Source of the DNA: Chitinophagaceae bacterium
GTDB lineage: Bacteria; Bacteroidota; Bacteroidia; Chitinophagales; Chitinophagaceae
Reading direction: 5' to 3'
Length of the DNA stretch: 38,969 nt
NCBI GenBank assembly: GCA_044349815.1
Contig: JBIKQE010000001.1
Span: 1 to 38,969 of the forward strand
This document shows positions 1 to 38,969 of this stretch, piece after piece. Under the pieces are notes generated by a model, which made no database searches, was not told the DNA's origin, and worked only from the letters and a program-made list of their open reading frames with translations. Position numbers and translations under genes: made by a program. Every line of letters starts with the position of its first letter. The first letter of the stretch is position 1.

Positions 1-970
1 GCTTTTGTTGGAATTCATGCAGTAAATCTTCTATTAATTTCGATTCATGAACAAAATAAGCCGGCCGAATAAGGCTATGCCAATCGCTGCTGTTTTGCGA
101 CGAAAAACTCAACAAGTCTTTAGTATATAGCGTTCCTTTTATTTGATCGAGCGATTCATCGTAAACAGGTAAGCGAGAAAACCCGGTGTCGCGCACTTGT
201 TTCTTCACGGCCTCATACGACCAACGAAAATCCAAGGCCGATACATCCAAACGTGTGCGCATAATTTGCTTAACGGTTATTTCGCCAAACTTTAAAATGC
301 CCTTGAAAATATTTTTTTCTTCCTTGGTGGCGGTATGGCCTACCGTTAATTCAATGGCATGCTCAAGGTCTTCATTGCTCAACTCTTTTTTACCTTTGGA
401 AGCAAATCGATGTTCAATAAAATGCGTTGAATTCACTAAAAAGTGACTCAGCGGGGCAAACAATTTATGAATAAAATAAATGAATGGCGCCGTGTATAAA
501 CTCATACTCAGGTTGTTTTGCGCAGCATATACCTTGGGTAATACCTCGCCAAAAAGAACCAAAAAAATCGTCACTACCACAATCTGTAGAAAAACATCCA
601 CCACATGCACATAGGCTACATCTAAACCCGGAAACAGGGCCTGCACATCCAATAATTCCTTGAAAAATAAATTGGCGCTAATAATAACGGCAATGTTGAT
701 GAAGTTATTACCTATGAGAATGGTAGCCAACAAGCGTTTCGGATTTTCAAGCAATCGAAGCACAGTTTGATAAGCCGGTTTCTCTTTGGTTTTTAAATGA
801 TTGATATCGCTAGCCGACAAAGAAAATAAAGCCACCTCGGAACCCGAGATAATAGCCGATAAAATGAGTAATACAAAAATCAAAACAGCAAGAACAACCA
901 ATGAATTGGCGCTGAGGTGGGTTGTAAGCAGTGTGTTGAGCAGAATATGATATGCCGAATCGGGGTCCAA
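1..970 (-). CDS. gldE: Gliding motility-associated protein GldE-like (DUF21/CNNM membrane domain + CBS pair). It is 3'-truncated by the window edge.
   Basis: The minus-strand frame is open to the left edge, so it is absent from the ORF track. My translation reads (M)DPDSAYHILLNTLL..LSAIISGSEVALFSL..GNNFINI..GEVLPK, then LKFGEITVKQIMRTRLDV..GFSRLPVYDESLDQIKGTLYTKDLL (CBS). There is no in-frame ATG after the upstream TAA. A TTG at 970 gives the MDPD N-terminus typical of GldE. As I recall, ssb and mutY are neighbours of gldE in Flavobacterium johnsoniae too. Confidence 0.8.
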   Translation of the reverse strand, partial: MDPDSAYHILLNTLLTTHLSANSLVVLAVLIFVLLILSAIISGSEVALFSLSASDINHLKTKEKPAYQTVLRLLENPKRLLATILIGNNFINIAVIISANLFFKELLDVQALFPGLDVAYVHVVDVFLQIVVVTIFLVLFGEVLPKVYAAQNNLSMSLYTAPFIYFIHKLFAPLSHFLVNSTHFIEHRFASKGKKELSNEDLEHAIELTVGHTATKEEKNIFKGILKFGEITVKQIMRTRLDVSALDFRWSYEAVKKQVRDTGFSRLPVYDESLDQIKGTLYTKDLLSFSSQNSSDWHSLIRPAYFVHESKLIEDLLHEFQQK

Positions 971-1050
971 CGTGTTGGGAATTTCGTTTACAATGCCTGC
1001 CCGATTTTATCGTTCAGGTTAAGTTGGGTACAAAGATAGTCCTTTCCGCG

Positions 1051-1479
1051 TTAATAGGGCAATTCCGATGACATATCGTCGGTCGAGTCGCTTATACCAG
1101 TCGTATTAAGGCCATTGTTTTCGTCGTGTTCAGAACGGTATTCCGATGTGCGTTTATCAAGCATCACTAAATTCGACGCAATTATCTCTGTCATAAACCG
1201 CTTGTTCTTGTCTTTGTCCTCCCACGATCGTGTGCGTAAACTGCCCTCAATATGCACCAAGCTTCCTTTATGCAAATATTTAGACGCTAATTCCGCTAAG
1301 CCACGCCACAGCACAATGTTGTGCCATTCGGTTTGTGGCACGGTATTGCCTTTTTTGTCTTTGTACGTTTCGGTGGTGGCTAACGGAAATTTAGCTACCG
1401 GAATGTTTCCTTCTATGTATTGAATTTCAGGATCCTTTCCGAGGTTTCCAATCAGGAACACATGATTAACTCCTCTCAT
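1051..1479 (-). CDS. ssb: Single-stranded DNA-binding protein
   Basis: OB-fold signature VFLIGNLGKDPE..TEWHNIVLWRGLAE..GSLRTRSWEDKDG-like, with an acidic tail ending DDMSSELPY. Confidence 0.9.
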   Translation of the reverse strand: MRGVNHVFLIGNLGKDPEIQYIEGNIPVAKFPLATTETYKDKKGNTVPQTEWHNIVLWRGLAELASKYLHKGSLVHIEGSLRTRSWEDKDKNKRFMTEIIASNLVMLDKRTSEYRSEHDENNGLNTTGISDSTDDMSSELPY

Positions 1480-1518
1480 AAGCTTGGTTTGGTTTTAGTT
1501 CAGCGCTTGGTTAAGGTT

Positions 1519-2574
1519 TTAAAGATAATCGGAGTTTTTTAAAAAAACAAGTACCATGCGTGGGAAAGCTAGCTCGGAAAGACTTTTTTTAGGAACCCAA
1601 AGCAACTCGTGTTCACTTAAAAACGCCTTGCCGGGATCGGGAAATGAATAAAAATAACCGAATATTTTTTGATGCGATAACACTTGTTGAAGCATCTCAG
1701 GCTTTGCTTGTTTGCCTGAAAAAGCCCTGTTGTTGGGCCATGACGGCATTTGCACCTCGCCTTCTATCAACCAGGGCGTGTATAATCCCGCCCAAATATC
1801 GCCGGATTTGCGCCTGATTAAGGCAATGTGCGTCCGGTTGCTAAATACCCCAAAATGAAAATGGCGATGTTTCAGCGGATTTTTTTTCTTTTTTACAGGA
1901 AAAGCATTCGTTTGTTCACTTTTTAACGCCCTGCAATCTGCCCGCAAAGGGCAACGAGGGCATTGAGGTTGATTGGGCGTGCAAACGGTTGCTCCCAAAT
2001 CCATCATGGCTTGATTGAACAAATCAGCGGCATCCTGAGAAACTAACTGTTGGGCCAGTTCGTTGTAAAATCGTTTGCCCGCTTGGGTTGAGGGTGTTTC
2101 GGAGGAGGCCATATACCGGCTTAAAATACGAATTACATTCCCATCCACCGCCGCATAAGGGGCCTTGAATGCAAACGATGCTATGGCCGCCGCCGTGTAA
2201 TCGCCTACGCCGGGCAAGGCCCGTAAATCGTCGTACGTTCTCGGAAAAACACCTTCATGCGACTCAGAAATCAATTTCGCCGCTTTTATGAGGTTCCTGC
2301 ACCTGCTATAATACCCCAAACCTTGCCATAAATTGAAAACCACGGCTTCGTCGGCCTGCGCTAAATCGGCTAAGGTCGGAAACCGTTGTATAAACCGTTC
2401 GTAATAGGCTAAGCCTTGCTCAACACGTGTTTGCTGCAAAATAATCTCGCTGAGCCAAATAAAATAGGGGTTCTTGATCCCCTTCCAGGGCATACTCCGT
2501 TTGTTGTCTTTTTTGTGCCATTGAAGCAATTGCTTCCTAAATCGAATTATTTCAGCCTGCAACAACGTTTTCAT
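1519..2574 (-). CDS. mutY: A/G-specific adenine DNA glycosylase
   Basis: Motifs MPWKG..PYFIWLSEIILQQTRVEQG..W.GLGYYSRCRNL, the 4Fe-4S cluster loop CTPNQPQCPRCPLRADC, and a C-terminal NUDIX-like domain. Confidence 0.9.
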   Translation of the reverse strand: MKTLLQAEIIRFRKQLLQWHKKDNKRSMPWKGIKNPYFIWLSEIILQQTRVEQGLAYYERFIQRFPTLADLAQADEAVVFNLWQGLGYYSRCRNLIKAAKLISESHEGVFPRTYDDLRALPGVGDYTAAAIASFAFKAPYAAVDGNVIRILSRYMASSETPSTQAGKRFYNELAQQLVSQDAADLFNQAMMDLGATVCTPNQPQCPRCPLRADCRALKSEQTNAFPVKKKKNPLKHRHFHFGVFSNRTHIALIRRKSGDIWAGLYTPWLIEGEVQMPSWPNNRAFSGKQAKPEMLQQVLSHQKIFGYFYSFPDPGKAFLSEHELLWVPKKSLSELAFPRMVLVFLKNSDYL

Positions 2575-2647
2575 GGATTCTACAAAGATGCTATGAAAGA
2601 TAAGTATTTCATATTACTTTTGCTTATACCATGGTAAAACGTTTTTT

Positions 2648-2956
2648 GTGAATAAATCTGAATTGATTCATACCATATCCGAACAAACAGGAATTCCTAA
2701 AGTGGATATACTCGTTACATTAGAGCAATTCTTTGCCCATGTAAAGTCGACGCTGTCGGCCGGAGAAGAAATTCATATTCGTGGTTTTGGGACCTTTCAT
2801 CCCAAAAAACGCGCCGCCAAAATTGGTCGTAACATTAAACGCAATACCGCTGTGGCAATACCGGAACATTATATTCCGGCCTTTAAACCGGCTAAAGAAT
2901 TTACCGACGACGTGAAACGACAAGTGCTCCCAGAAACCGGTAACGATAACCCTTAA
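2648..2956 (+). CDS. HU/IHF-family DNA-binding protein (GTG start)
   Basis: MNKSELIHTISEQTG..IRGFGTFHPKKRAAKIGRNIKRNTAVAIPEHYIPAFKPAKEF is the classic HU/IHF arm motif. Confidence 0.85.
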   Translation: MNKSELIHTISEQTGIPKVDILVTLEQFFAHVKSTLSAGEEIHIRGFGTFHPKKRAAKIGRNIKRNTAVAIPEHYIPAFKPAKEFTDDVKRQVLPETGNDNP

Positions 2957-2968
2957 ACATCCTAATAA

Positions 2969-3802
2969 GTGCAAAAAAAACAATGGATTTTATTAGGCGT
3001 CGGCCTCGTGCTGGTGCTTGCATTAATGCAGTTCGGCAATTTTAGTGGCAAAAAGAAATCAGCCGCCCCGGTAACCGCGCAACACAACGACGCCGAGCAC
3101 GCTACACCCGAATTTAACATCGAAACCTACTTGGTTGATAAGCAAAAAGACTTATCAGACACGGCTAAAGCCCGTTCCGAGAAATTAATTCAAAACTTTA
3201 AAAATCAAGTAACACCTATAGCCTGTAAGGATTTGGCCGAGTTTTGGGAGACCCACGACGACCTCACCGCAGCCTCTTATTATTATAAAAAGGGCGCACT
3301 TTTGGAAAATACCGAAAAAAGCCTCACCTTTGCAGGCCAATTATTATTGGTTTTGATGCAACGCAATCAAGATCAAGGTATAAGGACTTGGCAGGCCAAG
3401 GAAGCAATAGATTGTTTTAGCCGTGTTTTGGAAACTAATCCAACCAATACCGACGCTAAAATTGCCTTAGCCACTTGTTACACAGAAGGTACCGGCGAAA
3501 CCATGAAAGGGGTTACGCTGTTGCGCGAAGTGACTGCCCAGGATAGTACGCATATCGCGGCCAACGTCATCCTCGGAAAACTAGCCATTCAATCCGGCCA
3601 GTTCGATAAGGCCCAACGTAGGTTAGAAATGGTGGTCTCGAAACAACCCGAAAACACAGAAGCTATGTATTTCTTAGCCGAAGCGTATAAAGGGTTGGGC
3701 CAAAAAGAAAAAGCGGTGAAGTGGTTCGAACAGTGTAAAAAACTGGTCAACAGCCCCGAGTTTTCTGCCGAAATCGATCGCTATATGCAGTCAATGAAGT
3801 AA
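2969..3802 (+). CDS. Membrane-anchored tetratricopeptide-repeat protein
   Basis: An N-terminal hydrophobic anchor (WILLGVGLVLVLALM) is followed by TPR-like helices (AKIALATCY, ANVILGKLAIQSGQFDKAQRRLE, EAMYFLAEAYKGLGQKEKAVKWFE). A GTG start is needed to retain the anchor. Confidence 0.65.
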   Translation: MQKKQWILLGVGLVLVLALMQFGNFSGKKKSAAPVTAQHNDAEHATPEFNIETYLVDKQKDLSDTAKARSEKLIQNFKNQVTPIACKDLAEFWETHDDLTAASYYYKKGALLENTEKSLTFAGQLLLVLMQRNQDQGIRTWQAKEAIDCFSRVLETNPTNTDAKIALATCYTEGTGETMKGVTLLREVTAQDSTHIAANVILGKLAIQSGQFDKAQRRLEMVVSKQPENTEAMYFLAEAYKGLGQKEKAVKWFEQCKKLVNSPEFSAEIDRYMQSMK

Positions 3803-3832
3803 TTGTATTTGTAAACTTAAAAATATTTAAAT

Positions 3833-3922
3833 ATGCCTTGCGGAAAAAAACGTAAACGTCATAAGATTGCTACCCACAAACGTAAAAAACGTTTGAGAAA
3901 GAATCGTCATAAAAAGAAATAA
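3833..3922 (+). CDS. 29-aa hyper-basic peptide MPCGKKRKRHKIATHKRKKRLRKNRHKKK, probably a small ribosome-associated protein of the bS22 type
   Basis: ATG at 3833 and TAA at 3920-3922, read by hand because it is too short for the ORF track. 20 of the 29 residues are K, R or H. The sequence pattern matches my memory of the small basic peptide conserved in Bacteroidota. It sits between the TPR gene and rng and is followed by a hairpin. Confidence 0.5.
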   Translation: MPCGKKRKRHKIATHKRKKRLRKNRHKKK

Positions 3923-3942
3923 GCTTTTATGCTAAATGGTTA

Positions 3943-3969
3943 CGAAAACTCACTGCGGTGAGTCTTTCG
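3943..3969 (+). terminator. Hairpin downstream of the micro-ORF (cgaaaactcac-tgcg-gtgagtctttcg)
   Basis: An approximately 11-bp stem with one bulge and a 4-nt loop. No clear T-tract follows, so a terminator function is uncertain. Confidence 0.3.
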
Positions 3970-4005
3970 TGTATGTGCCTATAGCGTCAATTACCTTCTA
4001 TTTTT

Positions 4006-5559
4006 GTGGAAAAAGAACTGGTTATACAATCCTCTGAAACGGGGATTGAGATTGCCTTGTTGGAAAACAAGAAAATCGTTGAACTACACTACGATAACTC
4101 GGGGGGTAGCTTCAATGTAGGCGACTTGTATTTAGGCAAGGTTAAGAAAATTATGCCCGGTTTGAACGCGGCCTTCGTCGATATTGGTCACGAAAAAGAT
4201 GCCTTTCTTCACTACACCGATCTAAGTCCTCAATTTAAAAGCTTACAAAAGTTTACCCAAACCGCCATTTCCGATAATGGCAGTAAGCCCTTCCACTTTG
4301 GCGATTTCGCCCTCGAAGAAGATATTGTAAAAACAGGCAAAATGTCGGAAGTAGCCGGCAATAAACCCTTTGTATTGGTTCAAATTTTAAAAGAACCGAT
4401 CTCTTCCAAAGGCCCCCGAATCAGTTGCGAACTCTCTATCCCGGGCCGCTTCTTGGTAATGACCCCCTTCAATAATTTTGTGTCCATCTCACGCAAAATT
4501 CAATCAACCGAAGAGCGCAAACGACTACAACGCATCATCGAAAGTATCAAGCCCAAAAACTTTGGTATTATTGTGCGCACCGCCGCCGAAGGACAAAGCA
4601 CCGCCGAACTCCATCAAGATTTACTTCAGATGGAAGAAGCCTGGAAAATGATTTTTCAAAACCTCCAAGGGGCTAAAGCAGGACAAAAAATTCTGAGCGA
4701 ACAAAACAAAACCACTTCCCTACTTCGCGACCTCCTCAATAAAGATTTTAACCGCATCCTCGCCAACGACGCCGGCATCGTTAAAGAAGCCAAAGAATAC
4801 ATCGCACGCATTGCCCCAGGCCACGAAAAAATTGTGCAAATGCACACAGGCACTGCTTCCGTGTTCGATTCCTTGGGTATTTCAAAACAAGTTAAATCGT
4901 CGTTCGGCAAAACCGTTATGATGGATAGCGGCGGCTATTTAGTAATCGAACATACCGAAGCCCTCCACGTTATCGACGTCAACAGTGGCCACAAATTCTC
5001 GAGCCCCGATCAAGAAGCCAACGCCTTCAATACCAATATCGAAGCCGCCGAAGAAATTGCGCGCCAATTGCGTTTACGCGATATCGGCGGTATTATCGTT
5101 GTCGATTTCATCGATATGCGCAACCCCGATCACCGTCGCGATATCGTGCAGGCCATGGAGCGCTTCATGAAAAAAGACCGCGCCCGGCACACCGTATTGC
5201 CCCTCTCGAAATTCGGGTTGCTCCAAATCACCCGCCAACGCCTTCGCCCCGAAATCAATATCAGCACCGTTGAAACCTGCCCCAGTTGCCAAGGCAGTGG
5301 CAAAGTGCGCTCCTCGCAACTTCTCCTCGACGATATTGAAAAACACATCAAATATTTGTTGGGCAACCTCAACACCGCCGTCGAATTGGTGGTGCACCCC
5401 ATCGTAAAATCGCACCTCACCAAAGGACTCCTCTGGAACTCGATTTTCGCAAAATGGAAGAAAAAATACGGCTCCTTCACCCTCATCGACGACGAAGGCT
5501 ACGAATTCTTACAATACAAATTCTTCGACAAAAACACCGGCGAAGAAATGAAGTTTTAG
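4006..5559 (+). CDS. rng: Ribonuclease G/E family (Rne/Rng)
   Basis: N-terminal S1-like domain (GDLYLGKVKKIMPGLNAAFVDIG), catalytic core (GIIVRTAAEG, ALHVIDVNSG, GGIIVVDFIDM, GLLQITRQR) and a CPSCQGSG zinc link. GTG start. Confidence 0.85.
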   Translation: MEKELVIQSSETGIEIALLENKKIVELHYDNSGGSFNVGDLYLGKVKKIMPGLNAAFVDIGHEKDAFLHYTDLSPQFKSLQKFTQTAISDNGSKPFHFGDFALEEDIVKTGKMSEVAGNKPFVLVQILKEPISSKGPRISCELSIPGRFLVMTPFNNFVSISRKIQSTEERKRLQRIIESIKPKNFGIIVRTAAEGQSTAELHQDLLQMEEAWKMIFQNLQGAKAGQKILSEQNKTTSLLRDLLNKDFNRILANDAGIVKEAKEYIARIAPGHEKIVQMHTGTASVFDSLGISKQVKSSFGKTVMMDSGGYLVIEHTEALHVIDVNSGHKFSSPDQEANAFNTNIEAAEEIARQLRLRDIGGIIVVDFIDMRNPDHRRDIVQAMERFMKKDRARHTVLPLSKFGLLQITRQRLRPEINISTVETCPSCQGSGKVRSSQLLLDDIEKHIKYLLGNLNTAVELVVHPIVKSHLTKGLLWNSIFAKWKKKYGSFTLIDDEGYEFLQYKFFDKNTGEEMKF

Positions 5560-5574
5560 GGCTACTCGTTGGGG

Positions 5575-5700
5575 CTGTCATCTTCCTTTCTTTCTTCAAC
5601 AACTATCGGGCTACGCCGGGCTCCGCTATCGCTTCGGTGGCCGCCTGCGGCAGGCCACTAAACCCTTTGTATCCCGCAGCCTTTGAACCAATTACATCCT
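5575..5700. repeat. GC-rich mosaic intergenic repeat, copy 1
   Basis: It contains the modules gctccgctatcgcttcggtgg, the hairpin tggcc-gcctgcggca-ggcca (5638-5657) and atcccgcagcc. These modules recur in the copies at 14.8, 18.8, 37.9 and 38.9 kb. Confidence 0.55.
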
Positions 5701-5782
5701 TCGTCTTTCCTTCAATTCCGTATCAAAAAAAACGAAGCCAACACACATAGCATTCAGGTCGGTTCAATTCCCTAAAAAATGC

Positions 5783-5790
5783 TACTTTTG
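5783..5790 (+). promoter_or_regulatory. Bacteroidota -7 promoter box TACTTTTG upstream of the E2 gene
   Basis: Exact match to the TAnnTTTG consensus, 23 nt upstream of the ATG at 5813. Confidence 0.35.
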
Positions 5791-5812
5791 AGCAAATTTT
5801 ATACAAACATCT

Positions 5813-7438
5813 ATGGCTGAAGTAATTCGAATGCCTTTGTTGAGTGATACCATGACGGAAGGCGTAATTGCCCGTTGGAATAAACAAGTGGGCGATTCCG
5901 TTAAAAGCGATGAATCTATTGCCGATGTTGAAACCGATAAAGCCACGATGGAAGTAATTCCTTACGTGGATGGAACCTTGCTGTACATTGGCGTTGAGCA
6001 AGGCAAGGCCGCTAAAGTAAACGATATTATTGCCATCATCGGGAAACCCGGTGAAGATATTCAGTCCTTACTCCAAACGCCAACTGCATCAGTGACCTTT
6101 GAACCCGCACCTGCCGCACCAAGCGCAGCACCCGCACCTGCAACCCCCACGGCCGAACTTACTATCCCAAAAGATATCACCGTTATTCGAATGCCGCTCC
6201 TCAGCGACACCATGAAGGAAGGTAAAATTGTAGCATGGCATAAACAAGTAGGTGATATGGTGAAAGCCGACGATGTACTTGCCGATGTGGAAACCGATAA
6301 AGCCACGATGGAAGTAGTTGGTTACGCCGAAGGGGTTTTGTTATACCAAGGTGTAAAAGCCGGCGAAGCCGCTGTTGTGAATGGTGTGATTGCTGTTGTA
6401 GGAAAAGCCGGTACCGATTTAACCCCGTTTATGGCGGCTATACTAGCCCCCGAAGTAACAGGTAACGCATCAACTGCCGCTCAACCCGCATCAACGCCAT
6501 CGGTGGCTACGCCAACGGCAACAACCACACCAAGCACCGAAGTGCATCACGATACCGATGCCCGCATCAAAGCATCGCCCCTTGCTCGTCAAATAGCCCA
6601 GCAAAAAGGAATTAATCTTCATACGATTCATGGCTCAGGCGATAATGGCCGTATTGTTAAACGCGATGTGGATGCTGCCGTGTCGTCACCAAAGACAAGC
6701 ACCTCGCCAACAACACAAGCATCAGTACAGGTATCGGTGCCAACATTCATTGGCCAAGAAGGTTATACCGATACGCCGGTAACGCAAATGCGCAAAGTAA
6801 TTGCCCAACGCTTGAGCGAAAGCAAATTCACCGCGCCGCATTTCTATCTGAAAATGAGCGTTTATATGGACGCGCTTCTTGATGCCCGTAAAAAAATAAA
6901 CAACCAAACCGAAACAAAAATTTCGGTGAACGATTTTATTATCAAGGCCGTAGCGATGGCCCTCGAAAAACACCCTGGTGTAAACAGCAGCTGGTTAGGC
7001 GATACGATCCGTCAATACCATCACATCCATATTGGCAGTGCCATTGCTTTAGAGGAAGGCCTGATTGTTCCGGTGGTGCGCCACGCCAACATGAAGTCGC
7101 TTAGCCAAATTGCAGCCGATGCCGCTTCGCTTTACGACAAAGCCCGAAATAAAAAAATTCAACCCGCCGAATTCACCGGCAATACTTTCACCATTTCTAA
7201 TTTAGGCATGATGGGTATCGACGAATTCACGGCTATCGTTAACCCACCCGATGCCTGCATTTTGGCCGTGGGTAAAACAACGCCAACACCCGTGGTAGAA
7301 GGAACTGATATTACCATTAAACAGGTTATGAAATTAACCCTAAGTTGCGATCATCGTGTAGTGGATGGTGCCGTTGGTGCTAGGTTCTTACAAACGCTTA
7401 AAACATACTTGGAAGAACCCTTGTTGATGTTTGTTTAA
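5813..7438 (+). CDS. Dihydrolipoamide acetyltransferase (E2) of a 2-oxoacid (pyruvate) dehydrogenase complex, with two lipoyl domains
   Basis: Two copies of MPLLSDTM.EG.I..W.KQVGD.V..D..(I/L)ADVETDKATMEV, Ala/Pro-rich linkers, a peripheral subunit-binding domain (ASPLARQIAQQKGINL) and the catalytic motif SCDHRVVDGA. Confidence 0.9.
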   Translation: MAEVIRMPLLSDTMTEGVIARWNKQVGDSVKSDESIADVETDKATMEVIPYVDGTLLYIGVEQGKAAKVNDIIAIIGKPGEDIQSLLQTPTASVTFEPAPAAPSAAPAPATPTAELTIPKDITVIRMPLLSDTMKEGKIVAWHKQVGDMVKADDVLADVETDKATMEVVGYAEGVLLYQGVKAGEAAVVNGVIAVVGKAGTDLTPFMAAILAPEVTGNASTAAQPASTPSVATPTATTTPSTEVHHDTDARIKASPLARQIAQQKGINLHTIHGSGDNGRIVKRDVDAAVSSPKTSTSPTTQASVQVSVPTFIGQEGYTDTPVTQMRKVIAQRLSESKFTAPHFYLKMSVYMDALLDARKKINNQTETKISVNDFIIKAVAMALEKHPGVNSSWLGDTIRQYHHIHIGSAIALEEGLIVPVVRHANMKSLSQIAADAASLYDKARNKKIQPAEFTGNTFTISNLGMMGIDEFTAIVNPPDACILAVGKTTPTPVVEGTDITIKQVMKLTLSCDHRVVDGAVGARFLQTLKTYLEEPLLMFV

Positions 7439-7501
7439 AACACGTTTCACAAAGCAACTTGAAGCATGAATCAAGGTATAACATCTAATAAATTTTAGTT
7501 C

Positions 7502-9559
7502 ATGAAATATGTTGTTCGTGCCATATTGTTCTTGTTTGTTTTTTCAGTTAATACGGCTTGGGCACAAGTCAACAATTATTTTTTTTCGCAGTCCTTATCA
7601 ACGTATACCGTCATCAATGGTACACAAATCGATTCGCTCAACGAAGATGATGTGTTTCATAAGAATATTCCAATTGGCTTTTCATTCACCTATAATGGTA
7701 ATGTAACCGACAGGATAGGAATTTGTAGCAATGGGTTTATTGTAATGGATAGCTTAAACCACTCTGCCTTGTGGACGCCTACCAATGGGTCTATTAATCA
7801 AATTAATGTACTCATGGCCAATCTGAAAAATATCAATCCAACAGGTAGTATTCAATACGCCACGTTGGGTACTGCTCCCAATCGAGTATGTGTTGTTCAG
7901 TGGAAAGAGTATGGCATATCCGGACTAGCCCTTTGCCGATTGAATGCGCAAATTCGTTTGTACGAAGGAAGTAATTGTATTCAATTGTGTTATGGCACCA
8001 ATTTGTTGTCGGGTAATGCCGGTAAATCGTTCAATGTAGGGTTGGTAGGAAATAATTTCAACGATTATAGTTTACGAACCGGCAACGTTAATTGGGTAAA
8101 TAGCAATAAGTCTACTTCTTATCCGGGCCCCGGCTTGTTTTTGAATCCGCTGGTGGTATTACCAGCCGGCTTGGTGTATAGCTATGGTAATTGTCCGCCA
8201 GCCGGCATTCCGTATTATTACATTCGCGGTAGTGTTTATAAAGATGTCAATAACAATGGTGTGCGCGATGGTGGAGAACTCGGCATGCCCAACATAACCG
8301 TGTACGATAGTCTGCAAGCTGAATATACCAATACCGACAATAACGGCGATTATTCATTGCCCTTCCACGATTCCCTTCAAGTGTATCGCGTTAAAGTTCT
8401 TCCCCCCAATTATTATACTATATCGTCTACACCCGTTTCGTATAGTTTGTACCCCGATACACAATCGGTTGTTAATCGCAGCTTTGGTTTGTATGCACTG
8501 CCTTACAAATACGATATGCGCATTGCATCAACGTCCTTGAATGTGCCGGGAGCAGGTAAAATAGTCACCCTCTCAACAAGCTACCAGAATGTAGGAACAT
8601 CTTTGTTGACCGGCGATACAATTTTTCTTAAAAAAGATGCTCGTTATTCGTTGGTCAATGCCAACCCAACACCCGATTACATCAGTGGCGATACATTGGC
8701 TTGGGTTTACAGCAATTTGCAAGTAGACGAGTACCGCCATATTTTACTAACGCTTCTAACGAGCAATACGGTAAATGCGGTCGATACGTTACGCTCTGTT
8801 TGGACGGCCAAACCCATTGTAAACGACACGGTTCCTTCCAACAATCAATGCTACTTGAATCAACGCACCAATGTAATATCATCACCCAACGGTAAAAGTG
8901 TAGTGCCCGACGGATTAACGCTTCAGGGTACTGAATTGGTTTATACCATTCGTTTCCAAAATACAAACAGCGGATTTAGTCCCGAAAATGTGATTGTTCG
9001 CGATACGCTAAATGCCAACCTCGATTTTGCTAGTTTCCGATTGTTAGGAGCAACTCATCCATTAACGTATACCCTTTCGGGCAATGGAGCCTTGCAATTT
9101 ACTTTTGCAGGTATCAACTTGCCCGATAGCACGAGCAATGAACCAGCCAGTCATGGTGCCGTTTCATATACTATCAACCCGAAACCCGGCTTACCCGAAA
9201 ATACCACCATCCCCAATCGTGCTTTTATTGGTTTCGATTTTCAGTCCGCTGTTCAAACCAACACAACACAAAATATTATAGTGTCGGCATGGCCCAATAG
9301 CTTGCAATCGTTGGCAAGCGCAATTTCGGCAACCGTATATCCTAACCCAAGCACCAACCGTGTTTACATCCATGTACTCCAACCGCTTGGTGCAACTCGG
9401 TTTACGCTCTGCAATCAAACAGGTAGTGTTGTTCTCAACGAACAACATCTGCTAAACGAAACTACTTCCTTATCGCTGGCCCATTTGCCATCCGGTATTT
9501 ATTATTTAACCATGCAATGGGAACAAGGAAAACAAACCGTTCAACTGATTCGTAAATAA
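7502..9559 (+). CDS. Large secreted T9SS cargo protein (SdrD-B/DUF11-like repeats + Por C-terminal sorting domain)
   Basis: Signal peptide (ILFLFVFSVNTAWAQ), an SdrD B-like segment (GSVYKDVNNNGVRDGGELGMPNITV), and a C-terminus ATVYPNPSTNRVYI..SGIYYLTMQ..GKQTVQLIRK typical of a T9SS CTD. Confidence 0.75.
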   Translation: MKYVVRAILFLFVFSVNTAWAQVNNYFFSQSLSTYTVINGTQIDSLNEDDVFHKNIPIGFSFTYNGNVTDRIGICSNGFIVMDSLNHSALWTPTNGSINQINVLMANLKNINPTGSIQYATLGTAPNRVCVVQWKEYGISGLALCRLNAQIRLYEGSNCIQLCYGTNLLSGNAGKSFNVGLVGNNFNDYSLRTGNVNWVNSNKSTSYPGPGLFLNPLVVLPAGLVYSYGNCPPAGIPYYYIRGSVYKDVNNNGVRDGGELGMPNITVYDSLQAEYTNTDNNGDYSLPFHDSLQVYRVKVLPPNYYTISSTPVSYSLYPDTQSVVNRSFGLYALPYKYDMRIASTSLNVPGAGKIVTLSTSYQNVGTSLLTGDTIFLKKDARYSLVNANPTPDYISGDTLAWVYSNLQVDEYRHILLTLLTSNTVNAVDTLRSVWTAKPIVNDTVPSNNQCYLNQRTNVISSPNGKSVVPDGLTLQGTELVYTIRFQNTNSGFSPENVIVRDTLNANLDFASFRLLGATHPLTYTLSGNGALQFTFAGINLPDSTSNEPASHGAVSYTINPKPGLPENTTIPNRAFIGFDFQSAVQTNTTQNIIVSAWPNSLQSLASAISATVYPNPSTNRVYIHVLQPLGATRFTLCNQTGSVVLNEQHLLNETTSLSLAHLPSGIYYLTMQWEQGKQTVQLIRK

Positions 9560-9609
9560 TAGCCGGTAATAAATTTCCTCATTCTCTTCGCGAAGCCTAA
9601 TTTTACCCA

Positions 9610-10518
9610 ATGGCCATGCAGTACTCTTTCGATACGTACATTGCGCAATACCTTCAACGCGAAGGTCGTTGTGCTATTCCCCATTGGGGCGTATTGCGTC
9701 TTCAATGGCAATCGGCCCAGTGGCAAAACAATAAACTACGTGCACCACAACAAAACGTGCTGTGGGAACACAATGCTCAAACATCCAATTTGTTGTTGAG
9801 CCAAATTGCCACCGATACCCAAACTGCATTGCCGCTGGTTGAAAAAGCCTATGCCGCTTGGTTAAAGCAACTTGAAGATACCCTTCATGCCAATCAATCG
9901 TACAACCTGGCCGCACTAGGCACCTTCACAAAACAAAACGACAATTTTGTTTGGGAAACCAATGCCATTTTTCATTCCAATGCCGAAGTAACTTGGCCAA
10001 GCGGATTAAGCGTAGCCAAGCAAGAAAACGACCCCGTAACCCTTCCCGTTGACATAATGGCCGAGCCAAGTACATCGAATAACACCTTGCTTTATATCGC
10101 CTTGGGTTTGTTGATATTGGTATTGGCCGGCGGACTCTTTTGGTACAATCAAAACAAGCAATCGTTGCCTGAAACCACGATGCCTGAACCCACAACACCG
10201 CCAATGCCTGTGGTGGATACCGTCAAAACGGATACGACCCAAACAGATACGTTACAAGCAATATCCAAGGCGCCAGGTACAAGCAACGATTCGAACCACT
10301 TCGATGTGGTGGTGTATCGTTACAATGCCGAAGCAACGGCGCAAAAACAAGTCAATAAATTTACACGCAATGGCAACAACAGCAGGGTGGTGCGTAGCGC
10401 CGATAGCCAGTACTTAGTTGTTATTCGTGCCGTAACCACGCAAACCGATACCCTACGTGTTGTTGATTCCATCCGATGTTTCTTCAACCCGAAAGGGCGA
10501 TTATACATACTGAAGTAA
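9610..10518 (+). CDS. HU-CCDC81-like N-terminal domain / transmembrane / SPOR-like C-terminal domain protein
   Basis: N-terminus YIAQYLQREGRCAIPHWGVL (HU-CCDC81 pattern), a central TM helix LLYIALGLLILVLAGGLFWY, a Pro/Thr linker, and a C-terminal FDVVVYRYNAEATAQKQVNKF..YLVVIRA (SPOR-like). Confidence 0.5.
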   Translation: MAMQYSFDTYIAQYLQREGRCAIPHWGVLRLQWQSAQWQNNKLRAPQQNVLWEHNAQTSNLLLSQIATDTQTALPLVEKAYAAWLKQLEDTLHANQSYNLAALGTFTKQNDNFVWETNAIFHSNAEVTWPSGLSVAKQENDPVTLPVDIMAEPSTSNNTLLYIALGLLILVLAGGLFWYNQNKQSLPETTMPEPTTPPMPVVDTVKTDTTQTDTLQAISKAPGTSNDSNHFDVVVYRYNAEATAQKQVNKFTRNGNNSRVVRSADSQYLVVIRAVTTQTDTLRVVDSIRCFFNPKGRLYILK

Positions 10519-10536
10519 GCCACTAAACGAACTTCT

Positions 10537-12573
10537 ATGACCTACTACTCGTTCTCTCCTATGGGGAGACTCCTGCTATGCTGGATGGCAGGCATTATGG
10601 CAACCACTTGGGGCCATCCTGCTAACAACCTCGCTTTATGGGCTGGGGCTTTTTGCCTGTTGTTGACAGTTTTTATATTTGAAAACCGTCGGCCTGCTGA
10701 TCGCCAACCCCAATTCATGACCATCTTATTAATGCTGTTGCCTTTTTCGCTCAGCATTGTAAACACCCAACAAATGGATGAACGCCGATGGCACAACCAT
10801 TATACGCACGTGCCCGATTCGGTTTATAATGCCACGGTGCGTATTCTTCAGCCCGCCGAAGAGAAACCCAAAACCATCAAATTGTGTGTGGCCTTGGAAA
10901 CCTATCGGGTGGGCGATACGCCCAAAAACATCCGCGGAACCATGTGGTTGTACATCAATAAAACCAACTTGCCACAGGCTTTGTTTTGGCCCGGACAATC
11001 ACTCTATGTTCGTCTTAAACCCCAATCCATTTCAACTCCAAATTTGCCGGGGGCATTTAATTTTTCAGCTTATGCCGCTCGCCAACAAGTGTATGCTACG
11101 GCATTTTTAACATCGTCGGATTGGTGTTTTGTCAATAAAAAACCGAATGGCTTGGCCGCTCAACAAGTTAAAATAACGCATACGCTAAAAACAATCCTGG
11201 CCCAAGGCATTCCCGATTCGAATGCCTTGGGTATTGCTGAAGCCCTTTTATTCGGCTATCGGGGCGATATCGATAACAGTACGTGGGAGGCCTATGCACG
11301 AAGTGGTATTGTGCACGTAATTGCCATTTCGGGCATGCATTTAGGGTTAGTATACACATCCTTGGTGTTTCTGTTTTCGTGGTTACCCGGTAAACGCAGA
11401 ACGGCTGTAGTGCCCGCCATAATTTGCTTATGGATTTTTGCTTGGATTACGGGTATGCCTGCTTCCGTTATGCGTGCAGCCCTTATGTTTACCCTGCTAG
11501 GCCTTGGTCAATTGCTCGGCCAAAAAACCGATACCCTCAATACCCTTCTCGCTTCTGCCTTGTTGATTTTGATTGTTGACCCTATGCAATGCTACGATGT
11601 TGGGTTTCAATTATCGTATTGGGCCGTATTGAGTTTGCATTTTTTTTATACCCCCATCCGTCAAAAAATACAAGTGTTCTTTCCAACGCGTTGGGCGCCT
11701 GTAGCACAATTAATAGCCGCTACCTTATCGGCACAAGTACTCACCACGCCATGGATGTTATTTTTATTTCATCAGGTGCCACTATGGGTTTTGCTTACTA
11801 ATCTTATGGCAGTGCCATGGTCCACGCTTTTAATTTATGCCGAGTTGTTATGGGTGTTCTTATGGCCTTGGCACGAACATGTTCAGTTTTTGGGAACAGC
11901 TATCACCCACGCCATTGTAGCCTTGAACAAGATAGCCCAATGGGTTGGCAGTCGCTCCGATGCCGTTTGGCAAACCAGTGCATGGTCGGTAGCCGAAATA
12001 CTGTTTTTATATGCTAGCATAGCTGCCATGTATGTGTGGCACTTAGCCCGCAAACCCCGCTATGCCTTGTGGGTATTATGGACCATGGCCGGCTTAAGTG
12101 CTACCATGGCTTACGAAGAAGTTAAGGCCTCTTCGGAAGAAGCATGCATTGTATATTATCAAAAACCACAAGTGGCTATGCAGGTATATGCAAACCAACA
12201 ACAAGTGTTGCTGGCACCCACCATGCCAAGGGCATTTTGGGCTTATCAATGGCAACCCCTCATGGCTAGCTTACACCTCGATTCGAACAAACAATTACCC
12301 CATCGTACATACACAAACAACGGAATTAAGGCCTTGATGGCCAATCGTAAACTGTTGGTATATTTAGAGAAACCTTATGTTGTACGCCGTCCCATCAAGG
12401 TGGAAGTATTGGTTTTGGGCAAGTATTGTACACCCGGACCGTGGTTGAGTAGTTGGCAGGCCAAAGTGGCCATTTGTTGTTCGTATAAATCGGCCACGGC
12501 CTATACGCAGCATATCGATTCCCTTATTTATTTGAAGCAATCGGGCGCTTGGCGGGGTTTTACAAGTCCTTAA
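10537..12573 (+). CDS. comEC: ComEC/Rec2-family DNA internalisation channel protein
   Basis: Polytopic membrane protein with the competence-domain motif SGIVHVIAISGMHLG. No HxHxDH metallo-beta-lactamase domain is visible. Confidence 0.75.
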   Translation: MTYYSFSPMGRLLLCWMAGIMATTWGHPANNLALWAGAFCLLLTVFIFENRRPADRQPQFMTILLMLLPFSLSIVNTQQMDERRWHNHYTHVPDSVYNATVRILQPAEEKPKTIKLCVALETYRVGDTPKNIRGTMWLYINKTNLPQALFWPGQSLYVRLKPQSISTPNLPGAFNFSAYAARQQVYATAFLTSSDWCFVNKKPNGLAAQQVKITHTLKTILAQGIPDSNALGIAEALLFGYRGDIDNSTWEAYARSGIVHVIAISGMHLGLVYTSLVFLFSWLPGKRRTAVVPAIICLWIFAWITGMPASVMRAALMFTLLGLGQLLGQKTDTLNTLLASALLILIVDPMQCYDVGFQLSYWAVLSLHFFYTPIRQKIQVFFPTRWAPVAQLIAATLSAQVLTTPWMLFLFHQVPLWVLLTNLMAVPWSTLLIYAELLWVFLWPWHEHVQFLGTAITHAIVALNKIAQWVGSRSDAVWQTSAWSVAEILFLYASIAAMYVWHLARKPRYALWVLWTMAGLSATMAYEEVKASSEEACIVYYQKPQVAMQVYANQQQVLLAPTMPRAFWAYQWQPLMASLHLDSNKQLPHRTYTNNGIKALMANRKLLVYLEKPYVVRRPIKVEVLVLGKYCTPGPWLSSWQAKVAICCSYKSATAYTQHIDSLIYLKQSGAWRGFTSP

Positions 12574-12632
12574 GGAGGCAAACTTTTTTACCCCCTCATA
12601 TCGGTCTATCTTTGCCCCGCTCAACCACGTTT

Positions 12633-14120
12633 ATGAACAAGAAAATTCAATCGGCCCTGATTTCGGTTTTTTATAAAGACGGATTAGATACGCTCGCACA
12701 AACCTTACACAAGCTCGGTGTTACTATTTATTCCACCGGGGGCACCCAACAATTCATCGAACAATTGGGTATTCCTTGCGTGGGTGTTGAAACAGTAACC
12801 GGTTATCCTTCTATTTTAGGTGGCCGTGTAAAAACCTTGCACCCTAAAATGTTTGGAGGCATTCTTGGTCGCCGGGCAAACGAACAAGATGTACAGGAAA
12901 TGGCGCAATACGATATTCCGGTACTCGATTTAGTGATTGTTGATTTGTATCCGTTCGAAGAAACCGTTGCGAATACGACCGACGAAAAACTCATCATTGA
13001 AAAAATAGATATCGGTGGTCCGTCTATGATTCGTGCTGCCGCTAAAAATTTTAGCGATGTGGTGGTACTCGCTTCCAAAAGCGATTATGCGGTATTGAAT
13101 CACATGCTTGTAACACAGCATGGCGAAACCACGGCAGAACAACGTAGGGCCTTTGCCGCCAAAGCCTTCGAGGTTGTGAAGCATTACGATATGGCCATTG
13201 CCGATTATTTCAATGCCGATACCACGGTGTTGCGTTACGGCGAAAACCCACACCAGCAAGCCCGATTCATTGGTAAGCTGAACGAATGGTTCACGCAATT
13301 AAACGGCAAAGAATTATCGTACAATAATTTAGTAGATGTTGATGCCGCCATGCAACTCATGCACGATTGCACCAACCATACCAACGCGGTATTTGCTATC
13401 ATCAAACACACCAATGTATGTGGTATCGCTGAACGAATTGGTGTTCATACGGCCTGGGAAGCGGCCTTGGCGGGCGATCCTGAAAGTGCCTTTGGCGGGG
13501 TGTTGGCCTGTAATCAACCCATCGATCGCTCAACCGCCGAAGCCATCAACGACATCTTTTTTGAAGTGTTGCTGGCACCCGCATTCAGTGCCGATGCCCT
13601 TGAATTATTAAAACAAAAAAAGAACCGCATTTTACTGGAAACAAAAACCATTGATTTACCAACGCAACAAGAAAAGTCGTTGTTGAATGGCCGTGTTATT
13701 CAAGATAACGACCACGGCACAGAAGCTACTTGGAACGAAGTGGGTGGCCGCGAAACCACCGATGCCGAAGCCGACGATTTGCGTTTTGCCAATATGGTGG
13801 CCAAACATTTAAAATCGAATGCCATTGCCTTGGTGAAACACAAGCAATTGATTGGTAAAGGCTGCGGACAAACATCGCGGATTGATGCTTTGCGTCAGTC
13901 GCTCGACAAAGCCCGACAGTTCGATTTTGACTTGGATGGTGCCGTGATGGCCTCCGATGCCTTCTTCCCCTTCGACGATTGTGTGCGTATGGGCCACGAA
14001 GCCGGCATCACTGCCTTTATTCAACCCGGTGGCAGTATTCGCGATAAAGACTCCATTCAATATTGTCAAGAACAAGGTCTCGCCATGGTAATTACCGGCA
14101 CCCGCCATTTTAAGCATTAA
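12633..14120 (+). CDS. purH: Bifunctional IMP cyclohydrolase / AICAR formyltransferase
   Basis: MNKKIQSALISVFYKDGL..STGGT..GGRVKTLHP..DLVIVDLYPFE..IDIGGPSMIRAAAKN..YGENPHQ. The ATG at 12633 is preferred to the track start at 12549, which overlaps comEC and adds 28 non-conserved residues. Confidence 0.9.
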   Translation: MNKKIQSALISVFYKDGLDTLAQTLHKLGVTIYSTGGTQQFIEQLGIPCVGVETVTGYPSILGGRVKTLHPKMFGGILGRRANEQDVQEMAQYDIPVLDLVIVDLYPFEETVANTTDEKLIIEKIDIGGPSMIRAAAKNFSDVVVLASKSDYAVLNHMLVTQHGETTAEQRRAFAAKAFEVVKHYDMAIADYFNADTTVLRYGENPHQQARFIGKLNEWFTQLNGKELSYNNLVDVDAAMQLMHDCTNHTNAVFAIIKHTNVCGIAERIGVHTAWEAALAGDPESAFGGVLACNQPIDRSTAEAINDIFFEVLLAPAFSADALELLKQKKNRILLETKTIDLPTQQEKSLLNGRVIQDNDHGTEATWNEVGGRETTDAEADDLRFANMVAKHLKSNAIALVKHKQLIGKGCGQTSRIDALRQSLDKARQFDFDLDGAVMASDAFFPFDDCVRMGHEAGITAFIQPGGSIRDKDSIQYCQEQGLAMVITGTRHFKH

Positions 14121-14200
14121 TTAAAAGTGCGTTAAAAAATGCCGAGCTCCCATACGTGATACGAAATCGTGTATATTTGATATTCTAAATTCTGTTTAAT

Positions 14201-14692
14201 ATGAAAAAAATACTGTTTGCTTTTTTGGGATTGATGTTGTCGTTCCAATTATCGGCCCAACAACAAGACTTGCCAAAAACAACCGTTCGCGATATCAACG
14301 GTAAACCCATAGCCTTCAACGAAACATTCGAAGCGGGTAAAGTAACACTCGTGAGCTTTTGGGCCACTTGGTGTATTCCATGCAAGCAAGAAATAAAAAA
14401 TATTAAAACCAAATTGGAAGGTTGGAAGAAAGAAGCCGACTTCAATTACATGACCATCTCCATCGACGATTCGCGCGCTACTGCGATGGTAAAAACGTAT
14501 GCTAAATCGCAAGGTTGGACCTTCCCGACGTTCCTCGATCCGAACAGTGATTTAAAACGTTCCCTCAATTTTCAGAACGTACCCTATACCATGATTGTAG
14601 ATAAGAATGGTAAAATTGTTTTCCAACATACCGGTTACGAAGAAGGCAGCGAAAACATGCTCTTCGAAAAAATTAAAGAGCTGAGTAAATAA
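14201..14692 (+). CDS. TlpA/ResA-like periplasmic thiol-disulfide oxidoreductase
   Basis: Signal peptide followed by VTLVSFWATWCIPCKQE (WCxxC thioredoxin fold) and NVPYTMIVDKNGKIV. Confidence 0.8.
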   Translation: MKKILFAFLGLMLSFQLSAQQQDLPKTTVRDINGKPIAFNETFEAGKVTLVSFWATWCIPCKQEIKNIKTKLEGWKKEADFNYMTISIDDSRATAMVKTYAKSQGWTFPTFLDPNSDLKRSLNFQNVPYTMIVDKNGKIVFQHTGYEEGSENMLFEKIKELSK

Positions 14693-14712
14693 AAAAGCCA
14701 CAACAAAACACT

Positions 14713-14744
14713 AAAAGCCGCCTTGAAAAGGGCGGTTTTTTTTT
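14713..14744 (+). terminator. Rho-independent terminator
   Basis: aaaagccgcc-ttgaaaag-ggcggttttttttt, a GC stem followed by a 9-T run, 20 nt after the stop codon. Confidence 0.7.
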
Positions 14745-14749
14745 GAAGC

Positions 14750-14905
14750 TCGGCGATATCTCTTTATTCAACACCCGTCTTGCTGTCCGCTCCAAAGCCC
14801 TCACCCACTCCGCTTCGCTACATGGCCTCGGTGTTTTCCGCTACCATCAAGGCTAGTTTTCATCGTTTGGAAGGGGGCTTCAGCGGGGGAACAGCCAGGG
14901 GTTGA
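14750..14905. repeat. GC-rich mosaic repeat, copy 2 (left flank of the AT-rich island)
   Basis: Contains periodic TCCGCT words (gtccgctcc, ctccgcttcgctac, ttccgctaccatc) and ctcacccactcc. Related words occur in the copies at 18.7 and 38.9 kb. Confidence 0.5.
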
Positions 14906-15028
14906 GTAGTTTTATAGAACTAACTACAAATATGTTTTAATGGAAATGAGAGAGGGACATATTGATGTTATTGGGGGAGATATTTGGGGGATGGGTATCG
15001 CTTTGAAAGTGAATGGGTGTAATTTTGT

Positions 15029-15121
15029 TTAACGCTTAACGATATTTTTTAACTCTATTGCGCACTTAACGGTGATATGTTAAGGGGGAGTAGTTAAAGG
15101 TATAAGTGATTTGACGTTAAG
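15029..15121 (+). promoter_or_regulatory. Cluster of TTAAC(G) words upstream of the island's first gene, including the palindrome CTTAAC-N8-GTTAAG
   Basis: cttaacg at 15035-15041 and 15065-15071; the inverted copy cgttaag at 15115-15121; gttaag at 15079-15084, forming an inverted pair with 15065-15070. Confidence 0.3.
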
Positions 15122-15142
15122 CTCAAGAATATTAAATGGTTT

Positions 15143-16138
15143 ATGAAATACAGTTACTCAAAAACTATACAGGAACTTAAGGATCACGCATTAATACCTG
15201 TTGGTGATATTTACGAATTTGAATCCGCGAGAATTGCTCCGATTTACGAAAGATATTATCAGTTTTGCCAAGAAAATCTAGAAGAGAAATCAAATGAATA
15301 CAATATTCAACCATCAAGATTTTATTTTAGAAATAAATTCGGTATAAATGCTCAGGCAGGATATCAGAATGGTATTTATATTGTCGGAGTAAATATGTCT
15401 ACTATAGATTCTTTGTATTCACTCTTGCATGAAAGAAACGACATTTTTGAAGTAGATAAATGTTTATCGGAGTTATACGGCTCGTTAATTTCAGAATTTG
15501 ATGTTCCTGTTGGTCATTTGATGTTCCAACTATCGACATTGTTTATTTTCTATCATGAGAAGGCTCATTTAGGCCAATTTTCTGGAGAATCACATGAATG
15601 GTTAACTGAGGTTTTGAAAACGGAATATTCTGCCGAACGCCATGCATTAGAATTAGATGCTGATATTGATGCCGCACACTTCATCTGTTTTCATCTTTTG
15701 GAATATTTCAAAAAATTATCTCCACAAGAAAGAACTTCAGAGAATTTGGAAAAAACACTTTCAATTGGAATAGCTAGTATATTTTCTTATTTTTTAATAT
15801 ATTTTGAAAGAAGTGGTGATATATACTTTAATGAACATTCTCATCCTCATACTTTAGTAAGAATAAGTTATATACTTGACTGTATGATAAGAGTAGCTGA
15901 ACATAATCTTCCTGATGATATAACCATTAATTCAGTAAAAGTCCTCAATGAAAGTTTCAAAATTACCGATCAATATTACAAAAGGGTTAATGACTCTGAT
16001 TTGGTTAAAGATTTTATTAATCAGTTCAAAATTGAAGCCAACAAAATAACTGACTATGTAAATACACTCTTGGAATTTTCTAAGAGAATGCCGAATTTGA
16101 TCAAGAATAGATTCAGCCTGCCGCCAATAAAAGGCTAA
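15143..16138 (+). CDS. Island ORF A: 331-aa HExxH protein, a putative zinc metallopeptidase with ImmA/IrrE-like motif spacing
   Basis: HEKAH at residues 138-142 (nt 15554-15568), followed about 25 residues later by ERHALELDADIDAAHF. This resembles the HExxH...E..A(N/D)..A arrangement of ImmA/IrrE peptidases. No signal peptide or TM helix. Very AT-rich codon usage. Confidence 0.5.
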   Translation: MKYSYSKTIQELKDHALIPVGDIYEFESARIAPIYERYYQFCQENLEEKSNEYNIQPSRFYFRNKFGINAQAGYQNGIYIVGVNMSTIDSLYSLLHERNDIFEVDKCLSELYGSLISEFDVPVGHLMFQLSTLFIFYHEKAHLGQFSGESHEWLTEVLKTEYSAERHALELDADIDAAHFICFHLLEYFKKLSPQERTSENLEKTLSIGIASIFSYFLIYFERSGDIYFNEHSHPHTLVRISYILDCMIRVAEHNLPDDITINSVKVLNESFKITDQYYKRVNDSDLVKDFINQFKIEANKITDYVNTLLEFSKRMPNLIKNRFSLPPIKG

Positions 16139-16296
16139 TACGCAAGCGCGGCTGGATGTATTGGCTGATTTTTTTTCATTATTTAGTTTTGGGAATTAAG
16201 TTAAACTGATTATCTTTATTTTCATACCTGCGTTTGCCTGCAACTTTTATGCACAACAACTATATATATGCTAAATAAATTTAAATAACAAAAACA

Positions 16297-17169
16297 ATGC
16301 AAACTTTCTTGCCAATTAATAAATGCATTTATTGTGGTGAAACCAATAATTTAACTGATGAACATATTGTACCATTTAGTCTAAATGGCACATGGATACT
16401 TCCAAAATCTAGTTGTTTAGATTGCGCAAAAATCACTTCAGCATTTGAAGGAAGAGTTGCAAAAATGTTTGCTTCATTTAGACAATCTTCAAATTTGAAA
16501 ACAAGAAGGCCAAAAAAAAAGAAACAAACCATTTCATTAAGAGATGATAGATGTAATATTATAGAAATGCCAAATGAAGGAATGTGGGACATTATTCCAA
16601 CTTTTAAATTTAGTTTACCAGGTATATATAACAAAGATTGGAACTTATCAAAAAAATGGGAGGAAACAACTCTTGGCATTATGACTAATCATCCAAATGA
16701 AACAAAGTTGTCGCATTGGAAGAAATTTAGTACCAATACTTTTATCTATGAATCCTCATCATTTGATATTAACAGTTATGCTCTTATGCTAGCCAAAATT
16801 GGCCATTGTATTGCTGTTGGACATTATGGGTTTGACAATTTTGATCACTTTTTAACTCCTTTTATTTTAGGAAATGATAAAGTAAACTTCAGTTTAACAC
16901 TTGATTCCCCTAACCTAAATACCAAACCAAATAGTTTAATTTCAATAAATTTATCATATTTCGTAGGAAGCTTTAATGAAATATTACCTCCTAAATTATT
17001 CGATCACGAATACGGATTTGAGCTACAAAAAAGTGATATCCCTAATGTGCAATATTTGATATATTCTCGTGTTAGACTTTTTCCATTTGCTGGAGGACCT
17101 ACGGCATGTGTTGTTGTTGGAAAAGCAAATCAACAACAATATTTAAAGTGTCTTAATCATCAGAAATAA
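16297..17169 (+). CDS. Island ORF B: 290-aa protein with an N-terminal HNH/beta-beta-alpha-Me zinc-finger nuclease-like motif and an unrecognised C-terminal domain
   Basis: C10-x2-C13 ... D-E-H23-I-V-P ... C40-x2-C43 (KCIYCGETNNLTDEHIVPFSLNGTWILPKSSCLDCAK), then the basic patch KTRRPKKKKQ. I do not recognise the remaining ~200 residues. Confidence 0.5.
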   Translation: MQTFLPINKCIYCGETNNLTDEHIVPFSLNGTWILPKSSCLDCAKITSAFEGRVAKMFASFRQSSNLKTRRPKKKKQTISLRDDRCNIIEMPNEGMWDIIPTFKFSLPGIYNKDWNLSKKWEETTLGIMTNHPNETKLSHWKKFSTNTFIYESSSFDINSYALMLAKIGHCIAVGHYGFDNFDHFLTPFILGNDKVNFSLTLDSPNLNTKPNSLISINLSYFVGSFNEILPPKLFDHEYGFELQKSDIPNVQYLIYSRVRLFPFAGGPTACVVVGKANQQQYLKCLNHQK

Positions 17170-17349
17170 ACTAGCCTGCTTTATACGTAACATCCGGTTT
17201 TCGCCAATTGGCTAATGTGATTCCAAATGGTGTTGAAGCTGTTCAGTTGTTAACAGTTTGTCAATAAATTGCTTTGATTATTTCTCTGAAATGAAAATTC
17301 GTAATAAAATAATTGATTTTTAAATAAGTCTAGATTTTGATAAAAACCT

Positions 17350-17391
17350 TTACATTTGCAATCAAATTTTACATTTAAATTTATTACATTT
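17350..17391 (+). promoter_or_regulatory. Three direct TTACATTT repeats; the first forms a perfect TAnnTTTG -7 box (TACATTTG, 17351-17358)
   Basis: TTACATTT at 17350, 17369 and 17384, 29-70 nt upstream of the ORF C start codon. Confidence 0.35.
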
Positions 17392-17419
17392 ACAAAGGCG
17401 TCATAAAGAACCTCTTTTT

Positions 17420-17947
17420 ATGCTAGCAATAAATACATACAATTCTTTTGACAATAATTTGACCAATGCGAAAGCAGTTGTTGGTTTGGAGTTGCTATAC
17501 GAAAGTTTTAGAAAACAAGTCGGAAAGTTTTTTATACTAATGGTGGTTTGTTTAGTATGTCTACCTTTTTTGTTACTATTTGGTTTATGGTTACAAACCA
17601 AACGTAAGAGTTTTCAAAAACACATGAAAAGAGATGTTAAATCATTTAGAAATTATAGTGAATACCAAGAATTTAAAGAGTATTTATCAAAATTAGATAA
17701 CCTAATGCCCTCATTAAATAAGGTAAATAAATATAATCTTAAAAAGGTTCCATTTCCTTTTAAATATACTTTAACTCAAATGCAGAAAATGGCATCAACA
17801 ATTGTTACTTATAACGATTGGCAAAAAAGTAGGCTAAATAGTCTGAACGATGAACAATTTAAAAGCAATGGTAGTCAAGTATTCAAGCATATTTCAGAGA
17901 GAGAATTATGGAATAATAGGAACCAAGCTTACCAATATTGGTTTTAG
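17420..17947 (+). CDS. Island ORF C: 175-aa single-pass membrane protein of unknown function
   Basis: One strongly hydrophobic helix (FFILMVVCLVCLPFLLLFGLWL), followed by a basic stretch (KRKSFQKHMKRDVK) and a ~110-aa Lys/Asn-rich domain. No motif I recognise. Confidence 0.45.
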   Translation: MLAINTYNSFDNNLTNAKAVVGLELLYESFRKQVGKFFILMVVCLVCLPFLLLFGLWLQTKRKSFQKHMKRDVKSFRNYSEYQEFKEYLSKLDNLMPSLNKVNKYNLKKVPFPFKYTLTQMQKMASTIVTYNDWQKSRLNSLNDEQFKSNGSQVFKHISERELWNNRNQAYQYWF

Positions 17948-17950
17948 ATA

Positions 17951-18463
17951 ATGTTTATATCGTTCTACGTTTTTTCAAAACTAAATTTTGTTACAAAAAA
18001 AATTGGTGATGATGTTCTCATTGAACACACCTATGCTTTTAGAGGTAAAACAGGTAAAAGGTATATCGTTACCGTTGAACAATATGACTATTCAATACAT
18101 ATTATAAAATTTTGTTTACAAGAAAGAAAGATTTATTCAGATAGATTTAATCAATTGACACATCTCAATGAATGTAGTAGGGTTCTTACAACAATAGGTG
18201 AAATAATGAAACATGTTCTTAAGAAAAACCCATTTGCATCATTTGGTTTTGTTGGTACAAACTTACCTGTTGAGGAAAAAAATAATACAAAACGTTTTAA
18301 ACTATACAGAAGGGTGGTTAGTCAAATTATTTCTCCTGTTGCATTTGAGCATAAATATTCACAAAGGCATAGCGCATATTTACTTCTAAATAGGAATAAT
18401 CAAGAGATTGATTTATTGAATAAAGTAACTGTTATGTTTGAAAGAATTTACTTATTACAGTAA
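17951..18463 (+). CDS. Island ORF D: 170-aa soluble protein of unknown function, translationally coupled to ORF C
   Basis: It starts 3 nt after the ORF C stop codon. No TM helix or signal peptide and no motif I recognise. Same AT-rich composition. Confidence 0.45.
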   Translation: MFISFYVFSKLNFVTKKIGDDVLIEHTYAFRGKTGKRYIVTVEQYDYSIHIIKFCLQERKIYSDRFNQLTHLNECSRVLTTIGEIMKHVLKKNPFASFGFVGTNLPVEEKNNTKRFKLYRRVVSQIISPVAFEHKYSQRHSAYLLLNRNNQEIDLLNKVTVMFERIYLLQ

Positions 18464-18712
18464 TTTTTTTTTTAATTTAAGTTATTGTTTTCTCAAGTTT
18501 GGTTTTTCTATTATCTGGTGTTCCACATTCGGTGAAGTGAATTCGTTTAAAAGTGTTATGCTATTGAGTTTAGAATAACGTCTTGTTGTCTGTGTGCTTA
18601 TGCCCAATTTCAATTACAGGTACTTTAGTGCTCTGTGTAATTAAGTTTTCACAACATCGTCAATTTTCTATAGATAGTTGTGCTAACATCCTTTTAATCT
18701 AGCAAATCAAGT

Positions 18713-18965
18713 AAACCCCGCAACATCCTCGCCCACTCCATTTTTATATAGACAACGCAATTGAGGCGAGAAACGATGCGGAGAAGATAGGATGTGACAC
18801 AAACCACGTGTGAAAATGTTGTTTCGTTTGCTGAAGAAAGAAGAAGGCGCTGATCCGCCTCAGGCGGATAGCCCCGATTGAAACGGATAGCTCCGCGTTC
18901 CGCAGGACGCGGACTAGGAGTGGAAAGCGGGAAGAAGCTGACGAAAGCGATGCTGATGCGCTTCG
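18713..18965. repeat. GC-rich mosaic repeat, copy 3 (right flank of the AT-rich island)
   Basis: cctcgcccactcc at 18728-18740. Perfect hairpins atccgcc-tca-ggcggat (18853-18869) and tccgcgt-tccgcagg-acgcgga (18892-18913). The central word agccccgattgaaacggatagc is the reverse complement of gctatccgtttcaatcggggct, which matches 18 of 22 positions with gctttccattgccatcggggct at 37.9 kb. Confidence 0.55.
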
Positions 18966-18971
18966 AAAAAA

Positions 18972-20246
18972 TTAAATGGTTTCGAGGCTGATGGTGTTTA
19001 CTTTGGTAGCGTCGAATGGGCGTGTTAGTTTGATGTAGTTGTCGGTATAGCCTTCCATGCTGCCGTCTTTTTGGGCGTGTTCGAAGAGGGTTGGGCGCGT
19101 TTCGCTGCGGTGTTCTTCGGTGAACAAGTTCATTTTCTTTTCCGATAAATCGCGGAGACGGGCATTGCGCATTTTGCGTTCGTGAACAGGCACTGCGCCG
19201 GGCATGCTGGCCGCCGGTGTGTTTTCGCGTTCCGAGTACGTGAATACGTGCAAGTAGGAAATGGGCAGTTGGTGGAGGAAATCGAAGGTGTCGTGAAAAT
19301 GCGCTTCGGTTTCGCCGGGGAAGCCCACAATCACATCGACACCAATGCAAGCGTGGGGCATTTTTTCTTTGATGAGGGCCACGCGTTCGGCATATAATTC
19401 GCGGCGATAACGACGGCGCATGGCGGCTAGCATTTCGTTGTTGCCGCTTTGCAAGGGCATATGAAAGTGCGGCATGAAACGCTTAGAAAGGCTGATATAT
19501 TCGATGAGTTCGGGGTGTAATAAATTAGGTTCGATGGAGGAAATGCGAAAGCGCGGCATGTGGCTTTGCGTTTCGAGCGCCTTCACTAATTCAAAAAAAT
19601 CTTCGTTGTGTTTGCGGTTGCCTTGATGTCCTTTGCCAAAATCGCCGAGGTTGACGCCGGTTAATACAATTTCTTGCACGCCCGATTGGTGGAGTTCGTG
19701 CACATTGTTGAGAACGCCTTGTACGGTATCGCTGCGGCTGTGTCCGCGAGCGAGGGGAATAGTGCAAAAGGTGCAGGAATAATCGCAACCGTCTTGTACT
19801 TTTAAAAAGGTGCGTGTTCGGTCGTTCATTGAAAAGGAGGCGTTGAAACCTTGCACCGATTCAATATCGCAGCTGTACACTTGGGCTTTGTTGCCGGGTT
19901 GAAATTGCTTGAGGTGTTCGGCAATATTGTATTTTTCGCCGGTGCCAATCACCATATCCACGCCGTCCATGTTGGCAATTTGGTCGGGTTTAAGTTGGGC
20001 GTAACAACCGGTAATAACCACGGTGGCATCCGGGTTTTGTCGTTTCACTTTTCTAATGAGTTGCCTGCATTCTTTATCGGCATTATCGGTTACCGAGCAG
20101 GTGTTGATTACATACACATCGGCGGGCTGTTGGAAATCGGTTTTTTCGTACCCTGCCGTTTCGAGTTGGCGCGATAGGGTGGAGGTTTCGGCGAAGTTTA
20201 ATTTACAACCGAGGGTATGAAACGCGATGGATTTGTTCGATGACAC
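18972..20246 (-). CDS. mtaB: Radical-SAM methylthiotransferase, MtaB-like (tRNA ms2t6A37)
   Basis: N-terminal UPF0004 domain (IAFHTLGCKLNFAETS, VINTCSVT), a radical-SAM CxxxCxxC motif (CDYSCTFCTIPLARG), and a length of about 420 aa. Confidence 0.75.
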   Translation of the reverse strand: MSSNKSIAFHTLGCKLNFAETSTLSRQLETAGYEKTDFQQPADVYVINTCSVTDNADKECRQLIRKVKRQNPDATVVITGCYAQLKPDQIANMDGVDMVIGTGEKYNIAEHLKQFQPGNKAQVYSCDIESVQGFNASFSMNDRTRTFLKVQDGCDYSCTFCTIPLARGHSRSDTVQGVLNNVHELHQSGVQEIVLTGVNLGDFGKGHQGNRKHNEDFFELVKALETQSHMPRFRISSIEPNLLHPELIEYISLSKRFMPHFHMPLQSGNNEMLAAMRRRYRRELYAERVALIKEKMPHACIGVDVIVGFPGETEAHFHDTFDFLHQLPISYLHVFTYSERENTPAASMPGAVPVHERKMRNARLRDLSEKKMNLFTEEHRSETRPTLFEHAQKDGSMEGYTDNYIKLTRPFDATKVNTISLETI

Positions 20247-20272
20247 GGGTGCAAAAGTACGGGCAAATGCTG

Positions 20273-20304
20273 AAAAAAAACCGCCATCGGGTGGGATGGC
20301 GGTT
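20273..20304 (-). terminator. Rho-independent terminator (minus strand)
   Basis: On the minus strand this reads aaccgccatc-ccaccc-gatggcggtt followed by 8 T, 23 nt downstream of the stop codon of the 20327..21076 gene. Confidence 0.7.
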
Positions 20305-20326
20305 CGAATACGTTGAATTGTTCGAA

Positions 20327-21076
20327 TTAGTATAGGCTACCTTGGCGCATATTTTTTTGCCAGCGAATATCGAAGCCGATGCCGGTCATCACCATCCAAT
20401 TGCTTTGCGAAAAGCGTTTGCCATTCATGGGGATGTTGCGGTCGGTTACATATTCGTTGCGGAGGTGATTTACCCCTAAACGCCACATCAGCACTTCGTT
20501 GATACGGAAGGTGCCGTATAATTCCGTCATGATGGTACCATAGCTTTCGCCACCCGGAATTTGGCAGTTGAAGGCGTAAGGTTCGGTGTAATAACGGGTG
20601 CCGGGCGGAACGGGGTCGGTTTCGTAGGAGTGGAAATATCCTTCTTTACGGTCGCCGAAGTTCACGCCTCCAATGTCGGTAGTGAAAATGATATTCACGC
20701 CTTTCTTGACAAAGATTTTTACGGCGAGGTATGCATTAACAGTGTTGGTTTGAATATCCTTCATAAACATCGAGTCGGCTCCGCCGGGGTTAGCGGCACT
20801 TAATACGGCACTTGATGTAGTATAATCGCGGTCTTTCGAAAAGAATAAGTTGCCACGAACACCTGCACCAATGCTAATGGTTTGGCGTTTACGCCCAATG
20901 CCATGCATGTAATGAATGTTGGCGCCAGTGCCCCAATGGGGATTGCCATAATACCCGAAATTGCCGTAAACACCGGCTTCAGCCGTTCTTTTTTTGAGTG
21001 CTTTACGCATGTTTTGTGCCTGAGAGGGCAACCACAAGGCCAGGATGGCCACTACCATGAATAATTTCCTTAACAT
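20327..21076 (-). CDS. Secreted, probably outer-membrane beta-barrel protein of unknown function
   Basis: Signal peptide MLRKLFMVVAILALWLPSQAQ and alternating aromatic/Gly-rich beta-strand-like segments. No catalytic motif. Confidence 0.5.
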   Translation of the reverse strand: MLRKLFMVVAILALWLPSQAQNMRKALKKRTAEAGVYGNFGYYGNPHWGTGANIHYMHGIGRKRQTISIGAGVRGNLFFSKDRDYTTSSAVLSAANPGGADSMFMKDIQTNTVNAYLAVKIFVKKGVNIIFTTDIGGVNFGDRKEGYFHSYETDPVPPGTRYYTEPYAFNCQIPGGESYGTIMTELYGTFRINEVLMWRLGVNHLRNEYVTDRNIPMNGKRFSQSNWMVMTGIGFDIRWQKNMRQGSLY

Positions 21077-21259
21077 CGGGCGTTTCGTTTTCTAAGGTCT
21101 AAAAATAAGCCAGGCTGAAGAGATTTCCAACATTTTTTTAACGAAGGGGCTTTTGAATGAGCTTCGAAGGGGCTTTCTATAGGTTTTATTGATAGTTCTT
21201 CAGTTGAAATGCATCTTGTAGGCTGTTTCGCGCAGGAGTTATAAGCGACCTTTGCGGGT

Positions 21260-21772
21260 ATGAATGCATTTAAAATAATGGCTTGGGGACTTTGCATGGT
21301 ACTCAGCAGCTGTATTCAAGCCCAAAACAAAAAAACATCGGAAATGAAAACGGAACATCCTTATTACCAACCTGGCCGCACGGAGAAACTATCGGTATCG
21401 GATGCGGAATGGAAGAAGGCCTTGTCGCCAGAGCTCTACCGCATTGCGCGACAACAAGGTACCGAATATGCCTTTTCGGGTGAGTATTGGAATTTCTATC
21501 AACAAGGAGTTTATCATTGTGCTGCTTGCGGACAAGCCTTGTTTGAATCGGATGGTAAATTTGAAAGCTCGTGTGGGTGGCCCAGTTTTTTTAAGGCGGT
21601 GAACGATAAAGCTATTCGGTACATACCCGACCATTCGCATGGCATGGATAGAACCGAAGTTCGTTGCGGTTTATGCGATGCGCATTTGGGGCACATTTTT
21701 GATGATGGTCCGCCGCCTACCGGCAAACGCTATTGCATCAATTCAGTAGTGATTCAATTTGAAAAGAAATAA
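21260..21772 (+). CDS. msrB: Peptide-methionine (R)-S-oxide reductase with a lipoprotein signal
   Basis: CAACGQALF..CGWPSF..RTEVRCGLCDAHLGHIFDDGP. The N-terminus MVLSSC is a lipobox. Confidence 0.9.
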   Translation: MNAFKIMAWGLCMVLSSCIQAQNKKTSEMKTEHPYYQPGRTEKLSVSDAEWKKALSPELYRIARQQGTEYAFSGEYWNFYQQGVYHCAACGQALFESDGKFESSCGWPSFFKAVNDKAIRYIPDHSHGMDRTEVRCGLCDAHLGHIFDDGPPPTGKRYCINSVVIQFEKK

Positions 21773-21775
21773 ACA

Positions 21776-22441
21776 ATGGCACAATCTATTTTTTTAATAG
21801 CCTTGCAATGCATGTTAATGGCATGTTCGGGCGGAGAAGGTCAATTACAAAACTCTAAAGTTTACGATACGATGATACACGAAACTAGTCCCTTGGTTGG
21901 GAATATGCAAACCGATACAATCACCTTGGGCGCAGGTTGCTTTTGGTGTGTGGAAGCGCAATTGCAATTGTTGGAAGGCGTAGTGAGTGTGAAGTCGGGG
22001 TATGCCGGTGGTTCAGTTAAAAATCCTTCGTACCGTGAAGTGTGTACCGGTGCAACAGGGCATGCTGAAGTAGTGCAAGTGGTTTACAAGCCTGAGGTTT
22101 TATCGACCGATGCCTTGTTGGCAGCCTTTTGGCAATCGCACGATCCCACGCAATTGAATCGGCAGGGGAATGATGTAGGTACGCAATACCGTTCGGTTAT
22201 TTTTTATCATACCGATGCACAGCGGGTATTGGCGGAAGCATACATTAAGAAATTAAACGATGAAAAGGTGTACGATAAACCGGTGGTAACGCAAGTGCAA
22301 GCGATGCCGGTATTTTATGAAGCGGAAGACTATCATCAAAATTATTATCGTTTGAATAGCGAACAGGGCTATTGCCAATATGTAATTCAGCCCAAGTTGG
22401 AGAAGTTTAAAAAAGTGTTTAAAGACAAGTTGGTACATTAA
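21776..22441 (+). CDS. msrA: Peptide-methionine (S)-S-oxide reductase with a lipoprotein signal
   Basis: GAGCFWCVEA..GYAGG..NPSYREVCTG.TGHAEVVQV..DPTQLNRQGNDVGTQYRS. The N-terminus MLMACSG is a lipobox. Confidence 0.9.
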   Translation: MAQSIFLIALQCMLMACSGGEGQLQNSKVYDTMIHETSPLVGNMQTDTITLGAGCFWCVEAQLQLLEGVVSVKSGYAGGSVKNPSYREVCTGATGHAEVVQVVYKPEVLSTDALLAAFWQSHDPTQLNRQGNDVGTQYRSVIFYHTDAQRVLAEAYIKKLNDEKVYDKPVVTQVQAMPVFYEAEDYHQNYYRLNSEQGYCQYVIQPKLEKFKKVFKDKLVH

Positions 22442-22479
22442 TATTGTTCTTGCTTAGGGAAGTTCAATAACTTTGTGGT

Positions 22480-24591
22480 ATGAACACGCCGGTTGAAACA
22501 CACGTTGATGGAATGACCTGTGGGAATTGTGCGCTCACTATTACAAATTATTTATCGAAGGCGGGAATAAGCGATGCCGTTGCCAATCCGGTTACAGGAA
22601 AAGTAAGTTTCTCGATTGAAGATGCAACCCGTTTGGCCGAAATATATGCCGGTATTGAAAAGTTGGGGTATAAAGTAAAAAGGGCCGAAGGTGAAACTGC
22701 GTCGTCGTCTTTTTTTACGTTGCGACGCATGTGGTTGATATCGATGCTGTGTTGGTTGCCTTTGATGGGACATATGTTTTTTTCGTGGTCGGTGTTGCAC
22801 AATCCGATGGTGCAGTTCTTGTTGTGTTTGCCGGTTTATGTATTAGGAACGTGGCATTTTGGAAGAAGCGCATTGCGTTCGATTCGGAATGGCATTCCCA
22901 ATATGGATGTGTTGATTTTTATTGGCAGTACTGCGGCCTTTTTTTATAGTATTGCCGGTTGGATATTGTACCCCGACCATGTGCATCATTATTTATTTTT
23001 CGAAACCACAGCGTCTATCATTACGTTGATATTGACGGGTAATTTGTTGGAAGAAATTACCATGCGGCAAACGGGGGCTTCGATGACAGCCCTTTTGCAA
23101 TACCGCGAAGTAAAAGCCCGTATTGTATTTACCGATAGCATTGGTAAAGAAACCATACAAGAAGTTGATAATCAGTTTGTAAAGGTGAACGACATCTTGC
23201 AAGTGAATACCGGCGATCGGATTCCGGTGGATGGGGTTTTAGTACGCGGCGATGCTTTGGTAGATGAAAGTATGATGACGGGTGAAAGTTTACCCATCAC
23301 CAAACAGCTTGGCGATACATTGGTGGGAGGAACGCTCTTAACGGAGGGTGCTTTGCGTATGCAAGTGAGTGCGGTGGGTGAATCAACCGCTTTGTGGCGT
23401 ATTATTCAAATGGTGAATGAAGCCCAAGCGGCGAAGTCGCCCCTGCAACGATTAGCCGATAAAATATCGGCCATTTTTGTGCCCGTGGTTATTGGCATTG
23501 CCTTGTTGACTTTTGTGCTTTCTTTCATGGTAGGGCATCTGCCGATACAGGAAAGCATTATGCGTGCCGTGGCGGTATTGGTAGTTGCTTGTCCTTGCGC
23601 TATGGGTTTGGCCACACCGGCAGCCGTCATGGTAGGCATGGGGCGTGCGGCTCGAATGGGGATATTGATGAAAGGGGGCGATGTGTTGCAAAAGTGTGGC
23701 GATATTCGCACGGTGGTATTCGATAAAACGGGTACACTCACAACAGGCGATTTAGAAATAGCAGATTTTTATACGGAATTACCCGAGGCCGTTTTTAAAG
23801 AGATTGTAAGCACCCTTGAAAGTCATTCGTCGCACCCCATTGCGAAGGCCTTAACCAAGGCATGGCCCGAGCAAGCGCGTATTGATTGGCAATCGGTACA
23901 AGAAAAAAAAGGGATTGGTATGGTGGGTGTGAGTGCTGAAGGTATTCGTTGGCAAATTGGTTCGTACCGTTGTTTGCCTTCTGCCATTCCCGAAGAGCAA
24001 CGCCATGATATTTATGTGTTACGTATGGGTGAACAAGTAGGTTGGATCGATTTAAAAGATGCCTTGCGGCCTGATGTGCCTTCGCTTGTTCAAGGCTTAT
24101 TGGCCAAGGGTATGAAGGTGGTGATGTTGAGTGGCGACAGGGCAACTAAATGCGAACAGGTAGCTGCGGAGGCTGGAATAAGTTTAGTTCATAGCGATTG
24201 TTTGCCGGAAGATAAACTGCGAATTTTAAAAACATATATGAACGAACAACCCGTTGCCATGGTGGGCGATGGCATAAACGATGCACCCGCGTTGGCCACG
24301 GCATCGGTTGGTATTTCGTTGAGCGATGCAACGCAAATTGCGATGCAACAAGCCGGGGTTGTTTTAATCAATAATCAAATTAGCACCTTGCCCTTGGCGC
24401 TGTCGCTAGGGCATCATACCTATATTACCATTCGTCAGAATTTGTTTTGGGCTTTTTTTTACAATGTAATTTCTATACCGGTGGCGGCCTTGGGAGGCTT
24501 AACGCCGGGTTGGGCGGCGGCTATTATGGGACTAAGCGATGTTATTCTAATTGCTAATTCCATTCGCTTGCGGTATAAAAAGCTGTCTTGA
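22480..24591 (+). CDS. Heavy-metal (Cu+-type) translocating P1B-type ATPase
   Basis: An HMA domain (GMTCGNCA), the CPC transport motif (VACPCAMGLATP), the phosphorylation site DKTGTLT, and the hinge VGDGINDAPAL. Confidence 0.9.
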   Translation: MNTPVETHVDGMTCGNCALTITNYLSKAGISDAVANPVTGKVSFSIEDATRLAEIYAGIEKLGYKVKRAEGETASSSFFTLRRMWLISMLCWLPLMGHMFFSWSVLHNPMVQFLLCLPVYVLGTWHFGRSALRSIRNGIPNMDVLIFIGSTAAFFYSIAGWILYPDHVHHYLFFETTASIITLILTGNLLEEITMRQTGASMTALLQYREVKARIVFTDSIGKETIQEVDNQFVKVNDILQVNTGDRIPVDGVLVRGDALVDESMMTGESLPITKQLGDTLVGGTLLTEGALRMQVSAVGESTALWRIIQMVNEAQAAKSPLQRLADKISAIFVPVVIGIALLTFVLSFMVGHLPIQESIMRAVAVLVVACPCAMGLATPAAVMVGMGRAARMGILMKGGDVLQKCGDIRTVVFDKTGTLTTGDLEIADFYTELPEAVFKEIVSTLESHSSHPIAKALTKAWPEQARIDWQSVQEKKGIGMVGVSAEGIRWQIGSYRCLPSAIPEEQRHDIYVLRMGEQVGWIDLKDALRPDVPSLVQGLLAKGMKVVMLSGDRATKCEQVAAEAGISLVHSDCLPEDKLRILKTYMNEQPVAMVGDGINDAPALATASVGISLSDATQIAMQQAGVVLINNQISTLPLALSLGHHTYITIRQNLFWAFFYNVISIPVAALGGLTPGWAAAIMGLSDVILIANSIRLRYKKLS

Positions 24592-24658
24592 ATCAAGTGT
24601 TTTATTGATTGAATTGGTCTATTTTTGCCACATCTTTCAAAGGTTAAAGACAATAATT

Positions 24659-25249
24659 ATGAATTTACAAATGCGTATTTTATGTATGATGGTGCTGGTA
24701 ATGAGCACATCGCTATGGGCATCGGCCCAAAAGAAAACCACCCTTAAAAAAGAAAAGGTGTACAAGCACACCCTCGCATTTCATCCGTTGCATGTAAATG
24801 CCGATAATTTTATTGGAGTGGGTTTTAGTTATGAGCGTGCTGTTAATGCCAATTTCGGCATTAAAATTCCCATGATGGTTTCTTTGAATCAGCCCTATGT
24901 TAACTTAGGGGTTTCGGCCAAATTTTATCCCCGCAAAAATAGTAACGATGCCGTTTCGTATGCTATTGCGCCAACCTTATATGCGGGCAAGGGCCAAGAT
25001 CGTAATCAAATTTTTACGTTCGATCCTGTTACAGGGCAATCGGTGTTGACCATTGAAAAAACACCCCGTACGCAAATTGGTTTCTTGTTGAATCATTCGT
25101 TGAATGTGCATGTTGCCGAACAAGTTTATTTAGGCTTAGATGGGGGCATTGGAATCAATTACTACGATAATAAAGCCTTTCGCGATAATACTAACACGAA
25201 TCTTTCGTTCGCTGCCCAATTTCACATGGCCATTGGGTATCGATTTTAA
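24659..25249 (+). CDS. Small outer-membrane beta-barrel-like protein
   Basis: The ATG at 24659 gives the signal peptide MNLQMRILCMMVLVMSTSLWASAQ. The C-terminus ends HMAIGYRF, with the terminal Phe typical of OMPs. The track start at 24551 overlaps the ATPase gene. Confidence 0.55.
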   Translation: MNLQMRILCMMVLVMSTSLWASAQKKTTLKKEKVYKHTLAFHPLHVNADNFIGVGFSYERAVNANFGIKIPMMVSLNQPYVNLGVSAKFYPRKNSNDAVSYAIAPTLYAGKGQDRNQIFTFDPVTGQSVLTIEKTPRTQIGFLLNHSLNVHVAEQVYLGLDGGIGINYYDNKAFRDNTNTNLSFAAQFHMAIGYRF

Positions 25250-25268
25250 TTCAATAATTTTAAATTGG

Positions 25269-25296
25269 ATGCCGGTTTAATGCCGGCATTTTTTTT
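25269..25296. terminator. Hairpin + T-tract between convergent genes
   Basis: atgccgg-tttaatg-ccggcat followed by tttttttt. Confidence 0.55.
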
Positions 25297-25302
25297 GCCT
25301 CA

Positions 25303-26544
25303 TTAATATACACTCATACGCAATTCGGCGAGTTGTGCCCAGTATTGAGGGAACGATTTACGAACGCATTCGGCATCGTCGATCACAATTACTTTGCCCG
25401 TAAAGGCCAATGGAGCAAAGGCCATGGCTAAACGATGGTCGTGGTATGTATTTAAGTTGAATAAAGAATGTTTGAAATCTACCTTATCGGCATAGGCTCG
25501 CAAAATATCGTTTTCGTATTCCAACACATAACCTACTTTCTTTAATTCGATTTGCAAAGCACTTAAGCGTTCACTTTCTTTTAAATTCAAATGTTGAATA
25601 CCGGTACTGCGTACTTCGGGGAATAACACGGCACAGGTTACAATAAAGGGAACGGCTAAATCGGGATAATCGGTATAATCGATGAGGCAATTTTTTAGGG
25701 CTTCCGCCGAAGGCACCTGTTTTTTAGTTATGTGGATGCCCTTTTCCGTAAAGGTGGTTTCGATGCCTAGTTGCGCCGCAATGTCCACCACATGAGCATC
25801 GCCTTGCAAACTGTTTTTATATAAGCCGGGTAAATGCAATTGAGCCTGTTGGCTGAATAAGGCTAAGGAATAATAAAAGGCGGCACTGCTCCAGTCGTTT
25901 TCAACATGGTACTCGCAAGGTATATAGGCTTGTTCGGGTATGTGCAACCCATCCTCATCTTGCTGATAACGTATGCCAAATTTAAACATAACATCCAAGG
26001 TCATTCGGATATAAGGAAACGATACTCGTTGCCCACTCAACGATATGGTTAACCCACCCGGTAAGGTTGGTGCTAACATACACAAGGCCGATACAAATTG
26101 GCTACTTTGCGACGCATCAATATGAAGCTTGCCACCTTGCAAAGCACGTCCTTCGATATACCATGTAGCGTCGTTTTTTTCTTCAATATGAGCACCTAAT
26201 TGTTGTAAGGCCTTCACCAAGGGTTGAATGGGACGTTGACGCAATCGCTTGGTTCCGGTTAGGGTAAACGATTGGCCTACGCGCGTAGCCAATAAAGGAA
26301 GAATAAAGCGAAATACCGTACCGGCATCGCTACAATCAATTACGGTGTGGGCCTGGCCCGCTGCAATCGCTTGTAAGTTTTCTTGCATCACAACGGCATC
26401 GGTTCCCGACGATAAATTGTGGATGAGCATATGGGCTTCCAACGGCATGTAGGCCCGGATCATTAAAGCACGGTTGCTCAAACTTTTAGAGGCTGGAACT
26501 TGAACGGTTCCTTGAAGGGCTGAACTATTGGTAACGATTCTCAT
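25303..26544 (-). CDS. aroA: 3-phosphoshikimate 1-carboxyvinyltransferase (EPSP synthase)
   Basis: VPASKSLSNRALM, the GTKRLRQRPI loop, DHRLAMAFA, and a length of 413 aa. Confidence 0.85.
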   Translation of the reverse strand: MRIVTNSSALQGTVQVPASKSLSNRALMIRAYMPLEAHMLIHNLSSGTDAVVMQENLQAIAAGQAHTVIDCSDAGTVFRFILPLLATRVGQSFTLTGTKRLRQRPIQPLVKALQQLGAHIEEKNDATWYIEGRALQGGKLHIDASQSSQFVSALCMLAPTLPGGLTISLSGQRVSFPYIRMTLDVMFKFGIRYQQDEDGLHIPEQAYIPCEYHVENDWSSAAFYYSLALFSQQAQLHLPGLYKNSLQGDAHVVDIAAQLGIETTFTEKGIHITKKQVPSAEALKNCLIDYTDYPDLAVPFIVTCAVLFPEVRSTGIQHLNLKESERLSALQIELKKVGYVLEYENDILRAYADKVDFKHSLFNLNTYHDHRLAMAFAPLAFTGKVIVIDDAECVRKSFPQYWAQLAELRMSVY

Positions 26545-27550
26545 GAATGGCTTCAGATATTAAAGATTCCTCAACAGACACCTGTAATTGGGGTACGCCC
26601 GGCGAAGATATTAAACTCATACGGATGCTGTTCCGATTTTTTTTATCGTGTTGCAAGGCGCTTAATAACGCTGTTGTGCTAAAGGTAATAGGAGGTCGGT
26701 TAGGGAATAAGTTTCGGTATAATGCCCGATATTGATCGTAAACCGATTGGTTGAGATGGCAGCAACGGACACTCAGCCATAATTCCATTTGTAGTCCGGC
26801 CATGATGGCTTCGCCATGTAGCCAAGGTATAGGGCTCTGTAAAGAACAAGCTTCAATGGCATGCCCCAAACTGTGCCCCAAATTAAGGGCTTGACGAATA
26901 CCTCGATCGTAAGGGTCTGCTTCTGCCATATTTAATTTGAGGGCCTGTGCATGTTGTATGGCCTCTAATTCAAAAAACGACTGATACGAAAAGGTTTGTA
27001 TTCGTTCCCACGCCTCGCTACTTTCAAGCAAAGCATGCTTAACCATTTCGGCTATGCCGCTGTGGAGTTCACGTTCGGGGAGTGTTTTAAAAAAGGCTGG
27101 TTGACAATATACCGCTTCGGCCGGGTAATAACTACCAATGTTGTTTTTGATATTGCTTAGATTAATGGCTGTTTTTCCACCTAACGAAGCATCCACCATG
27201 GCCAATAAGGTAGTGGGTATTAAACGCAAGCGCATACCGCGTTTGTATACGGAGGCACAAAATGAGGCTACATCGCACAATGCCCCGCCACCGAGAACAA
27301 GCATTATATCGTTGTTTTGGGCTCCTCCTTCAAGAAGGCTATCCCATATAAGGGTACAAACATCCAATTGTTTGGCAGCTTCGCCTGCCGGTACTACAAT
27401 ACGCTTGGCATGCACCAAAAACGGCATGTATTGCAATAATATCGGCAAACAGAACCCATTAGTACGAGCATCTGTAACAATAAAGAGGCGCTCGTTGGCT
27501 AAGCTTGCCCATCTTATTTCTTCGCCGGCATATATGCGCTGTGTTGTCAT
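26525..27550 (-). CDS. aroB: 3-dehydroquinate synthase
   Basis: GGGALCDVASFCASVYKRGMRLRLIPTTLLAMVDASLGGKTAINL, KNNIGSYYPAEAV, LNLGHSLGHAIE and HGEAIMAG. Confidence 0.85.
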   Translation of the reverse strand: MTTQRIYAGEEIRWASLANERLFIVTDARTNGFCLPILLQYMPFLVHAKRIVVPAGEAAKQLDVCTLIWDSLLEGGAQNNDIMLVLGGGALCDVASFCASVYKRGMRLRLIPTTLLAMVDASLGGKTAINLSNIKNNIGSYYPAEAVYCQPAFFKTLPERELHSGIAEMVKHALLESSEAWERIQTFSYQSFFELEAIQHAQALKLNMAEADPYDRGIRQALNLGHSLGHAIEACSLQSPIPWLHGEAIMAGLQMELWLSVRCCHLNQSVYDQYRALYRNLFPNRPPITFSTTALLSALQHDKKNRNSIRMSLISSPGVPQLQVSVEESLISEAIHENRYQ

Positions 27551-27840
27551 GCTAATTGTTGCAAAGTTTGAGCCGAAAAAGCCTGTGCAGGACTATTGAA
27601 CCAAGGTTTAATAGTTGTCCATGTGTCTTTGAAAAAATCCGATAAACGATAATCTTCTAAATGCTGAGCCTCCTGCCAATGACTGTAAGTATAAAACACA
27701 TTTTCGTTTTGATGATCTTGCCATAATTCCAAGTAAGTGCAGCCGGGTACACCACGAATTTTTTCTTTACGGTCTTCAAACAATTGTTTGAAATTGTTGG
27801 TGTATTGGCCCTTAAACTCCAGTCGAACTACTCGGATCAT
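27547..27840 (-). CDS. ABM (antibiotic-biosynthesis-monooxygenase-like) ferredoxin-fold domain protein
   Basis: 97 aa, with the ABM pattern VVRLEFK..F..LFE..KEKIRGVPGC..LELWQD..NENVFYTYSHWQ....LE.YR.S. Its stop codon overlaps the aroB start codon (ATGA). Confidence 0.6.
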   Translation of the reverse strand: MIRVVRLEFKGQYTNNFKQLFEDRKEKIRGVPGCTYLELWQDHQNENVFYTYSHWQEAQHLEDYRLSDFFKDTWTTIKPWFNSPAQAFSAQTLQQLA

Positions 27841-28630
27841 CGAAATGCAATTTGATTTTATAAAAATATTTTTCGCGTTCGTCCGTTAATGATATTCCAA
27901 TAAGATTAGCCGCGTTACCCTTGTTTACGGCAATTTCCAGATTCCCTGCGGTATTAAATAAGCAAAGTAATTGGCCGGGCGGAACATCGTTATAATGTTG
28001 GCTAACCGAATTAATTTCGTCGTGACGCCAATTGATGATGTGAAACGTTCGCCCTCTTCGCACTTCTTCAAATTGGGCGCGGTTGATATCTAAAACTACA
28101 TTGCCAAAACCATCAACCCACAGTACCCGTAAATCAATGCCTTTTTCTTGGATGGCGGGAATGGGCACATTCACAAAAAACATGTCTTGCGCATTGGCCG
28201 GTATTAGCCCCTGCTTGTTACCTTGATGCAATAACTCAATTTGCCGTATCAATACATCGGTGAGTTGAATGTAGTTGTAAGGTTGAACCGACTCTTCCAA
28301 GAAATAATAGGTGGCCGCCCGGTCGTTAAACATCAAGGGTAATAGACCATTGTTGGCACAAAAAAAATGCTGATCGTCTACACAGGTATACAATACCCTG
28401 CGAAACCGATCTTCATACATATTATTAAAAATTAAATGGAAGGAGTTGGCAGGGAAGTAGGGGGCACTGGCTTTTACGTGGTAAATGGTTTCTTTGAGGT
28501 GATTAGGATTATTTACATGCGTAATATCTGTAATGATAATATCGCGAAAAGCGGAATACAATTTACCCTTGATCACGGCTGGCGCATGATCGAGAAGTCC
28601 AAAGTCGGAGCTCAGGGTAAGGTGAAGCAT
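27812..28630 (-). CDS. SAM hydroxide adenosyltransferase family (DUF62, chlorinase/fluorinase-like)
   Basis: MLHLTLSSDFGLLDHAPAVIKGKL at the N-terminus and VLWVDGFGNVVLDI in the C-terminal half. The ATG at 28630 is preferred over the TTG at 28663. Confidence 0.65.
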   Translation of the reverse strand: MLHLTLSSDFGLLDHAPAVIKGKLYSAFRDIIITDITHVNNPNHLKETIYHVKASAPYFPANSFHLIFNNMYEDRFRRVLYTCVDDQHFFCANNGLLPLMFNDRAATYYFLEESVQPYNYIQLTDVLIRQIELLHQGNKQGLIPANAQDMFFVNVPIPAIQEKGIDLRVLWVDGFGNVVLDINRAQFEEVRRGRTFHIINWRHDEINSVSQHYNDVPPGQLLCLFNTAGNLEIAVNKGNAANLIGISLTDEREKYFYKIKLHFDDPSSSTGV

Positions 28631-28682
28631 ACGCAAAGATAAGAGGGGACAAGCGTATGCCAAATTACTTTACTTTTGCACC

Positions 28683-29183
28683 ATGAATACGACGTTGAAA
28701 ACGGTTTTACTCACCGTGCTCACCTTATCGGTGTTTGCCATTGCCTTGGTTGAATTAAGTGGTGTTAGCCGCACAGCCCTCTTCAATCGGTTTGAAGGGG
28801 CTGAAGTTCATGAAACTTTTACGCCCAAACAACAGGCCGATCGGGATGCGGAAGCGAATAAACTGCCTAAAACAACCTTGGAAGTGGCAGAAACCAAGTT
28901 CGATTTTGGCACCATTAAAGAAGGGCAGAAAGTCCGTCATGTTTGGCAAGTTAAGAATGCCGGGAAGGTGCCATTGCTGATTGCGAATGTTCAAGCCAGT
29001 TGTGGTTGTACGGTTCCATCGTACCCTAAAAACCCAATTGCTCCGGGCGAATATGGCGAAGTAACACTTGAATTCAATAGCGAAGGACGCCCAGGTAGTG
29101 TAACCAAGAATGCCTTAATTATTGCGAATGCCGATAATGCGCCTCTCTCTATTGGCTTTACGGCAAACGTAGAACCTAAATAA
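28683..29183 (+). CDS. DUF1573 domain protein (membrane-anchored)
   Basis: N-terminal anchor, then FDFGTIKEGQKVRHVWQVKNAGKVPLLIANVQASCGCTVPSYPKNPIAPGEYGEVTLEF, which is the DUF1573 signature. Confidence 0.75.
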   Translation: MNTTLKTVLLTVLTLSVFAIALVELSGVSRTALFNRFEGAEVHETFTPKQQADRDAEANKLPKTTLEVAETKFDFGTIKEGQKVRHVWQVKNAGKVPLLIANVQASCGCTVPSYPKNPIAPGEYGEVTLEFNSEGRPGSVTKNALIIANADNAPLSIGFTANVEPK

Positions 29184-29187
29184 TACT

Positions 29188-30048
29188 GTGGCTCGTTTTA
29201 ACCGCTCTTCCTCGCCCGATTCCTCTCAAGAGATGAGTTTTATAGACCATCTCGAAGAGTTGCGTTGGCATGTGGTGCGATCGGCGGCGGTTATTTTAGG
29301 CATGGCCATTCTTATTTTTGTTTACATCGATTTTATTTTTGATCGTATTGTATTCGGTCCGATGCGGAGCGACTTTTTTACCTATACCGGTTTGTGCGAA
29401 TTCAGTCGGTTTGTTCATTTAGGGGATGCCTTGTGTATGCCACCTCCCAATGTTCAAATGCAAGTAACCGAATTTGGTTCGCAATTCATGAGCAGTATTA
29501 CGCTGTCGGTTATTGGTGGTTTTATTTTGGCGTTCCCGTATGTATTTTGGGAAGTTTGGCGCTTTATTAAACCGGCACTTAGTGCTGCAGAAATTCGTAA
29601 AAGCCGATTCGCTATTTTTTGGGTGAGTTTTTTCTTTTTTTTAGGGGTCTTATTTGGTTATTTTTTATTGGCACCATTCACCTTTAGCTTTTTGTCTAAT
29701 TTTAAAATAGGCACGCTGCAAGCTATCGAAACCAAACCAACCTTGAGCGATTATGTCGACAATATGGTCAATATTATTTTAGGAACCGGCCTGTCGTTTG
29801 AATTGCCCGTAATTGCCTATGTGCTTACCCGTGTTGGTTTAATAACACCTGCTTTCATGGCACAATACCGCAAGTATGCTTATGTGGTTATTTTGGTTGT
29901 AGCCGCCATCATCACCCCATCGCCCGATTGGATGAGTCAATTGATTGTAGCGCTTCCCTTATTTGTATTGTACGAAGTGGGTATCTTGGTGAGCATGAAA
30001 GTACACAAAGAGGAACAATCGAAAGCCATTGCCTACTTTAACGATTAG
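29188..30048 (+). CDS. tatC: Twin-arginine translocase subunit TatC
   Basis: MSFIDHLEELRWHVVRS, six predicted TM segments, and PSPDWMSQ near the C-terminus. The start may be the GTG at 29188 or the ATG at 29233. Confidence 0.85.
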   Translation: MARFNRSSSPDSSQEMSFIDHLEELRWHVVRSAAVILGMAILIFVYIDFIFDRIVFGPMRSDFFTYTGLCEFSRFVHLGDALCMPPPNVQMQVTEFGSQFMSSITLSVIGGFILAFPYVFWEVWRFIKPALSAAEIRKSRFAIFWVSFFFFLGVLFGYFLLAPFTFSFLSNFKIGTLQAIETKPTLSDYVDNMVNIILGTGLSFELPVIAYVLTRVGLITPAFMAQYRKYAYVVILVVAAIITPSPDWMSQLIVALPLFVLYEVGILVSMKVHKEEQSKAIAYFND

Positions 30049-31444
30049 GGGTTCGCATATCAATGGCATTTTCCCAGTTGCCTTTTATTAAAATATTTTC
30101 GTTGAGAGGCTCCACCCATTCTGGTTGGCGTCGTTCCTTCCAAGAGCCCGTATCCCATTGCCCGTTATTGTTTTCGTCGTGATGCCTGCGTAAGGCATAT
30201 TGGCCGGGCAATAAATGAGGAAAAACAATACTGCTGTCGTTGCCCGATTGTGTGGCTATGATTTTGTTGTTGGCAATCAATTGAATTCGATGCGTTGGCG
30301 ACGGAGTATATCGAACTCGAATAAGTCCATAATCGGAACCTTGTTTGGTTCGAAAATGATATTCGCGCGCAGCAAGCATTTGTTGGTTGGTATCGCCAAC
30401 AAAATCAGCCGTAAAACGTAGTCGGTATAAAGTGTTTTCTTGCCAGTCGAATGCAATACGATACACTAAGCTGTCGGGTGTAGATACATATTGTGCCTCG
30501 GCTTCAACAACACTATCCGAATACAAACGAACTGCCAATGAATTCATTTTTCCCGGCATGCGCGAAAAGGTAATTTTTAACGTGTCGTATAGATTAAAAC
30601 TTCGTTGATTGGTGTTGCCGGTATCCACATTGACAGTATAGCCAAATGGTATTGTTTTTTTACTTTCAAAGCGAGCCGTAATGCCTGTTTTTGATTTGCT
30701 TGTTGGCGTAGGAACTTCAGCAAAGCTGAACAACCGAATGCGGTTGGTATCGCGTATTGGGTTGATGGTGTTCAATAAGAAAGCAATACGATCGGATGGT
30801 GCATCGCGCCGAAAATTTTGATTTTCATCTTGCAAGGCCACTACTTTGAAATCGCGATTGGGTAAGTTGCGCCACTCAAAGCCTTTGGCCGTGTTCTTAG
30901 TTACGTATAAGGGTTTGTTCATCCACAACAACGAGTCGGGCGTTTCGGCAGGATATAAAAAAATACACACAGACGTATCGGCAAAACCCGTAGCGGCATC
31001 AATGCATTCGCCATAAATGCGCAATGAATCGAAATAGGCCCCGGTTGAAAACGTCCAACTTAATCCGGTATACGGGTTCCCTTCACGTAAATCGCGAACC
31101 GCATTGCCTAAATCGATGCGGTAGGTGGTGTTGGCTTCAAGCAAAGAATCGGGTATTTCGAGGCTAAGCCGACGTTTATGGACACGCACCATCGGATTGT
31201 TTTTTACCAATGGCGTGATGTTGAGTTCCTTATTCACATCTTGTAACTTGATAAACTCATCAAAATCGACGGTCCATTGGCCTCCCTTGCATTGTAAGGT
31301 GGAATCGCCCACCGAACGCCTTACGATTTTTGGGGCTATTATATCTTTATCGCCACCCGATGGGGTTGTAATGGTGGCACATCCCGAAATCAGGAAATAA
31401 ATGGCCCACAAAAGACCTGTATACAGGGAAACTCCTTTCGTCAC
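30038..31444 (-). CDS. Lipoprotein with an N-terminal Ig-like (SbsA/Big_5-like) domain
   Basis: Lipobox FLISGC followed by ATITTPSGGDKDIIAPKIV, a pattern common in Bacteroidota Ig-like lipoproteins. The rest is beta-rich with no catalytic motif. Confidence 0.5.
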   Translation of the reverse strand: MTKGVSLYTGLLWAIYFLISGCATITTPSGGDKDIIAPKIVRRSVGDSTLQCKGGQWTVDFDEFIKLQDVNKELNITPLVKNNPMVRVHKRRLSLEIPDSLLEANTTYRIDLGNAVRDLREGNPYTGLSWTFSTGAYFDSLRIYGECIDAATGFADTSVCIFLYPAETPDSLLWMNKPLYVTKNTAKGFEWRNLPNRDFKVVALQDENQNFRRDAPSDRIAFLLNTINPIRDTNRIRLFSFAEVPTPTSKSKTGITARFESKKTIPFGYTVNVDTGNTNQRSFNLYDTLKITFSRMPGKMNSLAVRLYSDSVVEAEAQYVSTPDSLVYRIAFDWQENTLYRLRFTADFVGDTNQQMLAAREYHFRTKQGSDYGLIRVRYTPSPTHRIQLIANNKIIATQSGNDSSIVFPHLLPGQYALRRHHDENNNGQWDTGSWKERRQPEWVEPLNENILIKGNWENAIDMRTPNR

Positions 31445-31547
31445 AATGCAATGATAAGCATAGAATAAAGAACTCGTAACGAATGCCGGTGTCTTTAATA
31501 GTTTTTTATCAGCCTCCTCCGTGTAAATTTCCCTTATTTTTGAAGCG

Positions 31548-32528
31548 GTGTTATACGATCGTTTTCAGCGCAAGCATAATTATTTACGCATTTCCCTTAC
31601 GGATGCCTGTAATTTCAGGTGTACTTATTGTTTGCCAGACGAAAACATGGTTTTCACGCCACCCGCTCACTTACTTCAAGCCCCCGAAATTGTTGCTTTG
31701 GCCAAACAATTCATTTTGTTGGGGGTCAATAAAATTCGTTTAACGGGCGGAGAACCCTTGATGCGGAAAGAGGTAGATTGGATTGTGAGCGAATTAGGGC
31801 TATTAGGCGTTCAAACAACTTTAACCACCAATGCCGCTTTGTTGCATCGGCACATGAATGCCTTGTGGGATGCCGGTATGCGTAGTTTGAATATCAGTTT
31901 AGATACACTCAATCCGCTCACCTTTCTTGCCCTTACCAAGCGAAATGAATTCGATACTGTTTACAACAATATTCAATTGGCTTTAGAACGGGGGTTTAAA
32001 ATCAAAATTAATGTAGTGGTGATGCGAGGTGTTAATCATCACGAAATCAATCGGTTTGTTGCATGGACGCAACATGCTCCCATTGAAATTCGGTTTATTG
32101 AATTCATGCCCTTCGATCGGAATCAATGGCAAGAAAAACATGTGTTTACCTACGCCGAAATTCTTGAAACCATTCAAGAGCAATATCCTATTCAGGCACT
32201 TGAAAAAGAACACCAAGCTACAGCACGTGTATTGACCATAGCCGGACACCAAGGCCGCGTGGCGGTTATTAGTACCATGACGCATCCGTTCTGTTCCGAT
32301 TGCAACCGATTGCGTTTGACCGCCGATGGTAAACTGAAAAACTGTCTCTTTTCAAAAAATGAAACCGATTTGTTGACAGCCTACCGTTTGGGAGAGCCTA
32401 TTGAACCACTCATCAGGGAGGCCTTGTATCAAAAAGAGGCGGCACTTGGCGGGCAATTATCAACCGATTATCAAACCATTCATCCAGATGACCTTCGGAA
32501 CAGGCCAATGATTTCGATTGGTGGCTAA
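31548..32528 (+). CDS. moaA: GTP 3',8-cyclase (molybdenum cofactor biosynthesis protein A)
   Basis: YLRISLTDACNFRCTYCLP (radical-SAM cluster), RLTGGEPLMR, a C-terminal auxiliary cluster (CSDCNRLRLTADGKLKNCLF), and the terminal GG. GTG start. Confidence 0.85.
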   Translation: MLYDRFQRKHNYLRISLTDACNFRCTYCLPDENMVFTPPAHLLQAPEIVALAKQFILLGVNKIRLTGGEPLMRKEVDWIVSELGLLGVQTTLTTNAALLHRHMNALWDAGMRSLNISLDTLNPLTFLALTKRNEFDTVYNNIQLALERGFKIKINVVVMRGVNHHEINRFVAWTQHAPIEIRFIEFMPFDRNQWQEKHVFTYAEILETIQEQYPIQALEKEHQATARVLTIAGHQGRVAVISTMTHPFCSDCNRLRLTADGKLKNCLFSKNETDLLTAYRLGEPIEPLIREALYQKEAALGGQLSTDYQTIHPDDLRNRPMISIGG

Positions 32529-32623
32529 GGTATTTGTCCTTGAATTGTCAATTATTACCCCAAAAAAATAGTTCTGTGTTTATTCATTGTGTAAATTACA
32601 CACACTCAACTAGTTCTATTGCC

Positions 32624-33412
32624 ATGAATCGATTTCAATCCTTGCGCTTGTCGGCTTGTTTGCTGATAGGATGCACAGCCGCCTTTTTAGTATTAAGTTC
32701 AACCGACAATGGTGGTACAGGCGTGAACAACGCTGCTGCCAATGGCACCGCATGCAACCCTTGCCATGGCAATGTTTCAAATGCCAATACCACCATTACG
32801 TTTTCGGGTGTCCCTATTGGGTCGTATACACCAGGCACCACGTATCCGGTTACCCTTACCATCAGCAACCCATTCATGCCCAAATGTGGCTTTAGTTTGT
32901 ATGTAACGGGCGGCACCCTTTCGGGGAACCCTACAGGAACCACCCTTACTCCGTTATCGTTCAATCAGATTCGCCACAATACCCCCTTAACGATGACGAG
33001 TGGCGTGTATACCTGCAATTTTAATTGGATAGCCCCTGCGGCCGGAGGAACAGTAACGGTGAAGGTTGTAGCGAATGCAGTTAACGACAATGGCATCAAC
33101 GACGCCGGCGATCAGTGGAACACGGCAACATTTACCCTCCCGCAAGCACCCAATACAATCAATAATTGGCAAGCCGAAACCGTTTCGGTTTATCCTAATC
33201 CGGCTTCATCGATTTTGATGTTAGATACCAAAAATGGGGCCAGCATCAGTGGGGTGTTTGTGCAAACAATTGCCGGACAAGTTTTACAAGTACCTGTAGA
33301 TAATCATCAAGGCACCTTGCGTGTTGATGTCAATGCCTTGGCTAATGGGTATTATCAAATTGCATATTACCAGAACGGTCATTTTCGCCAAACCGCCTTT
33401 ATTAAAAAATAA
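32624..33412 (+). CDS. Paralogue P1: secreted CxxCH-motif domain + T9SS C-terminal sorting domain
   Basis: The ATG at 32624 gives a signal peptide. CNPCH lies at nt 32753-32767. The conserved core reads F.W.AP..GG.VT..V..NAVN.N...D.GDQWN, and the C-terminal domain reads VSVYPNPASS..GYYQIAYYQNGHFRQTAFIKK. Confidence 0.7.
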   Translation: MNRFQSLRLSACLLIGCTAAFLVLSSTDNGGTGVNNAAANGTACNPCHGNVSNANTTITFSGVPIGSYTPGTTYPVTLTISNPFMPKCGFSLYVTGGTLSGNPTGTTLTPLSFNQIRHNTPLTMTSGVYTCNFNWIAPAAGGTVTVKVVANAVNDNGINDAGDQWNTATFTLPQAPNTINNWQAETVSVYPNPASSILMLDTKNGASISGVFVQTIAGQVLQVPVDNHQGTLRVDVNALANGYYQIAYYQNGHFRQTAFIKK

Positions 33413-33495
33413 TTTTTGTTTTTTCAATACCCTATGTATTAAAAAACTTGATATATATAAAAAAAAATGTATTTTAGTGTGCTAAAACAAAAGCT

Positions 33496-34272
33496 ATGAA
33501 GCGAATTATTACTATAAGTATGTTTGCCTTTTCGGGGATGCTCGCCATTATTTCATTGAGTTCGTCTAAAACAGCCTCTACCGGTGTTATGGGGCAAGCC
33601 TCACAAAATCAAGGTTGCGGATCGTGCCACGGAAACAGTGCCAGCGCCGCCACCGTTATAAATGTTACCGGTATTCCGGCCGCAGGTTATACGCCTGGTA
33701 CAATGTATCCGGTAACCTTAACCATCACCAATAATAATAGCATGATGGGTGCCGGTTTTGATTTGTTTTTTACGGCCGGGGCTATTTCAGGGGCTCCTGC
33801 CGGCACCATGACGATGATGGCCAATAAAGAATTGCACCATATACAACGCTTTCCAATGACCTCGGGTGTATGTACCATCAATTTTAATTGGACTGCTCCC
33901 GCGGCAGGTGGATTGGTTACTTTAACGGTAGCTGGTAATGCGGTAAATGGCAACGATCAAAACTCAGGCGATCAGTGGAACAAATCGATCTTCACCTATA
34001 ATGCCGCGCCTAATTCAGTAACCGATGTAGCTACCGAAACTATTTCGGTTTATCCGAATCCGGCTTCTACGTCAATCACGTTAGATTCAAAAAATCAAGC
34101 GCCTATAACGGGTGTTGTAATCAGCAATTTATCGGGACAGCGTTTCGATATGCCTGTATTGAATCAGCAAGGTAAATTAAATATAGAGGTAGCTTCGTTG
34201 GCAAGCGGTTTCTATCAAATCAGTTATTATCAACAGGGTATGGTTCACCGTACTTCGTTCGTTAAGAAATAA
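33496..34272 (+). CDS. Paralogue P2: secreted CxxCH-motif domain + T9SS C-terminal sorting domain
   Basis: Signal peptide, CGSCH at nt 33616-33630, the same core as P1 (NFNWTAPAAGGLVTLTVAGNAVNGNDQNSGDQWN), and the C-terminal domain ISVYPNPAST..GFYQISYYQQGMVHRTSFVKK. Confidence 0.7.
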   Translation: MKRIITISMFAFSGMLAIISLSSSKTASTGVMGQASQNQGCGSCHGNSASAATVINVTGIPAAGYTPGTMYPVTLTITNNNSMMGAGFDLFFTAGAISGAPAGTMTMMANKELHHIQRFPMTSGVCTINFNWTAPAAGGLVTLTVAGNAVNGNDQNSGDQWNKSIFTYNAAPNSVTDVATETISVYPNPASTSITLDSKNQAPITGVVISNLSGQRFDMPVLNQQGKLNIEVASLASGFYQISYYQQGMVHRTSFVKK

Positions 34273-34290
34273 GTTTCTGTTTGTGTGTTA

Positions 34291-34323
34291 AAAAGGGTCG
34301 CCAGATATTGGCGACCCTTTTTT
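34291..34323 (+). terminator. Rho-independent terminator after P2
   Basis: aaagggtcgcc-agatatt-ggcgacccttt followed by tttt. Confidence 0.7.
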
Positions 34324-34364
34324 ATGGCATGTGTTGTACTTTAGTGTTTTAATTCGTTTTGGCT

Positions 34365-35429
34365 ATGATGGTAAAAATGCCCTTATCGATTTCCTTAGCA
34401 ATAGCCTCTGTACTGGTGGTATTGTTTTTTTCATCGAGCAACAGTGGGGTTACAGGTAAAAGCACATCCGGTTGTGGGGGTGGCAATTGCCATCAACCCG
34501 ATACAGCAACAAACATGACCATTACAGGGCTTCCACCAAACGGCTATGTGCAAGGCCAAACGTATGCGCTCCAATTGATGGTTAGCAACCTGCAAAAGCA
34601 AGGTGCCGGCTTTAATATGACAGTTAATGGAGGTAGTTTAACCGCTTCGGTGGGTTCACAAGTAAACGGGTTGCAAGAATTATATCATACAAGCACCAAG
34701 GCCATGGTGGCAGGAACGGCTACATGGTCGTTTAACTGGATCGCGCCAAGCACCGGTTTTTCGCCTGTAGTTTTTTTTATAGCCGGCAATGCCGTAAACA
34801 TGAACAACAACCCACAAATCGATGCGTTCGATACCGATCAAGTTTCAGTGAGTGCCGCCGTAACGAGTGCAGTGCCAACTATAAACTCGGTGAATGTAAG
34901 TGGCATTACACCCAACAATGCCACCATCAATGCCGTGGTGAATGCCAACAACAGCACCACATCGTGCAGCATCGAATATGGTACAACCGTAGCGTATGGG
35001 AATACAGCCGCAATGGCACCAAGCTCGTTTGGGGGTGTTGCGAACACGGCGGTATCAGCTTCGTTAACGGGCTTATTGCCGAGCACCAATTATCATTACC
35101 GCTTGAAAGCAAGTAATGCCAACGGCACAGTGTACAGCAACGACGCCGTGTTTATTACCTACCCATCGAGTGTGGAGGAAGCAAGCATCAACAAAGCCCA
35201 TTTTTTTCCAAATCCTTGTACAGACTTCCTAACGTATGTTGCCAAGAACCCAAACAGCATGGTGCAATTAAACGTTGTGAATGCCCTTGGACAAGTTCAA
35301 CACCTGCCAATCATCTACTTGGGCCAAGGCCGTTATCAAGTACAAACTGCGCATTTGCCTCCCGGTGTTTATAGCCTCAAAGCACAAAGCGCTCAACAAA
35401 ACGAATTTGCATTATTTTTGAAACAATAA
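34365..35429 (+). CDS. Paralogue P3: secreted Cx4CH-motif domain + FN3-like domain + T9SS C-terminal sorting domain
   Basis: CGGGNCH at nt 34473-34493. The homologous core reads WSFNWIAPSTGFSPVVFFIAGNAVN. The inserted FN3-like module reads ..SCSIEYGTTVAYGN..LTGLLPSTNYHYRLKASNANGTVYS, and the C-terminal domain reads FFPNPCTD..GVYSLKAQ. The ATG at 34365 is preferred to the TTG at 34359. Confidence 0.7.
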   Translation: MMVKMPLSISLAIASVLVVLFFSSSNSGVTGKSTSGCGGGNCHQPDTATNMTITGLPPNGYVQGQTYALQLMVSNLQKQGAGFNMTVNGGSLTASVGSQVNGLQELYHTSTKAMVAGTATWSFNWIAPSTGFSPVVFFIAGNAVNMNNNPQIDAFDTDQVSVSAAVTSAVPTINSVNVSGITPNNATINAVVNANNSTTSCSIEYGTTVAYGNTAAMAPSSFGGVANTAVSASLTGLLPSTNYHYRLKASNANGTVYSNDAVFITYPSSVEEASINKAHFFPNPCTDFLTYVAKNPNSMVQLNVVNALGQVQHLPIIYLGQGRYQVQTAHLPPGVYSLKAQSAQQNEFALFLKQ

Positions 35430-35437
35430 GTTTTATT

Positions 35438-36514
35438 ATGAAATTATTTTTTACGTTTAGCCGACACACACCGGTTTATTTAAGTGTAGCCTTATTGCTT
35501 GCTGCCGTTTTATTTTCGTCGAATCAAATTGGCGTTTCGGGCAAAAGCATAGCCGGATGCGGTGGCGGAGGATGCCACACGTATAGCATCAATACCACCA
35601 TGAGTATGACGGGTATACCTGCCAATGGTTATGCTAATGGACAAACTTACAATATGTTTTTAACCGTTAGTAACAATGCTAAATTCAAAGCCGGTTTTAA
35701 TATGTCGGTAAGTACGGGCACCTTAGGGGCCGGTGCGGGAATGTCGTTGGTGTCGCCTACCGAATTAAAACACACCGCCCCCTTATTAATGAACAACGGC
35801 AATGCCATATGGTCGTTCACGTGGACGGCCCCGGCCTCGGGCACAGCACCCGTTACTTTCTATGTAGCCGGTAATGCGGTCGATACATCGGGAACCTCCT
35901 CGGGCGATGCTTTCAATACCGCTCAATTCAATTATACCGCAGAGCTATTAATTTCAGTGCCTATCATTGCGAATGTTATTACAACCGGTGTTACCGACAC
36001 CAGTTTCACAGCTACAGCCGATGTGAATCCGGGCAATGCGGCCACCGCCCCTTACATTGAATATGGCCCAACAACGAGTTATGGAAATACCACAGGTATG
36101 TCGCCCGCTATTTTAAACGGAGCCACTCCTTTGCCAACCAATGTTACCATCACGGGCTTAACACCGAGCGGTTCCTACCATTATCGAATTAAAGCTACTA
36201 ACTCGAACGGCACCGTATACAGTCAAGATAAATTAGTGGTACTCACCTCAACACCCAATGCAATTAATACCATCAACATCAATGCCGTTCGCCTCTATCC
36301 CAATCCGGTACACGATGTATTGTATTGCGACGGTTTATTGAACGAACAAATAATAAACATTCAAGTATACAATTCCTTGGGGGTATTAATGCCCACACCG
36401 TTATATACCAACAAACCCAATAGCTTGCAAGTAAGTGCCTTAGTACCGGGTAAATACATCTTGCACCTACAAACAAAAAAAGGCATGTATAAAACATCCT
36501 TTGTAAAATGGTAA
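35438..36514 (+). CDS. Paralogue P4: secreted Cx4CH-motif domain + FN3-like domain + T9SS C-terminal sorting domain
   Basis: CGGGGCH at nt 35558-35578. The core reads WSFTWTAPASGTAPVTFYVAGNAVD, the FN3-like module reads YIEYGPTTSYGN..ITGLTPSGSYHYRIKATNSNGTVYS, and the C-terminal domain reads VRLYPNPVHD..GKYILHLQTKKGMYKTSFVKW. It starts 8 nt after the P3 stop codon. Confidence 0.7.
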   Translation: MKLFFTFSRHTPVYLSVALLLAAVLFSSNQIGVSGKSIAGCGGGGCHTYSINTTMSMTGIPANGYANGQTYNMFLTVSNNAKFKAGFNMSVSTGTLGAGAGMSLVSPTELKHTAPLLMNNGNAIWSFTWTAPASGTAPVTFYVAGNAVDTSGTSSGDAFNTAQFNYTAELLISVPIIANVITTGVTDTSFTATADVNPGNAATAPYIEYGPTTSYGNTTGMSPAILNGATPLPTNVTITGLTPSGSYHYRIKATNSNGTVYSQDKLVVLTSTPNAINTININAVRLYPNPVHDVLYCDGLLNEQIINIQVYNSLGVLMPTPLYTNKPNSLQVSALVPGKYILHLQTKKGMYKTSFVKW

Positions 36515-36524
36515 ACAAAAACAT

Positions 36525-36848
36525 ATGGTTATTTATAGTGTAAGTATAAAGTTGATGCCGCATATCGAAGAGGCCTGGTTGCAATGGATGCACCAAGAAC
36601 ATATGCAAGCGGTATTGGATACAGCATGCTTCAATAAATGTGCACTCCTAAAACTTGCCGACCCTGTTGATGAAGAAGGGGTTACCTATATTGCTCAATA
36701 CGAAACCGATTCGCAAGAGCAAGTAAATACCTATATCGAACAGTTTGCACCCGCTTTGCGCGAAGCAGGTTATGCCCGTTTTGGCGACCAATTCATTGCG
36801 TTTCGCACTATTCTACACCGTGTAAACCCGCCAAACACCCTCCAATAA
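36525..36848 (+). CDS. DUF4286-family protein
   Basis: MVIYSVSIKL....EEAWLQWMHQEHMQAVLDT..F matches my recollection of the Bacteroidota DUF4286 N-terminus. Confidence 0.5.
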   Translation: MVIYSVSIKLMPHIEEAWLQWMHQEHMQAVLDTACFNKCALLKLADPVDEEGVTYIAQYETDSQEQVNTYIEQFAPALREAGYARFGDQFIAFRTILHRVNPPNTLQ

Positions 36849-36991
36849 AGGCTTTTAGCCATTTATTTTGTGGACAACATGTGCAAATCCTCTGTTTGCA
36901 AGGGTTTCAGCCAAAAAAAAATTTTGTGGAATAATAAAACGCACTACTTTAGCAGTATTAATCACATTATTCATTTAAAAACTTTTTCAAC

Positions 36992-37267
36992 ATGAACAAA
37001 GCAGAATTGATCGAAGTAATGGCGAAAGCCGCCGATTGTACAAAAACTCAAGCCGGTGCAGCATTGGATGCATTCACTGATGCCGTTACAGGTACGCTTA
37101 AAAAAGGGAACAAAGTAACCTTAGTTGGTTTCGGTACGTTCTCTGTAACGAAGCGCGCTGCTCGTATCGGTCGCAATCCACAAACCGGTAAAGAAATTAA
37201 AATTGCCGCCAAGAAGGTTCCTAAGTTCAAGGCTGGTAAAGAATTGAGCACGAAAGTAGCTAAGTAA
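36992..37267 (+). CDS. hup: DNA-binding protein HU
   Basis: [70 protein letters not shown]. Confidence 0.9.
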
Positions 37268-37285
37268 TTTTTTTACTTCGAAAGG

Positions 37286-37320
37286 AGAGGCTGTTCAAAC
37301 ACGAACAGCCTCTTTTTTTT
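37286..37320 (+). terminator. Rho-independent terminator after hup
   Basis: agaggctgttc-aaacac-gaacagcctct followed by a T-run. Confidence 0.75.
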
Positions 37321-37358
37321 GTTGTAAACTTTAACAGCCCAAGAACAGGTATACCATG

Positions 37359-37366
37359 TACCTTTG
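37359..37366 (+). promoter_or_regulatory. -7 promoter box TACCTTTG for ssrA
   Basis: Exact TAnnTTTG match, ending 16 nt upstream of the mature tmRNA 5' end. Confidence 0.4.
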
Positions 37367-37382
37367 CATCGTTATCATTTCA

Positions 37383-37755
37383 GGGGCCGCCCGGTTTTGA
37401 CAGCTTAGCTCTTTGAACGTGTAAGCATGTCGTGCGTTGGATAATTAGCACGTTAATCTGAATATTCAAATCTCAAATGGCGAAACTTCGTTCGCTATGG
37501 CTGCTTAGTTAGACTAGGTATCCATTATGGCCCCTCATTTCGGGTTTAATTTTTGACCTACGTTGAGCCGCCTTCATCAGACAATAAAAGTTGCGGCATC
37601 GCCAGGCTGTGCGCGATGCTTAAGTACCATCCAGCTAAGGGTGCAGTAGGTTGGTTTCTGTCCGGCTCACCCCAACAATCAATACGAAACTAAACATGTA
37701 GAAAGCGTTCGACGAATAGGTTTGGACAGGGGTTCGACTCCCCTCGGCTCCACTA
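37383..37755 (+). ncRNA. ssrA: Transfer-messenger RNA (tmRNA)
   Basis: The 5' GGGGCCG pairs with the 3' CGGCTCC, with a G3:U wobble (alanine identity). The T-arm reads GGACAGGGGTTCGACTCCCCTC. The tag reading frame ggc gaa act tcg ttc gct atg gct gct tag (37479-37508) encodes GETSFAMAA*, a Bacteroidota-type tag. The terminal CCA is not fully encoded; the genome reads CTA. Confidence 0.9.
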
Positions 37756-37758
37756 AAC

Positions 37759-37810
37759 AGAATGAGTAGGAGAAACAGAAAGAATTCATTCTCATTCTCC
37801 TACTCATTCT
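37759..37810 (+). terminator. Perfect 16-bp hairpin immediately 3' of ssrA
   Basis: agaatgagtaggagaa (37759-37774) pairs with ttctcctactcattct (37795-37810) across a 20-nt loop. It is followed by the T-rich cattcttttcttt. Confidence 0.5.
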
Positions 37811-37814
37811 CATT

Positions 37815-37955
37815 CTTTTCTTTGAAGCCCATCTTCTCCTCTCCCTTCATCCCCCGTCCCGCTGTTCATTCCAAGTCCTCGCCGCCTGCGGACGGCTCCG
37901 GGCTTTCCATTGCCATCGGGGCTATACCCTCATCGTCCGATTCGTTCTTCAGCTA
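37815..37955. repeat. GC-rich mosaic repeat, copy 4
   Basis: Hairpin gccg-cctgcgga-cggc (37881-37896), followed by gctttccattgccatcggggct. This is the same module order as the reverse complement of copy 3. Confidence 0.55.
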
Positions 37956-38122
37956 CTAACTACCATACATTCATTTAGCTATATATTATTGTTTCGATGA
38001 AAATAGCTTGGTTACATAACATAATTGCCAAGGGATTTAATTTGAATTAATTCGAATAAATATTTATCGTAAGAAATCAAGTATAACATAAAAACTATAA
38101 TTTTACCCGTTATATTATTTCC

Positions 38123-38851
38123 ATGCTTAAGCTATTCAAGTTCTTTAAGGACGTCTTGTTATTTATTCCGGTAACCCTGTTGCTGTCTCCATTTTCCACG
38201 TTTTTTCATTTTATTACGTACTTCAATAAATTATTGTTGTGGATCTATAAACACAAAAATGAGTTTTTGTGGAGCGATTATTTTAGTCCGTTTCGTGACT
38301 ATGCCAAACGCGAAAAATTATACGAATTTGTAGCCAATCATTTTAAGGTGCCTTCAGAACAAGTTACTTACATGGAATTCGGCGTAGCTTCCGGCGCCTC
38401 ATTTCGGTGGTGGTTAAATAAAAATACAAATCCGCAATCGACGTTTTTTGGCTTCGACACCTTTGAAGGCTTGCCCGAAGATTGGGGTGGGTTTTACAAC
38501 AAAGGGGATATGAGCCATAATGTTCCTTCGGTAAACGACACGCGTGCTGTTTTTGTGAAAGGCTTGTTTCAAGATACCTTGTCTGGCTTTATACAACAAC
38601 ATCACAACTTGTTACAATCGCCGCAGAAAAAAATTATTCATATGGATGCCGATTTGTATTCGGCCACCATTTTTACCTTGTCGCAACTTTATCCGTATTT
38701 GCGCAAAGGCGATATTATTATGTTCGATGAATTCAATGTGGCCTTGCACGAATTCAAAGCGTACTTAGAATTTACAGGTAACTTTTACATTACCTTGAAG
38801 CCCGTTGCGGCAGTAAATAATTTTTATCAGGCGGCTTTTGAGGTAGCCTAA
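38123..38851 (+). CDS. TylF/MycF-like class I SAM-dependent methyltransferase with a hydrophobic N-terminus
   Basis: YMEFGVASGASFRWW (SAM motif I), FGFDTFEGLPEDW, VFVKGLFQDTL and IHMDADLYSATIFTLSQLYPYLRKGDIIMFDEF, the macrocin-O-methyltransferase family pattern. Confidence 0.65.
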   Translation: MLKLFKFFKDVLLFIPVTLLLSPFSTFFHFITYFNKLLLWIYKHKNEFLWSDYFSPFRDYAKREKLYEFVANHFKVPSEQVTYMEFGVASGASFRWWLNKNTNPQSTFFGFDTFEGLPEDWGGFYNKGDMSHNVPSVNDTRAVFVKGLFQDTLSGFIQQHHNLLQSPQKKIIHMDADLYSATIFTLSQLYPYLRKGDIIMFDEFNVALHEFKAYLEFTGNFYITLKPVAAVNNFYQAAFEVA

Positions 38852-38854
38852 ACA

Positions 38855-38969
38855 GCCGAAGAGAGTTCCTTCGTTGGGCGGCTGCGGGATGCGCAGGGGA
38901 AGCACGCTAGCGCCGGAGTGGGAGCGGAGGCGAGAGCGTGCCGTAGCGAATGCGAAGCCCGTAGCAGCC
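38855..38969. repeat. GC-rich mosaic repeat, copy 5 (runs off the window)
   Basis: The reverse complement contains ctccgctcccactccggcgc and cctgcgcatcccgcagcc. It shares atcccgcagcc with copy 1 and the CCACTCC word with copies 2 and 3. Confidence 0.5.

Follow-up and report, generated by a model that had tools for sequence, protein, structure and literature searches.

Organisation and composition of the islet

In the window, that is, the whole 38,969-nt stretch of DNA that was analysed, the intergenic space between the convergent tlpA-like and mtaB genes is occupied by an AT-rich islet with four ORFs on the same strand (hereafter designated ORFs A–D). The features of the islet and of its native flanks are as follows.

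14717–14744, + strand: intrinsic terminator of the tlpA-like gene, a GC hairpin, GCCGCCTTGAAAAGGGCGG, then T9, read directly from the sequence
14772–14858, − strand: Flavo-1 motif in the left native flank (RF01705, 37.5 bits, below the gathering score of 42)
14906–18712, no strand: AT-rich islet between tlpA and mtaB, horizontally acquired
15020–15027, + strand: Bacteroidota-type −7 promoter box, TAATTTTG, 123 nt upstream of ORF A
15143–16138, + strand: ORF A (331 aa), predicted zinc metalloprotease with HEKAH at residues 138–142, stand-alone unit
16149–16175, + strand: terminator-like hairpin and T-run directly 3′ of ORF A
16184–16191, + strand: −7 promoter box, TAGTTTTG, 113 nt upstream of ORF B
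16297–17169, + strand: ORF B (290 aa), N-terminal HNH-type zinc finger in a single compact fold, stand-alone unit
17351–17358, + strand: −7 promoter box, TACATTTG, 69 nt upstream of ORF C
17420–17947, + strand: ORF C (175 aa), single-pass membrane protein, upstream partner of ORF D
17951–18463, + strand: ORF D (170 aa), soluble alpha/beta protein, distant DUF6934 member
18866–18938, + strand: Flavo-1 motif in the right native flank, downstream of mtaB (RF01705, 50.1 bits, E = 4.7e-8)
37851–37927: third Flavo-1 copy, a covariance-model match directly after the tmRNA gene

The G+C content of the islet is 0.300, against 0.446 in the rest of the window (z = −4.3); 13 windows of 500 nt within it have a mean of 0.296 (range, 0.254–0.326), and the 137 such windows outside it a mean of 0.446 (sd, 0.034; minimum, 0.346). 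GC3 is 0.25, 0.20, 0.26, and 0.19 for ORFs A, B, C, and D, respectively, as compared with 0.43–0.58 for the host genes comEC, purH, tlpA, mtaB, the OMP gene, msrB, and msrA. In 50-nt windows, the borders fall at ~14900 and ~18700, and 250 nt of AT-rich non-coding DNA lie 3′ of ORF D. An earlier note on this DNA had described such an abrupt drop in composition, together with four same-strand ORFs bearing an HExxH motif, an HNH-type finger, a membrane segment, and a 3-nt coupling, and both descriptions were borne out (HEKAH, CxxC/EH/CxxC, one hydrophobic segment, and a 3-nt gap). In line with its remark on missing features, the window contains no tRNA, and the islet lacks integrase, transposase, and phage structural genes.

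The strong terminator and the GC-rich repeats that had been placed around the islet were likewise recovered. The former is the hairpin with T9 after tlpA, which can also be read on the − strand, the strand given by the scan, and it is part of the native flank, outside the islet. The latter are copies of the Rfam Flavo-1 motif, inverted relative to each other, which also belong to the native flanks and not to the islet; the left copy gave E = 1.9e-5 in a local search and 1.4e-4 over the whole window. The three copies of the window could be aligned with one another. Flavo-1 is a dispersed GC-rich intergenic element.

In the closest relative found (L127; 89% amino acid identity in tlpA), the islet is absent and a transporter-like gene of native G+C lies between tlpA and mtaB; the sole relative in which tlpA still adjoins mtaB is distant (tlpA DNA, 77% identical). 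None of the four genes occurs at the 80 mtaB loci and 26 tlpA loci of relatives. The foreign composition and the absence at the L127 junction support the horizontal acquisition proposed in the earlier note, and the AT-rich islet is real and foreign. It is extremely improbable that these are ordinary genes native to this lineage and merely unusual in composition. The islet is indeed present in all same-species contigs retrieved, as native genes would be, but the GC3 of its ORFs lies 20–35 points under that of neighbouring genes, the families are patchy across phyla, phages, and plasmid-like contexts, and the relatives' mtaB and tlpA loci lack them.

Three units rather than one system

The earlier note had treated the four genes as a single candidate system. 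Co-occurrence was examined by tblastn against 203 fetched loci (2.07 Mb), and the claim failed: A, B, C, and D were found together in only six contigs, all at least 99.94% identical to the window; elsewhere, A stood by itself at 6 loci, B at 15, and D at 2, and C and D were paired at 11. Outside the species of the window, A is always without B, C, or D, B is solitary in bacterial and viral contigs alike, and C and D are the only two that remain linked; in every other context examined, no two of the families A, B, and C-D were found within 6–8 kb of each other.

The anatomy of the islet agrees with this distribution. A TAnnTTTG box stands once in each upstream spacer (P = 0.007 by chance for all three, mononucleotide shuffles), and the spacers upstream of ORFs B and C measure 158 and 250 nt; together with the hairpin after ORF A, these spacers and their own promoter boxes point to separate transcription. 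Four TTAACG/CGTTAA hexamers at 15029–15120, after the box 5′ of ORF A, may be an operator.

Cooperation of a protease, a nuclease, a membrane protein, and its partner in one defence or abortive-infection system would fit four adjacent genes of the same strand and composition, kept together in 7 of 7 same-species contigs. Those fetched are nearly identical to the window, however, at the identity given above, so that they represent effectively one genome, and the lack of co-occurrence elsewhere already largely refutes such cooperation; with the signs of separate transcription also against it, we regard it as very unlikely. As judged from the sequences compared, the islet appears to consist of three unrelated mobile units lying side by side, namely, A, B, and C-D.

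ORF A is a remote homologue of the Lit catalytic core

The earlier note had not recognised the four-gene combination as any named system. ORF A by itself is recognisable, as it weakly matches the Lit models of NCBIfam (E = 4.2e-7, 29.5 bits, residues 127–296) and PADLOC (E = 0.005). Moreover, Lit was the only family matched recurrently by A relatives (9 of 22 and 17 of 67 members); no Peptidase_U49 match was obtained for A with the Pfam copy used. The A family comprises 560 representatives of 50%-identity clusters, and nine residues are invariant in 67 diverse relatives: H138, E139, H142, Q145, E170, D174, P235, H236, and R240. Profile-profile comparison (hhalign) of this family with an alignment of six Lit members gave a probability of 71.5% and E = 3.6e-5, placing H138, E139, H142, and E170 on the Lit invariants H160, E161, H164, and E181, and D174, H234, P235, and R240 on D185, H232, P233, and R238. 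These alignments show remote homology between ORF A and the catalytic core of Lit (peptidase U49). An assignment of ORF A as a Lit equivalog was rejected, its 29.5 bits being far below the equivalog cut-off of 274 bits.

Cleavage of EF-Tu by Lit is switched on by Gol, a peptide of the T4 major capsid protein (PMC9712102). By analogy, ORF A is most economically modelled as a latent protease for abortive infection, one that would be inactive until a phage late protein appears and, when triggered, would cleave an essential host protein (EF-Tu for Lit), whereby translation would stop and the infection be aborted. The trigger and the substrate may differ from those of Lit, since the N-terminal half of ORF A is not alignable with it.

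ORF B is a nuclease-like protein of unmatched predicted fold

ORF B contains the motif C10xxC13, E22-H23, C40xxC43 within a predicted strand-strand-helix (residues 19–57), and matches Pfam HNH_5 with E = 8.8e-5 and 22.8 bits, under the cut-off of 27.5; PF14279 is the precomputed assignment of most B homologues. Invariant in the family are the four Cys residues, E22, H23, E51, and R62. The AlphaFold2 model (pLDDT, 91.7; pTM, 0.90) retrieved no PDB or BFVD match with Foldseek (best E = 0.31 and 0.18, respectively), and no B-family member matched a PADLOC model at E < 0.001. From the predicted model, ORF B appears to be an HNH-motif nuclease-like protein with a fold unmatched in PDB or BFVD. It might nick or cut invader nucleic acid or that of the infected cell, although nuclease activity is uncertain because the Asn/His after the second CxxC is replaced by Ala in ORF B and most relatives.

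ORFs C and D form a conserved pair

ORF C has one strong hydrophobic segment at residues 38–56 (Kyte-Doolittle 19-residue mean, 3.0), followed by a basic stretch, so that its C-terminal domain is probably cytoplasmic, as judged by hydropathy and charge. ORF D starts 3 nt past the stop codon of C; its family has an invariant SFGF...E...NTKR..Y motif and a conserved phosphate-binding-like loop. The AlphaFold2 model of D (pLDDT, 84.4; pTM, 0.82) showed weak GNAT/antizyme-like fold similarity in Foldseek (SpeG, E = 0.045; antizyme, E = 0.054), and Pfam DUF6934 was matched by 10 of 40 D-family members (best E = 3.2e-4); DUF6934 aside, neither C nor D matched a PADLOC, Pfam, or PHROG family of known function. 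In five independent contexts, a C homologue (30–57% identity) precedes a D homologue by 2–8 nt, with C/D identities of 57/69, 53/64, 52/64, 50/61, and 30/51%. Judging from these sequences, C-D is a conserved pair, predicted to be translationally coupled and co-evolving. We infer a superinfection-exclusion or abortive-infection module of prophage type, in which one partner would sense infection and the other act at the membrane.

A small, tightly coupled, co-evolving pair, dispersed over mobile elements and solitary islets rich in A+T, might instead be a selfish addiction module of toxin-antitoxin type that persists by post-loss killing, as might possibly A or B, and the weakly GNAT-like fold of D would be in keeping with this, as GNAT toxins of the TacT/AtaT type exist. 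We consider this quite unlikely: neither C nor D has a DNA-binding antitoxin-like domain or matches a family of known toxins or antitoxins, GNAT toxins do not typically pair with a membrane protein of 175 aa, and the GNAT similarity of D falls short of significance (E = 0.045; TM, 0.37). Phage defence is a role of many toxin-antitoxin systems, so that addiction overlaps with the defence explanation favoured below.

Neighbourhoods of homologues and probable role of the islet

Across a small sample of ~20 independent contexts, every unit has one or more homologues that adjoin known or candidate defence genes or are carried by a phage or prophage. One A homologue is directly 3′ of a PADLOC PDC-M62A/B pair (E = 3e-144 and 1e-88), a second has genes for a PLD/NgoFVII-type nuclease, a DNA methylase, and a NERD helicase around it, and a third stands by itself, oppositely oriented, in a viral contig. 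A B homologue adjoins a KAP NTPase. The C-D pair was located in a prophage, in a ~21-kb temperate phage contig, and in a restriction-modification island of Terrimonas, which also encodes type II and III methyltransferases, a PLD nuclease, a helicase, and PrimPol. Some B and C-D homologues are amid housekeeping genes with no defence gene nearby. For the majority of other genomes inspected, A+T content is higher in the modules than in their own flanks.

Some of these placements would also suit a decayed prophage or integrative element, whose leftover morons or lysogeny and replication accessories bring no current benefit to the host. C-D lies beside an integrase in the lysogeny module of the phage contig, relatives of B were recorded in 13 IMG/VR viral contigs and one of A in a single viral contig, and AT-rich non-coding DNA follows ORF D; distant D-like proteins in two viral contigs, with no C partner, adjoin an integrase or VirE-like primase/replication genes, and this placement could reflect a role in the element's own biology. 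Against decay, all four ORFs are intact and keep every family-invariant residue, the islet and its immediate surroundings show no sign of an integrase, an att repeat, or fragments of structural genes, and at least two further genomes keep C-D as a solitary, intact pair, which argues for selection on the pair itself. A mere remnant is unlikely, and phage origin and defence function are not mutually exclusive.

Collectively, the locus is probably, though by no means certainly, a small defence-type islet acquired horizontally into neutral space and made of three independently mobile and independently transcribed units. A defence role is suggested by homology for A, and by neighbourhood alone for B and C-D. 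The earlier proposal of defence or abortive-infection gene content is thus upheld in part, by the remote homology of A to Lit and by the neighbourhoods, but not as one joint four-gene module.

Comparison with known systems

All three Flavo-1 copies of the window match the covariance model of RF01705, one of the three passing the gathering score, and each is antisense to, and after the 3′ end of, tlpA, mtaB, or the tmRNA gene. In Flavobacterium, matches occur in either orientation relative to transcripts, and the function of the motif is not known (PMC9723704).

Lit, the phage-exclusion protease of the E. coli prophage e14 (MEROPS/Pfam peptidase U49; NCBIfam NF007238), resembles ORF A in being a single-gene unit on mobile or accessory DNA, in size (297 versus 331 aa), and in its HExxH zinc motif with downstream E-x3-D and H-P-x4-R, the family invariants coinciding. 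The alignment covers a C-terminal core of ~100–170 residues, but not the N-terminal 115–125 residues, and ORF A belongs to its own sizeable family of ~330-aa proteins, separate from Lit; the near relatives found are mostly metagenomic.

With the HNH_5 (PF14279) beta-beta-alpha-Me nucleases, which include HNH partners in defence systems, such as Septu PtuB, the B family shares an invariant CxxC...(D/E)H...CxxC signature, and the HNH domains of PDB 8w2z and 8zq9 align with the zinc finger of ORF B. It differs in the Ala at the position of their usual Asn/His and in its remaining ~240 residues, which form one compact domain with the finger; in addition, ORF B has no ATPase partner, in contrast to PtuA/PtuB.

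Lambda RexB/RexA is a prophage exclusion module consisting of a membrane protein and a cytoplasmic partner. C-D likewise couples a membrane protein with a soluble one, by analogy and not homology; the two pairs share no sequence or fold similarity and RexB has four transmembrane segments as compared with one in C. The temperate phage contig has C-D on its lysogeny strand, flanked by a repressor-like gene and the integrase, a placement comparable to that of RexB/RexA in the immunity region; C-D also occurs in a defence island.

Anatomy of the AT-rich island

In the space between the tlpA-like gene and mtaB, the G+C content falls from about 0.45 to 0.27–0.32 across about 14900 to 18700. Within the limits set by the earlier note (14906–18712), the island has a G+C content of 0.300 versus 0.446 for the remaining window, bearing out the abrupt drop described there; the lowest 500-nt window outside the island stands at 0.346, and the island mean lies 4.3 standard deviations under the outside mean. 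Moreover, GC3 amounts to 0.19–0.26 in the four island ORFs versus 0.43–0.58 in seven flanking genes. That these are native genes which merely happen to have an unusual composition is hardly credible in view of these values. ORF calls confirmed the four same-strand ORFs at the positions first read, as follows.

Open reading frames of the island
15143–16138, + strand: ORF A, 331 aa; HEKAH at residues 138–142
16297–17169, + strand: ORF B, 290 aa; CxxC, EH and CxxC motifs
17420–17947, + strand: ORF C, 175 aa; a single hydrophobic segment (residues 38–56), then a strongly basic stretch
17951–18463, + strand: ORF D, 170 aa; start 3 nt past the stop codon of ORF C

ORFs A and B are separated by 158 nt and ORFs B and C by 250 nt. 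One Bacteroidota-type -7 box (TAnnTTTG) is present in every one of the three upstream spacers (chance of all three, P = 0.007), and a terminator-like hairpin lies directly 3' of ORF A. Together, the spacers, the -7 boxes and the hairpin point to three predicted transcription units, namely A, B and the coupled pair C-D. Downstream of its -7 box, ORF A is preceded by three TTAACG and one CGTTAA hexamers within 92 nt (15029–15120); the 39-kb window has 31 hexamers of this type in all. The four may constitute a putative operator for a regulator of ORF A.

Insertion site and native flanks

Because tlpA and mtaB are convergent, the intergenic space between them is a harmless landing site. When this junction was compared in relatives, the only usable junction from a metagenome scan with tlpA was locus L127, the closest relative found with tlpA next to mtaB (tlpA identity, 89% at the amino acid and 77% at the nucleotide level), and the island was absent from it, in line with the acquired nature that the earlier note had ascribed to the island. 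The 1.2-kb space in L127 holds a transporter-like gene of native G+C content and none of the four island genes; thus, the content of the tlpA-mtaB junction varies between relatives. The gene in question (L127, 383–1339, - strand) encodes a 318-aa multi-pass membrane protein without a homologue anywhere in the window. Nine other loci keep the purH-tlpA order, several of them also comEC, and are followed by other downstream genes with no G+C dip, while a scan of genome contigs with mtaB returned 80 loci of 65–67% identity at best, with no tlpA/purH synteny, and was uninformative. An exact match to the tlpA protein was found in seven contigs, all seven carrying the island; the six compared by DNA share at least 99.94% identity with the window and therefore give no population information.

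A search for direct or inverted repeats or element ends bounding the island gave only chance-level short matches. The terminator that the earlier note placed ahead of the island can be read in the sequence 3' of tlpA. The GC-rich repeats reported on both sides of the island are real, being copies of the Rfam motif Flavo-1, but they belong to the native flanks and are not the island's own. The copies and the tmRNA gene that one of them follows are listed here.

Flavo-1 copies and tmRNA gene
14772–14858, - strand: Flavo-1 copy, 3' of tlpA
18866–18938, + strand: Flavo-1 copy, 3' of mtaB
37383–37755, + strand: tmRNA gene (114.9 bits)
37851–37927, - strand: Flavo-1 copy, just 3' of the tmRNA gene

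The two copies flanking the island are inverted relative to each other, and their candidature as island ends was rejected, given the third copy after tmRNA and the position of every copy at a native gene 3' end. All three trail the 3' end of a native gene (tlpA, mtaB and tmRNA) in antisense orientation, and are for this reason assigned to the native flanks. Flavo-1 has been described as a dispersed motif without known function, oriented either way with respect to transcripts (PMC9723704; PMC2864571). The downstream, antisense placement of three of three copies suggests that its functional strand or role is tied to 3' ends or termination and is not that of a free-standing sRNA.

Two further observations concern the surrounding sequence. 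Beyond the tmRNA gene and its Flavo-1 copy, the segment 38001–38969 is AT-rich (G+C, 0.36) and contains a 242-aa ORF at 38123–38851; since tmRNA genes are classic integration sites of islands, a second foreign segment may start at the window end. For purH (12549–14120), the mechanical ORF from a TTG overlapping the comEC end has 523 aa, whereas the gene call on an identical contig has 495 aa (PF02142, PF01808), and the true start is therefore probably the internal ATG (MNKKIQS...).

Three separate units in place of one system

The earlier note had proposed that the four genes form one defence system. We looked for A, B and D homologues, fetched the surrounding DNA, scanned viral contigs with family alignments, and examined co-occurrence by tblastn of the four proteins against 203 loci (2.07 Mb). 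All four genes were found together in six contigs only, which are 99.94–100% identical to the window and hence effectively the same genome. Elsewhere among the 203 loci, A occurred alone in 6, B alone in 15, C and D together in 11, and D alone in 2, so that in unrelated genomes only C keeps company with D. The four-gene system is not real, a single system being very improbable as an account of the island. Searches of PADLOC-DB v2.0 gave no significant match to any named system, the sole match being that of ORF A to the model of Lit, the phage-exclusion protease of E. coli prophage e14 (peptidase U49), at E = 0.005; its models matched none of B, C and D. Genes that are neighbours in one AT-rich islet do not thereby form a system, and this result corrects an attractive inference from gene grammar, replacing one system by three separately testable Bacteroidota candidates. 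To our knowledge, phage defences in Bacteroidota are little studied.

A conserved pair of a membrane and a soluble protein, C-D

In addition to the window, C and D are kept adjacent and in the same order in five independent contexts (L006, L007/8, L009/10, L201/2 and L198–200), the C homologues lying 2–8 nt upstream of the D homologues. Over these contexts, identity ranges between 30 and 57% for C and between 51 and 69% for D, the two diverging in step. C and D are thus a true pair, a conserved two-gene module. C is a single-pass membrane protein whose C-terminal domain is probably cytoplasmic, as judged from its sequence, and D is a soluble alpha/beta protein (model pLDDT, 84.4) with the invariant motif SFGF...E...NTKR..Y. 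Pfam DUF6934 was weakly matched by 10 of 40 members of the D family, and no acetyltransferase family of Pfam was matched. Foldseek of D against the PDB gave sub-significant hits only (SpeG, a GNAT protein, E = 0.045, TM 0.37; antizyme, E = 0.054), and the D-family sequence profile had no match in the PDB. A literature search found no paper mentioning DUF6934.

Type II and type III methyltransferases, a PLD nuclease, a helicase and PrimPol accompany the pair in a Terrimonas island; it also resides in a prophage with P2-type tail genes and in a temperate-phage-like contig of about 21 kb, where a 104-aa repressor-like gene and a tyrosine integrase flank it. Two further pairs are solitary AT-rich islets. 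Comparison of the C-D loci revealed no DNA similarity beyond the coding region. In two viral contigs, distant D-like genes lack a C partner and stand beside an integrase or a VirE-like gene. The phage-like contig (L198–L200; ENA ERZ27272000 and ERZ27271976; Logan SRR5260763) carries a diverged C-D at about 5100–7800, and in number the two ENA accessions lie near ERZ27272063, the sample that yielded the window-identical contig. The island's C-D unit may derive from, or be related to, the phage-like contig. For DUF6934-like proteins, the pair offers a first functional lead, namely the constant membrane partner and the placement in a lysogeny module of a phage.

Such phage contexts would suit a functionless prophage remnant, a reading that we consider unlikely. 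No integrase, transposase or phage structural gene was found in the island and no tRNA in the whole window, just as first noted, and PHROGs gave no known-function match for the island proteins or their phage-borne relatives. Likewise, the tight coupling of C and D might recall addiction modules of the toxin-antitoxin type; this is quite unlikely as an account of the island.

ORF B, an HNH-like family with a confidently modelled fold

Eight residues of ORF B (C10, C13, E22, H23, C40, C43, E51 and R62) are invariant among 33 sequences and include the HNH zinc-finger signature of two CxxC motifs with the (D/E)-H general base in between. The score of the window protein against HNH_5 (PF14279; 22.8 bits) lies under the gathering threshold of 27.5 bits; the B family as a whole is, by homology, HNH_5-related, since a precomputed PF14279 match is found on most homologues. 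The motif aligns to a solved HNH domain, with one difference: PDB 8w2z reads CAVCN at the second CxxC, whereas ORF B and most of its relatives have Ala in place of the metal-binding Asn/His, Asn being present in only a few of the 33 sequences. The invariant E51 might substitute for the missing Asn.

The AlphaFold2 model of ORF B (pLDDT, 91.7; pTM, 0.90) comprises strands at 19–23 and 33–40 and a helix at 41–57. Foldseek found nothing significant for it in the PDB (best E = 0.31) or BFVD (best E = 0.18), structures of the HNH (beta-beta-alpha-Me) fold included; ORF B presents a confidently modelled fold without structural precedent. No member of the B family (n = 33) matched PADLOC at E < 0.001, one matching PtuB at E = 0.0026. 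One B homologue adjoins a 915-aa KAP NTPase, others lie among housekeeping genes, and 13 viral contigs hold relatives, one of them at the end of a Mu-like element.

ORF A is remotely homologous to the core of Lit

The NCBIfam Lit model (NF007238) matched ORF A at E = 4.2e-7 with 29.5 bits over residues 127–296 only, the curated (equivalog) cut-off being 274 bits. Lit was the sole family matched recurrently among the relatives of A (9/22 and 17/67); the Pfam family of peptidase U49, PF10463, in the Pfam-A copy used matched none of 22 family members, and a precomputed table lists PF10463 as "weak" only. An exhaustive profile search gave 560 representatives of 50%-identity clusters, 260 of them at E ≤ 1e-30, mostly of about 330 aa and matching end to end. 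The HExxH residues H138, E139 and H142 show no variation among 22 close and 67 diverse relatives, and the latter also share the invariant residues Q145, E170, D174, P235, H236 and R240.

For the Lit side, an alignment of six sequences, combining E. coli Lit with five "Lit family" proteins from plasmids, has the core invariants H160, E161, H164, E181, D185, H232, P233 and R238 in E. coli numbering. H138/E139/H142 of A align to H160/E161/H164 of Lit, and E170, D174, H234, P235 and R240, invariant or nearly so, align to E181-x3-D185 and H232-P233-x4-R238. In profile-profile comparison, the two families gave a probability of 71.5% (E = 3.6e-5) over 102 columns with coinciding invariants. With E. 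coli Lit alone, hhalign was weak (probability, 7.5% and 22%), so that the link is convincing only once the Lit side is a family alignment. The N-terminal halves did not align, and the curated Lit thresholds were not reached over the full length. By these comparisons, A is remotely homologous to the Lit catalytic core and is not a Lit orthologue, because the N-terminal halves are unalignable and the score is far under the equivalog cut-off. The A-family sequence profile had no match in the PDB, tblastn of ORF A against GenBank phages gave none, and a literature search found no paper describing this branch of U49-like proteins.

As to neighbourhoods, one A homologue lies directly 3' of the PADLOC candidate pair PDC-M62A/B (E = 3e-144 and 1e-88), another among a PLD/NgoFVII-type nuclease, a DNA methylase, a NERD helicase and a DUF5677 protein, a third adjoins an IS110 transposase, and a fourth is a lone gene in opposite orientation on a viral contig. 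The PDC-M62A/B pair is complete (L001, 5001–7897; Fulvivirgaceae bacterium PWU4, JAHESF010000002.1), with a CoiA_N protein and an N6-methyltransferase-like gene nearby, in a compact defence island at the contig end. On Agrobacterium tumefaciens plasmid NZ_CP139999.1 (L210), a Lit family gene is apparently split or truncated (a 185-aa "Lit family protein", then a 109-aa hypothetical protein) and has a DUF4238 gene on one side and GIY-YIG nuclease fragments on the other, in a further small defence-type cluster showing decay.

Proposed function and relation to known systems

Collectively, homology, anatomy and neighbourhoods make it most likely that the island is a small defence islet whose three units are independent of one another, with activities predicted as follows. 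A would be a latent Lit-type protease, switched on by a phage late protein and then cutting an essential host factor, so that infection is aborted; B would serve as a nuclease-type effector; and C-D would act at the membrane as a prophage-style exclusion or abortive-infection pair. A more far-reaching reading, which we offer only tentatively, is that C-D is a new two-component superinfection-exclusion or abortive-infection module of Bacteroidota temperate phages and B a new single-gene HNH defence family. C would then anchor the module in the membrane, with D as a soluble sensor or enzyme of the DUF6934 type; host chromosomes would have taken up the pair repeatedly, each time as a solitary islet, and in the B family the HNH finger would sit inside a fold for which no matching structure has so far turned up.

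Defence islets as such are already known, and B and C-D are uncharacterised families of some structural and contextual interest, of which many such candidates exist. Lit-type proteases are likewise known, and A is a new distant member whose family, of several hundred sequence clusters, widens the range of the Lit catalytic core. E. coli Lit is activated by a phage capsid peptide and cuts EF-Tu between Gly59 and Ile60, leading to abortive infection (PMC9712102 and references therein). The divergent N-terminal half of A would provide a handle on whether Lit-type proteases recognise triggers or substrates other than Gol and EF-Tu. A resembles Lit in the HExxH, E-x3-D and H-P-x4-R core motifs and in being a stand-alone gene on mobile or accessory DNA, its homologues having no conserved partners, but differs from it in scoring 29.5 bits, over the core only, against the Lit cut-off of 274 bits.

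Follow-up and report, generated by a model that had tools for sequence, protein, structure and literature searches.

Four tandem choice-of-anchor V proteins from a Chitinophagaceae bacterium, with a Cys-His motif that is probably not a haem attachment site

Four consecutive same-strand genes in the window (the whole 38,969-nucleotide stretch that was analysed) encode secreted paralogues which, by profile match, are ordinary members of the named but functionally uncharacterised choice-of-anchor V family (NCBIfam NF041895). As judged from profile comparisons and predicted structure, the domain forms the prokaryotic branch, found in Bacteria and Archaea, of the Reeler-domain superfamily. The Cys-Xn-Cys-His motif of these proteins was read in an earlier note on this DNA as the mark of a covalent mono-haem domain. 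Since even close relatives differ freely in the spacing of the two Cys, the motif most probably does not attach haem c. On balance, we think that the proteins are choice-of-anchor V surface binding modules in which the motif forms a disulfide loop of free length instead of a haem site.

The gene array and its proteins

The four genes had been described as a tandem array of paralogous type IX secretion system (T9SS) cargo, and the open reading frames, identities and sorting-domain matches agree (Table 1). The proteins are 28-47% identical to gene 1 over their full length, which marks them as old duplicates, and the N-terminal domains of the other three are 35-44% identical to that of gene 4. 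Each has a Sec-type signal peptide without a twin-arginine motif and a T9SS type A C-terminal sorting domain (CTD; Pfam PF18962 and/or TIGR04183). The matches to NF041895 (92-106 bits, cut-off 42; E 3e-26 to 1e-30) span the whole 150-position model in all four, far above chance, confirming the common N-terminal domain of about 150 residues. Relatives carry the NCBI name "choice-of-anchor V domain-containing protein". The blocks AGF/CGF, (E/Q)(L/I)xH, FxWxAP, (G/A)NAV(N/D) and D(A/Q)(F/W)(N/D) were present as described. Genes 3 and 4 alone have an additional Fn3-like domain, absent from the earlier note (Pur_ac_phosph_N/fn3, E 4e-5 to 7e-5, matches that fall under the Pfam cut-offs). A literature search found no work on the bacterial family and no binding partner for any member.

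Table 1 Features of the array. Motifs were located by translation and regex scan; domain positions are approximate.
Gene	Feature	Position	Strand	Residues and scores
1	Gene	32624-33412	+	262 aa from ATG (ORF opens at TTG 32534); signal peptide
1	Motif CNPCH	32753-32767	+	Cys44-His48; canonical CxxCH
1	Choice-of-anchor V	~32687-33133	+	aa 22-170; NF041895 92.2 bits (cut-off 42)
1	T9SS CTD	~33188-33409	+	aa 189-262; TIGR04183 20.3 bits; PF18962 32.1 bits (cut-off 27)
2	Gene	33496-34272	+	258 aa; signal peptide
2	Motif CGSCH	33616-33630	+	Cys41-His45; canonical CxxCH
2	Choice-of-anchor V	~33544-33987	+	aa 17-164; NF041895 101.1 bits
2	T9SS CTD	~34048-34269	+	aa 185-258; TIGR04183 33.3 bits
3	Gene	34359-35429	+	356 aa; signal peptide
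3	Motif CGGGNCH	34473-34493	+	Cys39-His45; Cx4CH, not CxxCH
3	Choice-of-anchor V	~34413-34841	+	aa 19-161; NF041895 99.6 bits
3	Fn3-like	~34911-35141	+	aa 185-261; Pur_ac_phosph_N E 4.1e-5; fn3 E 1.1e-3
3	T9SS CTD	~35205-35426	+	aa 283-356; TIGR04183 25 bits; PF18962 26.2 bits (just below cut-off 27)
4	Gene	35438-36514	+	358 aa; start 8 nt past gene 3 stop; signal peptide
4	Motif CGGGGCH	35558-35578	+	Cys41-His47; Cx4CH
4	Second conserved His	35771-35773	+	His112
4	Choice-of-anchor V	~35489-35929	+	aa 18-164; NF041895 106.4 bits
4	Fn3-like	~35978-36217	+	aa 181-260; fn3 E 6.8e-5
4	T9SS CTD	~36293-36511	+	aa 286-358; TIGR04183 36.7 bits; PF18962 33.2 bits

The neighbours of the array are housekeeping genes (aroA, aroB, tatC, moaA, DUF4286, HU), and no conserved neighbourhood was seen at the two further loci for which there were gene tables. 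A P-type ATPase is encoded at 22480-24591, 8 kb from the array, with unrelated genes between. Same-strand multi-copy arrays are recurrent, with 2-3 copies within 10 kb at 14 of 82 loci. The closest locus, from a Chitinophagaceae MAG, has the same synteny with three copies only, which are gene 2-, gene 3- and gene 4-like (gene 4 orthologue, 74% identity); on this comparison gene 1, absent there, is a lineage-specific extra copy.

Relationship to Reeler domains

AF2 models of gene 2 were of high confidence, both for the whole mature protein (pLDDT 92.5) and for the N-terminal domain alone (pLDDT 92.1, pTM 0.88), which was predicted to be an all-beta sandwich of nine strands. Its best geometric Foldseek match in the PDB was the human F-spondin reeler domain 2zou_A (E 4e-5, TM 0.51/0.58, rmsd 4.3 Å, 20% identity), with no cytochrome among the top 50. 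When the family profile was compared with PDB sequences, Spondin-1 reeler domains were again the top matches (E 4.5e-5). Relatives exceed the threshold of the Pfam Reeler model (PF02014; 35-41 bits, cut-off 21); the array proteins themselves gave no match to it at E <= 1. The choice-of-anchor and Reeler HMM searches proposed earlier thus proved to be the right ones. Comparison by hhalign with the Reelers of vertebrate ferric-chelate reductase 1 and defense proteins gave 92.9% probability (E 3.7e-7) and aligned the bacterial His112 column with the His of the vertebrate SAVSH block; no alignment of the N-terminal arms was obtained. Predicted structure and family profile both place the domain in the fold of the F-spondin reeler domain, one known from adhesion or glycan binding and not from redox chemistry, which tells against the haem domain first suggested.

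In long relatives, the N-terminal domain is followed by Fn3/PhoD_N-like repeats, SprB repeats or GEVED and then by a T9SS CTD, and no relative has a fused redox or enzyme domain. Other anchors among relatives are a C-terminal TM helix (Poseidoniaceae archaea) and a dockerin. By domain order, the module sits at the tip of Fn3/SprB repeat stalks in these long relatives, as in fibrillar adhesins.

The Cys-Xn-Cys-His motif

The Cys-x-x-Cys-His spacing claimed for all four proteins holds for genes 1 and 2 and fails for genes 3 and 4, which are Cx4CH; in the alignment of the four, the second Cys and the His alone occupy invariant columns. Conservation in wider homologues, which the earlier note wished to see checked, was nonetheless confirmed for the residues themselves, as both Cys and the His are invariant in all 365 full-length relatives and the second His (His112) is kept in 116 of 124, with Gln in 7. 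Met118, which all four share and which could pass for a distal ligand, is not conserved family-wide (46 of 124 relatives). The other invariant residues (Tyr71, Phe87, Trp129, Ala-Pro) are mostly core-like in appearance. The number of residues between the two Cys was 1 in 78 of the 365 relatives, 2 in 163, 3 in three, 4 in 110, 5 in nine, and 6 and 9 in one each. A family tree computed with the motif columns left out shows at least 73 changes of spacing, and the spacing differs within pairs that are 93% (n=4 vs 2), 86% (4 vs 5), 84% (4 vs 1) and 81% (2 vs 1) identical. The intervening residues are mostly Gly, Ser or Asn. No Cys other than the motif pair occurs in 173 of the 365 relatives, so the pair must bond mutually or hold a cofactor.

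We propose that Sec carries the proteins across the inner membrane and that, once folded in the periplasm, they are exported by the T9SS, whereupon the CTD would be cleaved and the protein released or attached to the cell surface. Displayed at the protein's distal end, the N-terminal domain would serve in binding or adhesion, with no enzymatic role. Its invariant Cys pair is most likely joined by a disulfide, making a very short loop, rich in Gly and Ser, in the N-terminal arm. This loop, free to vary in length from 1 to 9 residues, would have the role of positioning the invariant His after the second Cys beside the ELxH-strand His, which is itself near-invariant. The conserved Asn, Asn and Asp of the GNAVN...GD loop, predicted at the same end of the sandwich, would make this a polar ligand- or metal-binding site, and the four paralogues probably use a shared scaffold to present binding surfaces that differ between them. 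The arrangement proposed here (disulfide, neighbouring His residues and Asn/Asp cluster) is based on the strand topology of the model and on analogy with F-spondin. Against this reading, the invariant Cys-His dipeptide with a second His also resembles a metal or haem site, 21% of relatives would require a Cys-x-Cys ring, and two of the four window proteins are exported with a canonical CxxCH. The 11-membered Cys-x-Cys disulfide ring is strained and uncommon.

A smaller but appreciable chance belongs to a Cys2His2-type (or Cys/His/His) site for Cu, Zn or Fe at the sandwich apex, with both thiolates, the His of the motif and His112 as ligands. On that reading the proteins would be cell-surface modules that bind or sequester metal or act in the manner of metallochaperones, with a site analogous to a putative one in the Reeler domain of eukaryotic ferric/cupric reductases. 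Vertebrate reductases with a Reeler domain act on extracellular Fe(III), and the domain itself has no known role (PMC10691727). The residues that the family keeps, exactly two Cys and a single His together with a further His that is nearly invariant, suit such a site, as do Sec signal peptides without a twin-arginine motif, which would fit a cofactor gained after export and not inserted in the cytoplasm. The spacings Cys-x-Cys, CxxC and Cx4C are all common in metal chelation, and the Reelers of vertebrate ferric-chelate reductase 1 and defense proteins pair the aligned strand His with an invariant N-arm C-x-x-M-x-P-x-H that offers S- and N-donors. However, chelate geometry usually fixes ligand spacing, and here it is labile even among near-identical orthologues; closely spaced Cys pairs of exported proteins normally form disulfides. 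Moreover, His112 is Gln in some members and Glu at the F-spondin position, the bacterial and vertebrate N-arms did not align, and the array is unlinked to metal-homeostasis genes, the P-type ATPase lying 8 kb off.

We regard a surface-exported mono-haem c-type cytochrome as improbable. In this scheme the Cys pair would receive its haem from System II in the periplasm, with the motif His as proximal and His112 as distal ligand (bis-His), and the T9SS would then send out the holo-protein for extracellular redox or iron chemistry. The invariant Cys pair and His, the well-kept His112, the location 15-20 residues from the mature N-terminus of a Sec-exported protein and the canonical CxxCH in 163 relatives, genes 1 and 2 included, are consistent with this. 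GCGSCH is also locally like class I cytochrome c sites such as the c555 trimer, a match of about 20 residues whose E of 8e-4 is summed over three repeats (individual E ~26). Cx3CH and Cx4CH haem sites occur in nature, and E. coli Ccm reportedly tolerates n=2-6. System I (Ccm) maturation attaches haem to almost any exported CXXCH (PMC4158909). Yet the spacing flips among orthologues 81-93% identical, and fold and sequence homology both lead to Reeler, a non-redox extracellular module, whereas cytochrome matches are limited to the ~20-residue motif. We know of no orthologous cytochromes that vary in Cys spacing in this way, nor of a natural c-type cytochrome with CxCH, the spacing of 78 relatives. 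The one cytochrome-model match, TIGR01904 in gene 2 only, covered 20 residues at 15.3 bits (cut-off 27). The replacement of His112 by Gln, the lack of redox-domain fusions in any relative, the absence of a cytochrome or ccs gene near the array in the window and the unconserved neighbourhood at the two other loci also argue against haem. Secreted vertebrate Reelers keep the strand His although, to our knowledge, the vertebrate secretory pathway has no haem c machinery. A lone CxxCH is, besides, usually a false positive, as were 4347 of 4410 single-motif archaeal CxxCH proteins (PMC4429474).

Equally doubtful is a purely structural coat or spacer domain with no specific ligand, an abundant T9SS-displayed surface-layer component in which fold stability alone would account for the conserved Cys, His, Asn and Asp (disulfide, perhaps a Ca2+ site): the proteins are small, simple and often multi-copy, their context is not conserved, most other invariants look like core and the GNAVN...GD loop may resemble Ca2+-binding loops of Ig-like adhesin domains, but functional tip domains typically sit, as this one does in relatives, at the far end of long stalks, a Cys-His strictly invariant across Bacteria and Archaea exceeds the usual need of fold maintenance, and the strand His persists as far as vertebrate Reelers.

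Comparison with known systems

Like the array proteins, monohaem c-type cytochromes, among them cytochrome f (a beta-sandwich protein with CxxCH at its N-terminus), are exported and have a Cys-Xn-Cys-His near the mature N-terminus and a conserved distal His candidate. Their canonical CxxCH is matched by genes 1 and 2 only; the array family differs in its variable spacing, CxCH included, and has no sequence or fold match to them outside the motif. Against NF041894 (MXAN_6652 family MYXO-CTERM-anchored protein) the array proteins scored 35-60 bits, compared with an equivalog cut-off of 200, and they use a T9SS CTD where that family has a MYXO-CTERM anchor. They are typical of NF041895, without material difference, sharing its layout of N-terminal domain and C-terminal sorting signal.

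Fibrillar adhesins and SprB-type T9SS proteins are matched by the relatives in tip domain, repeat stalk and C-terminal anchor. The array proteins share the type A T9SS CTD, in all four, and one Fn3-like module, in genes 3 and 4; unlike fibrillar adhesins, they reach just 258-358 aa and contain at most one stalk module.

The binding modules that we favour resemble Reelers (PF02014; F-spondin PDB 2zou, 2zot, 3coo), with which the array domain shares its predicted beta-sandwich fold and, across the family, the blocks Y.PG.TY, GF and F.W.AP..G.V.F. Vertebrate ferric-chelate reductase 1 and insect and fish "defense proteins" are further representatives, and in FRRS1-type Reelers the SAVSH His matches the bacterial strand His, for which F-spondin has Glu. 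In F-spondin the N-arm Cys is tied to a Cys in the strand preceding the His-equivalent position, a strand Cys that many prokaryotic relatives lack. Both groups are extracellular N-terminal modules with a Cys/His-bearing N-terminal arm, C-X(1-9)-C-H in bacteria as against C-x-x-M-x-P-x-H in vertebrate Reelers; the GNAVN...GD block belongs to the prokaryotic branch only.

Family and fold of the N-terminal domain

The N-terminal domain of about 150 residues (N-domain) shared by the four paralogues g1–g4 is matched by NF041895, the choice-of-anchor V model, over model positions ~4–149 of 150, with 92.2, 101.1, 99.6 and 106.4 bits for g1 to g4 against an NCBIfam cut-off of 42. The family is already catalogued, its relatives already bear the NCBI name 'choice-of-anchor V', and g1–g4 are a routine example of a surface-protein family without a characterised function. 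A four-domain profile recovered 6231 clusters at E <= 1e-3 and 1454 at E <= 1e-10 (50% identity representatives), with relatives in Bacteroidota, Acidobacteriota, Myxococcota, Proteobacteria and Poseidoniaceae archaea, the closest being from a Chitinophagaceae MAG (74% identical). Searches of the literature for the bacterial family (choice-of-anchor, bacterial Reeler, MXAN_6652) and for T9SS-secreted cytochromes found nothing. C-termini differ among relatives: a protein of a Poseidoniaceae MAG (locus L041, 4884-5501) has a transmembrane helix in place of the T9SS domain, one relative (P0307) ends in a dockerin, and there is resemblance to the MYXO-CTERM family among the anchors (NF041894). The alternative helix and dockerin termini fit the 'choice of anchor' name. 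Two further loci, L020 and L072, also hold archaeal members, and the L041 protein and relative P0102 carry CVCH, with one residue between the Cys.

Profiles and a predicted fold show choice-of-anchor V to be the prokaryotic branch of the Reeler superfamily, in keeping with the choice-of-anchor/Reeler family guessed at in the earlier note. For the g2 N-domain, AlphaFold2 predicts with confidence a beta sandwich of nine strands (pLDDT 92, pTM 0.88), whose best geometric match among solved structures was the human F-spondin reeler domain (2zou_A; Foldseek E 4e-5, TM 0.51/0.58, rmsd 4.3 A). This search was a rerun with the N-domain alone, the whole two-domain model having returned generic tandem Ig-like matches (RbmA, transglutaminase, Fabs). 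With a 39-sequence family profile, the top PDB sequence matches were three Spondin-1 reeler entries (E 4.5e-5), and the blocks Y.PG.TY, GF and W.AP..G.V align between the profile and the Spondin-1 reeler. The Pfam Reeler model, PF02014, had no match in g1–g4 at E <= 1; it was passed by four relatives (P0268, P0289, P0276 and P0336) with 35–41 bits over profile positions 18–123 (gathering score 21).

Profile–profile alignment (hhalign) of the family with the Reeler domains of vertebrate ferric-chelate reductase 1 and 'defense protein' gave 92.9% probability and E 3.7e-7. The vertebrate query scored 129 bits on Pfam Reeler and served only for fetching database sequences; P0371, P0374, P0378, P0379 and P0385 are vertebrate ferric-chelate reductase 1 or 'putative defense protein' entries. 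The vertebrate domains have an invariant N-terminal arm, Y-x-x-G-x-V-x-x-x-C-x-x-M-x-P-x-H, and six of the seven have a strand reading (L/T)L(T/S)C...SAVSHTS. The His of the SAVSH strand aligns with the near-invariant bacterial His112 (g4 numbering, as for all residues below), giving the family and the vertebrate ferric-reductase Reeler domains a second His in common; no alignment was obtained between the bacterial and vertebrate N-terminal arms. The role of the Reeler domain in ferric-chelate reductases is described as 'not known' (PMC10691727).

The Cys/His motif and candidate cofactors

The conserved blocks listed in the earlier note are present, and its observation was largely right. The exception is Cys-x-x-Cys-His, which occurs only in g1 (CNPCH) and g2 (CGSCH); g3 (CGGGNCH) and g4 (CGGGGCH) have Cx4CH. 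Across 124 aligned sequences both Cys and the following His are kept in every full-length protein and His112 is conserved in 116, with Gln in 7. Also near-invariant are Tyr71, Gly86, Phe87, Gly94, Trp129, Ala131, Pro132, Asn146, Ala147, Asn149 and Asp157. The gap between the two Cys varies in length: among 365 full-length relatives it was one residue in 78, two in 163, three in 3, four in 110, five in 9, and six and nine in 1 each. On a neighbour-joining tree of 368 sequences, computed from the domain columns other than those of the motif, the gap length changed at least 73 times (169 with shuffled states), and close pairs differed in it at 93% (four versus two), 86% (four versus five), 84% (four versus one) and 81% (two versus one) identity. 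Gly, Ser and Asn predominate within the gap, and 173 of the 365 relatives have no cysteines beyond the motif pair. The hallmark of the family is C-X(1-9)-C-H with a second His rather than CxxCH; motif-based cytochrome screens would therefore catch ~45% of the family, and the members so caught are probably false positives.

Most simply, the two Cys would pair as a disulfide and so close a short loop within the N-terminal arm, and this loop may keep the invariant motif His beside His112. Such a loop can be closed with any number of intervening residues, which would explain the lability of the spacing. From strand topology, His112, Asn146, Asn149 and Asp157 are predicted to lie at the end of the sandwich where the arm enters strand 1, and this suggests one polar candidate site for a ligand or metal ion at that end.

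We consider it doubtful that the Cys-Xn-Cys-His motif and the strand His form a real cofactor site, taking haem c and Cu/Fe jointly. If they did, the protein clusters displaying such a site at the cell surface would number at least 6000, across Bacteroidota, Acidobacteriota, Myxococcota and Poseidoniales archaea, and the site would be homologous to an unrecognised metal/haem site in eukaryotic ferric-chelate reductase Reelers (C-x-x-M-x-P-x-H ... SAVSH). The Reeler domain would then be an extracellular module of ancient origin with a redox or metal role, g1–g4 would be the first T9SS-exported cofactor carriers of such kind, and metal or haem binding would provide a testable function for a very large family and for the eukaryotic Reeler domain. 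The main alternative to the disulfide loop is that the Cys and His directly ligate a metal (Cu, Zn or Fe); in our view such a site is unlikely, and the link with ferric reductases makes it somewhat more attractive.

Covalent attachment of haem c at the motif, the c-type mono-haem domain of the earlier note, appears highly improbable, the evidence against it being stronger than the evidence for it. The Cys pair and His are invariant across the family, His112 is available as a candidate distal ligand and g1–g4 are Sec-exported proteins, all of which would suit a cytochrome. Haem sites with Cx3CH and Cx4CH occur naturally, which also counts for haem, and Allen et al. reportedly described CXnCH tolerance of Ccm in 2009. 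Moreover, almost any CXXCH that is exported receives haem from System I, a further point for haem (PMC4158909). Against this, spacing is kept in orthologous cytochromes whereas it changes constantly in choice-of-anchor V. One fifth of family members have CxCH, for which we know of no natural haem c precedent. Likeness to cytochromes is limited to ~20 residues round the motif (PDB matches, per-stretch E ~26; TIGR01904, cut-off 27 bits, matched by g2 only with 15.3 bits across 20 aa), no cytochrome was found within the top 50 fold matches of the N-domain, and the Reeler fold is known as an extracellular module without a redox role. In long relatives the domain is fused only to Fn3-like, SprB and GEVED domains and the T9SS C-terminal sorting domain (CTD), never to redox domains. 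Vertebrate secreted Reelers keep both the aligned strand His (SAVSH) and the arm C-x-x-M-x-P-x-H, and the eukaryotic secretory pathway has, to our knowledge, no haem c lyase. Within the window there was no cytochrome or maturation gene near the array and no ccsA, ccsB or resB-like gene among the Pfam-scanned ORFs, and the two relatives' loci examined had no conserved gene neighbourhood in common. A lone CxxCH is itself of little predictive value: of 4410 archaeal proteins with a single motif, 4347 were judged false positives (PMC4429474).

Three other candidates were rejected: Met118 as distal ligand (invariant in the four paralogues, yet conserved in only 46 of 124 relatives), an interpretation of 'CxCH' as Rieske-like or Fe-S (signal peptides of Sec type without a twin-arginine motif, and two Cys only), and adhesin chemistry of the thioester or isopeptide type (neither a Gln nor a Lys partner is conserved).

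The array and its genomic setting

The g1–g4 ORFs are arranged head to tail. The other paralogues are 28–47% identical to g1 in alignments over the whole length, and N-domain identity to g4 is 35–44%; g3 and g4 have in common an insert of ~100 aa. In the closest MAG (locus L003) the synteny is the same, a Big_5/DUF2141 lipoprotein gene and moaA being followed by g2-, g3- and g4-like genes only; this marks g1 as an additional, lineage-specific duplicate of the g2 type. Unlike those of g2–g4, the signal peptide of g1 has a lipobox-like 'LLIGC'. Same-strand multi-copy arrays, with 2–3 copies inside 10 kb, were found at 14 of 82 loci, and four copies are at the high end of array sizes and the same in kind. 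The flanks are housekeeping genes (aroA, aroB, SAM hydrolase-like, DUF1573, tatC, moaA, DUF4286, HU and a TylF-like methyltransferase). A promoter/terminator scan was at background (16 found, 14.3 expected), using a sigma-70 consensus, which does not suit Bacteroidota.

Coordinates of the array and of other features in the window
Feature	Position	Strand	Remarks
T9SS cargo gene	7502-9559		DUF7619, SdrD_B-like, Por_Secre_tail
Cargo gene and following block	7502-14692		HU-CCDC81-like, ComEC, PurH, Redoxin
AhpC/Redoxin gene	14201-14692		flanks low-GC island
Low-GC island	15000-18700		GC 0.29-0.35 (~0.44 elsewhere)
Island ORF	15143-16138	+	
Island ORF	16297-17169	+	
Island ORF	17420-17947	+	
Island ORF	17951-18463	+	
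MiaB-like radical SAM gene	18972-20246	-	flanks low-GC island
ORF	20327-21076	-	249 aa
msrB, msrA and ATPase region	21260-24591		
Heavy-metal P-type ATPase gene	22480-24591		HMA domain
ORF	24551-25249	+	232 aa; overlaps ATPase gene end by ~40 nt
Start of g1 ORF	32534-32623	+	opens with TTG, 90 nt upstream of ATG used
g1	32624-33412	+	262 aa counted from ATG
'LLIGC' of g1	32657-32674	+	
g2	33496-34272	+	258 aa
g3	34359-35429	+	356 aa
g4	35438-36514	+	358 aa

Elsewhere in the window, the methionine sulfoxide reductase genes msrB and msrA precede a gene for a heavy-metal P-type ATPase; this lies ~8 kb upstream of the array with aro genes and tatC between, and a functional link is therefore not evident. 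Neither the 249-aa nor the 232-aa ORF had a Pfam or PADLOC match. The low-GC island was probably acquired horizontally; its four ORFs had no Pfam match save a sub-threshold HNH_5 (E 8.8e-5) and gave a weak PADLOC 'Lit' match (E 0.005). The block that follows the different T9SS cargo gene at 7502-9559 recurs in another Chitinophagaceae MAG (locus L001, 7187-14088), where it is preceded by P0057, a choice-of-anchor V protein, and a 246-aa ORF without annotation; one syntenic slot is therefore occupied by different T9SS cargo genes. The L001 locus also has a GldB-like gene close by.

Secretion and domain layout

By eye, the N-termini of g1–g4 have positive charge followed by a hydrophobic stretch, with no twin-arginine motif. 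Each protein passes at least one of two models of the T9SS type A CTD, PF18962 (32.1, 32.2, 26.2 and 33.2 bits for g1 to g4, cut-off 27) and TIGR04183 (20.3, 33.3, 25.0 and 36.7 bits, cut-off 23), which confirms the sorting domain that had been ascribed to all four. No T9SS core genes were found within the window. We infer a route of export via Sec, periplasmic folding and secretion by the T9SS, after which the CTD would be cut off and the protein freed or attached to the surface, with the N-domain as a putative distal binding module. The insert of g3 and g4 resembles Fn3, with matches to Pur_ac_phosph_N (E 4e-5) and fn3 (E 7e-5) that are both under Pfam cut-offs, and the four proteins have zero or one such stalk module. 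The complete build of tip, stalk and anchor is seen in long relatives, in which a distal domain is followed by repeats and a surface anchor; these are built like fibrillar adhesins, which likewise have a distal tip domain.
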